Assembly (NCBI GenBank): GCA_963699445.1
Contig: CAVOTX010000010.1
Location: 258,453 to 322,452, forward strand
Length of the DNA: 64,000 nucleotides
Reading direction: 5' to 3'
Source: an uncultured Planctomycetia bacterium
Lineage (GTDB): Bacteria > Planctomycetota > Planctomycetia > Pirellulales > PALSA-1355
Each line of letters begins with the position of its first letter. The stretch's first letter is position 1. Below the pieces are notes generated by a model. That model worked only from the letters and a program-made list of their open reading frames with translations. It did not search any database and was not told the origin of the DNA. Positions 1 through 64,000 of the stretch are shown here, one piece after another. Position numbers and translations under genes: made by a program.

Positions 1-722
1 CACGGCCTTGCGAGTCGCTTTGCCCTGCTCGGTCGCGTCGTCGACATAGGTTTGGCCGGTGAAGAATTCGACCTTGGCCAGCTTGAGCTGGGCATCGGTC
101 ATCATCAGCTCGGCGTCGTCGATTGCCAGTTGCTTGGCGGCCGAAATGTTTTTCGGCTTGCCTTTGGGCTGATCGCCGCCGCCGGCTCCCGCGGCCGCTT
201 GCAAGGCGGTCAAATTCTTGCGGTGCAGCTCGATCGATTGCTCGAAGCGTGGCCGGGCCTCTTCGAAGGCGGCGCGCCCCGGACCGAAAAGGCTTCTTTT
301 TTCTCGGTGTCTTTGGCCATCCGGGCCTGACCCAACAGCCGCAGGCCCGCCTTGAACGACATGTCGCCCCACTCGACGACCTCTTCGCCCACCTCGGGCG
401 CGTCGGAATGGTCTTTGAGGTACTTGTCGAGGAAAGTCCTGGCCTTGGCCGTGCGGTCTTCGACCTCTTTTTCGTTGAAGGCCTCGCTGATCGCCATTCG
501 CCAGCCGCGCGACTGATATAGATCCCAATTGGCGGCCACGTCTTCGGGCAGCAAATTGAACTGCTTGAGATAGTCCAGATAGTCGATCGTCACCTCGCCG
601 TAGCCGCGGCGATGCAACTCATCGAGGAACTTCCCGGCCTCTTCCTTGGCCGGCGCCGCCGGCGCGAGCCCGAGCAACAGCGAGGCCACCGACAACCAAC
701 CGAGCAATCGCGTGTGTTTCAT
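1..722 (-). CDS. secreted hypothetical protein, helical/TPR-like; 3' end beyond window edge; one frame break
   Basis: ATG at 722 followed by signal-like MKHTRLLGWLSVASLLLGLAPAAPA (ORF 210..758). After ...MAKDTEKKEAF the sensible reading (...AFEEARPRFEQSIELHRKNLTALQ...LKLAKVEFFTGQTYVDD) continues to position 1 in another minus frame; break near 270-290. Confidence 0.55.
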
Positions 723-1089
723 GCTTTTGGCAACTTGCGGCGAAACGGCAAACGGCACGCCACCGAGCGCTGCGCTCGAACGCGCCCCACGATTTGCTCC
801 GCATCCGTGCCGCGAGACTGAAGGGGATGCGGGGGGTGCCTTGGGGAAATGTTACTGGCTTCTCGGTTCCGGGGTGCCGCCAGCTTCGGCCTGCTTCTCA
901 ACGGATCTCAGCGAAAACACCAACCCTGTCCAGCACTACGCCGGCCGGCGCTGCGCGACTTGCCCGCATTGTTCGAGTCGCCGCGATTCGATTTCGCTGT
1001 GATTCAATTTCGCTGCGGACCCACTTGTCGCTATCAATGGCCTGCGTTTTCGCCGACCGGGCGTCCGGCAGGACGGGTTCGACAGGACC

Positions 1090-2676
1090 CTATTTCTGTT
1101 CGGCCTTCTTCGGCTCTTGACCGTCGAGTTTGTACAGCGGCAGATACCGGTAATAGACTTCCAGGGTCAGACACGACAGGCTGGTCATCATGATCCGGCC
1201 GCCGTGCTCGCCCCAGGTATCTTTGGCCGGCATGGCCGGATCCCAACTCCCCTCGGCGCAGCCCTTGCGCACCTGAGTGTCGATGAGGATCTTGCGCATT
1301 TTGCGGTTCCAGGCGTCCCAATCGTAGCCCGGCACGTTATGCATCACTTGCGTGGCGTAATACCAGTAATAGGTATTGCGCTTGTTGACGTCGGGCATGT
1401 TGGCCATCAGGAAAGCTACGCCCTCGATCATCGCCGGATCCTGCCGCTGCATGCCCAGGTATTGCGAGCAGAGCAAGCCCACGGCGGACATGGTGTCGGT
1501 GGCGCCGCCGGCACGTTCGTAAGCGAACAAGCCGCCCTTGCCCGACGAGCACGCCTTCAGCCACCGCTGAGCCCCTTCCAGCACCGGGGAGGGGACTTCG
1601 AGGCCAGCCATCAACCCGCTCTTGAGCCCCATGACCTGCCAACCGACGACCGACGTATCTCCTTCTTCGCCCGGGTTATACCGCCAGCCGCCCGTGGTTG
1701 GGTGCTGCGCTTTGCAGATGAAGTTGATGGCTTGCTGCGCCGGACCGCCCACGGTCAGATCCTGGCTGAGCCCGTAGGCTTCGCACATGCAAATGGTGGC
1801 CAGGCCGTGGGTGTACATCTTTTGCGGGCTGCCGGCCGACAGATCGCCGTCGGTCTTTTGATTCTTGATCAGCCAGTACAAGCCGGCATAGATATTCTTG
1901 CGGTACGGGCCCTTCGATTTATGCGTTTGGCCGGCGGCCAAAAAGGGGAGCAGCGCCATGGCTGTAGCGCCGGCATCCGATTCGGCCTGGGCGCCACCGG
2001 TGCAGGTTCCGTCCTTGCACCATTTCTTGTAATTGGTCAGGCTCCAATTGCCGTTGGCGGGGTCTTGATGCCGCGCCAGCCAGTTGAGCGCCGCGGCCAC
2101 AGCCCGTTCGCTGGCCTTCGTGCCGCCGTGGCCGAGCATGGCCTTGCGGACGCCAGAGCCGCGCGAGCCGAAGCCTTCGCCCTTGCCGCCGCTGCCCGGC
2201 TTCGTGCTCTCGCCCGAGCCGCCGATGCCGCCCATGTTCTTCAGCGCAGGTCCGGCTCCCATTCCCTTGATCTCGAATCCGGCGCCGCCGCCGAACGAGA
2301 CCTCGGCACTGCCCATGCCGCCGCCGGCTTCCTCGAACGGATCGTTCTCGTTGGTGTTGATCTGCTCGGACACGGTCGGCGTTTCGAGCATCAGCGTGTC
2401 GGTGGTCAATTCCGTCGGCTGGTCGGGCGAATCGCCAAGCTCGAAATGTTCGATCTCCTGCTCCGGCACAACGGGGTCGGAGGCGGCGTCGAACAGATGC
2501 GCGTCGTCTTCCTTCATCGGCGCGACGACCGATCCGACCAAGAGCAGCGCCGTCGACAGGATCACCGCGTGAGCCGTGACGCTGGTGGCCCACCAGAGGC
2601 CCCGTTCTCGGATCCAAGCTTTGAGGTCCTCGACCAGTTCGCTGGGCGATGGAATTTGTGACGCGATTCCCGACAT
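1090..2676 (-). CDS. membrane-anchored prenyltransferase/squalene-oxidase-repeat (terpene-cyclase-like alpha/alpha toroid) protein
   Basis: ORF 1090..2784; likely ATG at 2676 (MSGIASQIPS...). One N-terminal TM helix (LWWATSVTAHAVILSTALLLVGSVV), an acidic/Gly-rich linker, then repeats typical of the prenyltransferase/SQHop-cyclase fold (ALNWLARHQ..NGNW, GGWRYNPGEEGDTSVVGWQVMGL, YYWYYATQVM). No frame break. Confidence 0.75.
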   Translation of the reverse strand: MSGIASQIPSPSELVEDLKAWIRERGLWWATSVTAHAVILSTALLLVGSVVAPMKEDDAHLFDAASDPVVPEQEIEHFELGDSPDQPTELTTDTLMLETPTVSEQINTNENDPFEEAGGGMGSAEVSFGGGAGFEIKGMGAGPALKNMGGIGGSGESTKPGSGGKGEGFGSRGSGVRKAMLGHGGTKASERAVAAALNWLARHQDPANGNWSLTNYKKWCKDGTCTGGAQAESDAGATAMALLPFLAAGQTHKSKGPYRKNIYAGLYWLIKNQKTDGDLSAGSPQKMYTHGLATICMCEAYGLSQDLTVGGPAQQAINFICKAQHPTTGGWRYNPGEEGDTSVVGWQVMGLKSGLMAGLEVPSPVLEGAQRWLKACSSGKGGLFAYERAGGATDTMSAVGLLCSQYLGMQRQDPAMIEGVAFLMANMPDVNKRNTYYWYYATQVMHNVPGYDWDAWNRKMRKILIDTQVRKGCAEGSWDPAMPAKDTWGEHGGRIMMTSLSCLTLEVYYRYLPLYKLDGQEPKKAEQK

Positions 2677-2835
2677 CGACACATCCTCTCTACAGCGAGC
2701 CGCCAGCAGGGGGCCGCCAACCGCCATGGATGCCAGAAACCACAATGCGCCGCCGGGGGCAGGCCGCCAGCGCATTCCCAGCAAAACGTTTTTTCAGAAA
2801 AAACTGGCTCGCTCCCGAGAACGGGCCAGCATTGA

Positions 2836-4306
2836 TTATCTTTCCCGATCCTCGGTCCAGTCAAGTCCGTGGTCCCGCCCCAGCGGCAAACTGTCGCCGG
2901 GGGCGCTGCCATTCAAATCGTGTTCGGCGGCCGATTTTATTTCCGTTTCCCCGGTCTGCGACTCCGCCTGGGCCAGCCAATCCTCGATTTTCAGCCCCGC
3001 TCCTTCTTCCGCCGGCAAGCCGTCGCGGCGCAATAATCCCTTGATTTGCGGGGCGGCGCTGGCTTTTCCACGCCATCTCCAGCCCCAGCGAAGCATGAAC
3101 AACACCAGCATCACCCCGCCCAGGGCGCAGCTCCAGATCCACTCGTCCTTGTTCCGCTCAAGCACCGGGGTGGGGTGGTAAATCATCCGCCCAATCAGGA
3201 TCGGGGCCTTGATTTTCGTCCCCTTGCCGTCCAGATAAACGAAAGTCTTGAGGAAATATCCAACAAATGTCCCCTCTTCGTACACGATGTCGCCGATGGG
3301 CATTCCCTCGGGCAGGTCGACGAAGATGCACGCATAGAACCAGGCCTGGGACGCATCGTTCCAGCCGATCGCCTCGTAGTAGTGCTGAATTTCGACCGGA
3401 ATGTCCGGCGGAGCATCTTCGCCGCACCCGACGGATGTGCAGATTCACCTTCAATAAGTCGCCGCGATAGTCTTGCGGGCGATCGAGCAGGTCGCCGAAG
3501 CGGACGTCGCTGCGGGCGCGCTTGAGCATCTGCTCGGCATCCTGCGATTGCGACCAGCGCAACAAACGCCAATAGGCGAACATCTCTTCCTTCCCCAACG
3601 GCGTGCGGTCCGAGATCGCCTCGGACTCGTGCTCGAACTCGCGACGCTCCTGCTCGTCTTCGTCCAGCGGCGCGGGTTCGATGACGGGTTTCTGCGGCTC
3701 TTTTCCGGGATCCAAAAAAGTGTCCGGATTGGCAGGCAAATGGGGGCGGAAGAGCGGTGCGGCGGGCGGGGCGGCAGGCGGTGCCGATTCGTCCTTGGCG
3801 GCGGTATCCGTTTCGCTTTCCGCCGCCGGCGAACCCGTGGCGGTCTCCGGCTTCGGTTCGGCGGTTTCGGGCTTCGGGTCGGCGGTCTCCGATTTCGCTG
3901 TGGGATTCAATTCGGCCTGCACGGCCGCGGGGGCTAAACCGGTCGCTCCCGCCGGCGGATCGGATGGCGTCTGGTTCGGCGATTTATCGGGGGCCGGATC
4001 GGCGGGCGCCGGTGGCCCGAACGCCATCGCCAACTCGGCGTCCGCTTCCGGCGCGGCAACGACGACGGAGCCGGGCGGCTGGAACGCCCGATGCGGCCGG
4101 AGCCGGGGCTTGTGAGGCACGGTATCGGCGGCGGCCGCTTGATCGAGGTTCGCCGGTTCGCCGGTAAAGAATCGCCAGGTGTCGCGATCGCTCGCCCGGC
4201 GAAACATCATCGCCAGCACGAGAAGCATCACGATCATCGACATCAGCCGCGGCAGTTCGGACCCGCGGAAAAGCCCTGCCTGTCGGCGATCACGAAACCG
4301 TCGCAT
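2836..4306 (-). CDS. membrane-anchored Pro/Glu/Ala-rich protein (TonB-like layout, not a recognisable TonB C-domain); one frame break
   Basis: ATG at 4306 (MRRFRDRRQAGLF...), TM helix MSMIVMLLVLAMMF, Pro-rich spacer with DPKPETAEPKPETA, then a conserved-looking region. The frame changes near 3425-3440 (ORF 3158..4411 to ORF 2836..3303: ...DAPPDIPVEIQHYYEAIGWNDASQAWFYACIFVDLPEGMPIGDIVYEEG...). A second TM follows (WIWSCALGGVMLVLFML). Confidence 0.6.
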
Positions 4307-4490
4307 GACTGGGGATTCCTGAAACAGTTTGGCTCGATGTGCCCCGCTTTCGACGGACGAGACGAGGGCGGGCCGCAGCAAGATTCCTCTTGGATATAGT
4401 ATAGAGCACAAGGCCGAAAAATGCGCAGCGGTTGCGTGAGCGGGAAAATGCTGCGCCCGGCAGGCCCCCGGTTATCAAGGGCTGGCGCCG

Positions 4491-4996
4491 TCAGCCGGAT
4501 CGATCCGCCACTTCGACAAAACTGAGGTTCTTCAATTCCTCGCCGCTGGCGAGCCTTTGCCGGCTGCAAACGTCGATCACGCTCATCAGCGCATCGTACC
4601 GCAAGCCGGAGCCGACTTGGATCACGACTTGCCGAAAGGGCATGCCGGGATCTGCCAGCAGCCTGGACAGGCGTCGCTCCAATCGCGGCAAGCTGTCGAC
4701 GGGCCGGCCGCCAACGTGCATCGTGCCGATGGCCCCGTCGTCGCCGGAGAGCACCTCAATGACGAGCGTCGTCAGGTTGGCGAGCGGATCGACGGAATCC
4801 GGCTTTGTTCCCACGGTCGTGCCACTGTTTGGCGTCGCAGAGTGCGGAGGCGGCATTCGCAAGTCGATCCGGCCTTCGAGCGGGGCGGGACGGAAGGTGA
4901 GGATGAAAAACGTGAGCAACTGAAACGCCATGTCGAGCATGGCGGCCAGGTTCAGCTCGACACTTTCCAGCGACTTGCGCCGCGCGGCCTGCCCAT
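4491..4996 (-). CDS. ExbD/TolR-family biopolymer transport protein (copy 1)
   Basis: ...KSLESVELNLAAMLDMAFQLLTFFILTF... closely parallels the paralog at 5157..5675. The ATG at 4996 is one nt out of frame with the conserved body, so either a 5'-proximal indel or a non-ATG start. Confidence 0.8.
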
Positions 4997-5156
4997 GAAT
5001 GCCACCTCCCGATTGCCGCAAAATTCCACCCAGTGGTTCGCGCCGGTGGCGGCCGGTTATTCCGCAGCGCGGCGACAAGATCGCGACGAGCGCGAGAGAG
5101 CGGCGGCAGGCAGAAGGCAGAATCACCGAGTGGCCATCCGAGCGGCAGTGCCGCTC

Positions 5157-5675
5157 CTACTCGGTCACCATTTCGACGAAGCTGAGCTTGGTCAGCGGCT
5201 TGGGCGTACCATCTTTGCCCTTGATCACCTGCCGGGTGCAAACGTCGACGACGCTCATCAGCGCAGCGTACGTCAGCCTCGAATCGACGTGGATCAGCAC
5301 CTGGTCCTTCGGCGACGCATCGACGCCGAAAATGCTTTGCAGCTTGGCGTCGAGCCGCGGCAACGTTGCCACAAGGTCTTGCTCGACTTGCATCGATGCT
5401 ATGCTGCCGTCCTTGGGATTCGCGGCCAAGCTGACCACCAGCGTGTTGAGTCCCTGGAGCGGATCGGTGTTGGACGTGTCTTCGCCGGCCTTTTTTCCGC
5501 CGGCAATCGGCGTGATCGATTGCGGCGGCGGCATGCGCAAATTGATCTGGCCTTCGACCGGCGCCGGCTTGAAGGTCAGGATGAAGAACGTCAGCAACTG
5601 GAACGCCATGTCGAGCATGGCGGCCAGATTCAGCTCGACGGCCTCCAGCGACTTGCGTTTCTTTCGCCGGCTCAT
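5157..5675 (-). CDS. ExbD/TolR-family biopolymer transport protein (copy 2)
   Basis: Intact 172-aa ORF, ATG at 5675: MSRRKKRKSLEAVELNLAAMLDMAFQLLTFFILTFKP..., with the ExbD N-terminal TM and periplasmic domain pattern. Confidence 0.9.
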   Translation of the reverse strand: MSRRKKRKSLEAVELNLAAMLDMAFQLLTFFILTFKPAPVEGQINLRMPPPQSITPIAGGKKAGEDTSNTDPLQGLNTLVVSLAANPKDGSIASMQVEQDLVATLPRLDAKLQSIFGVDASPKDQVLIHVDSRLTYAALMSVVDVCTRQVIKGKDGTPKPLTKLSFVEMVTE

Positions 5676-5742
5676 CTATGCTCGCATCCTCATGTCTGGA
5701 ATTCGCTTTAGGTGGCCGCTGGACCGATCCGCTGCGCAAGCG

Positions 5743-6232
5743 TCAGGTGCCTTCCTTGTTCATGGCCTTCAGGGCGAAGTTTCGGAAGCCGTTGTCCTGA
5801 CAGGCCTTGATCAGGCGATTGAGCAGCTTGAAGGGAGTGGCTTGATCGGCCCGAATCACCACGATCGAAGGCAGCTCCTCGCCGGGCTTGAGGTCCGTTC
5901 CCTCTCGCCGATTAGATCCAGAGCTGCCCACGGCCTCGCTGCGCGATGTACTTTTCGATGTCGGGCTTTTCGCTGCCGTAGACTGCAGCATGCCATGCGA
6001 ATCGATGTTCAGCACCACCAGCTCCTCTAGTCCCCCTGGTGATCCACCATGCGGGCGGAGCCGACGACCGGGAGCTTCAGGTTCAGGTCCATGGACGCGA
6101 CTTGAAGTTGATCACCAGCATGAAAAAGGTGACCAACTGGAACACCATGTCCAGCATGGGCGTCAGATTCGGTTCCGCGTTGGCTGCGGTGGCAAGAGAG
6201 CCGGACATCGATACATGTTCCTCAGGTGACAT
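5743..6232 (-). pseudogene. ExbD/TolR-family protein (copy 3), two frame breaks as assembled
   Basis: N-terminus in ORF 6083..6385 (...EPNLTPMLDMVFQLVTFFMLVINFKS), middle piece SMDLNLKLPVVGSARMVDHQG in a second frame, C-terminus in ORF 5743..6018 (...LEELVVLNIDSHGMLQ...IVVIRADQATPFKLLNRLIKACQDNGF). Breaks near 6090 and 6025. Confidence 0.75.
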
Positions 6233-6303
6233 CCCGTCGCGCACGTCCCCGATTCGATCGTAGCCCCGGGGCGCGGCGAACTGCTTGTTTTCGCCCGGCC
6301 CTG

Positions 6304-7135
6304 CTAAGCTTTGGTCGCCTTGGCTGCGGCGGCGGTGGCGGCGGCCGCCGGCAGTCGCCGGCCGGGGCCTTGCTGCGGGCGGCATGGGCGAAATGGCGCA
6401 GGAACTGGTCGGCCTGCAGCATCGCCGTCACGGAGATCACCGACGACGCGGTTGCGGAACAGGGCAAAGAAGTAAATCGCCGGCACCGACAAGGCCACGC
6501 CTTCGAACGTCAGCAGCAGGGCTTCGGAAATACCGCCGGCCACCTGGCTGGCTTTCAATTGCGTGTCGCTCATGGCGATCACGCTGAAGCTGGCGATCAT
6601 TCCCTTGAGCGTGCCCAACAGCCCGATCATCGGCCCCAGCGTGCCGAGCACGGCCAGCATGCTGATTTTCTTTTCCATCTCGACGCTGAGCGATTCGCCT
6701 TGAGCGCTCCATCACGTCGCGGGCTTCGGCCAGGCCGTTGGGCAATTCGGCGATGCCCGTCGACAGCACGCGGCTATAGAACGAAGGGTCGTCTTTGACC
6801 ACGCCATAGACCTCTTTGAACTGCCGCTTCTGCAGCATGTCTTCGACCTCGTCCACGATTTCCGGCGGAGCCGCGACGATCGGCCGCAATTCGATGAACA
6901 GGCGGCAGACCGTGGAGACGAAGTAGATGCTGAGCAACAAGATGACCAGGCCGATGAAACCCGACGATTCGATCACCCACCAGACTCTGCTTTTGGATTC
7001 GGCCGGGGCCGCGCCTTCCTTCGCCGCCTCCTCTTGAGCCCAGGCCAGTGCCGGCGTGAATCCGCAGATCAAGATCACACCGACGAGCAGCGCCAGTGCC
7101 AACCAAATGTATCGTGGCCGAACGTTCCCTAGCAT
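6304..7135 (-). pseudogene. MotA/TolQ/ExbB-family proton channel, at least three frame breaks as assembled
   Basis: ATG at 7135. N-terminal part in ORF 6437..7135; channel core in ORF 6304..6678 (MLAVLGTLGPMIGLLGTLKGMIASF...GGISEALLLTFEGVALSVPAIYFFALFRNRV); the tail alternates with ORF 6222..6467. First gene of the exbB-exbD-exbD-exbD run. Confidence 0.8.
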
Positions 7136-7818
7136 ACCGAGTGCTCTCCTCTGAGTTTATGCGCCGCCTTGGCGCCGTCCAGGTAATCCAAAATCGACTG
7201 TCTTAACCAGCGCGGCCATGCAGGCCGGAAAGGTCCATCTTAAATCACCGTTTGGGGGAGATAAAGTGCCCGCCAGCGCGATTGGCAACCTTAGTAATAT
7301 GCGGTGCCCGGATTCGAGGCCGCATCTCGGCGGCCCGCTCGATTGCCGGCAGCCGCGGCGACAGGTGCCCAATGATTCGCCGCCCAGCGGGACGATTATT
7401 GCCATTTTCCGCTGGAAAGCTGAAAAAACTCGCCGTGGGGCAAGCATTCGGGCGATGGAGCGACGTCTGGGCGGCGCGAAATCGAGCCGCTCCGGCCGCT
7501 TTTCGACGGCCGCGCCCCGGCCGTCTCCACTCGGTTGCCTCCGCTTGGAGGGCCAGACGAGGGGCAGCCAAGCCGGATTGACGCAGCTTGGGGCAAATGG
7601 CTATAAGCACCCTGCGCCGCTGGCAGATACGAACCGCGGCCCCTCGCGCGTGCGCGGCTGCGCCTGGGGCGAAGCGTTCGATGCGCCGCCGGCCACCTGC
7701 GCTTGTTAAAAAAACGGGCGTTGGAAAGCGCGGACTTGCGATCGCGCTGGGATCCGCGAGAATCCTCCGTCACGGCTCGGTGCCTGCCCTCGTCCTACCA
7801 CGGCCAATCAGGGGTTTC

Positions 7819-9002
7819 ATGAGCCTGCTTGCACGCTATGTTCTGAGCGAAGTCTTGCAGGTGTTCGTGCTGGTCGTGACCGCGCTCACGGTGCTCTTGC
7901 TGCTGTTTGGCATCGGCAAAGAGGCGTTCGAACACGGACTAGGCATTGGCCCGATCGTGCGGCTCATGCCGTACATCCTGCCCAAGGCCCTGTTGTTCGC
8001 CGTGCCGGCCACGGTCTTGTTTGCCGTCACCAGCGTGTTCGGCCGGATGTCGGCTGCCGGCGAGATCGTGGCGCTCAAGGCGCTGGGCATCAGCCCGACC
8101 GGGATCCTGCTACCCATCGGCCGCGCTGGCCATCGTGCTCAGCTTGCTGACCTTCTGGCTCAACGACATCGCGTTCTCGTGGAGCGAGCAGGGTATCAAA
8201 CGGGTGGTCATCGATGCGGTGGAAGAAATCGCCTACAGCGTGCTGCGCACGCAGGCGCTGCTATAGCTCGCCGCAATTCTCGGTCAACGTCAAACGGGTC
8301 GAAGGTCACAAGCTGATCACACCGACGTTTTCGTTCCAGTCCAATGCCGACTCGCCGCCCGTCATCGTCAGGGCCAGGGAGGCGGAGTTGAAATCGGATC
8401 CGGGCTCCGGCGTGCTCAACGTGATCTGCCGCGACGGCATCATCGAGATGGACGGCAGTTCCTTCGAGTTCTCCGACACATTTGAGCGGGAAATCCGCCT
8501 GATGGATGCCGGCGAGAGCCGCCGGCGAAAGCCCGTCGCGGATGCGGCTGAGCGTGCTGCCCGAGCGCACGGCCCGCCAGATCGTGTTGATCGAGCGACT
8601 GGAACAACAGCAGGCGGCCGGCGCCGCCTTTGCCCTGACCGGCGGCGATTTCCTGAGGCTGGTTGGCCCGGTGGCCGCGCAGCGGCAGAACACGTTATCG
8701 CAAGCCCGCTCGACCTTGCACCGCATGCGGCACCGAGCCGCCGCGCCGCTGGGCGAACGGCTTCAGTTGCCTGTGTTTCGCGCTGGTCGGAGTGCCGATG
8801 GCCATCTTGCGCGCGCCACTCCGACATTTGGGCCACCTTCTTCGTCTGCTTCCTGCCGATCCTGCTGGTCTATTACCCGATGATGATGTTCGCCGTGGAT
8901 CGGGCCAAAGCCGGCGCGCTGCCGCCGGCCACGGTGTGGTTGGGCAACATCGTGCTGGCCCTTTGGGGCGGCTGGCTCTTCCGCCGCGTGTATCGGTACT
9001 AG
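7819..9002 (+). pseudogene. LptF/LptG (YjgP/YjgQ)-family permease, five frame breaks as assembled
   Basis: ATG at 7819 (MSLLARYVLSEVLQVFVLVVTALTVLLLLF...). The reading passes through frames 1>2>3>1>2>3 with breaks near 8120, 8255, 8525, 8730 and 8815. It ends ...FFVCFLPILLVYYPMMMFAVDRAKAGALPPATVWLGNIVLALWGGWLFRRV. Confidence 0.75.
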
Positions 9003-9077
9003 CGAATTTTCGGGAACCTGCTCGGAGGGGTCGCCGCGCCGGTTCTCGAACAGGCCTTCAGCCCGACCGGCCGCGCG

Positions 9078-10433
9078 TCACACTTCGATCCGCTTCCAGC
9101 CGCCGTGCTCGAATCGCCAGACGACGAGCAGGCAGCGGACTCCGAGATCCACGGCCATGGCGATCCAGGCACCGCGCACGCCCCAGTCCCCATGAATCGC
9201 CAGCCACCAGGCAAGCGGCAAGCGTACGCCCACAAAGCCGATGAACGTGAAGGCCAGCGGCCAGCGCGTGTCTCCGGCCCCGCGCAGCGCACCGGTGAGC
9301 ACTTGCAACAAGCCGAGCGGCACGAGCGGCAAGCGCCACGATGCGCAATAAACTCGCGGCCAACTGAGCCACCGCTTCTTGCTCGGCCGACACGAACCAG
9401 CCGGCCAGCCAGTCGCCGCCCAGAAATAGCCCGACCGTCGCGGCGAACATCAATGTCAGGTTGCAAGCGCCGGCCAGCCGCACGCTACGCATCGCCCGGC
9501 GCGAATCGCCCGCGCCCAGGAACTGCCCGACCAGCGTGCCGGCCGCCACCTGAAATGCATAGCCCGGCAGATAGGCGAACGATTCCATGCGCAGCGCCAC
9601 GCCATGCGCCGCTACGGCCAGCGTGCCCAACTGGTTGATCAGAGCCAGGAAGATCAACTGCAAGCTGATCAGCGACATCACGTCGGCCCCGCCGGGCAGC
9701 CCGATCCGCAGCAATCGCCGGATTAGGCCCAGGTCGGGTCGCATCAAATGCCAGCGCAGCTTGAGCCCCGCCCGGCCCCGCGACAGCACGGCCAGCGGCA
9801 CCAATCCACCGATGGCAAAACCGACCGATGTGCCGATCGCCACCCCATCCCAGCCGAGCCGCGGCAAAGGCCCCAGGCCCAGCAGCAGCGACCAGCTCAA
9901 GGCGATGTTCGTGGCATTGACCAACACCATCGAGACCAGGCCGGTGACCATATCGCCGGCCCCGTGCAGGCAGGCAATGATGACCGCCTGGAGCATGATG
10001 GCCGGCAGCATCGGCAGCAGGAATCGCAGATAGCGGCTCGCCAGGTCGGCCGCCTCGCCTTCCAGTTGCAGGGCCCAAACCAATCGTTCGCCCAGGGCCA
10101 GCGAGACCGCCGTGACGACCAGCGCCAGCACCGTGCCCACCAGCAGCGACTGATTCGTCACGCGGTTGGCCGCTTCGTAGTCGCCAGCGCCGATGAACCG
10201 GGCCACCATTGCGGTCGAGCCAATGGCGATCACCGAGAACAGGCCGCTAAAGGCCCAGAGCAAATAAGCCAGAGCGTCATCGCCGCCAGATGCGATTCGC
10301 TGAGGTAATGCCCGGCCAGCAGCGTGTCGGAGAATCCGACCAGCATGGCCAGCACTTGCTCGGCCAAAACCGGGCAAGCCAGCATCAAGAGCGGGCGCAG
10401 AATGCCAGGGCTATGAACGAGGGGCGAACGCAC
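9078..10433 (-). pseudogene. MATE-family efflux transporter, two frame breaks as assembled
   Basis: N-terminus ...LRPLLMLACPVLAEQVLAMLVGFSDTLLAGHY (ORF 10230..10649; candidate GTG start at 10433), body in ORF 9058..10377, C-terminus in ORF 9078..9332 (PLGLLQVLTGALRGAGDTRWPL...). Breaks near 10265 and 9335. Start uncertain. Confidence 0.8.
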
Positions 10434-10700
10434 GGAGGAGAGGAGTTCGAGGTTAGGGGGGAGCGAGCCGTAGAGTTTGTCTCCACGCTGCTCGGGCCGG
10501 AGTCCCGGTTGACAAACCACCAATCCACAGTTGCCTGACCAAGCGCGGGCAGCAGTTCTTTTTCTCGCCGCCCGAACGGCCGAGAACCATAAACGAAACA
10601 AAAGGCCGAGGGACCACGCGTGTCCCTCGGCCTTGAATAGGATTTGCAAAAACCGGCCCGAAAACTACGGGCATTTCGCTTGCGCGAACCACTCCGTCGC

Positions 10701-11973
10701 CTAGGCAAACAACTCCTTGATCACCTTGCCGCTGTTGGCAATCTTCATCGGGCGGCCGTTCTTGCTGGTGAAGGTGGTCTCCAGCGAGATCCCCAAGCGC
10801 TTTGCAGACCGAGGCCATGACGTCTTGCGACGAGTAGGGCTCGGTCTCGACGTTCGTGCCGTCGGAGTTGGTCTTGCCGACGGCGATGCCGCCCTTCATG
10901 CCGGCGCCGCCCACCACGACGCTCCAACTGCGAGCCCAATGGTCGCGGCCGCCGTGCCGTTGATCCGCGGGGTGCGGCCGAACTCGCCCATCCAAATGAT
11001 GGCCGTGTCTTGCAGCAGGCCGCGCTCGTCGAGGTCTTCGACCAAGGCGCTCATGGCCTTGTCCAATTCGGGCAGTTTCGTGTCGCCAGCGACTTGAAGT
11101 TGTTGGCGTGCGTGTCCCAGCCGCCCAGGTCGACCTCGACGAACGACACGCCCTGCTCGACCAGCCGGCGAGCCATCAAGCAGCCGCGGCCGAATCCGGT
11201 CTTGCCGTAGCGCTCCTGGACTTCGGTCGGCTCCTTGTCGACCTTGAAGGCTTCCATCTGCTTGCTGGTCATCAGGCTCAAGGTCTTGTCGAGGACCTTG
11301 GCGTGATCCTCGGCCGACCATTGCTTCGTCTTGCGGCCCGGGCTGACCTGCTTCACGAAGCCGTTTTCGATCGGCCGCAGCATCTCCATGCGCTGCATGA
11401 GCGCGATCGTCGCATGCCCATGTTCAGGTTGCGGACGTTGCCGTCCGAACCGACGACGAACGGGGCGTACGTCATGCCCAGGAAGCCGGGACCGACGCTG
11501 CCGCCGCCGACGGACACGAACGGCGGGATTTCCAGTCCGCATATCCGACTTGTACAACTCGTGGCTGATGACCGAGCCGTAGCCGGGATGCTCGATGTTC
11601 GGATTGGGCACATAGCCGGTGTGCATGTAGTACCGGCCGCGGCATGTGATCGGCTTCGCGGGTGCTCATCGAGCGGATGATGGCCATGCTTGTGCATTTG
11701 CTTGGCCATCAGCGGCATGTGCTCGCTGATCTGCTCGTCGCCGCTGGTTGCGATCGGCTTGAAAGGACCGCCGGTCGGAGCCCCCGGCTTGAGGTCCCAG
11801 ATGTCGATCGTGGCCGGGCCGCCGCCCATCCACAGCATGATGGCCGATTTGTGCCGCTTCTTCAGGTCGGCCGCATTGGCTGCCAGGGCATTGGTGAACG
11901 TGATGGCGGGCAAGGCCAGCGCCGAGGCGCCGGCCAAGTGCTGCATGAAATGCCGACGGGACATGCCTCGCAT
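10701..11973 (-). pseudogene. DUF1501-domain (sulfatase-like) protein with TAT-type signal, four or more frame breaks
   Basis: ATG at 11973 ([23 protein letters not shown]), then [22 protein letters not shown]..., [34 protein letters not shown].... The C-terminus ...GRPMKIANSGKVIKELFA ends at a stop at 10701-10703. Pieces lie in ORFs 11353..11973, 11051..11626, 10896..11321 and 10453..10995. Confidence 0.85.
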
Positions 11974-12020
11974 GCGGTAAGCAGCCTGAAAAATGAACTC
12001 ATGTCGATCTCACGTAAGGC

Positions 12021-13812
12021 TTAGTGATTCAAAATAAACTCGTTGCTGTTGAGCACGGCCCACCACACATCTTGCAATGCCGCCACCGAATCGCCACCGC
12101 GCAGGCAGCCATCAATTCGTTGGCGCCCGTCGATTTCGCTGGTCGCGGGCCTGCGCGACAAGGCGGCCAGGAACAAGTAATTGATCTTGGCCGCGTTGTT
12201 CAGTCGATCGTTCATCGCCACCTGTTCAAGAAAGCTTCCCTTGTCGGTGCCGATCGCTTTCTTGATCAAGTCGCCGTTCATCATCATCAGCGTCTGCGGA
12301 ATCGTGCCGTTGAACGTCGTGGTTTCGTCGTTCTCGTCGGTGCCGAAGGCGATCGTGAACTGTTTCAGCCATTCGAGCTTGTCTTTTCCTGCTCTTCGTA
12401 GCTGCCGCCCGTCTTTTGGGCCTCGGTCGCGGTCAAGCAGCGATTCGTACAGCTCTTCGGCCCGCATCTGGCGCAGATAGAAGTGGCTGAACATCGGCTT
12501 TTCGCCCAGCGCCGGATCGTCCTTCTTATTGGTCGGGCTGTACTGGCTCGACAGCGAATAGGGCTCGCTGAGCATGATCCAGCGGATCAGTTCCTTCAGG
12601 TCGTAGCTGTGCATACGGAATTCTTTGCCCAGCGCTTCGAGCAGCTCCGGATGCGTCGGCGGGTTGTGCGGCCCAATGTCGTCGATCGGCTTGGTAAAGC
12701 CATAGCCCAGGAAGTGCGCCCACAGGCGATTGACGATGGCTTTGGGCATGTAGTCCGAGCCGACGATCAGCCTGGCCAACTCGCTGCGGCGATCGACCTC
12801 TTGCAGGTAGCCGCTCGACTTGATCTTCGTGCCATCGACGAACACCGGATACGCGGCTTGCATCTTGCCGTTGCGCAGCTCGTAGAACAGCACCGCCTCG
12901 TCCGGGCGATTGTCCTCGCCGGCGAAATCCTGGTTGACCAATTCGACCGAGACATCCCGGTCCTTGGGCCGACGCGGCGCATCGCCCGGGTTTGCCGGAA
13001 GAAGGCGTTCATCTCCCAGAACTGATTTTGCTTCCAATCGTTGAACGGATGGTTGTGGCACTGCGTGCATTGCACCTGCAAGCCGAGGAAAATCTGCGAG
13101 GTCTTGGCCGTCGCCTGGACGCCGTTCTCTTCCAGCTTGGCGGTCAGGAAATTCGTGAAGCCGTTGAAACTTCTCTTCTCCCGGCTTGTTCACGCCGGTG
13201 GCCGAAACCAACTTGGTCACCATTTGATCGTAGGGCATGTTGCGCTTGAACGATTGACGCAGGGCTTGCTGCAGGCCTGCGCGGTTCGTCATTGCGATCC
13301 TGCTCGCCGCCGCCCGCGCGGCCGATCAGGACGTTGGTCCAGATCGTCGTCCAATTGCGTGCGTACTCTTCGATCGCTTTCTCGTCGTCGCCCAGCAAGC
13401 TGTTGACCAGTTGCAGCTTTTTGTCGGGCGCTCTGTCGGCCACGAAACGACCGCACTCTTCGACCGTGGGAATGCGACCCAGCAGATCCAGGTACAAACG
13501 ACGGACCCATTCTCCGTCCGTTGCCGGCAGCGAAGGGGTCAACTGATGCGACGCCCAACCCTCACGAATTTTCTCGTTGATGAGTTCCACTTGCGGAATG
13601 CCGTGCGAATTCGCCTTGGTGGCCAACGACTTCTTGGCCTTGGCCAATTCCGCCTTGCTGGCCGCATCCGCCTTGCTGGCCGACGCTTTACCGGCCGAAG
13701 GCTTGCCCGACGAGTCGTCCGTCGCGGCAAGAGCGATCGCACCGGCCGCCAGCACCGCCATCAGGCTACCCAAGCCCCACACCGAACGGCTCGTCCACCT
13801 CGAGCGCCTCAT
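12021..13812 (-). pseudogene. DUF1549/DUF1553 (PSD1-type) protein, five or more frame breaks
   Basis: ATG at 13812 (MRRSRWTSRSVWGLGSLMAVLAAG). DUF1549-like DGEWVRRLYLDLLGRIPT, central [27 protein letters not shown] (ORF 12767..13081), C-terminal ...ALQDVWWAVLNSNEFILNH. Sits directly upstream of the DUF1501 gene, the classic planctomycete pairing. Confidence 0.85.
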
Positions 13813-14233
13813 CGCGACCTCGTCCATTGCCGTAAGAAGAGAAATATCGAGTACTTGCGACCACTCATCCTAATCCATTACAAGGCCCCGTCAACACTCC
13901 TTGGGACCGCTGGCAATCTCAGCCCACGGTCGAATCCAACCGCTTCCGCATGTCCCCCTTTGCGTGCGGACTCACTTGCAGCAATCTGACCCGCGGCGCA
14001 CGATCAGGGCAGCCTTCGATCAGACGACTGCACCCTGGATCGAGGGACCCTGGATCGAGGGACGCCAGGGAACCCGTTGCCCGTCGGACGGCTCAGGAGT
14101 GGGCGCTATGATTCGCAGTGCCCGGCCGGATTTATTGCATGCGGGAATCTTTCCGTTGCGGCCAGCGCGCCGTCAATCGGCGGTGTATCGTTTTGCTACA
14201 ACTGGATCAAAACGCTACACACTAAAATGCAAC

Positions 14234-14277
14234 AGGCGAGTTGGACACGGTTGTTCCACCGCATGTCCAACTCGCCT
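14234..14277 (-). terminator. candidate intrinsic terminator/stable hairpin ~250 nt downstream of the ABC gene
   Basis: Perfect 14-bp stem aggcgagttggaca / tgtccaactcgcct with a 16-nt loop. On the minus strand it is followed by tgttgcatttta. Confidence 0.3.
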
Positions 14278-14529
14278 TTGGTTGTGCAGAAATCGGCTAC
14301 AAAAGCCGGCTCGACGCATGCCTCAACTGTTCCGTTGTGCGCCGTAAGGCTTTATAGCTCCCTGATTTCCGTGCGACAAGTTGCAGACGCCCCCTCGCTA
14401 ACCGGCCCCAGACAGCATTGCTCTTCTCTGTTTCGGCCCCGAGTCGAAAGACTGCAGGTCGAAGACTGCCAGAAGCCACGCATTTGCCCTTTTAAGCAAA
14501 AGGTGTGCCAAGGACGAATGGCGGCCTTT

Positions 14530-16527
14530 TCAGGCGGTTTCTCGAAACTGCAGTTCGTAGAGCCGGCGGTAGGTATCGCAGCTCGCAACGAGTTGATCGT
14601 GGCTGCCAACCGCGACGATCCGGCCGTTCTGCATGACCACAATGCGGTCGGCCAAGGCCAACGTCGCCAGACGATGAGTGATGATGATGGTCGTCCGATT
14701 TCGCGTAAAATTCTCCAGCACACGATGAATCAACTGTTCGCTTTCCAGATCGATCTGACTGGTGGCCTCGTCAAGGATCAGGATCGCCGGGTCGCGGAGG
14801 ATGGCCCGGGCCAAGGCAATGCGTTGCCGCTGTCCGCCCGATAGTCGGCTGCCCTGGCTGCCCACGATGGTTTCATAGCCGTTTTCCAAGCGCGTTTCGA
14901 TGAATTTATGCGCATGGGCTTGCTTGGCGGCCTCGATCACGGCCTCGCGCGGCGCCGTCGGGTCGCCGTAGCGGATGTTGTTCAAGACGGTATCGTCGAA
15001 CAGCAGCGTTTCCTGGGCCACGATGCCAATCTGACTGCGTAGTTGCCGCATCCGCACCTCGCGCAGATCGACGCCGTCGAGCTTCACGCAGCCCACGGTT
15101 GGATCGAAGAACCGCGGGACCAGGTTGGCCAGCGTGCTCTTACCGCAACCGTTCGGTCCGACAATCGCCACGGTTTCGCCGGACGCGATCCGCAAATTGA
15201 TGCCCTCGAGGACCGGATGTCCGGGTTGATAGCCGAAGGTAACCTCCTCGAAGACCAGATCGCGGGCATGGCGTCCGAGGAGGCGTGGCTGCACGGGATC
15301 GGCAACGGCCGGCTCGCGGTCGAGCAATTGATAGACACGGTCGCTGGCGGCGGCGGCCCGCTGCAAGCGGTTGAAGACCTCCGACAGTTTGCGGGCCGGA
15401 TCGCTCGTGCCGGCCAGGAACCCGAAAAAGACCAAGATCGAGCTGAGCGTCAGCGGGCGATCGCACATCCGCACGCCGAACAAGTGGGTCGCCTGGTTGA
15501 GCACCAGGTAGGCACCGACGAGAATCGCCACGCAAATCGTGAAGATCCCCATGACCTCGGTCACCGGGTTGACCAGGGCGTCGAACATGGCGATCCGCAT
15601 TCCCTTGCGAAAGCACTGTTTGCTGACGACGTGAAACTTGCGCCGCTCGAATCGCTCCATGGTGAACGCTTTAACGACTTTGATGCCGCCGAAGGTCTCC
15701 ATCAAGACGTTGTACAGCGACGACATTTGCTCCATGGCCCGGCGGTTGGCCTTCTTGAGAGTCCGCGCCAGCCGGGCGATCAGGTATCCGGCCAGCGGAG
15801 CCACCAAGAGCGACAGCAGCAGCAGTTGCCAACACACCCAGGCCGCACCGACCAGGCAGGCGATCATTTTCAGCGGCTCGCGAATCGCGCGGCCGAAAAC
15901 GGTTTGCACGCCCTGCCCGACGCTGTCCAGGTCGTACGTAAAGCGGCTGATGAGGTCGCTGGTGCCGCTTTCGTTGAAGGTCGCCAGCTCCAGCCGCAGC
16001 GTCCGCCGATAGAACTTCTTGCGCAGGTCGAACACCGCCAGTTGGGCCAGGCGATCGACCATAAACTGCCCGAGCGTAAGAAACGTATCTTTGACCACGG
16101 TGCCCACCATCAACGCGGCAATCAGCGCCACCAGCGTCAGGAACGGATCCGTCGGCAGGTAGCGGTCGATGGGCGGCTTGAGCCATTGATAGCGGGCAAG
16201 CGCTTGCTGTTCGGCGGCCAGCCGCACGTCCAGGCGACCGATCTCGACGTCCAGCAGCTCCTGCTCGGCAGCGTTGGCCGTGCGCAGTTTCGCTGCCCGA
16301 GTCTCGAGCTCTCCTTGGAACTCGGCGATCTTTCGCTGCGAGTCGGCGATCTGGCCGTTCACCCAGTGTCCGAGCGATTCCTCCTGCAAGGTGACTTCGA
16401 CGATCGGGTAAACCGCGCCGATGTTGCCTCCCCAGAGCACGGCGACCACCAGCGAACTGAACACGCTGGCCGCGACCGTCCGGCGATAGCGGAGGCAGAG
16501 TCTGAGCGTTCGGACAAAGTTGTTCAT
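14530..16527 (-). CDS. ABC transporter, fused permease/ATP-binding (MsbA-like exporter) with long coiled-coil insert after TM1
   Basis: ORF 14530..16926; likely ATG at 16527 (MNNFVRTLRLCLRYRR...). Walker A GPNGCGKST, signature LSGGQRQR, Walker B ILILDEATS. No frame break over 1998 nt. Confidence 0.9.
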   Translation of the reverse strand: MNNFVRTLRLCLRYRRTVAASVFSSLVVAVLWGGNIGAVYPIVEVTLQEESLGHWVNGQIADSQRKIAEFQGELETRAAKLRTANAAEQELLDVEIGRLDVRLAAEQQALARYQWLKPPIDRYLPTDPFLTLVALIAALMVGTVVKDTFLTLGQFMVDRLAQLAVFDLRKKFYRRTLRLELATFNESGTSDLISRFTYDLDSVGQGVQTVFGRAIREPLKMIACLVGAAWVCWQLLLLSLLVAPLAGYLIARLARTLKKANRRAMEQMSSLYNVLMETFGGIKVVKAFTMERFERRKFHVVSKQCFRKGMRIAMFDALVNPVTEVMGIFTICVAILVGAYLVLNQATHLFGVRMCDRPLTLSSILVFFGFLAGTSDPARKLSEVFNRLQRAAAASDRVYQLLDREPAVADPVQPRLLGRHARDLVFEEVTFGYQPGHPVLEGINLRIASGETVAIVGPNGCGKSTLANLVPRFFDPTVGCVKLDGVDLREVRMRQLRSQIGIVAQETLLFDDTVLNNIRYGDPTAPREAVIEAAKQAHAHKFIETRLENGYETIVGSQGSRLSGGQRQRIALARAILRDPAILILDEATSQIDLESEQLIHRVLENFTRNRTTIIITHRLATLALADRIVVMQNGRIVAVGSHDQLVASCDTYRRLYELQFRETA

Positions 16528-17002
16528 CCGTGATTTTCTTCCTGCCGAAAGCCCCGCACGCCTGCCATCGGGCTTCCTGCCCGGATGCATCGCGGTCGGG
16601 TGAGCGCGGGGCTTTTTACCAGAATGGGGACCCAGGGCCAAGGCCGCGTGAACGCCGCAATTTTGCCTGTGCGTTGGCTCGCCCGACGGCTGACTCAGAC
16701 GACCGCGAAAAACTGCCCAACGCAGGCAAGATCGCAGCCCCATCTCGCCTGCTTTGGGCCGCGGCAGGCCGGACCGCTTCTGGCCAGGCGAAGGAGCGGC
16801 CGCGGCCACGCCGCCACGAGCTAGCACGAGCCGCAAGGCTGTGCAGGGCGGCGCGCCGGCAGGCTGGGTCGACTTTGCCGAAGGATCTCGAAATTCCGCA
16901 AGTGCCTGCTGTAGTGATTTGTTCAATTCTCGGGATTGTGCCGGACGATACTGGCAATGTCAGGCCCAAGACCTCACGAATAGGATAAAGGATACAGGAC
17001 CC

Positions 17003-17338
17003 ATGAAACGAATAATGTTTGCGATGTTGGCCGTCACGGCCCTGGCAGCCTCGAGCGGCTGCTGTTGCTTGGAACGCTGGTGGTGTCGACCCTGGGGCTG
17101 CAACAGCGGCAATTATGCGGGCGGCGGTTGCTGCGACAGCGGCTGCGGCGGCGGCGGTTGCGGCTGCGGTGGTGGCGGAATGGGACCGGGCAGCTACGCG
17201 GCCCGCCCGCCGCGCAATTCGGCCGGACAGCCCGCGTTCGACGACGGCTCTCCGTCGGGACAGGTTGCCTATCCGTATTACACCAATCGCGGACCGCGCG
17301 ATTTCCTGGCGCGTAATCCGCAGAGCATCGGTCCTTGA
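17003..17338 (+). CDS. small secreted Cys/Gly-rich protein with C-terminal YPYYTNRGPRDFL motif
   Basis: ATG at 17003: MKRIMFAMLAVTALAASSGCCCLERWWCRPWGCNSGNYAGGGCCDSGCGGGGCGCGGGG...VAYPYYTNRGPRDFLARNPQSIGP. It is the in-frame part of ORF 16754..17338. Signal/lipobox-like N-terminus. Confidence 0.6.
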   Translation: MKRIMFAMLAVTALAASSGCCCLERWWCRPWGCNSGNYAGGGCCDSGCGGGGCGCGGGGMGPGSYAARPPRNSAGQPAFDDGSPSGQVAYPYYTNRGPRDFLARNPQSIGP

Positions 17339-17562
17339 TCCGGACCGCCCGCGCCAAAGAGCCAATCAAGCCCGAGCCGCCGCGCTTCATCCGAAGTGCG
17401 GCGGCTCTTTTTCTTGGGGCGCAACCGGAAGGCTGCGAGGCGAAACGTCGGGGCAGGGGGCGGAACTCTTTCGACCGGGGTCGTTGCTTGCCGCCGCGGA
17501 AGAGATTAATCTGAGCGAGAGTCCCCCCCACCATTGCAGCCCCCTTCCGAGGAGATTTGGCC

Positions 17563-18889
17563 ATGAGCCAACAGAACAATCGTCGTGAGTTTCTGAAAAC
17601 CACGGCGGCGACAGGAGTAGGCTACTGGGTCGCCGGCGGCGCCCAGGCCGATGAAAGTCAGTCCAAGAGCGGTTCGCCCAACGAGAAGATCAATTTCGCT
17701 TGCATCGGCGTCGACGGCAAAGGCGACAGCGACTCGAACGATGCCGGCCGTCACGGCAACGTCGTCGCGATCTGCGATGTCGACGATAACAAACTGGACA
17801 AGGCGGCGCAGCGCTTCCCCAATGCCAAGAAGTACAATGACTTTCGCAAGATGTTCGACGAGATGGCCGCGAGCATCGACGCCGTCACCGTCAGCACCCC
17901 CGATCACACGCACGCCGTCGCCGCCATCCGGGCGATGAAGGAGAAGAAGGCCTGCTTCACGCAGAAGCCGCTGACGCACAGCTTGTGGGAGGCTCGCCGC
18001 ATGGCGGAAGTCGCGCGCGAAATGAAGGTTGCCACACAGATGGGCAATCAAGGAACCGCAGGCGGCGGGTTGCGCAAGGCCGCGGCCGTCGTTCAGGCCG
18101 GCGCGCTGGGACCGGTGAGCGAAGTACACGTCTGGACCAATCGACCGATCTGGCCGCAGGGCGGACCGCGTCCGGCTGCCAAAGAAGCGCCCAAGAACCT
18201 GCACTGGGAATTGTGGCTCGGCCCGGCCCCCGAAATCGCATACGGCGACGGCTATCACCCGTTCGCTTGGCGCGGCTGGTGGGACTTCGGCACCGGCGCC
18301 TTGGGCGACATGGCCTGCCACACGATGAACATGCCGTTCATGGCCCTCAACCTACGTGACCCGATTTCGGTCGAAGCCGAGACGTCCGGCCACAACAAGG
18401 AAAGCTATCCCAAGTGGTCGGTCATCCGCTATGAATTTCCCGCCACGGACAAGCGCCCGGCCGTCAAGATGACCTGGTACGACGGCGGCAAACGCCCGCC
18501 GAACGAACTGTTCGAGGGAGCGAAGCTCGAAAGCTCCGGCGCCTCTGATCGTCGGCGAGAAGGGCAAACTCTATTCGCCCGGCGATTACGCCGGCCCCCT
18601 GACGCTGTTGGGTGGCATCACCGAACCCGAAGTGAAGTATCCCGAGTCGCCGGGACACTTCGAAGAATACGTGCGGGCCATCAAGGGCGGCGAACCCGCG
18701 ATGTCGAATTTCCCCGATTACGCCGGACCGCTGACCGAGACCGTGCTGTTGGGCAACCTGGCGGTCTGGGCGGCCGACACCGGAAGCGGCAAGAAGATCG
18801 AATGGGACGCCAAGAATCTCAAGGCGACCAACGCTCCGGAGTTGGACAAGATCATCAAGCCCGAGTTCCGCGAAGGCTATTCGGTCTGA
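17563..18889 (+). CDS. Gfo/Idh/MocA-family oxidoreductase with twin-arginine signal; one frame break
   Basis: GAGGAG 8 nt upstream of the ATG at 17563. [29 protein letters not shown], Rossmann segment [15 protein letters not shown]. Frame break near 18540 joins ORF 17557..19047 to ORF 18608..18889 (...[15 protein letters not shown]...EFREGYSV). Confidence 0.85.
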
Positions 18890-19043
18890 GCCGCGGCGCA
18901 ACTTGTATCAACGACTGCGAGCGCTCGGCACCGGCCGGGCGCTCGCAGTTTCGTTTCGATCCCGGGCAGTTCCCGGCGCGAATGTTTCGCCGCCGGCACG
19001 GATCGAGCTGCGAATTGCCACGGCCACCCCCGGCGACGCATCA

Positions 19044-21248
19044 TTGAACGGCGTCGATCGCCACGACGTCCACGTGCGGGGTGTTCGGCAGTGTGATGCT
19101 GCTGATCGTCTTGGTGCTGTCGACGTCGAAGACGTAGCCGTAAACGTAGAACGTGCGGTTATCGGTCACGCCGCTGGACACGTTGCGATACACCATCGTG
19201 ACTGCGGTCGACTCGCCCGCGTAGCCCTGCGGCGCGTACCAATCGCTCAGGTTCTGCGTAAAGGTCGCCGACGTGCCGTCGGTGTAATGGACGACAAAGA
19301 CCTGAGCGGTCTGATTGCCTTCGACTGCGGTCGCGAGCATTTCCACCTTGGAGAAATTGCCGGTCGGCAAGGCGATGGTCTGGCCGACCGCTTGAACGAC
19401 ATTGTTCGATCCGACCGGTGCAATTGCGAAGCTGACGCCGTTCCAGGTCTGACTGTTGCCCAACAGCGTGCCGCTCAGGGCATTGCCCACGCCGTCCAAT
19501 CCGCCTGTGAACGCGGTCCCATTGGCGGTGATGCCCACCAGGTTCAGCGCGGCGGAAAGATCGACTTTCGTCGTCGTTCCGGAACTCGGCGCCGTCGCGG
19601 AGACCTCCGTCGAACTGGGGCTGCTTGCCGGGCCGTTGAGAGCTTGAATCACGTAGTAGTATGCGTTGCCCGGCACGACGCTCGTGTCCTGATAGCTCGT
19701 GGCGGTTGCCGGCAGCGGAATGGCGTTCAGCGGCGTTGTCGATTCGCCACCGCCGAGGGTGCCGCGAAAGACGTTGAATCCGGTCACCGTTTCGTCGGGT
19801 GCCGCCCACGACAAACTGATTTGGCCGGAGGAGCCGGCGCTGGCGGCGAGCCCTGTGGGGGCGGCCACCGCCGCAACCGCGTTGATCGCCAGGACCTCCA
19901 CATTCTTATCGTTGGGGAGCGTGATGAAACTGACAGTCTTGGACCGGTCGACCGGGATGATATATCCGTACACGTCGAAGGTCCGGTTATCCGTGCTGCC
20001 GCCGGACGTATTTCGATAGGCCGTCGTCACTGCCACGTATTCGCCGGCGTACGACTGCGGCGTGTGCCAGTCACTGATGCTTTGAGTGTATGTCGTCGAA
20101 GTGCCATCGGTATAGTTGACGGTAAAGGTCTGGTTGATCTGGTTGCCGTTGACCGCTGTTGCCAGCAAGTCCAGTTGCGCATACCGACCCTGCGGCAGAG
20201 TGACGGTCTGGCCAGTGGCCTGAACGACGTTGTTGGACCCGGCGGCCCCGATGACGAACGGCACGGCGTCCCAGGTCTGGCTGGTGCCGAGCAGGTTCGC
20301 CGACAGGGCATTGCCCTCGCCGTCCAACCCGCCTGTAAACTTGGCTCCGTTGCTGGTGATGCCGGTGAGGTTGAACGCGCCAGCCAGATCGGCTTGCACG
20401 TTGCCCGTATTATCGGTGATCGCGGCCGAAGCTTCGTTGCTGTCGGCGCTGGCTGCCGGTCCGTTCAGAGCCCGCACGAAGTAATAGTAGGTATTGCCCG
20501 GCACCACGTTGGCGTCCAGGAAGGTTGTGTCGCTCGGCGACAAGGGCGTGGCGTTGAGCGGGGTCGCCAATTCTCCGCCGCTGGCCGTTCCACGATAGAC
20601 GTTGTAGCCGGTGATATTGCCGGTGGCGGCCGTCCATGACAGCTCGATTCCGCTGCCCCCGCCTTCCTGAGTGAGCTGGAGACTGAAGTTCGTCTGGGCG
20701 GCCACGTTCGTCGGCGGGGCCACGGCGGCGAGGGTGCTGATGGCGAGCAGCTCGACATCTTTGTCGTTGGGCAGCGTGATGCTGCTCACCGTCTTGGAGC
20801 CGTCGAGCTCGAGGGAATAGCCGTAAACGTTGAAGTTGCGGTTGTCGGCGCCGCCGCCGGCCGTGTTCCGATGCGTGGTTTGCACGGCCACCGATTCGCC
20901 GGCGAAGTTCTGCGGCGTGTACCAGTCGCTCAGGCTCTGCGTCAGGGTGGTGGACGTCCCGTCGCTGTAGTTGACCGTGAACACCTGATTGCGCTGGTTG
21001 CCTTCGACAGCGGTCGCCAAGAACTCGATCTCGGTGTATTGGCCCGAGGGCAGGGCGATTGTCTGACCGGCGGACTGAATGACATTGTTCGATCCGGCGG
21101 CGCCGAGGGTGAAGTTGACTCCATTCCAGACCTGGCCGGTGCCCAGCACGTTTGCCGATAGCGCATTGCCCACGCCGTCCAACCCGCCGGTGAACTTGGC
21201 CCCGTTGGCAGTGATGCCCATCAGGTTGAATGCGCCGGACAGGTCGAC
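19044..21248 (-). repeat. three tandem coding repeat units (about 855, 828 and 522 nt)
   Basis: Units start at about 21248, 20393 and 19565 with DL[SA]GAFNL.GIT.NGA.FTGGLDG.GNALS...SDW..PQ..AGE..AV....RN...G..DNR.F.VYGY......K.V..ITLPN. Units 1 and 2 add an FN3-like module (G[YF]NV[YF]RGT..GGE...PLNA.PL......D..VVPGN.YYY). Confidence 0.8.
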
Positions 21249-22640
21249 GCTTTGCACGGCTTGAGTGCCCAACAGGCTGGCGAAGTCGTTGCTGGCGCCA
21301 TTGGTGCCGGACGTCAGGGTAATGGCCGACAGCATGTTGCTCTGCGCGGTTCCGCTGGCCTGGCTGCCGACCGAGGCAGTGCCGGCGACGTAGCCGGTAG
21401 GCTGCGTTTCGCTGAGCGTGTAGCTGCCGGGCCGCAGGCCGGTAAAGCTGTACGAACCGTCGGCCACGGTGGTGGTGGTCAGGCTGATCGCAGCGCCCAG
21501 ATCGTTGGTCCCGGTCAGGGCGATTGCGACTCCGGGCAGCGCCGTCTCGCCCGGGTCAAAGGCGCCGTTGGCGTTGGCATCGACGTAGGCATATCCCGAC
21601 AGGCTCGCCGGTTGCAACACCGCAAAGTCGTTGCCGGTGCCATTGACGCCAAGTCCGAGTTGGATATTCGACAAGACGCCGCTAGCGACCGTTCCGCTCT
21701 GGCTGCCGATCGCATCCGTGCCGAGAAATTCGCCGGCCTGCAAGGTCTCGCTGAGCGAGTAAGTTCCGGGCACGAGATTGGCGAAGCTGTAAGCGCCGTT
21801 GCTGGCGCTGGTCGTCGTCAGGTCGACGGCGTTGCCGTGATCGTCGGTGCCGGTCAAGGTGACGGTGGCCCCCGAGACGCCCGCCTCGCCGGAATCGAAC
21901 GCGCCATTGTCGTTGGCGTCGACGTACACGTAGCCCGAGAGACTGGCGGGCGCCAGATTTGCGAAGTCGTTGTCGACTCCATTGGTGCCGGAAACGACGG
22001 TGATGTTCGAAATCAAGCGAACGCCAAGCGTTCCGCCTTGGGTGCCGACGGAGTCGATTCCGTCGGTATCGCCAGACGGGCGAGTCTCGGTCAGCGTGTA
22101 CGTGCCGGGCCGCAGACTGCTGAAGCTGTAAGCGCCGCCCGTGGTGGTCGTGGTCGTCGAATTGATCGTTGCGCCAAGTCGTTGGTGCCGGTCAAGGTGA
22201 CGGTGGCCCCGACGATACCCGCCTCGCCGGCGTCGAACGTGCCGTTGTCGTTGGCGTCGACATAGACGTAGCCCGAAAGGCTGCCGGGCGCCAGTTCGGC
22301 AAAATCATTTCCCGTGCCGGTCGTGCCGGAGGTCAAGGCAATGTCCGCAATCATCCCGTTGCCGAGCGTTCCGCCCTGGCTGCCGATGGAACTGGTGCCG
22401 CTGAGGTAATTGGACGGCTGGGTTTCGGTCAACGTGTACGAGCCCGGGCGCAGGTCGATGAAGCTGTACGAGCCATCGGCAGCGGTCGTGGCGGTCAGGC
22501 TGACCGCGTCACCCAGGTCGTTGGTGCCGGTCAGGGTGATGCCGACGCCGGACAGCGGCGTCTCGCCCGTGTCGAAGGTGCCGTTGTCGTTGGCGTCGAC
22601 GTACACGTATCCCGACAAGCTGCTGGGCGTGGGATCCGTA
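21249..22640 (-). repeat. four ~115-aa SdrD-B-like/Cna-B-like coding repeats
   Basis: Recurrent LSGY[VA]YVDAN[DA]NG[AT]FD.GE....G..[IV].LTGT[ND]D.G.....T.T...DG.Y.F..L.PG.Y.L.ET.P, starting near 22620, 22270, 21940 and 21600. Confidence 0.65.
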
Positions 22641-24315
22641 ATCGTCTGCGCCCGGTCGTGGACACGGTGCTGTCCACGTTCACCGTGCCGGCGTTCAACG
22701 TCAAGCTTTTGAGCTCGCTCAAACTGCCCACGGGGTCGTAGAAGGTCGCGGCGGCGGCGTTGACGGTCAGATTGCTGGCGCCGTCCACCGTGCCGTTGAA
22801 CGTCACGTTGCCGCCCGTGGACGAGATCGTGATCGGCGATGTATCCAGAGTAACCGCGCCGCCGTAGACCTGATCGCCGGTCGAGGTAATCGACGTCGAA
22901 TCGACGGCCACCGAAGTAGCCAGGAAGGCAGCCTTGCCGGCCACACTCAGGGTGCTCGGCTCGATGTTGACCGTCGAATTCGTGCCGCCGCCGGCGTTGA
23001 CGATCAGCGGGCCGTTGAACACGCTGGGTTCGACGTCGACCGTTTCATCGCCGCCGATCACGGTCAATTGGCCGGAGAAGCTTGGATCGACGCTGCCGAT
23101 TGCGACCGTATCGGCCAGGATCCCATCCTCGTCGACCGAGAGCGACGAACTCGGATCCAGGAACGTGACGGGCAGGGCATTGTTGGATTGCAGCGTCATC
23201 GTGCCGCTCGTCGATCCGGCCGCCAGCGTGATGGTCTCCGGATTGATTCCATTGTCGGTAAACGAGAAGTCGCGAACGGCCGTGGCGATTTCATCGATGA
23301 TCGAATCGGCGTTCGAAGTGAACAGCCCATAGTTGATGGTCAGCGACGGATTGTTGCCGTTGTCGATGTAAATCGAACCTTGGGTGGTGCCCTGGGCGGT
23401 ATAACTGACCGCGCTGGGCTGCGTTGTCGCGTTGGCAAAATTCAGGATCAGCGTGTTGCTCTGGCTGAGCGAGCCTTGGATGTCGATTTCGCTGGTGTCC
23501 GCCACGAGCTGCTGCGCAACGACCGTTTGGGCGCTGTTGCGGATCTCGTACGACAGATGATCCGAACTGATGTCGATCGTGACCGCGCCGCCTGTCGAGT
23601 CGTAGCTCAACGGCGATCCGGCCAGCAGCCGCCGATCTTCGAGCGATTCGATTCCCAATCGGGGCCGGGAGGCTTTCTTCGATGCGGCGCCATGCGTTTG
23701 CCGCGCGCGGAGCTTGGCCAGACGTGACAGAATCATAGGTTGGTCCTTGTCCGATTGGACGCCGAAGAAACCGTTGACGAGCACCCCGGCCGGCGCGGTG
23801 GCCGAGCTTAGGGGCCGCAGAGGGTACAGGACACTGCCGGCCCAATGCAAGAACATCTGCCGGTGCATGGACCTGACAGGGGGGCTGACACTTCCGCAGG
23901 GGGGAGAACTACGCGCCCGGGGGCGGCTATTTCAGCGCCGCCGGACGAAACCGCTCGGTCGGCCGCGGCCCTGCGGCTCTCGCAGTGGCCCATTGCCGCT
24001 AGCAGCCCGGCGAGATCTTCGCGCCGAATTGGCTCGTCGCGCGCTGCTGCCGCGGATTTCTTCGCGCCGACAGGCAGGACGTTGACAAAGTTGCGGTCGC
24101 AGGGCGCTGCGGTCCGAGAAGGGCACTCGTGATCGCCGGCTCCCCATCGATTGGCGCTGCGGGTCGGCGATCGACAGTCGCCTCCCCCATGCGACGCTGC
24201 CATCCTCTTGGGCCGCCCGCCGGGGGCCGTTGTAACCGAGCCATTCGTCAAGTAGTCTGGGAGGCTCGCCGACGCGACCGGTCCCGAATCGTTTATTCCC
24301 TCCAGAAAGGTTTGC

Positions 24316-25557
24316 ATGCGCTGCGATTGGCTAATGCTGGCTCTGCTATTGAGTGGCTCGACGACCCGATTCGCCTCGGCCGACCAGGCACAGGATATCG
24401 CCGCTCTGCGCAAGGCGGGAGGAATCGTCACGCTGGACGATGCCGACCGCGTGGTGGCGGTCAATCTTCGCGACGCCCAGTTGACCGACCTGGACGTGAA
24501 GCGGCTCGAAGGCTTTACGAACCTGAACAAGCTGGAATTCTTGGGCTCCGACATCAACGACAAGTCGCTGGACAGCGTGGCCAAGCTCACGAATCTCAAG
24601 GACCTGGTCCTCGAAAATACCGAAATCACCAACGACGGACTGGCCAAACTCAAGCCGCTGCAGAATTTGCGGCTGCTCAATCTGCGCCGCTGCACGTATC
24701 TGTCGGACGACGGGCTCGTGCAACTCCAAGCGCTGGGCAACCTCGAACAGCTGCTGTTGCTTTACAACAACTTCTCGAACGCCGGCATGGTCCATCTGAC
24801 GACTCTCGCAAAGCTGCGCATGCTCGACCTGCGCGGCTGCGTGCTGATCTCCGACGACGGACTGCTGGAAATCAAGAAGCTGCCCAACCTCGAGCGGCTC
24901 AAGTTGCGCAATTCACAGGTCAGCGACGACGGCCTGAAGCAGATTGCGGAAATGAAAAAGCTCAAGGGGTTGATCCTCGAAGATGCCGCGATCAGCGACC
25001 GCGGGCTGGTCCACCTGAAATCGATGACCAAGCTCGACGAACTCAACCTGATGCGCAACAATATCACCGACGCGGGGCTGGAAAATCTGGCCGGCCTCGA
25101 ACTGCTCAAACGCGTCGAGCTGCGCGGAGCCCGGCTCAACGGCTCGGGCCTGGCAAGTCTCAAAAACCTCAGCAAGCTCACCTTGCTCGATATCGCCGAA
25201 ACGCCCGTCGATGACGCCGGTTTGGCGAATCTCAAAAACCTCACCAGCCTGGAACGCCTCGATTTATGGGGCACGCAAATCACCGACCAAGGGCTCGAGA
25301 ACCTCCGCGGCCTGACCAACCTGAATTGGCTCAGCCTGCAAAACACTCGGATTACCGACGCCGGGCTGGAAAATCTCGAACCGCTCGCCAAACTGGACGA
25401 TCTCGATCTGCACACGACGAAAATCAGCGACGCCGGCCTGGCCCACCTCGCCGGGCTCGCCAAACTGGCCAAGCTCGACCTCAGCTTCACCAAGGTGACC
25501 GCCGCCGGCCAGCGGGAGTTTCAGCAGTCGCACCCGAATGTGAAGATCACCCGTTAG
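24316..25557 (+). CDS. secreted leucine-rich-repeat (RNI-like LRR) protein
   Basis: Intact 413-aa ORF, ATG at 24316, signal MRCDWLMLALLLSGSTTRFASA, then about 14 repeats of ~24 aa (L..L..L..L.L..T.ITDAGL..L). Confidence 0.85.
   Translation: MRCDWLMLALLLSGSTTRFASADQAQDIAALRKAGGIVTLDDADRVVAVNLRDAQLTDLDVKRLEGFTNLNKLEFLGSDINDKSLDSVAKLTNLKDLVLENTEITNDGLAKLKPLQNLRLLNLRRCTYLSDDGLVQLQALGNLEQLLLLYNNFSNAGMVHLTTLAKLRMLDLRGCVLISDDGLLEIKKLPNLERLKLRNSQVSDDGLKQIAEMKKLKGLILEDAAISDRGLVHLKSMTKLDELNLMRNNITDAGLENLAGLELLKRVELRGARLNGSGLASLKNLSKLTLLDIAETPVDDAGLANLKNLTSLERLDLWGTQITDQGLENLRGLTNLNWLSLQNTRITDAGLENLEPLAKLDDLDLHTTKISDAGLAHLAGLAKLAKLDLSFTKVTAAGQREFQQSHPNVKITR
24466..25516 (+). repeat. ~72-nt periodic LRR coding repeats (about 14 units)
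   Basis: Protein-level periodicity, e.g. LKNLTSLERLDLWGTQITDQGLEN / LRGLTNLNWLSLQNTRITDAGLEN / LEPLAKLDDLDLHTTKISDAGLAH. Confidence 0.7.
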
Positions 25558-25653
25558 CGGCCCGCCTGGAATCGGGACGGACGTTTCCATCGCGCGCGAG
25601 CCGGGCCGCGGAAGCCCGGCGGCTGGCAGCCCGTTGAATATTTCAACAGGCGG

Positions 25654-26664
25654 CTACGGCTTGGCTGGCAGCACCAATTCGCGCGTCCCCGGCTTGAAAT
25701 GAGGCCAGGTTCCGCTGAACTGAATGTTGGCTTTTTCCCGCGCGATTTTGGCAATCTTGTCGTACAGCGCTGCGCGGCCGGCGGCTTGAGCTCCTCGCGC
25801 ACGTCTTTCCACGTCTTGGTGCCTGCTTTGATCTCGGTAACCTTGATCAAGTGGACGCCAAACGGAGTCACAACCGGTTGACTGACTTCGCCAATCGGCA
25901 GAGAAAATGCCGCGCGAGAAAACGGTTCGACCATCAATCCGTGCCGCGGAAAAAAGCCCAAGTCGCCGCCTTTCTCGCGACTGGGGCCCGAGGAAAACAT
26001 AGCGGCCGCTTCGGCAAACGAATACTTGCCATCGGCCAACTGCTCGCAGCGCCAGGGCAACCCGGATCAACGCGTTGATCGCGGCAGGATCCGCGCTCTT
26101 ATCCGGTCGAAACAGGATATGGCTGGCGCGGACCTCCGAACCGTCGAATTCCTTCTTGTGTTCGTCGAAGTAGTCTTCGAACACGTCGTCGGTCAATTGC
26201 TGCTGCATTGCCGGCTCCCAGAGGAGTTGCCAGGCGATCTGTTTGCGCAAACCAGCGCGGGTGAGTTGCCGTTCTTCCAGGTACTGCTTGAGGGTAAATT
26301 TTTGCGCTTCGAGCTGTGTTTCGAGTCTGGCTTGGGCCGCGTCGATTTGCGCCTCGGTCACGCCTTTGCCGCCACTGGAAAGCGCCTTCTCGACCAGTCG
26401 CCGATCGATGATCTGCGCCAGCACCTCGGCCTGCGCCTGCATAACGCTCTGGGGCGAGACTTTTCTCCCTGCTAGTGTCGGAGCCAGCGCCTCCTGCACT
26501 TCGTCGGCGAGAATTTCCTTGCCGTTGACGGTCGCCGCCACCACCGACGAACCGCCGGCCGGCGGCGTCTGCCCCTCGGCCTTAGTGCCCTTGTCGGCAG
26601 CCGCCAGGCACGCAGCCCAACCCAGCACCAACGCCAAACTCAGCATCCGCACTCGCCCGGACAT
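25654..26664 (-). pseudogene. SurA/PrsA-like peptidyl-prolyl isomerase (parvulin domain), two frame breaks
   Basis: ATG at 26664 (MSGRVRMLSLALVLGWAACLAA), SurA-like N-domain in ORF 25654..26682, parvulin core in ORF 25554..26060 (GGDLGFFPRHGLMVEPFSRAAFSLPIGEVSQPVVTPFGVHLIKVTE), tail back in the first frame (...AALYDKIAKIAREKANIQFSGTWPHFKPG). Breaks near 26050 and 25790. Confidence 0.8.
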
Positions 26665-26716
26665 GCAGCCCTCCGCACCCAATCAATTCGACAAACCACG
26701 AGCATCAACGACGCAG

Positions 26717-28006
26717 CTACGGCAACTCAAGATCCTTGAATTCGTATTCCACCGGCACCTTGAACACGGCCGTCGGTGATTTGTAGACAAAGGCAAATCC
26801 TTTCGGCCCGTTCTTCAGATCGAACAGGTATTTCACGCCGATTTCATTCGGCGTTTGGCGGGTTTGCTCGAACCCACCGGGCTCGACCGGCGGCTGCCCC
26901 GCTTGCTCCAAATAGACTTCGTTATTGAGCAACCAGCCACTGAGATACGAGTCGAGAGCGTTGCCCGGATCGTCAAAACGAACCCGGACGAGCAGTTCCC
27001 AGACGTCGTTATTCTTCCGCAAACCGTCCAGGGTCACCGTCACCGCGGCTTTCCGTTGTTCGATCTTCTTCGCGGCGCCGTCCTTTTCCTTGGTGGGCGG
27101 CAGCTCGGGAAAGCGAAACGTTTCGACTTCGCCCGGCACGATCGCCGTGAGCTTGCCTTTCAGCCTTGTGATCTTGTGCTGCGCTCGCGTCGGCGACGCC
27201 AACGGAATCATCAACTCCACGGTCGCCGAGCCGTCGGTGATCGGAGCCGTCGGCTCGCCCTGGCCGTCGATTTGCACCGCTTCGTCGCCGGCCATGGCGC
27301 TGACCTGATCGAGCGGTTGACTGATGACGATCGGCTTGAGCCGCGGTTCCCAAGACACGTCGACCAGCAGCTTGAGGGATCGATTGCCGAGATTGCGCAA
27401 GTCGCGCAGGGCCTCGAACCGCGCGGGTTCCAGCCGGAATGGCCCGCTGTAGCTGGCGCGGCTGCTGCGCGGCACGCGGCCCGGCGTGCGTCCGATGATC
27501 GTAATGCCCGGCTCGCCTGCATAACTATCGATGTCGAGCTGGGCCCCGTCGAGTGTTTGATCCAGTGCCCGCCAGAACGGCGCCTTGTCGAATTCCACAT
27601 GCAGCGCCGGCTCGGCGGCATCTTCATCGCGCTCGCGGCGGTCGGTCAAGGTATTGCCCGTCTGCTGTCCGAATTCTTTGAGCACTTCGGCCAACGGCAG
27701 ATCCCCTTTCAGGGTGACCATCGAGCCTTGGGCCGCCTGTTCGGCACGCGCTTGCTCGAATGCCTGCCGGACGCGCGTGAGACGCTGAGCCACCTCGGCC
27801 GGCATCCGCTCGTTGATCGCCGGCAAATGAACCAGCGCAGCCGGTCCCAGAGCAATCATCTGTTGTTCGGCTTGATCGCGGCGAGTCAGCTCGTCGCTAT
27901 TGAGCTGCCGGACCAGGCGCGTGACTTCCGGCCCCAGGTCCTTCGCCGGCAGCGCGCTCACTTGGGCGGCTGCCAGCCAGGTGGTCATCAAAATCCAAGA
28001 GATCAA
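26717..28006 (-). CDS. secreted hypothetical protein
   Basis: Intact 429-aa ORF. Start is TTG at 28006 or ATG at 27988 (MTTWLAAAQVSALPA). Protein-like composition; I recognise no family. Confidence 0.55.
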   Translation of the reverse strand: MISWILMTTWLAAAQVSALPAKDLGPEVTRLVRQLNSDELTRRDQAEQQMIALGPAALVHLPAINERMPAEVAQRLTRVRQAFEQARAEQAAQGSMVTLKGDLPLAEVLKEFGQQTGNTLTDRRERDEDAAEPALHVEFDKAPFWRALDQTLDGAQLDIDSYAGEPGITIIGRTPGRVPRSSRASYSGPFRLEPARFEALRDLRNLGNRSLKLLVDVSWEPRLKPIVISQPLDQVSAMAGDEAVQIDGQGEPTAPITDGSATVELMIPLASPTRAQHKITRLKGKLTAIVPGEVETFRFPELPPTKEKDGAAKKIEQRKAAVTVTLDGLRKNNDVWELLVRVRFDDPGNALDSYLSGWLLNNEVYLEQAGQPPVEPGGFEQTRQTPNEIGVKYLFDLKNGPKGFAFVYKSPTAVFKVPVEYEFKDLELP

Positions 28007-28164
28007 TTTCGACTCCCTTCAAGTCAGGACAGCCGACGACAGATGAGGTGCCTTTATCTTAGAGCCGGACCCGCCGCTTCGCCACAGGCGGCAGGCAACC
28101 TGCGGCAGGCAACCGTTGAGGGCCGGCCGTCGGGCAATCCGCAAAGTCGCACCGCGAAGCGGAA

Positions 28165-29111
28165 TCAGCGCAAATCCTTCGCGCAGCGAAAACCTGCGTG
28201 GTTGTGGGCCGCGTCGGGCATCTCGCGCCCCCGGCTCCAGACGCGCAAGCCGGCACTGGCGTTTTCCGCGCACAGCCACGATCCGCCGCGTTGCACGCGC
28301 ATCGAGCCGGCGCACGGACCGCTTGGATTGGCGGCCGAACTGTGTTGATAATAGTCCGCCGCGTACCAGTCGCCGCACCATTCCCAGACATTGCCGGCCA
28401 TGTCATACAGGCCATAGCGATTGGCAAAATACGACTTGACGGGCGCGGGCGTGCGGAATCCATCGCGGCCCAGATCCTGGTCCGGGAACCAGCCTTGCCA
28501 GTAATTGGCCTGATACGTTCCGTCGGGCTTCTCCACACGGCCCCAGGGATAGTCGGCGTCGAACAAACCGCCCCGGGCCGCGTATTCCCACTCGGCTTCG
28601 GTGGGCAGGCGTTTGCCGGCCCAGGCCGCATAGGCTACCGCGTCGTGCCAGGAAACTTGGGTAACCGGCAGCCGCTCGTAACCAAGGGTCGTGCTGTGCG
28701 GACCGAGCGGATGCTTCCAGTCCGCGCCCGGAGTGGAAACCCATTGCTTGCGCACGGCATGAAGACCCAGGCATGCCCTTTTCGCTGGGCCGTGGTCACG
28801 TAGCCGGTGGCGACGACGAATTCGGCGAATTGGGCCACCGTCACTTCGTGGACGTCCAGCCAGAACGCGTCGATCTGCACCTCATGCTGCGGTCGCTCGG
28901 CAACCGAGTGGGACAAATCGCTGCCCATGCGAAATTTCCCGCTGGGAATCAGCGTCATGCCTGCGGGGTTCGGCGGTTTGGCCGCCGGCAGGCTGGCCAC
29001 GAGGAGCGGCACCGGGCGGAAGGTCAGTCGGGCCAATCCGATTGCGCCGGCGGCCATCAGCAGGGAGCACAGCAGCCCCAGGGCTTGCCGGTTGCGACGA
29101 CGGAAGATCAC
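28165..29111 (-). CDS. formylglycine-generating-enzyme (SUMF1/EgtB/PvdO) family protein, N-terminally anchored; one frame break
   Basis: GTG at 29111 overlaps the upstream stop (GTGA). MTLIPSGKFRMGSD...HEVQIDAFWLDVHEVTVAQF (ORF 28635..29111), then ...VSWHDAVAYAAWAGKRLPTEAEWEYAARGG...YGLYDMAGNVWEWCGDWY...MRVQRGGSW (ORF 28165..28755). Break near 28750. Confidence 0.85.
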
Positions 29112-29428
29112 AGATCAACACCCATTTGCTGCGCTTGCAAACGAAGCGATTGCCGAAAGTAAGGGAACGGGTAAGGGCGTTTCTTCCTCGCCCAAAGAAA
29201 GCTGGTTTGCACCACGGACGGCGGCAACGTTCCTGCGTCAACCATCTCCACAACGCTGGCGATAAAGGCAAATTCGACCGGTCGCCGCGCGCGGAGCCCC
29301 TTTTCCAGCGTGGTCTGCAAGTCGGGGCCGCCCGGGGCAATCGGCGAGTCGGCAAATCCTCGACCGGCCGGCGCGCCGATCCACAGCGCTAAAGCCAAAG
29401 CCAGCAACGAACATCGCGGGGCCTGCAT
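29108..29428 (-). CDS. small secreted hypothetical protein, translationally coupled to the FGE-like gene
   Basis: ATG at 29428: MQAPRCSLLALALALWIGAPAGRGFA... (106 aa, in-frame part of ORF 29108..29626). Its stop overlaps the downstream GTG start. Confidence 0.5.
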   Translation of the reverse strand: MQAPRCSLLALALALWIGAPAGRGFADSPIAPGGPDLQTTLEKGLRARRPVEFAFIASVVEMVDAGTLPPSVVQTSFLWARKKRPYPFPYFRQSLRLQAQQMGVDL

Positions 29429-29714
29429 GGCGTGCTCGGGGGCGCGAAAGAAGTGCGAGAAACACCGGCGGGTGCTTATAGGGACTTCCGGGTCCAACCG
29501 CAAGATCCGTTGGCCCGCACTCCAAGGCGACATGCGGTCCTTTTCGAAGATCGCCCCGTTTTGCCATTCTACCGACATCCATGTTGGCGAATGGCGGCAG
29601 GGGGCCGTATGATAGGATTTTGGCATCGGGATCTCTCCGAGCGTTGTTCGTCGTTGCCATCAACCCCAACCAGCAAGCCCCCAACCAGCAAGCCTATGCT
29701 CAGCGCGGCGCCGC

Positions 29715-31582
29715 ATGTGTTCGAACCATTCGCAGGGCGACGTCGCTTCGCCTGGCGTGGCCGCATCGATTCGAGGCCTGCCGAAAAATCCAGGCGCTCG
29801 GCTGTGTCCCCGTGTTGGCGGCGCTCGTCGCCTGGCAGGCGTGTGTGCCCGGGGCAATCGGTGCCGAGCCGGCGGCTTCGCCCGGCCAGGAAGTCGCGGC
29901 ACTGATTCAAACCCTGGATCACCCCGATTACGACGCCCGCCGCAGGGCTCGAGAAAAACTGCACGAACTAGCTCGGCACAAGGACTTGCAGCCGATCCTG
30001 GCCGAGCAATTCCAGAAGGTGCTGATCAAAGAGGGTGTCTCCTACGAAGTGCGCAGCGCGCTGGTCGAGCTTCGCCGCTCGTTGCCAGCCGCCGAGACGA
30101 TGGTCCCCGCCGAGGTTGGTGAGGCCGAAATCGAACGATTGCTGGACGAACTGAACAATGATTCGTTCGCCGAGCGGATCGGCGCCCAACAGCGCTTGAA
30201 TTGGCTGCTCAGCAGTCCCGCCGCCGGCGTGCGAATCATGGCCGGGCTGAAAGCTCGACTGGCTACCGACATCGACGAAGACGAGGCCGAAGCGGGCAAT
30301 CCGGGCACCGAACAGGCTCGCGCCGGAGGAAGACTGGCAGCCCGCCGGCGAAGATCGCCAGCCGCTCGTGACACTGTTGCACGAAGTGCGCGGACGCTGG
30401 TTGACGAGCCCCACCGAGTGGCCGCTGCCCCGAGTCGAAGAAAAACAATGGCGAGGCTGGATCGCAGACGTTTGCCGCGAGGGAGACGACCTGGCCGATC
30501 GGCGGCGGCATGACGTGGCGATGCGCGAACTGCGCGACCTGTTGACCCGCGAAGATTACACGCTGCCAGTCCAACAAGCCTTGCAGAAACAGCTCGAAAC
30601 CACGGGCGATTCGCCGGCCACCCGGCGGATCGAGCGGCTGTTGGCCTGGTTGCAGCCAGCCATGGTGGCCGAAGTCTGGCTGGACCGTCAACACGTCACG
30701 ATCCAGCATTTGCTCATCGACGTTCCGCAAGTGCATGATTTTTCGCGGGCCACGCACTTCGATCGAATCGACGATTCCACGGCGCATTGCGTCAGCGGCA
30801 ACAATCTCGAACCGGGCGACTATCCGGTCGGAGTGGCCATTCCCCATCCCAAGGGGCAGAACATGATGTTCCACTTGATCAATCTGCCCACGCCGCGGCG
30901 GCGCATGGCCTACAAATACCTGACACGCCGCCCGCAGGCCGATCGGCTGCGCGAGATCAGCCAGCGGACCCTGGCCGCGGTGGTGGCCGATAAGCGCCGG
31001 CTGACCCAGGGTCAACTGGGCATGTTGCATCAGCTCGACACGCATGCCGTGTCCCGGTTCGCCGGGCCCTACTTCGACGCCGTGCCGGACTTGCCGCTCA
31101 AGAGCACCGACGGCTATCCCACCGCATTCACCACGCAGCACGAGTTGCTTTGTGCGGTGCTGTCCGAAATCGGCACGCGCGAGGCCGTCCCGGCCTTGGA
31201 AAAGGCCGCCCTGGCCCGCGAACTCGACATCATTGCTCCACGAGCCGCCTACGCGGTCGCCTGGTGTGCTGCTTTGGCCATCGCCCAGCGCGATCCGTGG
31301 GACTCTGTCGACGCCTGGCTGGCCGGGCTGATCGCGCGGGACACATCGCTCGCCGGGCCCGCGAACCCTTGCCCCGACCTGGGCGCCACGGCCGCCTTCA
31401 TCCTGCTCGGCCGGCACGATCAATCTCCCCGCGCCTTCGGGCTGGTCGAAGTCGAGGACGAGCAACTGCACGCCAGCGGCATCACCGGATATCGCTTCAG
31501 CGAGCCCACCGATCGAGCCGCCGTACAAGAATGGTGGTCGAAGCAAAAACCGCAGCCAGCCGAGTTGGACGCCCGCGGTTAA
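29715..31582 (+). CDS. hypothetical protein (~620 aa) with HEAT-like N-terminal segment; one or two frame breaks; start uncertain
   Basis: ORF 29581..30513 (signal-like ...CVPVLAALVAWQACVPGAIGA, then DHPDYDARRRAREKLHELA, NNDSFAERIGAQQRLNWLL) joins ORF 30368..31582 (MTLLHEVRGRWLTSPTEWPLP...WWSKQKPQPAELDARG) with a break near 30300-30370. The nearest ATG (29715) is out of frame. Confidence 0.5.
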
Positions 31583-31680
31583 GCAGATCGAGAATACCGG
31601 CCGGCACGCCTGAGCCGGGCGCCGACCCGGATTCGTTGATTCTCCGGTGCGATGCCAATGCCTCCGCCAGGCGCCAAGCG

Positions 31681-32216
31681 TCAGGCCAAGACCAGCGCCG
31701 CCAGGGCGACAACGACCATGACGGCGCCAATCAGCGTCTTGGCCAGCGTGCCAAAGAGCCGGCCCCAGAACGCGGCCTTCCCGACGCGCACGCTCTGATC
31801 CAGAGAGCGACCTTTCCAGCTCTCGCCAAGCATCGCGCCGGCCAGCGCGCCTAAGCCGGCAAACAGCACCGCCGCCACCAGCGGACCAACCAGCGGAATC
31901 GGCACGCCAACGAGCACCCCCGTCGCGCCGCCCGCCAACGAACCGACCAGCGCCAAGACCGCGCTGCGCCGGCTGCCGCCGGCCCGGTTCACTCCCAGCG
32001 CCCGGCCACGACCTCCACGATCTCGCCCAGCGCGGCCAGGCCGGCCAGCACGGCAACCACCTGCCAACCGATCCCCAGCCGCGAATCGTCTGGCACCAGG
32101 TAGGCATAGATCGCAGTCCCCGCCACGATCAGCCAATTGCCGGGCATGCCCACGAGCGTTAGCACCCAGCCGATTGCCAGCGTCAAACCCAACAAGATCG
32201 CCCAGATAACGGTCAT
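31681..32216 (-). CDS. small integral membrane protein (DUF456-like); one frame break
   Basis: ATG at 32216: MTVIWAILLGLTLAIGWVLTLVGMPGNWLIVAGTAIYAYL... (ORF 31989..32264) continues in ORF 31681..32337 (...LVGSLAGGATGVLVGVPIPLVGPLVAAVLFAGLGALAGAMLGE...). Break near 31995. The family call is from memory. Confidence 0.55.
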
Positions 32217-32326
32217 GGAAAGCTGCGCGGAGCATCTCCGGGAAGCGGAATATGCGAGGTCCAATCATCATAGCCCAACCGCGCGAGCGGTTATATTGAA
32301 CTTTCCGACCCGAGAGCCCTCCGCGC

Positions 32327-33077
32327 ATGACTGCCAATTCGTCCGATTCGCCGCCGCCCGCAGACGACCCGGCCGTGCCTTTGCGCTCCAGCCGGTCGCC
32401 CCGTCGCAGGCCAGTGGCAAAACTTGGGCCGGAGCCGCCGAGCTATGGCACCGTCCACATGTTGCTGTGGATCGCCTGCACCGGCGTTTACCTGGCCGCG
32501 AATCGCGACTTGTACAGCGGCGATCTTCCGCCGCTTGCAGCGCTGCTCATGCTCTGCCAGGCTCTGCCGCGCGGCGCGGCCCTGGCCGGGCTGGCGATCT
32601 TCATCCGCCGTCGATGGCAGCGGGCCCCGTGGCCGATCGAGCCGGGCGAGTGGCTAGTGGCAATTGCCGGCATGTGGCTGGCGACAGAGGTTGTCTTAAT
32701 CCGCTGGAGCCCGAGCGATCGCTTCCATAATCCGGCCGCAGTCCACGCGGCGCTGGCTTGCATGATGTTGGTACTGCCCACGCTGGCCCAAGGGCTATCG
32801 GTCGACTGGAAGTGTTTTTTTTCGTTCTTGGTCGTTGTCTTCGCCTGGCCGCTCTTGGTGGCGCTGTTGGATGCCGGGAGGCTGTCGGATTCGCAGTGGC
32901 TGGCGCTCGGCGGAACTGGTTTTGTACGCCCGGTACTATTTGGCGGCGGCCGCGCTGGCGGTGGTTGTTTGGCGCGATCGCGCACGCGGCGTGCGGCACG
33001 GCTGGCTGCACTGGGCCGGCCTGGTCGACGTGGTGTTGATTGTCGTGTCGGCCCGGATGCTATCGCTTGTCGCATGA
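32327..33077 (+). CDS. polytopic membrane hypothetical protein; one frame break
   Basis: ATG at 32327. Several hydrophobic helices (HMLLWIACTGVYLAA, CFFSFLVVVFAWPLLVALL). The tail continues in ORF 32835..33077 (...YYLAAAALAVVVWRDRARG...VDVVLIVVSARMLSLVA). Break near 32925. Confidence 0.45.
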
Positions 33078-33271
33078 CCGGCGGCAGCGGGCCGCCGGCT
33101 TCGCCGATCGCCCGGTTTTTCCGTCCTGATCCGCGCTGCAAAGCGAGCCGGCCACAGGATTAACGTGATATTCCGACCGGCGACTGCGGGGCCGCGGAAT
33201 CGGCCTTGCCAAAACCGGCCCAGTTGGCGACAGTACGCCCCCTGCCCGACTTCCTCGATTAGCAAACCGCC

Positions 33272-35228
33272 GTGAATTCACCGCACGAATCGCCCGTCCA
33301 GCCGTCCCCCGCTCAACTGGCTGCCAGCAACCCGTCGAACGCAGCGCTGATTCGGCGCATGCTGGCCCTGGCCTGGTGCTATCGGGTCGATTGCATCCGA
33401 GTCGTCGTGCAACAGGTGCTGCTGGTTTCGATGGGGCTGGCGGGCCTGGGCCTGGTCGGCCTGGCCATCGACGTGATTCGTCACGCGGTGGACCATGGAG
33501 CCGCGGTGCCCCGCTGGCCGTGGGGAGTCGACATGCGGCCCGATTGGCCGCCGCTGGCCACGGTGGCAGGCATTGCGCTGGCGATCGTGCTGGTGGCCTT
33601 CGTGCAGTCGTCGCTGCGCTATCATACGGCGGTCGTCGTGGCCCGGCTTTCGCAACGCATCGTCGTGCAGCTTCGCTCCGACGTCTACGACAAGCTGCAG
33701 CGGCTGAGCTTTCGCTTCTTCGACGCCAACGCCAGCGGCTCGATCATCAATCGCGTGACCGGCGACGTGCAGGCGATGCGGATGTTCGTCGACGGCGTGA
33801 TCATCGAAGTCCTGACCGTCGTGCTGTCGCTGGCCGTCTACCTGGCCTACATGCTGAGCATCCATCCCGGCCTGACGCTCGCCTCGCTGGCCACGACTCC
33901 GCTGTTGTGGATCGCGGCCGTGACGTTTTCGCGGCTCGTCAAGCCGGCCTACCTGCACAACCGGGTGCTCAGCGATCAGATGATCCTCAGGCTGTCGGAA
34001 AACGTCCAGGGCCAGCAGGTCATCAAGGGTTTCGGCCGCCAGCAGGCCGAGATCGAAAAATTCCGCGCCGCCAACCGAGCGGTGCAGAACCATAAGCGGA
34101 CCATCTTCCAGAAGATCAGCCTGTTCCAGCCCGGCATGGGCCTGCTCACCCAGGTCAACCTGGCGGTGCTGCTGGGCTACGGCGGATACCTGGTCGTTGC
34201 AGGCGAGTTGCGACTGGGCGAGGGGCTGTTCGTGTTCGCCAACCTGCTGCAGGAGTTCGCCAACCAGGTGGGCCAGATCACGAACATCACCAACAGCGTT
34301 CAAGCCAGCCTGACCGGCGCGCAGCGGGTGTTCGAAGTGCTCGACGCCCCGCTGGAAGTGACCAGCCCGACGATGCCCGCCCGCGTCAAGCACGGCCGCG
34401 GCGAGGTGCGTTTCGACCGCGTGTCGTTCGGCTACGCGGCCGGGAGCGGCGTGCTGGAGGAGATCGATTTTGCCGTCCGGCCCGGCGAGTGCGTGGCGAT
34501 CGTCGGGGCCGACCGGCGCCGGCAAGAGCACGCTCGTCAGCCTGATTCCCCGGTTCTACGACGCTCGGCCGGCCGCGTGCTCGATCGACGGCGTCGACGT
34601 GCGCCGGATGGATCTCGACGACTTGCGGCGCCGCATTGGCCTGGTGTTCCAGGAAAACTTCTTGTTCAGCAACACGATCGCGGCCAACATCGCCTTCGGC
34701 AATCCGGAGGCCACGCCAGCAAGCAGATCGAATCGGCCGCCCGGATCGCCGCGGCCCACGATTTCATCAGTGCGCTGCCCGAGGGCTACGACACCGTGAT
34801 CGGCGAATACGGCGCCGAACCTTTCGGGCGGACAGCGGCAGCGGCTGGCTCTGGCCCGGGCAATGCTGCTGGATCCGCCGATCCTGATTCTGGACGACCC
34901 GACCGCGGCCATCGATCCGCAGACCGAGCATGAAATTCTGGCCGCCCTGGAAGCGGCCATGCGCGGGCGCACGACGTTCGTCGTGGCCCATCGACTGAGC
35001 ACGCTGCGGCGGGCCGATCGGATCCTGGTGCTCGAGGCAGGGCGGATCGTCCAGACCGGCACGCACGCCGAATTGCTGGCCCGGCCGGGCCATTATCGCC
35101 AGGCCGCCCAGCTGCAGTTGGCCGCCGGCGAGCGACGGCGCGACGCTCCTGTCCGCGGACCCGATCGCTCCGCCGCACTGGCCGCGGGAGGCCGCATGCA
35201 CCCGTCCCGCTCGACATCGCCGCCTTGA
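33272..35228 (+). pseudogene. ABC exporter permease/ATPase, first of an adjacent pair; about three frame breaks
   Basis: GTG at 33272. Six-TM exporter domain intact to ~34500, then Walker A G(P)TGAGKSTL in ORF 34470..34799, ...[32 protein letters not shown]... and [28 protein letters not shown] in ORF 34863..35228. Confidence 0.85.
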
Positions 35229-37031
35229 CCCGCCTGGCGCGGCCCGACGAGCAGGAGGCCGACCGCCGGCCGCTGGACCTGGGGCTGATCCGCCGGCTGT
35301 ATCACGTACACCCGGCCCTATGCCGCGCGGCGAAATTGGCTGCTGCTGTTGGTCATCGTGCGTTCGATCCAATTGCCGGCGCTGACCTGGGTGATCGCCG
35401 CCATCATCAAGGGCCCGATCGCCGGCGGCGACCTGCGGGCATGGCCTGGGGCGTGGCCGGTTTTGCGCTGCTGGCCCTGTCGACGCAATTCTGCATGCAC
35501 TTTCGCCAGCGGCTGGCGCTGGAACTGGGCGAAGTCGGTCGTGCACGATCTGCGCAGCGATCTGTTCGAGCACTTGCAGCGGATGCCGATGGCTTTTTTC
35601 ATCAGCGACCCGGCTGGGCCGGATCATCAGCCGCATGACGACCGACGTGGAATACGTGCGGATGGGCGTGCAGGAAGTGCTGTTCGTGAGCCTGGTGCAA
35701 TTGGGGCAGATGCTCGTGGCCGCGGCGTTCATGCTGTGGTACGACTGGGTGCTGTTTCTGCTGGTGCTGGGCCTGGTGCCCGTGCTGTGGGGCCTCAACC
35801 GCCATTTCAACCGGCAGCTGAGCCAGGCCCATCGCGCGGTGCAGGAATCGTTCAGCCGCGTGACCGCCACGCTGGCCGAGAGCGTCAACGGCATCCGCGT
35901 GACGCAGGGCTTCGTGCGGCAGGACACCAACGCCGCGATGTTCCGCGACCTGGTCAGCGACCATTCGCAGCTACAACTTCGGCCTGACGCAAACGCAGGG
36001 CCTGTTTCAGCGGCTGCTGGATCTGAACAACCAGTTCTTCATCGGCGCTGCTGCTGGTGGTGGGCGGCTGCCGGGTGCTGCAGCCGGGCTCGACCTGCGA
36101 CGTCGGCGACCTGGTCGGCTTTCTCTTCATGGCCGAACCTGTTCTTTTCGCCCGATCACCGGACTGGGCGTGCAATACAACCAGGCCCTGACGGCCATGG
36201 CCGGCGCCGAACGCGTCTTCGACATGCTCGACCGCCAGCCCGAGTGGCACGATGCGCCCGAGCGCCCGCGACTGCCGCGATCTGCCGGCCGCGTCGAGTT
36301 CCGCGACGTCACGTTCGGCTACGATCCGGACCGGCCGGTGCTGCACGAAATGAACTTCATCGCCGAGCCGGGCCAGACCGTCGCGCTGGTCGGGCACACC
36401 GGCAGCGGCAAGACCTCGATCATCAACCTGATCGCCAAGTTCTATCTGCCCGACCAGCGGGCAGGTGCTGATCGACGGCCACGATTTGCGCGCGATCACT
36501 GCCGCAGTCGCTGCGGCGCCAGATGGGCATCGTGCTGCAGCAGAATTTTCTGTTCAGCGGCACGCGTGCTGGACAACATTCGCTTCGGCCGGCCCGAGGC
36601 CAGCCGACCAGCGAAGTGCGTCGAAGCGGTCGCGCGGCTCGATTGCCTCGACCTGCTCGAGTCGCTGCCGCAGGGCTTGCAAACGCCAGGTCGGGCGAGC
36701 GGGGCGGCAGCCTTTCGCTCGGGCCAGCGGCAGATCGTCTGCTTCGCCCGGGCCATGCTGGCCGATCCGGCGCATTTTGCTGCTCGACGAAGCCACCAGC
36801 AGCGTCGACACGATGACCGAGGCCCGCATGCAGCGAGGCGCTGGCGATGCTGTTGCGCGGGCGGACCAGCTTCGTCGTGGCCCACCGGTTGAGCACGATT
36901 CGCCATGCCGACCTGGTGCTGGTGCTCGACGAGGGCCGGATCGTCGAACGCGGCACGCACGTCGAACTGCTGGCCCAGGACGGGTCTACGCCAATCTGTA
37001 TCGGCGATTCGTGCGGGCCAACGCGGCCTAG
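35225..37031 (+). pseudogene. ABC exporter permease/ATPase, second of the pair; six or more frame breaks
   Basis: TTG at 35225 overlaps the upstream stop. Fragments in ORFs 35225.., 35349.., 35635.., 36170.., 36465../36523.. and 36847..: ...[103 protein letters not shown]. Inferred end ...[14 protein letters not shown] at 37031. Confidence 0.8.
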
Positions 37032-37334
37032 CGGAACGGCTGGGGCGACGCCGTGGGGTCGCTCGGCCGTCCATTTTTCGTCCAGCGGCCAATGCCGATT
37101 CCGCTGCGGCCGGCCTTTCGGCTAACATACGCGGATGCTGAAATTGCCCAATGTCACCCACGCGTTTGAAGTCCTGCCGGGCACGACCGTCGCCGCGCCG
37201 GCAGGGCGGAGCGTACACCGTGGGGATAAACCCCACGGCTCGCTGGTCGACTTTCGGCGCCAAATCCTTCTCCTCTGCGCCTCGGCGTCCTTGACGCCGT
37301 TCGTTTCTTTTCTGTCCTCGTAACACTCTTCTCC

Positions 37335-37358
37335 TCTTTGCGTCTTTGCGTCTTTGCG
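37335..37358. repeat. 8-bp tandem repeat tctttgcg x3 inside a pyrimidine-rich element
   Basis: Units at 37335-37342, 37343-37350 and 37351-37358. Each contributes a TTG (37338, 37346, 37354), one in each reading frame, at the 5' end of the SBP-permease gene. Confidence 0.8.
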
Positions 37359-38962
37359 GTTCCATTCCTGCTTGCCGTCTCGCAGGCGCCGAACGCCACA
37401 GCCGATACGCTCGCCGAGATCCGCCCCGCGGCAAGATGATCTGGGGCGGCGATGCCGAAGGGGGCGGTCCGTACGTCTATCCCGACCCGGCCAATCCAAG
37501 ACAACGGATCGGCTTCGAGGTCGAGCTGGCCCAGTCGTTGGCCGAAGAGTTGGGCGTGAAAGCGCAGTTCATGCAAGGCGCGTGGGGCGATCTGCCGGCA
37601 CTGCTCGACACCCGCGAGATCGACGTCATTTTGAACGGCTACGAGCTCACGCCCACTCGCGTTGCGCGATGCGGTCGACCAGCCCCTATTACGTCTTTCA
37701 CTTCGCGCTCATGGCGCCTGGGGGGCGGATCGATTCGCGACTGGTCCGACCTGCGCCCCAATGCAAAGGGCGCCGGCCAAAGATCGGCGTGCTCACGTCG
37801 TCGGGGGCGTATTTCTATCTTCAAAAGCGATTCGCAGCCGACATCGATCTGAAGTCCTACAATGCCAACACCGACGCCTTGCGCGAGGTGGAGACCGGCA
37901 AACTCGACGCCACGGTCGTCGATTTGCCGATCGCGATTTTCTATCGTGACCAGTTTGCCGGTTTGACCCAGGTGGGCGAGCCGATTCGAGGCGGCTATTA
38001 CGTGGCCTACGTGCGGCCGGCCGACGAGGCGCTGTGTGCACGCGCTCGATCTGGCGCTGGCCCGGCTGCTGGAGACCGGCCGCTTGCGCGAAATCTACGA
38101 GCGTTACGGACTGTGGAACGCTGATCAGGAGCAGTTGGTTTCGCTGATGGGGAAGTCAACCGCGGAACTAGGTATTCGGGCGGTGCGATTCTCGCCCTGG
38201 CAAGTGATCGTCGAGCGCGGGCCGCTGCTGGTCGAGGCGGCCGGCATGACCATCTTCCTGGCCTGCGCCTCGATGCCGCTGGCCATCGTGCTGGGCCTGG
38301 CGATCGCGCTGGGCCGGCTGTATGGCCCCGCTCCGCTGCGCTGGCTGCTGGTCACCTATGTCGAAGTGATTCGCGGCACGCCGCTGCTTTTACAATTGTA
38401 CGTGCTGTTCTACCTGCTGCCCGAAATCGGCCTGACGCTGCCGGCGCTGGTCGCGGCGATCTCGGGCCTGGCGATCAACTATTCGGCCTACGAGTCGGAG
38501 ATTTATCGGGCCGGGCTGAGGGCCATTCCGCGCGGGCAGATGGAAGCCGCGCTCGCATTGGGCATGACCACCCGGCAGGCCCTGCGGCGGATCATCATTC
38601 CGCAAGCCGTGCGGATCGTGATTCCGCCGGTCACCAACGACTTCATCGCGCTGTTCAAAGACACTTCGATGTGCTCGGTCATTACCGTGATGGAGCTGAC
38701 CGGCGCCTACCAACAGCAGCGCAACGACACGCAAGCCACGGTCGTTTTGGCCGTGATGACTTCTCTGCTCTATCTGGCCATGAGCGTGCCGCTATCGCAT
38801 CTGGCCAGCCGGCTGGAGAAGCGCAGTGCGGCGCGGCGAAACAAGATGAACGCGGCAGCGCCCCGATCTGTCGTTGGCCGGCGGTTCGATCAGCCCACGC
38901 CGTTCGCCTTGAACCAGGCCAGCATCCGCTTCCAGCCGTCGGCGGCCGGCTCTGCGCGGTAA
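37338..38962 (+). pseudogene. amino-acid ABC transporter, fused periplasmic-binding domain + permease; three or more frame breaks; both ends uncertain
   Basis: A signal peptide is readable only from TTG 37338 (MRLCVFAVPFLLAVSQAPNATA). SBP motifs: IWGGDAEGGGPYVYPDP, IDVILNGYELTP, PYYVF, KIGVLTSSGAYFYLQ, LDATVVDLPIA. Permease in ORF 38036..38962 (VEVIRGTPLLLQLYVLFYLLP...AYESEIYRAGLRAIPRGQMEAALALGM...PPVTNDFIALFKDTS). Confidence 0.75.
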
Positions 38963-39755
38963 CTGGGGCGGTAGTCGGCCAGGAACGCATGCGGCGTGTC
39001 GGGATAGACGTGGATCTCGGCCGGCTTGCCCGCTTCTTTGATCGCGGCCCGCATCTTTTCCACCGACTCCTGCGGTATCCCCTGGTCGTCGCCGCCATAT
39101 AGCCCCAGCACGGGGGCCTTGAGCGCGGCGGCCAGATCGACCGGTTGCTTGGGATGCAGCTCGTCGGCCTCGCCGGCCGGCGCGACCAGCCGTCCGTACC
39201 AGGCCACGCCGGCTTTGAGGTCGGGATTGTGCGCGGAATAAAGCCAGACGATCCGACCACCCCAGCAGAACCCGGTGATGCCAAGTTTCGACGTGTCGCC
39301 GCCCGACTCTTTCGCCCAGGCCGCCGTGGCGTCCAGATCGGACATGACTTGTGCGTCGGGCACCTTCGAGACGATCTTGCGGATGTCGGCGAAATCGGTG
39401 AGCTTCGACACGTCCCCCTGCCGGGCGTACAATTCCGGCGCGACGGCAAAATAGCCCAGCTTGGCCAGTCGCCGGCAGAGGTCTTTGATGTGTTCGTGAA
39501 CGCCGAAAACCTCCTGCACCACCAGGATTACCGGCGCCCTTTCTTGCCCGCCGGCAGGGCCCGATAGGCGGGAATATCGCCGTCCTTGACCGGGATCTTG
39601 ACCTCGCCCGCGTCGAGCCCGGCGGTGTCGGTGGTGATCGTTTCGGCCGAGACCGGCTGGACCGCCAAAGCGAACCCTGCGGCCAGGCTCGACACGACGA
39701 ACGAGCGGCGGGTGATATCGATTTTCGGCAGCAGGCTGAGCAGATCATCGTGCAT
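38890..39755 (-). CDS. dienelactone hydrolase-family protein with TAT-type signal; one frame break
   Basis: ATG at 39755 ([37 protein letters not shown], tail of ORF 39528..40490), joined near 39535 to ORF 38890..39522 ([31 protein letters not shown]...GITGFCWGG...). Confidence 0.85.
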
Positions 39756-39903
39756 GGGAGGATTCCTTGATTCGTGTTGCTGGGGCGGGCAATGGCCCAG
39801 ATGCATCCCCAGTGTTTTATCGTTTGCCGGCGCCGGCGAGAAGACACCCGAACTCTGGGGGGCTGGTCCGATGTTGCCGGCGGGAAACCGAGCGCGGCGC
39901 GAA

Positions 39904-40421
39904 TTACTCTGGCGGCTCGGCATGTGCGGCGGGCGGCCCCCGACCGGCAGGCTGGTCATGGGTCTTTGGAGCCGGCACAGTCGCATTTGGCTCAACGCCC
40001 AGGAATTCCACAAACTCACGCTGCCCGTTGGGAAAATAGTAAAACGCGTGGTCGGCCTCGGGAAACAAGCTTCTTGCTTGCTGTACGTCCGGGTGCGATT
40101 CGCAGATAAACGGTGACCCATCCGCCGGGCGCAGCCCAACAATGTCTTCTGGCGGGATGGGAACATACAGCAGGCAGACGCCGCGCTCCCCAAAAAGCCC
40201 CAAGAATCCGGGTGCGGATCTGGGAGTGTCCCACTCAACGCGCCGCTCGACACCGGCCGGAAGGGTGTTTCCCTCGATCGCGGTAGCCGCCGGGAAACGG
40301 CCTCCCAATACGCGTGCCGCTTGGAAAGCCAAGAGAGATTGTAGCCCAGCCCGACTCCAAGCACGGCCACCGCCACGAATAGCGTCCGCAAGCTGAACCG
40401 AAACCAACGGCGAGTGGTCAT
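39904..40421 (-). CDS. hypothetical membrane-anchored protein with RFSLRTLF N-terminus; one frame break
   Basis: ATG at 40421: [32 protein letters not shown]... (ORF 39528..40490). It continues in ORF 39904..40479 (...[62 protein letters not shown]...). Break near 40300. Confidence 0.5.
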
Positions 40422-40486
40422 GTTGGTGGATCCGTCCACACGAGCGAATGCGAAATCGAGCCGACAGTTTCCAACGCAAGAAACTG

Positions 40487-41979
40487 TCAACCCGCCTTCA
40501 GCCCGCGGTCGAAGGCGTCCTGGTCGCGGCTGTAGAGAGCCAGCGTCGATTCGAATCGTTCGCTGGAAATCTTCCAGCTGGGCGATTCATCGGTGTAGGC
40601 GTTGCAGTGGGCTACCATCAGGCGGTACATGAATTTGAACAAGTGCCGCGGCACGCGCAGCCCGCGAAAGGCATCCATCAGCCGCCGGTCGGTGATCGAT
40701 TCGTCGAACAGGTCGCGCAGGCTGGGATTGGCCCCCGGAAGGGCGCAGGCCCGCAGCCGGGCCAGCGCCACGTCGTACAGCGCCTCGCCCGTCCATTCCA
40801 GCGAGGGGATCATGTTTTGCTTGTCGAGCCGGGCTCGCTGGTAAAAATCGCGGTCCTCGCGATCGATGTATTGCGACAGCTCGATGGGCAGCAGCAGCTT
40901 GAAGCCGATGCCGGGATGCTTGAGGAACTTGTTGTCGAGCATCGGCCAGAGCATGGCCCGCATCTGCTCGACCGAGCCGTTGATCAGGTGCGGCTCGTCG
41001 ACGCGATCGACCAACACGACAATGCCGTGGAAGCCGAGCGTTTCCAGAATGCCCTGGAACTTCGAGACCAGTTCGTAGCGGTCGTCAGTCCGCTGCTTGG
41101 TGGGCAAAGGCTGGCCGGTAATTTCGCCGGCCGTGAAATGCATCAACACCTGTCGCATGGGGCGCGTCACGCGGTTGCCCACGCGGACGTTCTTGGTGAT
41201 CGCCCGGGCTTGCCAGAACCGTTTCCAGCAGCGCCAGACCCAAGGCAGCCAGCCGGCGGCCATCACGACGTAGGGCCAAGGCGTGCCCAGCCAATCCCAT
41301 TTGGCTTGCCAGGCGATCAGCGCGAGCACCAGGGCCGTGGCCAGCCACGCGCCGGCCAGATCGAAATGCGATTTGAGCGTGTGGTAGCGCAGCTTGCGGC
41401 GCAGGCGGTGCCAGCGGCCTTTGGTGGTCTCGGCCGACGATTGGTCGTAGCAGGCGGCCAACAGCAACAAGTCGCGGGCCTGGTGCCGGTCGAGCGATTT
41501 GACGTCGATCGGCCCGGCGTCGGCGCCGGCCGTGTCGGCCGGCTGCTTGACTTCCAGGATGCGATCCACGAGCCCCGTCACGCCCAGCGACAGGATCGCA
41601 TCCATGTGATCCCACAGCTTCCACTCGGCCAGCACGCGATCCGAGCGCTGGCGGCGGCTGCTCAAACGATCGCGAAACCGATCGAGGAACGGGTTGAAAT
41701 CGTCGTATTCGATCACGAACACCCGTGCGCCCGGTGCGCCCGATTGTAGGCGGCCAGATGCCGCACGATCTGCAGCCGCATGGCCGTCTTGCCCGACCCC
41801 TTTTCGCCGAACACGATCGACGTGGCGGGCTCGGCCGGGTTGCCGTAGATCTTGTCCCAGGTGGGATGATACGTGCTATCGATGCAATGCTCTTTGAACA
41901 CCGGGTCGGTTTGCGCATCCTCCTCGGCGAACGGGTTGCAGGCGATGCCGTGATGCTCGAGGAACTGTTGTGTTCGCAT
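40487..41979 (-). CDS. P-loop NTPase with two TM helices inserted between Walker A and Walker B (KAP-like architecture); one frame break
   Basis: ATG at 41979: [23 protein letters not shown]...[16 protein letters not shown] (Walker A, ORF 41713..41979). Break near 41725-41745. ORF 40487..41722 has hydrophobic [18 protein letters not shown] and [19 protein letters not shown], then Walker B-like [12 protein letters not shown]. Confidence 0.7.
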
Positions 41980-42089
41980 GGCAAACCGCGCAAAAGAAAA
42001 GGAAGCCGATCAAATCGTGTTAAGCCCACCGGCGGCGGCCGGTGGGGGCAGCGCCGCCGCGGGTCCGGAGCGAATCGCGCCCTGGCTTG

Positions 42090-42641
42090 CTATTTTCGCT
42101 CCAGCGAACCGATCATCTGGGAAAACGCTTTTTCGTTTTCCGTCACGGTCCGCTGCGGTCCGTAGAGCTTGATGAAATAATTGCCCTGCTCCTTCGAGGC
42201 GATGATCGCGGCAAACATGCGATACCCGGGCCGCTTGACTTCCGTGCCGGAAAAGGGCGGCTTGTCCTTGAACGTGCCCGAGATGTCGAGCAAATGCACG
42301 TCGCAGCCGGCGACCTTCTGCTGGGTGACCTTGGCCTTGGCGGGAGCTCCGTCGGGCTGTTCGAATTGCCCGGTCCAGCGCTCGATGTTGGCCTCGACGC
42401 TGCCGCCCGCCCCCATCAGCGTGATGCGGCCGTCCGTTTCGTCCCCTTCGGCTTTCGGCGCGGCGAACTCGTATTCGATGATGTTGTTCTGCGGCTTTTT
42501 CTTCTGCCAGTTTTCCGCCACCTTCAACTGCAGCTTGCCGCCGGCGAACTTCACCGTGTGGTCTTGGACGTCGTCCGCCGCGGCGGTGCCGATTAGCACT
42601 CCCAGCGCGAGCAGCGGGAACACGGACTTTGCGAGTTGCAT
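42090..42641 (-). CDS. secreted hypothetical protein (183 aa)
   Basis: Intact ORF, ATG at 42641, signal MQLAKSVFPLLALGVLIGTAAA. No family recognised. Confidence 0.6.
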   Translation of the reverse strand: MQLAKSVFPLLALGVLIGTAAADDVQDHTVKFAGGKLQLKVAENWQKKKPQNNIIEYEFAAPKAEGDETDGRITLMGAGGSVEANIERWTGQFEQPDGAPAKAKVTQQKVAGCDVHLLDISGTFKDKPPFSGTEVKRPGYRMFAAIIASKEQGNYFIKLYGPQRTVTENEKAFSQMIGSLERK

Positions 42642-42751
42642 GGTTGGTGAACCTTGAGGTTAAGTGCGTCGAAATCGAGCCGGCCGGCGCCGCCACCGGC
42701 ACATCACCGCGGGGAGAGCAAACCATCGTTGCCGAGCGCGGCGTCGTCGGC

Positions 42752-42814
42752 CACGGCGACATTCGTCACGGCGTCATTCGTCACGGCGTCATTCGTCACG
42801 GCGTCATTCGTCAC
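42752..42814. repeat. 15-bp tandem repeat (cacggcgtcattcgt) x4.2
   Basis: Units at 42752, 42767, 42782 and 42797, plus a partial one. The first unit has one mismatch. The repeat overlaps the stop codon (42804-42806) of the zinc-ribbon/GYF gene. Confidence 0.9.
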
Positions 42815-44075
42815 TGTCGTCCGCGTCTTCATCCATGGCTGCGGGCTTGGCTTTCTTGCCCGCGGGCTTCTTCGCCGCCTGCGACTTCTTGGTCGGCTCT
42901 TTGGCAGCCGGCTTTTCCTTGGCCGCTTCGGCCGGCTTGGGCCGCGGCGCACCGGCCTCGGGCTCATTCTGGCGGCTCAGGACCACGGCCAACACGATGA
43001 CCAACACGACCGTGAGCACCACCAGAATGACGCTGACGATCATCGTCATGTCGGCCTGCTGACGCCGACGCTTGCGAATGCGGGTACCCGACTCCTCCGT
43101 CTGATCCGTCGTGGCGAATGTTTCGGCCGGCACTGCCAGGTTTCCGACGGCGTGGCCGCCGATGACCTGCCCGACCGGATACCCCGTCGGACTGGCCACG
43201 CCGACCGATTGCACCGGTGCCATCACCATGCCTGCCGGCGCCATACCCAGCGGAGCGACCGGCGCCGCAGCAGCGGCTCCCCAGGGGCCGCCTTGCATCG
43301 GCATTGCGGGCGCCGCGGGAGCGGCGCCGTAACCGGGCGCGGGAGTCCAGGGCGCGGCGACCGTGGCGGCCAGTTTGGGAAAGGTCGCCGCCGCCGAACG
43401 CCATTCCGGCCAACCGGTGCGCCAGACCAGCGCCGTGGCCGCCACGCGGCCCTCGTCGATCCAGGCCCGCATCGTCTCGCCCGGCGCCGGACCGAACTGT
43501 CCGCCGCTGGCCGGACGCACGTACCAAACGGCTGCCGGCGCTTCGTCGATCGCATCGCGCATGCCCATCGCACCATATCCGGCCATCGGCGCTGCGGCAG
43601 CCGGGACCTGCGGCGCGGCAACCGGCTCTCGGGCGCCGAAACCGCCCGGCGCAACCCCACCGGCCCCCCAGCCTCCAAACCCCGGATTGGCCGGTGCCGC
43701 AGGCTGGGCAAAGGCGGCCGGGTTGACGCTGCCGGCCGGCGCACCGGCGGCAGGCATTGCCGCGTTGGGCACTGCGGCAGTTCGGGCTTGATTCGGCTGG
43801 CCAGCCGCAGTCGCGGCGGCCGGCGCCTTGCTGGCAAAGTTGGCGGCGATTGCGCCGGCGGACGCGGCGTGGACTTGATCGGCGGCAGCCGGCGAAAGGT
43901 CGCTGCCGTTCTCGGGCGTGATCTGATCGTCCGCGTCGGCACCAGCGGCGGCGATTTGGCTTTGAGCGGGCACCATCACCTTGGCGCCGCACTGGGGGCA
44001 AATCGCCTTCTTGCCGCTCAAGAACGACTTAACGTTCAGCTTGTGGCCGTTTGGACAGTAAAACTTGATGCCCAT
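42804..44075 (-). CDS. zinc-ribbon + GYF_2(DUF4339)-like domain protein with C-terminal TM helix and Lys/Ala/Pro-rich tail
   Basis: ORF 42804..44099; likely ATG at 44075 (MGIKFYCPNGHKLNVKSFLSGKKAICPQCGAKV). GYF-like WYVRPASGGQFGPAPGETMRAWIDEGRVAATALVWRTGWPEWRSA. TM helix MTMIVSVILVVLTVVLVIVLAVVL. Intact. Confidence 0.7.
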   Translation of the reverse strand: MGIKFYCPNGHKLNVKSFLSGKKAICPQCGAKVMVPAQSQIAAAGADADDQITPENGSDLSPAAADQVHAASAGAIAANFASKAPAAATAAGQPNQARTAAVPNAAMPAAGAPAGSVNPAAFAQPAAPANPGFGGWGAGGVAPGGFGAREPVAAPQVPAAAAPMAGYGAMGMRDAIDEAPAAVWYVRPASGGQFGPAPGETMRAWIDEGRVAATALVWRTGWPEWRSAAATFPKLAATVAAPWTPAPGYGAAPAAPAMPMQGGPWGAAAAAPVAPLGMAPAGMVMAPVQSVGVASPTGYPVGQVIGGHAVGNLAVPAETFATTDQTEESGTRIRKRRRQQADMTMIVSVILVVLTVVLVIVLAVVLSRQNEPEAGAPRPKPAEAAKEKPAAKEPTKKSQAAKKPAGKKAKPAAMDEDADDSDE

Positions 44076-44237
44076 CGATCTACCAAAGTCAACGCCCATG
44101 CAAGGCGGGGGGCGCGTTCGTGGATCGCCAACCGCCCGGGCTCGTTATACCTGCGCGAAGCGCCGCGCGCTCGTTCGCAACGGGCCAGCGCCGCCTCGGC
44201 GGACTTTCCGCGCTGGCCCCAGCTCAAAATCCCAATC

Positions 44238-44292
44238 GCCAAATTTCAGGCCAATGCCAAATTCCAGGCGACTGCCAATTTTCAGGCCACTG
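44238..44292. repeat. three imperfect 18-19-bp direct repeats in a divergent intergenic region
   Basis: cgccaaatttcaggccaat / gccaaattccaggcgact / gccaattttcaggccact. Confidence 0.8.
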
Positions 44293-44742
44293 GGGCTCAG
44301 CGGCTGCGCGCGCCGCCAACTTTTTGCACGGAAAAACGGCACCAGACGGCAAGTCGTTTATTATACTTGGTTCATAGGCGATGGGAAGTTGCGACCTGCC
44401 CGCGTCCGGCAACCCCGCGTCGAATGCAGGAAAAGGCGGCGGTCGCCGCATTCGGGCGGCCGGTCGGGCGCTTGCCGCCGTCCATCCGGCGAATTAAAGT
44501 CAACAAACCAGGAGCCGTCGGTCGGGGGAATACGCTCACCATCGAGGCAGTGCGCGATTCTCGCGCATGCAACGATTGTGCGATCGACCGCAAGGCAATG
44601 TGCCTTACCGGCCGAATTGGCGCCGGCCGAATCGGGGCCGGCTGAAGTCAGCACCGGTCCAAATCGGCACCCGCTCAAGATCGGCAAGTTTCACGTCAAC
44701 TCGGTCTACCTGCCATTGTGCAGATCACGAAGGGATGAGGGC

Positions 44743-45318
44743 ATGGGACAGTCATCATCGGAAGGGCCCGTTGAAATCGCGCTGGTCGGCGACTTGACCG
44801 AGAGCGAAGCGGAAATGACCGACAAGCTGTTGTCGGTGCCGCACGGGGGTCACTGCACCATCTTCGTCGATTCGCCCGGCGGTAGTCCCTACTGCGCGAT
44901 GTCGCTGATGTCGCTGATCATCTTGCGCGGCATCAAAGCCACCGGCATCGTGACCGGCGAATGCTCCTCGGCCGCGCTGTGGCCCTTCGCCGCTTGCCGC
45001 CGGCGGCTGGTGACGCCCTTTAGCGTATTCCTGTTCCACCCCATGAAATGGCAGAGCGAAGAGCACGTCGGCCTTTCGGAGGCGGCCGAATGGGCCAGGC
45101 ATTTCGGTCAACTCGAATGCGACATGGACCGGCTGCTGGCCGACTTGTTCGGCGTTTCGGAAAGCAGCATGGCCAAGTGGATCAACCCGGGCCGCTACGT
45201 GGGCGGCCGCGAGTTGGCCGAGGCCGGGCTGGCGGAGCTCGTCGAACTCAAGGAGCTCTCGCGCCACGGCTTGAACGGGGCCGCGCGATCGCGCAAGCGC
45301 GCCGCTACGTCGCGCTGA
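44743..45318 (+). CDS. ClpP/S14-like serine peptidase-fold protein (stand-alone)
   Basis: ATG at 44743 within ORF 44065..45318: MGQSSSEGPVEIALVGDL...IFVDSPGGSPYCAMSLMSLI...GIVTGECSSAALWPFAAC...FLFHPMKW. This resembles the ClpP SPGG, G.ASS and H motifs. Intact, 191 aa. Confidence 0.6.
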   Translation: MGQSSSEGPVEIALVGDLTESEAEMTDKLLSVPHGGHCTIFVDSPGGSPYCAMSLMSLIILRGIKATGIVTGECSSAALWPFAACRRRLVTPFSVFLFHPMKWQSEEHVGLSEAAEWARHFGQLECDMDRLLADLFGVSESSMAKWINPGRYVGGRELAEAGLAELVELKELSRHGLNGAARSRKRAATSR

Positions 45319-45331
45319 TCGACAGCGCGTT

Positions 45332-46302
45332 CTAGCTGCGATAGCCTTCGTGGCAGCTGCTGCAGGCTTTCGAGATGTCGCCGCTGGCTTTGCGCGCCTG
45401 ATCGTAGTTCTTGTTCTTGGCGGCGTCGGCGACGATCTTGGCGGCGTCGCGCATTTGCTTGGCGTAGCCTAGGTACGTTTCATCGTCGGAATACTCGAAT
45501 CCCTCGCGCTGAATCACTTCGGCAATGGCGGCCAGGATTTCCGCTTCGCGCTCGAGCTTTTCGGTGTTCTTCTTGAACTCTCCCTGATCGGCCGTCCAAA
45601 CGGCGATGCCTTGCTGCTGGGCCTTCTCGAGCCGCTGCATGAGCGGCGGCCGGCCGGCGACCTTGTCCCACTTGGTCTTGGGTTCGCCGCGTTCGACCTG
45701 CGGCGCTTCGCCGCGGACGAGCTTCTCCATGTCTTCCTTGCGAAGCTTGGCTTCGTTGAACGAGGCGTCGGTGCCGACCTTGCAATTCATGCCCGCCCGG
45801 CCCACCAGATCGCGCAAGCCCGAGGCTGATTGTTTCCACGCGCACGTCGCCATCGAACTCGGCGATGATGGCCAGCAGCATCGCCAGTTCGGTGAATTGG
45901 CGGCGCCCGTCTTTATATCCGCCCCCCTTGAACTGGGCCGGCGTCTGGACCGTCTCGCTGATGTCTTTTTGCAGCAGCTTGACTTCGGCCTCGATGGTGT
46001 CGGAGGAAATCAAGTTCGACCAGGCAAACGTGCCGCTGTCGCTCACGGCCGGCGCACTTTCGGAGCCTGAGCCCGATCCGGTACTGGCGACTGCGGCCGG
46101 AGCGCCTCCCTGACCCCCCGCTGCCGGACGCTGGCCCGACAGTTTTTCCCGCGCGTCGGCAAAAAAAACGTCGGCGTCCCGTTTGCTCCACTTAGGCGGC
46201 CGAGCCGCGTTTGGCCGCACCGGCAGCCCACAGCAGGGGCACCACGGAAAACAGCACGACCATGCCAACGGCCACGGTCCGCAGGGACAGCTTGTTGATC
46301 AT
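45332..46302 (-). pseudogene. membrane-anchored c-type cytochrome with C-terminal CxxCH (class II / cytochrome c'-like helical layout); two frame breaks
   Basis: ATG at 46302 (MINKLSLRTVAVGMVVLFSVVPLLWAAG), break near 46200, ORF 45480..46268 (...FKGGGYKDGRRQFTELAMLLAIIAEF), break near 45840, ORF 45332..45853 ending ...ARKASGDISKACSSCHEGYRS. Confidence 0.6.
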
Positions 46303-46400
46303 CGTTATTCACGCTTCGGGAAATGCACAGCCGGCCGCGCCACAACCGCTCCATCCCATTATCGGCCATCAGTCCAGCGGTGGCAACGGGGGGAGATAAA

Positions 46401-46493
46401 GGATGAAGGCAGAAGGATGAAAACGGACGAAGCGGGGACTCGGCTACATCCTCCCTGCCCGTTTTCATCCTTCATCCTTCTGCCTTCATCCTT
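46401..46493. repeat. long imperfect palindrome (purine-rich arm / pyrimidine-rich arm)
   Basis: ggatgaaggcagaaggatgaaaacgg (46401-46426) pairs with ccgttttcatcc[ttcatcc]ttctgccttcatcc (46459-46493), with a 32-nt spacer. It lies between the divergent cytochrome and apbE starts. Confidence 0.8.
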
Positions 46494-46509
46494 CAGTTAT
46501 ACTCCTGAC

Positions 46510-47595
46510 ATGGGCTCCAAACGACCGACCAGCCGCCGCGAATTTCTGCAAGGCAAATCGGCCGCCCAGGCGATTGTCGACGCGGCCGATGCCTTGAGCC
46601 CCGAGCCTCTGGCTCTGCCGGCTCCGGAAGCCGAAGGCTATCTGCTGCACTTTTGTCGCCGTGCGATGGCCTGCCAGTTCGAGATTTTCTTGAACGCCGG
46701 CCAATACGATCACGACGGCCCGACGGCCCTGGCGGCTTTGGATCTGGTGGACGAACTCGAACAGCAGTTGTCGATTTACCGCGAGTCGAGCGAGATCAGT
46801 TCGATCAATCGCGACGCGGCCAGCCGCGCGGTGCGGGTCGAGCCGCGGCTCTTCGACCTTCTCGAACAGGCGATCGATCTGAGCCGCCAAACGGACGGCG
46901 CGTTCGACATGACCACCGGCCCGCTCGCCCGGCTGTGGGGTTTCGTCAAACGCGCGGGAGCGATGCCCGAGGGCCATGCGCTCACCGCGGCGCTCGACCA
47001 GGTGGGAAGTCGACACGTCGAACTCGATCCGCACGATCGGACGATCCGGTTCGCCCGGCCGGGAATCGAAATCAACCTGGGAAGCATCGGCAAGGGTTAC
47101 GCGCTCGACCGCTGCGCCGAACGGTTCGCCGCGGCCGGCATCGACGACGTGCTGCTGCACGGCGGCAACAGCAGCGTGCTGGCGCGCGGGTCCTGCGTCG
47201 AGCCGGGTCAGCTCTCCGGCTGGACCATCGGCCTGCGAGATCCCTGGCGTCCGCAGCGGCGCATCGGCCAATTCCATTTGCAGAACCGGGCACTGGCAAC
47301 CTCGGGCTCCGGCAGCCAATTTTTTCTGCACGAAGGGCGGCGCTACGGCCACATCCTCGATCCGCGGTCGGGCTGGCCGGCACAAGGAGTGCTCTCGGCC
47401 ACCGTCGTCGCGCCTACCGCCGCCCAGGCCGACGCGCTGTCGACGGCGCTGTATGTCCTGGGACCGGAGCGGGCGAGTGTGTTTTGCGCGGCGAATCCCC
47501 AGATTGGCTGTATTTTGCTTTGCCCGGGAGCACGGCATGCAACCGTCGAACTTCATGCCTTCGGCCTGACGGAAGGCCAGTTCGAGCAGGTGTAA
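46510..47595 (+). CDS. apbE: FAD:protein FMN transferase (ApbE family)
   Basis: ATG at 46510 within ORF 46183..47595: MGSKRPTSRREFLQG (TAT-like), RRAMACQFEI, DGAFDMTTGPLARLWGF, INLGSIGKGYALD, ATSGSGSQFF, HILDPRSGWP. Intact. Confidence 0.9.
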   Translation: MGSKRPTSRREFLQGKSAAQAIVDAADALSPEPLALPAPEAEGYLLHFCRRAMACQFEIFLNAGQYDHDGPTALAALDLVDELEQQLSIYRESSEISSINRDAASRAVRVEPRLFDLLEQAIDLSRQTDGAFDMTTGPLARLWGFVKRAGAMPEGHALTAALDQVGSRHVELDPHDRTIRFARPGIEINLGSIGKGYALDRCAERFAAAGIDDVLLHGGNSSVLARGSCVEPGQLSGWTIGLRDPWRPQRRIGQFHLQNRALATSGSGSQFFLHEGRRYGHILDPRSGWPAQGVLSATVVAPTAAQADALSTALYVLGPERASVFCAANPQIGCILLCPGARHATVELHAFGLTEGQFEQV

Positions 47596-47777
47596 TCGTC
47601 ACAACCGCCGGCACGGCCGCACTCCAGGCCCGGTCGCGGTCAGTCCCGGCGGCCATCTCGACGAGCGTGTTTTTGCCACGATTGCCCAGACTCCCATGTA
47701 CCGCATTCCAAACGGGCGGCTAGAATGCAGGGGGGCAACGCCGGCACTGGCGGAAAACGATTGCGGAAACGAGCTCG

Positions 47778-48512
47778 ATGGAAAACCTGCCACATTATCT
47801 GTCGATCATCGTGATCCTGATTCTGACCGGCTGTGGCCTGCCGGTGCCGGAGGAGTTTCCGATCATTGCGGCGGGCGTGGCCAGTTCGGGGGCCGGCGCG
47901 GTCCTGAACCCCTGGATCGCGCTCGGTTCGTGCCTGATCGGGGCCCTGCTGGGCGACTCGATGCTGTATGCCATCGGCTACCATTTTGGCCACAATTTGA
48001 TGAAAGCCCATCCCCGCTTGGCGCGCCTGCTGCACGCCGACCGCGAAGCCAAGATGGAGCACCTGATCAACCAGCACGGGCTGAAAGTGTTGTTCGTGGC
48101 CCGCTTCATGGTGGGGGTCCGCGCGGTGTATCTGAGCATCGGCATCCTGCGGACCTCGTTCAAGAAGTTCCTGCTGTTCGACGCGTTCTGTGCCACGGCC
48201 GTGGTGAGCTTCTTCTTCGGCCTGAGCTATTTGTTCGGTGAAAACGTCAAGACCTGGATCATCGGCAGCGAAAAAATTGTTACCGCGATCGTCGTCAGTG
48301 TCGTTTCGATCTGGTTGCTGATTTTCTGGTATCGCCGCCGCAGGCAAAGCGTGGTGGCCTGCAAGCCGCTCGAAAACGCACCGCTCGAAAACGCCACACC
48401 GCCGCTGCGAGAACCAGTCAGCGTGGCGTCGAAGAACGGCTCTTCTGCAGTGCTGCGGCCCAACCAGTCCGCTGCCGGGGAAACGACGTCGCAACATGCG
48501 AGGGAGGAATGA
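47778..48512 (+). CDS. DedA/VTT-domain membrane protein
   Basis: Intact 244-aa ORF, ATG at 47778: ...GCGLPVPEEFPIIAAGV...GALLGDSMLYAIGYHFG...GLKVLFVARFMVGVR. Confidence 0.85.
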   Translation: MENLPHYLSIIVILILTGCGLPVPEEFPIIAAGVASSGAGAVLNPWIALGSCLIGALLGDSMLYAIGYHFGHNLMKAHPRLARLLHADREAKMEHLINQHGLKVLFVARFMVGVRAVYLSIGILRTSFKKFLLFDAFCATAVVSFFFGLSYLFGENVKTWIIGSEKIVTAIVVSVVSIWLLIFWYRRRRQSVVACKPLENAPLENATPPLREPVSVASKNGSSAVLRPNQSAAGETTSQHAREE

Positions 48513-48513
48513 G

Positions 48514-49570
48514 ATGGGCAGCAACAATGCGCGAGCGCGCATCTTCATGTTCACTGCCGGGCTGCTGGCAATCGGCAGTTTGCCAGCCCGGCGCAACTGT
48601 TCGAGGAAGAAGAAGTCGAGGCGGCCACCAAGGTCTCGGAGTTGTTGCGGCACGTGCAGTTCCGCATCGTGGGAGGCCGCGTGGTCGCCGACTGCAGTCG
48701 CCAAGGCCTCAGCCTGACGACGGAAACGCGCGATCTGTCAACGGGCCGCTGGGAGCGGCTGACGCTCGACATGAGCAACAACGCGCCCGGCCTGCGCTAC
48801 GCAGCGCAAAACCGCCGAGGACGACGTGACCCTCGAACTGAGCGACGGCGACCATTTGATTGCCCGCCGCACGACCAAGGGCAGTCAACCGATCGTCGAA
48901 TTCGAACAACCGCCGACTGGCGATTTGACGCTGAGCATCGAGTCCGGCTCGGAGCACCGCCTGGTCCAGGCGGCGACGCTCTGGCACCTGCTTTTGATCG
49001 AACCCGAGGTCGGCCACAAGCAACTGATTCCGCTGCTCGAAATACTGCGTCCGTCCTGGCAACTTTCGGCCAAGGCCACGACCATCGAGACGGCGCTCTG
49101 CGTGGGCCGAAACGCAGCGCCACGTCGACCACACACGCTTGGCGCGGCTGGTTCAGGCCATGGGCGACCCGCATTTCGCCCTGCGCCGGGCGGCCGAACG
49201 TGAACTAGCGGCGATCGGCGAGCCGGCCCTGATGTATCTGGCGGCCCTCCGCCGTCAGGACCTGGACGCAGAGCAATGGCAGCGCGTCCAAGCCCTGCTG
49301 GCAACCATGTCGGGCGATCGCGAGGACACGGTCGATCGCAGCGTGGCCTGGCTGGCGGGCGATTTCCGAGTCTGGCTGGCGCTGTTGGCCCGCGGCGACG
49401 AAGGCACCCGGCGGGCCGCTGCCGACGAGTTGCGACTGCTGCTTGGCACTTCGATCGAGTTCGATCCGGCCGCCCATGTCGATCAGCGCGCCGCGCAGAT
49501 CAAGCGTCTGCAAAGTCGCATCGAGAAGCTCGAAGCGGCGGAAGTGCATCCGCCCGGCGAAGCCGAATAA
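48514..49570 (+). pseudogene. secreted hypothetical protein with C-terminal HEAT-like segment; about four frame breaks
   Basis: GGGAGG then ATG at 48514, one nt after the DedA stop: MGSNNARARIFMFTAGLLAIGSLPA. It continues through ORFs 48642.., 48826.. and 49139..49570 (LVQAMGDPHFALRRAAERELAAIGEPALMYLAAL...). Confidence 0.5.
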
Positions 49571-49626
49571 GTAGCCGCTGCCAATGAAGGTCCAGGCTTT
49601 GCCTGGCAGGCGCAACCGTCGGGGCC

Positions 49627-50373
49627 TACTCGCCGTTGCGGCCGGCCAACAGTTCGCGAGTGGCCGCCTCGCGCGGCGCGTCCAAAACCTGCGCAGGCGG
49701 CCCCGACTCGACCACCCGCCCGCCCGCCATGACGTGCAGCGTATGGGCCGTGCGGCGGGCGAACCCGGCCGCGTGCGTGGCGATGACCATCGGTCTGGTC
49801 CGAGCGCGCCAGGTCGGCCATCACCGCTTCGACCTCGCCCGCCATCCGCGGATCGAGCGCGCTGGTGGGCTCGTCGAACAGGATGACGTCCGGACGCATC
49901 GCCAGCGCCCGGGCGATGGCCACCCGCTGCTGCTGGCCACCCGAGAGACTTTCAGGCCGGGCGTCGCGCTTGTCGCGCAGCCCCACGCGATCCAGCAGTG
50001 CTTCGGCTTCGCCCACGGCCTCGTCGCGGGGCCGCCCGAGCACGGTGACCGGTGCTTCGATGATGTTGCCCAGCACCGTCAGATGCGGAAACAACAGGAA
50101 TTGCTGAAAGACCATGCCCACGCGGCGCCGCAGTTGGCCAACCGCACTGCGTGCGGCGCTGCCCGGCGTGCCGCGTTCGAGCCGCACGCCGGCCACGTCG
50201 ATGCGGCCGTCGTCGAACTCTTCCAGCCCATTCAGACAGCGAAGCAACGTGCTCTTTCCACCGCCCGAGGGCCCCATGACGACGGCCACTTCCCCGCGGC
50301 GGACCGACACGGAAACGCCCGCCAGCACGGTCAGGCCGCCAAAGCGCTTGACTAGATTTTGGACTTCGATCAT
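49627..50373 (-). CDS. amino-acid ABC transporter ATP-binding protein (GlnQ-like); one frame break
   Basis: ATG at 50373: [51 protein letters not shown]...[33 protein letters not shown]. After a break near 49800 it reads ...[36 protein letters not shown]...GRNGE, with the stop at 49627. Confidence 0.85.
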
Positions 50374-50756
50374 CGAGCTTGCTGCCCTGCGAGCCGCTCC
50401 CCGGGAACCTTAAGATCCACGAGCGATCATATTCGCATACGCCTGGCCGGTCGCAAACCCTACAACCTCACCCGGCGGCCGATTCCGGCGCGCTGCCGCC
50501 GCTGGCCGGCATGCCGAAAACGCTCAATTTGCCGCCTGCGCCGCAGCAGGCCGCGAAGGCCCGCCGCAGTGGGGCGATCCAGTGCCATTTTTGCCGGGCC
50601 AATGCCCTCGCCGCCCGGTTTCTGCGGGCTATATATCCCTAGACCAAAATCGCCGCCGCCAGGGCGGGGGCGAGTCCGGGCGTCGGGTCGCAAGAGGCTC
50701 TTGGGCTCGATCGACACTGCGCAATTCTTCGTAGCCACACGCAAAGCAGAGTTCTC

Positions 50757-51627
50757 ATGGTCGTCATCATCGGTTGCGTGGTCGTCACCGGTTGCGTGCT
50801 GGCCGGGCTTCACGTTGTCGGGCGGGCACGTCGGGGCCTTGATTCATCCGACCGAATTGCTGACCATCGGCGGGGCGGCGCTGGGCGCTTGATCATCATG
50901 TCGCCGCGTCAAAGTGCTCAAAGACCTGATGCGGGGCATCCTGTCGACGCTCAAGGGAAGTCCCTTCGGCACGGCAGGCCTACGACGAATTGTTCAAGAC
51001 GCATGTACGACCTGCTGCGGCTCGCCCGGCGCGAGGGGCTGATCGTCGCTGGAGCCGCACCTGGCCGATCCGCACGAAAGCGCGATCTTCAGCAAGTATC
51101 CGCTGATCGTCAAAAACCATCACGTTTGCGATTTCATTTGCGGCGCGCTGTCGCCGGTGATCGAAGGCACCGCCACGCCGGCAACAATTGGCGGCGCTGC
51201 TGGAGACCGAAATGCAAGTGCTCGAAGAAGAGCACCACGCTCCGCTCGGCGCGCTCTCGAAGACCGCCGACGGCCTGCCGGGCTTCGGCATCGTGGCCGC
51301 CGTGCTGGGAATCGTGATCACGATGGGGTCGATCGACGGGCCGGTCGAAGAGATCGGCCACAAGGTGGGGGCCGCCCTGGTGGGCACCTTCCTGGGCATT
51401 CTGGCTGTCGTACGGGTTCTTCGGGCCGCTGGCCGGCGCGCATGGAGAGCCTGGGCAGCGGCCGAAATGGCTTTCTTCCGCACGATCGCCATCGGTGATC
51501 CTGGGATTCGTCAACGACATGCCGCCGAAGGTCGCGATCGACCAGGCCCGCCGCGGCGTGGGCACCGAATCTGCGGCCCTCGCGGACGCAGCTCGACGAA
51601 CTGTTCAAGGACGCCGAAGCGGCCTGA
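50757..51627 (+). pseudogene. motA: flagellar stator protein MotA (MotA/TolQ/ExbB family); five or more frame breaks
   Basis: ATG at 50757: MVVIIGCVVVTGCVLAG, then across frames FTLSGGHVGALIHPTELLTIGGAALGA, MYDLLRLARREGL, PHLADPHESAIFSKYPLIV, LLETEMQVLEEEHHAPLGALSKTADGLPGFGIVAAVLGIVITMGSI (ORF 51188..51655), GFVNDMPPKVAIDQARRGV. Confidence 0.8.
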
Positions 51628-51685
51628 CGGCGGCTGCCGGGCGGAGTCGCGCTGACGGACCGGTGCAGACTTATGCGGTGCCTAC

Positions 51686-52519
51686 ATGGCGGCCAGACTC
51701 ACGACGGAAAGTGATCCAGCAACATGGCGGCGATGGCGGCGGTGCTTGGAAGGTGGCGTACGCGGACTTCGTGACCGCGATGATGGCCTTTTTTCTGGTG
51801 ATGTGGATCGTCGCCCAGAACAAGCCGGTCAAACAGGCCATCGCCAAGTATTTCAACGATCCGCTGGGCACGTCCTCGCGCCCGGAAAATCCAAAGGCAC
51901 GATGCTCAACGACGGCGGCGGTCCGATCCCCAATTCCAAAGCGCCGACCAAGATCGCGCTCGCCCGCCCCACGATCGAAGCCGCCCCCAAACAGGACGAA
52001 GACACCGAACGGGTCGGCGCAAGGCCACGTTGCCGGCTCTGCACGACAACAATAAATCGACCGTCGGCACTCTGGTGGCTTTCGTCGACGAGTCGGCCGA
52101 ATTGGACGACCGCGCCAAACGGATCCTCGACAAGCTGATTCCGGATCTGCAAGGCAAGCTCTCCAAGATCGAGATCCGCGGCCACGCGTCGGCGCGGCCC
52201 CTGTCGCCGGACAGCGGCTTTCAGGATGCCTGGCAATTGTCCTACGCCCGCAGCATGGCCACGATGCAGTATCTGGCCGAAAAAGGCATCGCCCCGCGCC
52301 GCGTGCGGCTCAGCCAGAGCGGCAGCTTCGAACCGGCCAAGTTCGGCGACGATGCCGGGCTGCCGGCCAAGAACGCTCGGGTGGAGGTCTACGAGCTCAA
52401 CGAGCTGGCCGACGATCCGACCGCCACGCGCGAACCGCGCGCCAAAAAAGGCCCGAAAAAGCCCTCCCTCAAACGGCCGACCGAGCCGCAAAGCTCCGCC
52501 GCCCCCCGCCGAGGGTTGA
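51686..52519 (+). pseudogene. motB: flagellar stator protein MotB (OmpA-like C-terminal domain); two or more frame breaks; 3' end uncertain
   Basis: ATG at 51686, then GAWKVAYADFVTAMMAFFLVMWIV (ORF 51495..52055). OmpA-like part in ORF 52030..52773 (IEIRGHASARP...WQLSYARSMATMQYLAEKGIAPRRVRLSQSGSFEP). That ORF reads on into the antisense of zwf, so the true stop was probably lost to an indel. Confidence 0.7.
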
Positions 52520-52537
52520 CGCGATTCGGGCGTCAAC
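52515..52537. terminator. short hairpin between convergent motB and zwf
   Basis: gttgacgc-gattcgg-gcgtcaac (8-bp stem). It overlaps the zwf stop codon (52533-52535). No clear U-tract. Confidence 0.25.
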
Positions 52538-53944
52538 ACGTTTCCGGCTGCGACGTAGTTTGCGAGCCGTTCATGTGCGGATTTCGCCAGCCGCCCGGCG
52601 GCAGCACGTTGGCACCGCACTCGCTTGGTCCCCAGGTGTGCGGATCGTACATGTACAACGGCGTGGCATTGCCCAGCACGGGCTCGACGATCTGCCAGGC
52701 CGCCTCGACCGAGTCCTCGCGGGCGAATAGCGTGGCGTCGCCTTTCATCGCGTCGCCCAGCAGCCGCTCGTAATCGCTCATTTCGTCGGCCTCGGTCTGA
52801 TGGCTGACCATCAACTCGACGGGCGTGCCCATGACTTGCTCGCCGGGATCCTTGATCATCGTGCCGATGGCGATCGAGACGTCGGGGCTGAGCCGAAAGC
52901 GGAAGTAGTTGGGCGGAGGCGGGGCGTGCCGTACATGGCCGGCGGCCTGCGCAGGCGCACCATCACCTCGGTACACGTGACCGGCATGTTCTTGCCGGCG
53001 CGAATGAAGACCGGCACGCCCTTCCAGCGCCAGGAATCGATCTGCAGCCGCACGGCCACGAAGGTTTCGACGTGCGAATCGTGCGGCCACGCCCGGTTCC
53101 TTGCGATAGCCGCGGAACTGCCCGCGCACGACGCTCTCGCCGTCGAGCGGCCGAATAGTGCGCAGCACCTTGACTTTTTCGTCGCGGACGGCTTCGGCGT
53201 CGGTCCCGGCTGGCGGCTCCATGCAGAGAATCGCCAGCACTTGCAGCAAATGGTTCTGGACCACGTCGCGGATGGCGCCGGCCTCTTCGTAAAAAGCGCC
53301 GCGGCCTTCAACGCCAAAGCTTTCGGCCATCGTGATCTGGATGTTGTCGACGTAGTTGCGATTCCAGATCGGCTCCAGAAACGAATTGGTGAAGCGGAAG
53401 AAGAGCAGGTTCTGCACCGGCTCTTTGCCCAGGAAATGATCGATGCGAAAGATCGACGGTTCGGCGAAATCGGCAGAGCAGCGTCTGGTTCAACGCGACA
53501 GCCGATGCCAGGTCGCGGCCGAACGGCTTTTCGATCACCACGCGCGCCGCTGAGGCGCAGCCCGACTTGCCCAAGTGTTCGACCACCACCGGAAACATCA
53601 TCGGCGGAATGGCCAGATAGTGCAGCGGATGCATCGGCCGGGCCCAGCTCTTTGCGCAGCTGCGCGAACGTCGCGGCTTCGCGGTAGTCGCCGTCGATGT
53701 AGTGCAACAGGTCGCAGAGCTTGGCAAATGCCGTCCGGATCGACGCCGCCGTGCTTTTCCAGGCTGTCGCGCGGCGCGGGCTTTCAGGTCGTCGAGCGTC
53801 CAGCCGGCCTTGGCCACGCCGATGACCGGCATGTCCAGATGGCCCCGTTTGACCATGCCTTGCAGCGCCGGAAAGATCTTCTTGTGGGCCAGGTCGCCGG
53901 TGGCGCCGAAGAAGACCAGTGCATCGGACGTGACGTTTCTTCAT
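52533..53944 (-). pseudogene. zwf: glucose-6-phosphate dehydrogenase; five or more frame breaks
   Basis: ATG at 53944 (MKKRHV..), [20 protein letters not shown] by frame-hopping, the diagnostic [26 protein letters not shown] at about 53400-53470, [40 protein letters not shown] (ORF 52533..53417), and the C-terminal ...[10 protein letters not shown]. Confidence 0.85.
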
Positions 53945-53963
53945 CGTGCCTCGCTCTTGCGTT

Positions 53964-54993
53964 TCATGTTCGAACTTCGCCGCTGGTTTTTCCACGTGGC
54001 CGCCGAACTCGAACCGCATGGCCGACAGCAGCTTGTCGGCAAAGTCGGCCTCGCCGCGCGAGGCGAATCGCTCGTACAGCGCAGTCGTCAGCACGGGCGC
54101 CGGCACCGCCTCGTCGATCGCCGCTTTGATCGTCCAGCGTCCTTCGCCCGAATCGGACACGCGGCCGGCGAAGTTCGCCAGCGCCGGATCCTTGAGCAAG
54201 GCCTGCGGCCGTCAGATCCAGCAGCCAGGACGCAATGACGCTGCCGCGCCGCCAGACTTCGGCCACGTCGCGCAGGTTGAATTCGTACTGGTAATCCTCG
54301 GGATGCCGCAACGGCGTGGTTTCGGCGTCGGACGCGTGCGTTTGTTTGCCGACGTTGGCATGCTGCAGAATCGCCATTCCCTCGGCATAGGCCGCCATGA
54401 TGCCGTACTCGATGCCGTTATGCACCATCTTGACGAAGTGCCCGGCGCCGTTGGGTCCGCAATGCAAGTAACCGTGTTCGGCGGTGCCGCGATGCTTGTC
54501 GCGGCCGGGCGTCCGCGGGGCCGAGTCGATCGGCGGAGCCAGCGTGGCGAAGATCGGATCCAGATGTTTGACGATCGCTTCCGATCCGCCGATCATCTGG
54601 CAATATCCGCGCTCCAGTCCCCACACGCCGCCGCTGGTGCCGACGTCGACATACTCGATGCCTTGCCGTTTGAGTTCGGCCGCCCGGCGGATGTCGTCGA
54701 TGTAGTAGGAGTTTCCGCCGTCGATCAGGATGTCGCCCTTGGCGAGCAGCGGAGTCAGCTCGGCCAGCGTCTGGTCGACGACGGCCGCGGGGACCATCAG
54801 CCACACGGCGCGGGGCTGGGAGAGCTTTTGGATCAGGTCGGCCAATGAAGCCGCCCCGACAGCGCCTTCTTTGGCCAGCCCTGCGACGGCGCTCGGCATG
54901 GATGTCGTAGGCGACGCACTGATGTCCGGCTTGCATCAATCGGCGGACCATGTTGGCGCCCATCCGACCCAAGCCCAGCATACCGAGTTGCAC
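53964..54993 (-). pseudogene. gnd: 6-phosphogluconate dehydrogenase, short (~330 aa) decarboxylating type; two or more frame breaks; 3' end uncertain
   Basis: AGGAG 7 nt upstream of the GTG at 54993: [30 protein letters not shown]. Body in ORF 53964..54899 ([13 protein letters not shown]...[19 protein letters not shown]...[16 protein letters not shown]). Tail in ORF 52856..54199 ([24 protein letters not shown]...[12 protein letters not shown]). Confidence 0.8.
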
Positions 54994-55151
54994 GGGAACG
55001 CTCCTATTATGTGGACTTCTTGGCAAACGCAGAACCCCAAGGCCGCCGCAGCTATGATGACGCACGCCCGGCCGGTTGCCAATCCGAAATGCCGGCTCGT
55101 TAGAGCGTCACATAAAGACCTTTGCGCCCTAGAACGACGTGCCGCAATAGG

Positions 55152-56039
55152 TTAATGGCAACAGCCTCCGCGCGAGGCGGTGGCAGCGGAGCAGCATTGA
55201 CGGCCGGAACCTCCTTGGACAATTTGGTCGCCGGCTTCGGTGGTCGCATTGCCGCCTGCCGCGCGGCTGCTGCGACGCAGCAGTATAAAACACACGACGG
55301 CCGCGGCCAAACGCACGCCGCGGATGGTTTGATCGCCCGCGCCCGCGGCGCAGACCCGCCTCGGCACCCTGCTCGGCGGCAATTGCGGCGACTCCCACGG
55401 CCAATGCCTTAGCAACCGCCCAGCGGCCGCCTTTCTTGCCCACGGCGACCAAGATCCCGCCGCCGGCGAACAATCCCGCGACCGATCCGGCCGTCTCGAC
55501 AGCTTCCATGCGGGTTATGAGGCGGTCCATCGACGCGTTGTGCTCGTGCAGCCGCTGGTTGATCTGATAGCGCAGCCGATTCGATCGCTTGGCCTGCTCG
55601 GGGTCGGAGAACAAGGGCAGCCCGAGTGCCGCAGTCCTGGGCAACGCGGCCAAACGGTTGTAGGCGACGTCGGGCATGTCCGCGGCCAACCATGCCTCGC
55701 CCGCGCTTTCCAGCGCGTCGTTGTACAGAAAGATTTGCTCCTCGATCTGGTTGACTTCATCGTCGATGTCGGCCTCTTGTCCCACTTCGATGGCGTCGAG
55801 CTTCTCGCCCAGCACCTCCAACAGCCGCTTGATCTCGGCAAAATGTCCTTTGGCCTTGGCCAGTTTTTCATGAAAGAATGCCTCGGCACTCAAATTCAAA
55901 GCCGAGCGTTTCGGTTCGGAAAAAGGACCCGCCTGCCGTTCGACCGGCGGACCGCTCACGTTCGGGATCACGCTCTGCACGAACGCGCCCAGTTTGAGCC
56001 AGGCTCGCCTACGCTTCCTCGTCGCCGTCGGGTTCATAA
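55152..56039 (-). CDS. orphan toxin-like C-terminal cassette (helical region + glycine-zipper hydrophobic segment); frame and 3' end uncertain
   Basis: ORF 55129..56094: (MNPTATRKRRRAWLKL)GAFVQSVIPNVSGPPVERQAGPF...HFAEIKRLLEVLGEKLDAIEVGQEADIDDEVNQIEEQIFLYNDALE...AGSVAGLFAGGGILVAVGKKGGRWAVAKALAVGVAAIAAEQGAEAG. Downstream of about 55390 the plausible reading moves to ORF 55152..55415. It shares the junction motif with 57526..57993. Confidence 0.4.
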
Positions 56040-56420
56040 GTAAGGTCGGCAAAATCGTCGACGTATCGCTCCTTCGAGTACATCGCGCGCACAACCGCCA
56101 CTGCCCATGTACCAGCCGGCCAGCTCGCCACGCCCCTCGGCTGACAGATCAACAACCTTTCCATTTGAGGCAGTGAATGAAAGATGCAGCAGTTCTTGGT
56201 CTATTGCCAGAAGCAGGTAAAAGACAGCATCGTCCACGATGTCGGGTGCTGCTACGCTCACAACTGCCGCACCCGTACCCTCGCATGCCGCCTGCCTCCA
56301 ACGCCTCGCGACGGGTCCGTTCACATCGGCCCGTAGTTCCATATCGCTGCTTCGGATAGCAGCGTCTCTGACTTGTTCGACAAGTATCCGGGCGAATTCG
56401 TCTATTTCGAAAGTCGGCAT
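56009..56420 (-). CDS. small acidic cytoplasmic protein, candidate immunity protein; one frame break
   Basis: The ATG at 56420 lies 1 nt after the inferred upstream stop (56422-56424). MPTFEIDEFARILVEQVRDAAIRSSDMELRADVNGPV...VFYLLLAIDQELLHLSFTASNGKVVDLSAEGRGELAGWYMGS (ORF 56034..56429). After a break near 56100 it reads ...AMYSKERYVDDFADLTYEPDGDEEA, stop at 56009. Confidence 0.45.
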
Positions 56421-56421
56421 A

Positions 56422-57539
56422 TCATCCACCCCATGGAATTCTTGTTGGTTCCGATACTCCGGCGTCTTTTACGCGCCTTGATGGCTCGCCGCACCGTTGC
56501 GCGGGCTGCGTCGGCATCCATATTGCATATTGCCACGGATCAGCGCGTCGGTCTCGATCTTTTCCACTGCTTTCCACGTCAGTTTGCGCCGGTTCTTGCG
56601 AAGGCCCGATATAGTATTTGTTCGGCGCCTGTGACGATGGCGTGCCTCACGCCAAGTCTCGCCAATTCCGCGTTTGAAACAGCCGGTGCAGCATTAGCAT
56701 CGTAGCCGGCGGCGCCAGAGAACGCACTTTTCGCTGGCACATGATGCCCGCCGCCTTGGCCTCCGTACGGGGCTAAATCGGCAGCTTTCGCGGTATCTTG
56801 CTTCGTGGCGCCTTTGGACACGCTCGGCGCGATCTTCGTGACTTTGATCTTAGCACCGCCCAGACCGTTTGCCGACAATGTGGCCGGGTCGAAGTCCAAG
56901 CTGATGCGGTAGCCGGTGGAAGTCTCGATGACCGCGTGCGCCGTGCCCGCGGCGTCGACAGCCGCTTTTCCCAAGGCGATCAGCAGACCGCCGTTATCGG
57001 CGAGAAACCGCGCCGTTTCTGCGTCGACGCCGGCGGCTTCCAGCACGGCTTGAATGCCGCGCGCGACCAGGCGCGGTGCTCTTCGCCCGTGGCCAGATCG
57101 GCGCCTGCCAGCGCCGTTTGTTCTGCGCCGCCGGCAACTTCCAGCGTGCCCAGCATCGGGGCACCTTCGACGATTCCGTTGATGCCACCGATGATGGCAA
57201 ACATGCCGCCTTGAAAGCGGCTGCTCGCCCCGCGCACGCGCATCACGTCGGCGTGCCGAATCTTTTCCCGTGCGGCCAGCGCGGCGGCTCCTTGCTCGGG
57301 AGCTTGACCGCGGTTGAGTTCAACGAATTCCCAGTGCGGCGTGTCGAATGCCGGCTGGACCAGGCGGAAATGGGCCGTGTCGACGCCGCCGTTTTTGCGC
57401 CGAGGCGAACGAACGCTTCGACGCCCAGTGCGTTGCTGCCGTGGCCCAAGTGCGCATCCGGTCGGCCCGTCGACAAGCGCGCCAGCCGCCCGCACGCGGT
57501 GCATCGCGTCAAGGCTGACGTTTTTCTACTTGGTGCCAA
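56422..57539 (-). pseudogene. variable toxin-like module with GGGHHVPAKS motif; three or more frame breaks; possibly continuous with 57526..57993
   Basis: Pieces: ...RLARLSTGRPDAHLGHGSNALGVEAFVRLGAK (ORF 57243..57539), GGVDTAHFRLVQPAFDTPHWEFVELNRGQ...GGMFAIIGGINGIVEGAPMLGTLEVAGG (ORF 56980..57504), LEAAGVDAETARFLADNGGLLIALGKAAVD...APYGGQGGGHHVPAKSAFSGAAGYDANAAPAVSNAELARLGVRHAIVTGAEQILYRAF (ORF 56579..57046). The tail between 56422 and 56579 is readable only by further hopping. Confidence 0.4.
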
Positions 57540-57993
57540 GAATGCGGATTATTTGTTGCGTCTCGACCGTGTAGTCACCCGGGTTGATGCGGATGGTGCT
57601 GGACGGTCGCGATCCCGTGGGAGGCTTCGCTTCGCCCGGCCCGCTGGCGTTCGGGATCACGCTCTGCACGAACGCGCCGTCGGCGGCGATCTGCGAATGC
57701 ACGCGCCGCGCGGCGGGCTGGACTGCGGATCGGCTGGCACTCAGAGCCCGCGATTCGATGATCCGGGCGATCGTGTCGATCGAGTGCGGCTTGATCCCGA
57801 TGCCGCGCTCGGGCGTCTCTTCAACAAAGCGATCGAGCTGCTCCGGCCAGTCGTCGGGAATCGGTCCGGCCAGAATGCCATTGAGCCACTGGTCGAGCGA
57901 ATCGCGGAATGCTTTCAGACGTTGCCTGATGACGTCGTCGATCTTTTCGAGAACCGCCCGGACGACCGGTTCCCACGGGCTCTTGCCGTCCAT
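57526..57993 (-). CDS. constant N-terminal module ending in the GAFVQSVIPNASGP junction motif
   Basis: GGAGGA 4 nt upstream of the ATG at 57993. Intact 155-aa ORF: MDGKSPWEPVVRAVLEKIDDVIRQRLKAFRDSLDQWLNGILAG...HSQIAADGAFVQSVIPNASGPGEAKPPTGSRPSSTIRINPGDYTVETQQIIRILGTK. No signal peptide. Confidence 0.6.
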   Translation of the reverse strand: MDGKSPWEPVVRAVLEKIDDVIRQRLKAFRDSLDQWLNGILAGPIPDDWPEQLDRFVEETPERGIGIKPHSIDTIARIIESRALSASRSAVQPAARRVHSQIAADGAFVQSVIPNASGPGEAKPPTGSRPSSTIRINPGDYTVETQQIIRILGTK

Positions 57994-58080
57994 ACGTTCC
58001 TCCGTGAACTGACGCGCAGCCGACTACCAATCGGCCGGAGAGCATTCCGGCTGCCGGGTCCGGGCGTGCGGTGGCCGGAA

Positions 58081-59044
58081 TTACCGGCTAAATCTTGCAC
58101 ACGCGCGGTACTGCGACTGCCGCATGGCCTCGAGTTCGGATAGTTCGCCCAACCGCTCGTCGACCACGCTCTCGACGACCGACCGGGCCGCGGTCTCCGC
58201 AAGCGATGCGCCACTCTTTTGCAGCAGCCACCGCGACCTCGTCGGCGTCTGCCAGATAAATCTCTAGCGTCGAAGGCATGGCATCGCCAGATTGCACGCC
58301 GTCGGGGCCCGTCAGGTTCAAAGAGGCCGAAGAGTCGCCGGCTAATTCGTCGCTCGGGGGCGAGTCCGTGTCGTCGCCAGCCGCTTGCTGCCAATCGGGC
58401 ATTGGGTCATCAATCGATGGCCCGACAGTGACCTCGAAACCCTGGTCATCACCCGTCGGCGAAACCGGCGCCTGGATCAAACCGGCCGACGCGGGTTCGG
58501 ACCAGTCGACGTCGGCCGCCGATGGGGCAAGGACCGGTGGCTGCGGCGCCCCGCCTGGCGCCGCCTGTGAAAGCGCCGTCGGCAAAATATCGGCGCGGAC
58601 CGACGGCCTCATGACCAGGTCCGACTCGTAAACCGACGTGTCCAGTGGCGCGGTCGCGGGATCGTCGGCCGAGACGCTGGATAAGAAACTGCCCGCGACG
58701 ATCGACCGCTCGAAGTGCAGACTGCCCGGCGCCGCCGGCGATCCGGCGTCGGAACCCGATGGGCCCAGCGCAGAATCCGCAGGCAGCGCCGACGTGGCCA
58801 TCGGCAATGGCTCGGCCGGTTCGGGATCGCCGAGCATTTCGGGTCCGGCATCCTGCGGCGCCGATTCGCCCGGGGTCTCGTCAGGTGGCGCCGCGTCGTC
58901 GGTCGTTTGGCCCAGCAGCGTGCGCAGCGAGTCGGCAAGCTGCCGCTTCTCGGCCTCGCGGTCCACGGGCGGCGGCAAATGCTGGCGGCCAGCTTCCAGT
59001 GCGGCGTCGCGGGCGGTGGGAAATTCTTCCGGTTCGAACATCAT
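58081..59044 (-). CDS. acidic Pro/Ala/Ser-rich low-complexity protein with helical C-terminus; one frame break
   Basis: AAGGAG just upstream of the ATGATG at 59044/59041: MMFEPEEFPTARDAALEAGRQHLPPPVDREAEKRQLADSL... (ORF 58088..59185). After ...EIYLADADEVAVAAAKE the sensible frame is ...ASLAETAARSVVESVVDERLGELSELEAMRQSQYRACARFSR, stop at 58081. Break near 58215. Confidence 0.5.
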
Positions 59045-59434
59045 GGCTCCTTTGCGAAAATTCTTGCCGGCATGTCGCCATTGCTGCGACTCGTGGCTGC
59101 GCGCACCACGATGGTGCCCGAGAATCAGCCAGCACCCGTGAGTCGGGAAGCGGCGCACGATCGACGGCGCATCGGCCCTGCTCACCTACTTCGGCCGACT
59201 ATAGCGATTCGTGTCCAGATCCGCGCCAGGCCGAAACGGCCACTTGACAATCGTTCGCAAAGTTGCCCACGCCGGCGCGTGCTCCAGCGAACGATGGGCC
59301 TGACCCCGGGGCCCTTACGATGCCGATCGGCAAGACGGAACCCGCTTGCGAAGTTGCCAAGACGGCGCGGGCAAATGAACCGGCGCGTTCTTGAACCCGG
59401 CGAAAACGGATCAGGACAAGGCCGATGTGCGCGG

Positions 59435-60430
59435 TCAGTCGTGCGTCGATTCGATCGGCAGCCGGACGACTTCAGCCGAACCCAGGACCGAGTCGAGCCG
59501 CGTGCCCGGCAGATTGCTGCCGCGGCGCACGTAGGCCAAAGCCAACGGCGCAGCCAGTCGCGGCGACGAGGCGGCGCTGGTCACATGCCCCACGACAACC
59601 CCGGCCGCCGTCAGGTCGAGTCCCGAGGGCACCGCGGCCTGGTTGTCGAATCGCACGCCGACGAGCGTCTGGTTGACGTGTCCCAGGGCGTCGATCCGGG
59701 CGACGGTCTCCTGTCCCAGGTAACAGCCCTTGGTGAAGCTGATCGCCCGATCGTCGCGGGCCAGTTCCTGCGGCAGGTTCTTGTCGGAGATATCCGGGCC
59801 GTACCAGGGAAATCCGGCCTCGATGCGCCGCGCCTCGAAGGCCGCCGAGCCGACCCGGCGAGTCCCGGCCCGGACGAGAACCTCTCCCATCCGCTCGGAG
59901 TCCGCGCGGCGGCAATCGAGCAAGAACCCCAGCGGTCCGGCAATGTCGACTCGGCGCAGCCAGACTTCGCGGCCGTCGATTTGGCTCTGGCGACTGGCCC
60001 AGACTTCTTGCGGGCAAGCGCCCCCGATCAAGCCGGCGAGCAGCGATTCCGCCCGCGGCCCGGCGAGCAGCCACTCGGACCAGTCGAGCGAGCGGTCGGT
60101 CAGCGTGACCTTTTCGCGGATCAAATAACGGTCGAGATGTGCGAGGATCTTTTCGGCCTCGCCGGGCACCGTTTCCAGTATGAGCGAATCGGGGCCGGAA
60201 AAGACGAGCACGTGGGCGAGGATCTTGCCCTGCACGTTGGTCAGGAACGTCTCGCAGCCGGCTCCGGGGGACAGCTTGCGGATTTCATTGGTACACAAGT
60301 TGTGCAGGAAGCGAGCCCGATCCTCGCCGCCAATCTCGATCAGCGTGCGCTTCCCGAAATCGACCAGCCCGGCCGCGGTGCTCAGGGCTTCGTACTCTGC
60401 CAGAAAGTCGTGATCGGGGACGATTGCCAT
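59435..60430 (-). CDS. ygfZ: folate-binding YgfZ/GcvT-like protein
   Basis: Intact 331-aa ORF, ATG at 60430. GLVDFGKRTLIEIGGEDRARFLHNLCTNEI and the YgfZ-type signature SFTKGCYLGQETVARI. Confidence 0.85.
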   Translation of the reverse strand: MAIVPDHDFLAEYEALSTAAGLVDFGKRTLIEIGGEDRARFLHNLCTNEIRKLSPGAGCETFLTNVQGKILAHVLVFSGPDSLILETVPGEAEKILAHLDRYLIREKVTLTDRSLDWSEWLLAGPRAESLLAGLIGGACPQEVWASRQSQIDGREVWLRRVDIAGPLGFLLDCRRADSERMGEVLVRAGTRRVGSAAFEARRIEAGFPWYGPDISDKNLPQELARDDRAISFTKGCYLGQETVARIDALGHVNQTLVGVRFDNQAAVPSGLDLTAAGVVVGHVTSAASSPRLAAPLALAYVRRGSNLPGTRLDSVLGSAEVVRLPIESTHD

Positions 60431-60474
60431 CGAATCGATTCAATCCGGGGAGGGACTAACCGCAAAGTCGCAAT

Positions 60475-60620
60475 GACGCAAAGAAGGATAATTGAACCAC
60501 AGAGTCGCAGAGGCAGAGAGAATAAGGAACGATGGTATTTGTGTGCAGTTACTCTTTTCCGTCCTCTCTGTGCCTCTGTGACTCTGTGGTTAGATTCCTT
60601 TCCGCTTCCCTCTTCGCGTC
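60475..60620. repeat. ~145-nt nested imperfect palindrome (REP-like)
   Basis: Inner arms aaccacagagtcgcagaggcagagag (60495-60520) and ctctctgtgcctctgtgactctgtggtt (60564-60591). Outer arms gacgcaaagaagg (60475-60487) and ccctcttcgcgtc (60608-60620). It lies between the LarA-like stop and the ygfZ start. Confidence 0.8.
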
Positions 60621-60668
60621 TTTGTGCATGGGCGGTTTTCTTCCGTTTGGCTTTTAGAAATTCGCGCC

Positions 60669-61959
60669 TCACTCGAATTCCTCCCGGGCGTCTTCGAGCA
60701 TCGAATCGAGGATCTCCGCGGTGCTCGGCAGTTCAGGCTCGTCCTCGGCGATGGGCACGGCATATTCGCGCGTTGGCCAGAACGATGCAGGAGGGATAGC
60801 GGACCGCGAGCCGGGCGACTTGCTCCGGCCCTTCGATGGGGGCCATGCCGAGTTCTTCGATCAACGACGCGTTCAATCGGCTGAGCAGGTACACGCGGCC
60901 GCGATCGAGCGCGTGTGCAAGTTGCACGGAGATCAACGTGTCCTCAGGCCGGTCGTGGGCAATGTCGCGGAAGACCAGGCCCGGATGCTCGGCGCCGCGG
61001 AGGGATTCGAGCGCCGGGCCAAGTTCCGCGTCCAACTCGGTGCACAGAGCGATCGTGCCTCCATCTTCGACCACGCGGGACGCGGCCGCCAGCGCACGAG
61101 CCACGTTGGTCCAGGTTTGCTGACCGGCAGAGCCCGAGACGGCGGCCAGTACCAGGCTCGCGCGGCGAGGCACGCGGAACTCCCAGGCCCGGCTGAATTG
61201 CTCGCTGGCAGTCCGAACGATCGAACTGGCCCGGCCGGCCAAGACGGCGAGCCACCGATCGGGCACCCCCGGGACGACCAGCACCAGATAGTGCAGCCCC
61301 AGCAGCCAGCCGACCTCGTCGACTTCGCGGCGGAACCGGCGCATCTGCACGCCCGACTCGCTGGCCACCGGCGAGCGATAGCGCTGGATCGTCTTGGCGT
61401 CGGAGAAGGCCGGAAAGACGCTGGAGTAAGCGCCGAAGTACGCCAGCGAGGCCTCAGACCGCAAACAGCCGATCGGCAGGACCAGGTCGGCCTCCGAGAG
61501 CGCGCGGTGGATGTAGATCGGCTTGCCTTCGGAAGAGGCGGCCAGGTAACACAGCCGGTTGCGATCCAACGGATCGTGAACGAGCCGCTGGATCGGCTGC
61601 GCCAGGCCGGTCAGCAGCGCGTGCGCGGCGTCTGGATCGGACTGCGAGTCAGATCGGCTTTGCAACAGCGTGATGTCCGCGGCCGAGACACCCGCCTCCA
61701 GACAGCGGTCGACGAGCGCTTGGACGATCTGGGCCGCTTGCGGCACGCCTTCGCCCAGCGCCAGGACGATCTTGTCGCCGGGCACCACGCTCTGCCGCAG
61801 CGGTGGATAATCCAGCGGCGCATCGAGGGCCTGGGCAATGGCACGCGCAGGGTCGGCAATCGCATTGCCGGGCGGCTGGCCGCACTGTGCGACCAGTGCG
61901 CCGGGCGGAATGTCCAGCTCCAAAATCGATCGCGCGCCGTACGGCAATGTCGTCGTCAT
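60669..61959 (-). CDS. LarA-like (DUF2088, lactate-racemase N-terminal domain) protein; one frame break
   Basis: ORF 60733..62040; likely ATG at 61959 (MTTTLPYGARSILELDIPPGALVA...). After a break near 60770 the tail reads ...EYAVPIAEDEPELPSTAEILDSMLEDAREEFE, stop at 60669. The family call is from memory of the N-terminal pattern. Confidence 0.65.
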
Positions 61960-62354
61960 GCGAAATCCGGCCCCCCGCCGGGTAGTGCCAACCGTCATGT
62001 TAGGGTCGCGGGGCCGCCGGTCAAGCGTGCCGCCGGCCAACGGCGGCGCGGGCGGTCGGGGTTCGAATTCTTCCGCGACGGCTCACGGTTTGCAATTCCG
62101 GTTCGCGCCGCCAGATCGCACCGCCCCCGCGGCATTGTGCTTATTCGGCTCTTCGCCAGGGGCCGTCGGCAATCACTCGCCCTCCGAAGCGAGCTTTACC
62201 TGCCGGCCAAGTTATTCGATAATTGCAGCGGCAATCGTGCCGCCAAGGGCACTCGTGCATGCATGCAAGATATCAATTTGCCAGGCAAACACCGTGCGAT
62301 TCCGCCGGCAAAGCGCCCGCGGCCAAAACGCACCTTTTGAAAGGGATTCACTCG

Positions 62355-64000
62355 ATGGCGGCCAGGGATTCGTGGGTGGTCGTAAAGAGAACTGCTTGGT
62401 GCGCGGCAGGCGGCCTGTTTGGCCTGCTGCTCTGCGGATGCCCGGGCCCCTCGACCGTCAACTCGAAGTCGCCGGGTTCCGACCCGCTGGAAGCGATGAA
62501 AACCGCCTACCAGCAGGCGGCCAGCTACGGCGATGCGGGCGAATTGCACATCGAGTTCACGCGCCGCGGCGAGACCAGCGAGATTCCGCCCATCCCGTTT
62601 GCCGTTTCTCTCGAACGGCCCAACAAGCTGCGCGTGAACGCCTTCGACGGCGTCGTCGCCTGCGATGGCAAGCAATTCTATGCCGTGGTCGCTGACGACG
62701 CGATGAGCGACCAGGTCCTGTACCACCCGGCGCCGGCCGACCTGACGCTCGAACAGGTTTACTCCGATCCGGCGCTCGAGCAAATGCTCAGCGGCGGCAC
62801 GGGCGTGCGATTGCCGCAGCTCGAACTGCTCTTGGGCGACAAGCCGCTGGCGACCGTGTTTGGCGAAGAGCGCGAAACCAAGCGGCTCGAAGACCGCGCG
62901 ATCGACAACGACGAGGCCCCGTGCCAGCGGGTCGAGGTCAAGAGCGCGCTTGGCCGCTTCGTGGCCTGGATCGATCCCAAGACTCATGTGCTGCGGCGGC
63001 TGGAAATGCCTACCTCCTTGTTCCAGAAGAAGGACGAATCGGCCGAGGCGGTGGAATACCGGGTCTGGGCCGAATTCCAAGGAGCCCGGCTGGGAACGAA
63101 GATCGATCCCAAGGCGTTCCAATTCGGCGAACTGCCGAACTCGGCCATGTTGCTCAAACGATTCGTGCCGCCGCCGCCCGGAGTGCGCGACGAGCCGGCC
63201 GAACTGCTCGGTAAACCGATCGACAAATTCGAATTCGTCGATGTCGACGGCCAGAGGGTCGACGCGCAAAGCTTGCAGGGCAAGGTCGCGGTGCTGGACT
63301 TCTGGTTCCTCAACTGCCCGTATTGCTTCGCCGGGTTTCCCAACTTGCAGAAGGTCTACGACCAATACAAAGACAACGACCGCGTGGCCTTCCTGACGGT
63401 GGACACCGACGCGCCGTCGATTTCCAACGAGGCTTTGCACAGCGCGTTCCAAAAAGCCGACTTGCACTTGCCGATCGTGCGAGATCCCAATCGCCTCGCC
63501 GGAGAAGCCTTCAAGGTCGAAGCCTGCCCGACGCTCGTCGTGCTCGGCGCCGACGGCAGCGTGCAGGGCTACAAGCTGGGGCTCGAACGCGACCTGGCTG
63601 ACACGTTGCCCAAGAAAATTGATCGCTTGCTGGCCGGCACCGACCTGGCACAAGAAGAACTCGCCCGATTCGAGCGCGAGTGCGAAGAATTCAAACGCCG
63701 CAAGATCGAGCAACTCGCCGGCACGACCCAGCAATTCGAGTTGCCGCAGGCCAAGATCGGCGAAAAAAGCGACCCCACGGCGATCAAACTGACCAAACTG
63801 TGGACGGCCGCCGGTCTCAAGAATCCAGGCAATCTGCTGGTCATCCCCGCCGAATCCGGGCCGCGAATCCTGGCCCTCGACGGCTGGAGCAAGATCGTCG
63901 AGCTGGATGCCGCGGGCAAGACCGTGGCCGAGCACGAATTCACGCTGCCCGTGGGAGCAACCGTCACCCAGTTGCGCACCGCCGTCGACGGCCAACAGCG
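62355..64000 (+). CDS. lipoprotein with LolA-like N-domain and thioredoxin-like (TlpA/redoxin, CxxC) domain; 3' end beyond window
   Basis: Not in the ORF track because it has no stop within the window. ATG at 62355: MAARDSWVVVKRTAWCAAGGLFGLLLCGCPG... then ...KVAVLDFWFLNCPYCFAGFPNLQKVYDQYKDNDRVAFLTVDTD...ACPTLVVLGADGSV.... Open for 1646 nt without a break. The antisense ORF 62196..63995 is spurious. Confidence 0.75.
   Translation, partial: MAARDSWVVVKRTAWCAAGGLFGLLLCGCPGPSTVNSKSPGSDPLEAMKTAYQQAASYGDAGELHIEFTRRGETSEIPPIPFAVSLERPNKLRVNAFDGVVACDGKQFYAVVADDAMSDQVLYHPAPADLTLEQVYSDPALEQMLSGGTGVRLPQLELLLGDKPLATVFGEERETKRLEDRAIDNDEAPCQRVEVKSALGRFVAWIDPKTHVLRRLEMPTSLFQKKDESAEAVEYRVWAEFQGARLGTKIDPKAFQFGELPNSAMLLKRFVPPPPGVRDEPAELLGKPIDKFEFVDVDGQRVDAQSLQGKVAVLDFWFLNCPYCFAGFPNLQKVYDQYKDNDRVAFLTVDTDAPSISNEALHSAFQKADLHLPIVRDPNRLAGEAFKVEACPTLVVLGADGSVQGYKLGLERDLADTLPKKIDRLLAGTDLAQEELARFERECEEFKRRKIEQLAGTTQQFELPQAKIGEKSDPTAIKLTKLWTAAGLKNPGNLLVIPAESGPRILALDGWSKIVELDAAGKTVAEHEFTLPVGATVTQLRTAVDGQQ

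Follow-up and report, generated by a model that had tools for sequence, protein, structure and literature searches.

A repeated 31-nt coding motif at a module boundary of a polymorphic toxin locus in Planctomycetota

The 64-kb stretch of DNA analysed here (the window) carries a toxin locus in which the same 31 nucleotides occur twice, once inside the main toxin gene and once at the head of a truncated fragment downstream of it, which raises the question of whether this short tract is a place where toxin cassettes are exchanged, as a sequence-only reading of the window had proposed.

The repeat and the locus around it

The 31-mer CGTTCGGGATCACGCTCTGCACGAACGCGCC is present exactly twice in the window, at 55959-55989 and 57648-57678, both times on the plus strand, just as the sequence-only reading had it, and the comparison of the window with itself that the same reading had suggested as a check yields no further copy in the 64 kb with up to three mismatches allowed. 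None of 100 dinucleotide shuffles matches the 31-mer. The ten flanking bases agree at seven positions as claimed (ggcccgctgg vs ggaccgctca), and a repeat finder extends the pair to 42 nt with 39 matches (93%; 55948-55989 vs 57637-57678, family D12). On the minus strand both copies translate to GAFVQSVIPN(A/V)SGP, reproducing the earlier translation. The likeness had also been said to stop on both sides; upstream in the coding sense it does break off sharply (AADG vs LKLG), while on the downstream side it fades gradually over about 11 nt. The copies are spaced by 1689 nt (3 x 563, or 563 codons), and therefore share the same codon phase. The motif, denoted J1 below, does not behave as a generic repeat, which would have spoken against the proposal: a degenerate back-translation of GAFVQSVIPN, with the exact 31-mer included, has a single match in 185,579 species-representative genomes, located in the homologous toxin gene of locus L002, and a metagenome collection gave no match either by the degenerate J1 motif or by profile.

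The locus consists of gene A, toxin gene B, the immunity gene, J1 again and an orphan middle module, in the following arrangement from the proximal to the distal end:

59435..60430, minus strand, intact 331-aa gene, ygfZ-like by sequence only, at the proximal end of the toxin island
58081..59044, minus strand, gene A, acidic and Pro/Ala-rich with a C-terminal helix, one homopolymer frameshift near 58235
56422..57993, minus strand, main polymorphic toxin gene B, traced by tblastn with the intact homologue P0006 and with P0017
57993 to ~57709, minus strand, N-domain of gene B, ~95 residues, three-helix
57648..57678, minus strand, J1 copy 1 inside the main toxin gene, 31-nt identical core GAFVQSVIPNASGP
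~57630-56864, minus strand, middle module type 1 of gene B
56863-56828, minus strand, second junction of gene B, LGGAKIKVTKIA
56827-56425, minus strand, C-terminal domain of gene B, GGGHHVPAKSAF...TRIPWGG
56422-56424, minus strand, TGA stop codon of gene B
56009..56420, minus strand, putative immunity gene for the gene B C-terminal domain, one frameshift near 56092
55272..55989, minus strand, orphan module, 5′-truncated, J1 followed by middle module type 3, starting at 55989 and ending at ~55272
55959..55989, minus strand, J1 copy 2 at the head of the orphan module, 31-nt identical core GAFVQSVIPNVSGP
53964..55065, minus strand, gnd-like housekeeping gene at the distal end of the toxin island, NAD_binding_2 and 6PGD (Pfam) across three frames

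Gene B runs from the N-domain through a linker, J1, middle module type 1 and the second junction to the C-terminal domain. In the predicted structure J1 falls within a disordered stretch, modelled with low confidence, that follows the three-helix domain. It is kept in the homologues P0003, P0004, P0006, P0027 and P0028, with the family consensus FVxSVxP[NDE][VA]SGP, and the two 31-nt copies, as judged from these comparisons, reflect at the DNA level a conserved peptide motif that closes the constant N-terminal region. The suggestion that copy 1 marks a constant/variable junction holds up well, as it ends the conserved N-terminal module and the sequence downstream of it differs among homologues. 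J1 is the first of two module boundaries in gene B; the second and more distal one is LGGAKIKVTKIA, where the toxin domains proper swap, and the near-identical relative P0005 has a different C-terminal domain after it. The C-terminal domain of gene B itself has no Pfam or PDB match, and its GGGHH motif suggests an HNH/EndoVII-type nuclease. The same domain is also found on the Rhs-core protein P0017 (TIGR03696) and on the PT-HINT protein P0014.

The start codon of the next gene is located 2 nt past the toxin stop. Its closest counterpart, with 59% identity over 109 aa (E 3e-36), is encoded in locus L007 immediately after P0016, an Rhs-type toxin from Phycisphaerales that ends in the C-terminal domain of gene B. 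The C-terminal domain and its partner travel together across delivery scaffolds, and the product encoded at 56420-56009 has a putative immunity role in neutralizing the gene B toxin domain. These matches bear out the earlier view that the sequence upstream of the distal J1 copy is the 3′ end of an immunity gene rather than an N-terminal module: no N-domain homology is found upstream of J1 copy 2, which is preceded by the immunity gene end and a 19-nt spacer.

The orphan keeps the junction sequence as a 5′-truncated fragment downstream of the main gene. Its middle module type 3 is Gly-rich and hydrophobic, has a frameshift near 55349, and is covered in the source annotation by the open reading frame P0025 (56037-55132). 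It shares 60% protein and 70% DNA identity with the module that is fused to an N-domain in toxin B1 of locus L004 (P0026), and this module type is the middle module in at least 24 family representatives. The homology to L004 B1 ends at 55272, no match to the HNH-HHH domain of L004 B1 or to its immunity gene is found in the orphan, and at most 56 codons are left before the gnd start at 55065. Having neither a toxin domain nor an immunity gene of its own, the orphan is not a full cassette. A true orphan, with J1 and no N-domain, occurs only once among all the loci examined.

An in-frame TAG at 57526-57528 and some six frameshifts of the homopolymer type interrupt gene B in the assembly. The TAG occupies the site of a Trp conserved in the homologues P0006, P0008, P0010 and P0011 and, if real, would render the main toxin itself inactive. 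Most frameshifts at the locus are single-base length changes in short runs (A5 for A6, A3 for A4, A4 for A3, GG, CC), and the remaining ones fall in CG-repeat or non-repeat contexts. Pseudogene decay was considered as their source and rejected, as the housekeeping MatE, PSCyt2/PSD1 and gnd genes are frame-split as well; the assembly is rich in homopolymer indels, and the numerous frameshifts are thus probably assembly errors. This carries a warning for error-rich long-read assemblies in general, in which such loci resemble pseudogenes and probably are not.

Gene A is found directly upstream of B throughout the close subfamily, its counterparts in loci L001, L002, L003 and L004 being homologous to it. 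Its protein, which is probably disordered, has no Pfam, NCBIfam or PHROG match and shows no detectable homology to the acidic gene that precedes the distant family member P0011. Genes C and D, located further upstream in L001-L004, are absent from the window. A phage origin was discarded, with no viral-contig relatives and no PHROG match for C and D. A scan of the island for promoters and terminators gave nothing above background.

Comparative support for module exchange at J1 across the toxin family

A profile of the N-domain recovers 186 clusters, in which it almost always maps to residues 1-120 of proteins of 200-570 aa. Known polymorphic-toxin domains of ten Pfam families are present at the C-termini of many of the 114 members scanned: WHH (10), Colicin-DNase (4), LHH, CDI_toxin_EC869_like and Tox-REase-5 (3 each), AHH (2), and single cases of HNH-HHH, SHH, GHH and REase-2. 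Immunity genes follow immediately downstream, with Imm70 directly after the toxin in L003 (111 bits) and three SUKH genes directly after that in L005. Taking polymorphic toxin systems as defined by Zhang et al. 2012 (PMC3482391), the constant N-terminus with unrelated C-terminal toxin domains, the adjacent immunity gene and the presence of toxin/immunity cassettes on other scaffolds are all found here, and by its sequence features the group is a Planctomycetota family of polymorphic, mostly nuclease, toxins.

Several comparisons place a breakpoint at J1. The peptide is kept in members with only ~25% N-domain identity, and in distant members the motif stands ahead of at least seven unrelated downstream sequences. 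In L004 the orphan's module type is joined in frame to the N-domain through the same J1 motif, as the primary module, and DNA homology also breaks off at J1 between copies 1 and 2 of L002, between B1 and B3 of L004, and between L002 B1 and L004 B1. Unrelated modules are joined to the N-domain at J1 in different genomes, and J1 is supported as a swap point that joins a fixed N-terminal front to interchangeable rear modules. The idea that J1 serves as a substrate for cassette exchange is supported, with qualifications: the in-frame fusion in L004 and the three further breakpoints speak for it, whereas the orphan is not a full cassette and the toxin domains themselves swap at the second junction.

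A trivial origin of the identity has to be weighed as well, namely that two genes encode the same conserved peptide and that a strong GC bias at third codon positions led to the same codons. The motif is indeed constrained at the protein level across the family, and the GC3 of the genome is about 0.8-0.85. However, in orthologues that keep the peptide and have a similar GC content, 5-6 of the 31 nucleotides are changed, all synonymously, while the window copies differ at none. Mean identity of orthologues over J1 is 0.82-0.83, about 5 differences per 30 nt, compared to only 0.43-0.55 in the linker just upstream. At the orthologue rate an identity of 31/31 is expected with a chance of 0.83^31, or ~0.003. 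Even the nearest relative differs at two positions: of the closest relatives, P0002 has two synonymous sites changed within J1 and P0004 has two residues changed. Coincidence is accordingly a highly improbable source of the repeat. The nearest relatives P0001, P0002, P0004 and P0005 may represent orthologous loci in other assemblies or paralogues within the same genome; the neighbouring 331-aa protein, with no cluster mate at ≥90% identity, is compatible with either.

Origin of the second J1 copy

The reading that we favour as probable is that J1 ends the constant region and that the current middle module, toxin domain and immunity gene entered by recombination at J1, displacing an older module. 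The incoming unit, which together with one J1 amounts to 1689 nt, would have been acquired by homologous recombination, either in a double crossover with a donor in which the immunity-J1 joint was already present or in a single crossover with a circular J1-bounded unit. The older module would have been pushed downstream and its toxin end lost there, and the perfect 31-nt tract would be a trace of that crossover or of a later gene conversion. With both copies in one codon phase, recombination of one with the other would remove 1689 nt and leave the N-domain joined in frame to module type 3. The predicted product would have no toxin domain, and with neither that domain nor an immunity gene in the orphan the exchange at this locus would yield no new weapon. 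Homology of 31-42 nt is near the lower limit for a RecA-type crossover, and the tract is far shorter than the 522 bp shared in Rhs loci, so that such a crossover would be rare.

The orphan might instead be the remnant of a tandem A-B paralogue: an ancestor with two complete units of A, B and immunity gene, like those of L004, would have had the second gene A and the N-domain deleted up to J1, and the identity would stem from gene conversion between paralogues with no import at J1. Two or three A-B copies stand in tandem in L004 and L002, their N-domain regions being 91-96% identical, so tandem paralogy does occur in the family. Still, the deletion would have had to end, by chance, exactly where J1 begins at its first codon, leaving no bases of the N-domain, and the different modules found at J1 would still be required, which is itself exchange. 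We regard such a remnant as unlikely, and it is less an alternative to the favoured reading than a partial overlap with it.

Another possibility is an artefact in which the assembler placed, one behind the other, two strain variants that differ in the module following J1. The assembly is error-rich, probably long-read and of metagenome type, polymorphic toxin loci are typical places for strain heterogeneity, and the orphan has no counterpart among the proteins of related contigs. On the other hand, the immunity gene end and J1 copy 2 are joined with no repeat that could mislead an assembler, a repeat of 31-42 nt is far under long-read length, and the layout is the same as that of orphans in other toxin families, which makes an artefact very unlikely.

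Finally, J1 could in principle be a site-specific recombination site, att or attC-like, of a dedicated recombinase, given that it is a short, sharply bounded direct repeat around a gene cassette with a 6-7-bp inverted repeat inside (CGTTCG...CGAACG). The hairpin predicted for this DNA does not exceed those of shuffled sequences in stability (z = -0.04 to +0.67), the open reading frames of the island match no recombinase family, both flanking genes are housekeeping (gnd by Pfam, the ygfZ-like one by sequence only), and J1 is coding and conserved as a peptide even in the members with ~25% N-domain identity noted above; such a site is extremely improbable.

Relation to known polymorphic toxins

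Polymorphic toxins shape competition among related bacteria, and the diversification of Rhs, CDI and type VII toxins is well worked out in Proteobacteria and Firmicutes, whereas in Planctomycetota, to our knowledge, it hardly is. The arrangement described here is itself well known from other toxin families; the family is uncatalogued. The J1 demarcation motif and the N-domain profile with its 186 clusters would allow it to be catalogued, its layout has two tiers, with one swap point after the N-domain and a second before the toxin domain, and the locus supplies an uncatalogued GGGHH-type toxin domain together with its putative immunity partner.

The closest parallel in layout is the main/orphan Rhs locus STM0291/STM0292 of Salmonella Typhimurium studied by Koskiniemi et al. 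2014 (PMC3967940), where recombination between shared stretches (522 bp, 95%) fuses orphan and main gene. In both cases a full-length toxin and an immunity gene are followed by a 5′-truncated fragment that shares only junction-proximal sequence, and full-length genes elsewhere carry the orphan's module, in other strains for Rhs and in L004 here. Unlike in the tested Rhs case, with its 522 bp at 95%, the shared stretch of the window locus is 31-42 nt, its motif is FVxSVxPxVSGP rather than DPxGL, and its orphan is devoid of a toxin domain and immunity gene. No RHS/YD match is found in the family proteins P0006, P0011, P0027 and P0028, and an RHS core is confined to P0017, which has the same C-terminal domain but is otherwise unrelated.

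The variable region of CDI toxins has two parts, an entry or middle domain that varies and, behind it, the toxin domain, and the window gene likewise has a short conserved motif, then a middle module, a second junction and the toxin. Poole et al. in 2011 and Willett et al. in 2015 reportedly described orphan CdiA-CT/CdiI arrays, with a VENN motif ahead of the variable C-terminal region. The motif in the window is not VENN, the family proteins are only 450-570 aa long, and Pfam gives no match to filamentous haemagglutinin repeats or CdiB. No signal peptide is seen in the sequences of these proteins, and no secretion genes are seen in the window.

In size and layout the family also resembles the LXG/WXG (type VII) and MafB toxins, which are medium-sized, with an N-terminal helical trafficking domain, variable nuclease C-termini and small upstream accessory and downstream immunity genes, and WXG-type mobile T7SS-like systems are found in planctomycetes (Zhang et al. 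2012, PMC3482391). However, neither the window protein nor the 114 family members have a Pfam match to LXG, WXG100 or MafB_N, the locus contains no ATPase gene, of the EssC type or other, and the window N-domain is a three-helix unit of ~95 residues with no significant neighbour in a Foldseek comparison restricted to the PDB.

With integrons the locus shares a gene unit placed between direct repeats of a short site, and a circular intermediate is conceivable, since the 1689-nt J1-bounded unit would insert by one crossover. In contrast to integron cassettes, fold energies no better than those of shuffles indicate no attC-like structure, the repeat is part of a reading frame, with its peptide conserved, and neither the island nor the two genes beside it contain an identifiable integrase, the remainder of the window having been sampled. 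A bolder and unlikely proposal would be that the N-domain, the acidic gene A partner and the J1 motif belong to an undescribed route of toxin export or processing in Planctomycetota, with J1 serving both as a recognition or cleavage site of the protein and as the boundary of circle-borne mobile units. If true, units of J1, module, toxin and immunity gene moving as circles through a single homologous crossover would constitute a recombinase-free analogue of integron cassettes.

Organization of the toxin locus

The toxin island spans approximately 59.05 to 55.1 kb on the minus strand, with an intact 331-aa gene on one side and a gnd-like gene on the other, and has the following features.

59044-58081, minus strand: gene A, directly upstream of gene B, acidic and Pro/Ala-rich
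57993 (start), minus strand: gene B, the main toxin gene, with an N-terminal domain (N-domain), the J1 junction motif, a middle module, a second junction and a C-terminal domain
56420-56009, minus strand: immunity gene, starting 2 nt past the gene B stop
55989-55272, minus strand: orphan module, Gly-rich and hydrophobic, headed by J1 copy 2

The structure predicted for gene B has three helices in its first ~95 residues, modelled with confidence at pLDDT above 90, and residues 92-125, J1 motif included, are of low confidence or disordered. The full-length model of P0006, an intact 551-aa gene B homologue on the frameshift-free contig L003, has a pLDDT below 50 at residues 114-144, which cover the motif and the sequence that follows. 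Judged from P0006, gene B should continue through a ~250-residue middle module and LGGAKIKVTKIA into the C-terminal domain. The second J1 copy starts 19 nt past the immunity gene stop, and the putative immunity gene that the sequence-only reading had placed upstream of this copy is supported by a 59% identical gene directly after P0016 in a Phycisphaerales genome, which also marks the gene B C-terminal domain and the immunity gene as a mobile toxin/immunity pair. The orphan module lacks a preceding N-domain, neither a toxin domain nor an immunity gene follows it, and between its end and gnd there is room for at most 56 codons. On the distal side of the island (55103-55160), the last ~19 codons before the stop (...GRKGLYVTL*) resemble the C-terminus of an ORF downstream of the toxin in the related contig L001 (7465-7521, ...ARKGLYVTF*; tblastn E-value 0.007), and could derive from an older immunity gene or match by chance.

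Housekeeping genes in the window are also split across reading frames, namely those for a MatE transporter (9081-9332 / 9337-10263) and PSCyt2-PSD1 (12971-13168 / 12024-12965), as well as gnd (53964-55065, three frames), and the window as a whole has the appearance of a long-read assembly rich in indels. Most frameshifts in the toxin locus change the length of a short base run by a single base, the rest lie in CG-repeat or non-repeat contexts, and correcting each of them restores homologue-like sequence. Taken together, these observations are best explained by long-read consensus errors; decay was rejected because the housekeeping genes are split too and the corrections restore homology. An in-frame TAG in gene B (57526-57528) stands beside an A5 run at a Trp (TGG) conserved in P0006, P0008, P0010 and P0011, and the same truncation is found in a related assembly, where P0004 ends ...ILGTK; the codon may be a genuine nonsense mutation or come from a systematic error in base calling.

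The repeated junction motif

The identical 31-mer first noticed from the sequence alone indeed occurs on the plus strand at 55959-55989 and 57648-57678, and a search found these two copies only, with no third in the 64-kb window at up to three mismatches and zero matches in shuffled sequence. The repeat extends to 42 nt at 39/42 identity, the ten-base flanks matching at 7/10 as originally given, and both copies encode GAFVQSVIPN(A/V)SGP on the minus, coding strand. Their spacing of 1689 nt equals 563 codons and therefore places them in the same codon phase; once the frameshifts are corrected, each is in frame with its own module. Similarity was said to stop on both sides; upstream in the coding direction it ends abruptly, at a Gly codon, and downstream it decays over ~11 nt, beyond which the two sequences are unrelated.

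Orthologues with the same peptide show 5-6 synonymous differences within the 31 nt, the nearest relative, P0002, has two in J1 as inferred from its frameshifted translation, and the motif of P0004 differs at two residues. With a per-site identity of 0.83, an unbroken run of 31 matches has an expectation of ~0.003, and compared with the orthologue divergence the 31/31 identity indicates that the two copies share recent nucleotide ancestry, which would derive from the crossover that built the structure or from later gene conversion.

Module boundaries in the toxin family

A profile search with the N-domain against 1.84 billion proteins yielded 186 clusters at 50% identity. In nearly all of them the domain occupies residues 1-120 of a 200-570-aa protein, and those carriers that have a name are MAGs of Planctomycetaceae, Pirellulales and Phycisphaerales. 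No Pfam, NCBIfam or PHROG model covers the N-domain, and it has no significant structural neighbour in the PDB. A substantial minority of the 114 members scanned end in a known polymorphic-toxin nuclease domain (WHH, Colicin-DNase, LHH, AHH, SHH, HNH-HHH, GHH, Tox-REase-2, Tox-REase-5 or CDI_toxin_EC869_like), and directly downstream lie immunity families such as Imm70 (contig L003) and SUKH (three genes in L005). In having a main gene and an orphan, the locus follows an architecture familiar from polymorphic toxins. The novelty lies in the family, with its three-helix N-domain, FVxSVxPxVSGP motif and partner gene A.

GAFVQSVIP(N/S/K) is kept in close homologues and FVxSVxP[NDE][VA]SGP in more distant members (N-domain identity about 20-35%), and at least seven unrelated sequences follow the motif. 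The close subfamily has three types of middle module.

Middle modules of the close subfamily
Type 1: window gene B, P0004, P0006
Type 2: L001, L002 copy 1
Type 3: window orphan, L004 B1 (a B-type gene)

With at least 24 family representatives carrying it, type 3 is the most frequent middle module. In L004 it is fused in frame to the N-domain via GAFVQSVIPNASGPPEG and followed by a Tox-HNH-HHH domain (78 bits), and the window orphan is 60% identical to it in protein and 70% in DNA. A break in DNA homology at J1 is seen in three further comparisons.

DNA homology breaks at J1
Two N-domain copies of L002: 91% identity up to the motif, then break
L004 B1 and B3: 96.5%, homology up to 15 codons from the motif Phe
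L002 B1 and L004 B1 (orthologues): 88% as far as the motif, with different modules beyond

Sliding-window DNA identity across orthologues reaches its maximum at the motif (0.82-0.83) and its minimum immediately upstream (0.43-0.55), making the motif an island of similarity.

The L004 genes belong to a 9-kb array (7597-16500) of three A-B units between polA and a GATase gene, which also includes a Tox-HNH-HHH toxin, an ORF with weak resemblance to CdiI and a B paralogue whose divergent N-domain lacks the motif and whose C-terminus is FQVHHILEQ. The L002 and L004 loci end in a second/third copy of gene A plus N-domain (3993-4420 and 16088-16447, respectively), cut off a few codons past the motif and abutting the antisense of a GATase gene; these are the reverse of the orphan, a head without a tail. 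Two conserved small genes, one with CxxC...CWxCP motifs and both without a Pfam or PHROG match, precede gene A in L001 (~3660-4510), L002 (~130-520), L003 (74-463) and L004 (~7600-8454) and are missing from the window locus.

The second module boundary is LGGAKIKVTKIA at 56828-56863. P0005 matches the window at 95-98% identity as far as the end of the middle module and has an unrelated C-terminus right after KIKVTKIA, and seven other homologues, P0006 to P0012, carry yet other domains there, indicating that the toxin domains proper are exchanged at this distal junction. J1 would then exchange a larger unit, middle module plus toxin. CdiA-CT regions are organised as an entry domain and a toxin domain, which the two-tier layout here resembles. 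The C-terminal domain of the window (56425-56827, PYGG.GGGHHVPAKSAF...TRIPWGG, ending at 56425) has no match in Pfam or the PDB, and is found on other scaffolds, including the C-termini of the Rhs-core protein P0017 and the PT-HINT protein P0014 (carriers: P0014, P0016, P0017, P0018, P0020 and P0024). A conserved ~120-aa immunity partner travels with it, and the two appear to form an uncatalogued toxin/immunity pair.

Proposed exchange at the junction motif

The proposal that the repeat is a substrate for cassette exchange is supported by the L004 fusion of the orphan's module type to the N-domain and by the homology breaks at J1. The layout N-domain, J1, (module 1, toxin, immunity), J1, module 3 would be the product of a J1-bounded 1689-nt unit entering at J1, either by a double crossover with donor DNA already carrying the immunity-J1 joint or by a single crossover with a circular unit. 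Both routes would push the older module downstream, a displacement of the kind put forward to explain Rhs and CDI orphans. In Salmonella, an orphan Rhs-CT becomes fused to the main gene by recombination at a shared stretch of 522 bp with 95% identity, and full-length genes of other strains carry this orphan Rhs-CT as well (PMC3967940). The tract in the window is far shorter than the 522 bp shared in Salmonella Rhs. It is close to the shortest homology at which RecA-type exchange has been reported in E. coli, and exchange events would accordingly be rare. A J1 x J1 crossover within the window would be in frame and yield an N-domain-module 3 protein without a toxin domain. The exchange reading is qualified by the short tract, the toxinless crossover product, the second junction at which toxins are swapped and the indel-rich sequence.

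Other repeats in the window include two intergenic inverted repeats (46395-46493 and 60490-60596), one with 23-32-nt arms that are perfect over 23 nt (AAGGATGAAGGCAGAAGGATGAA) and the other with 40-nt arms at 83%. Repeats also occur at 19014-22621, 24424-25548 and 42739-42813. They comprise DNA units of 828-855 nt and 339 nt in the gene for a large repetitive surface-type protein (SdrD_B, fn3), 72-nt units in the gene for an LRR protein, and a tandem repeat with a unit of 15 nt.
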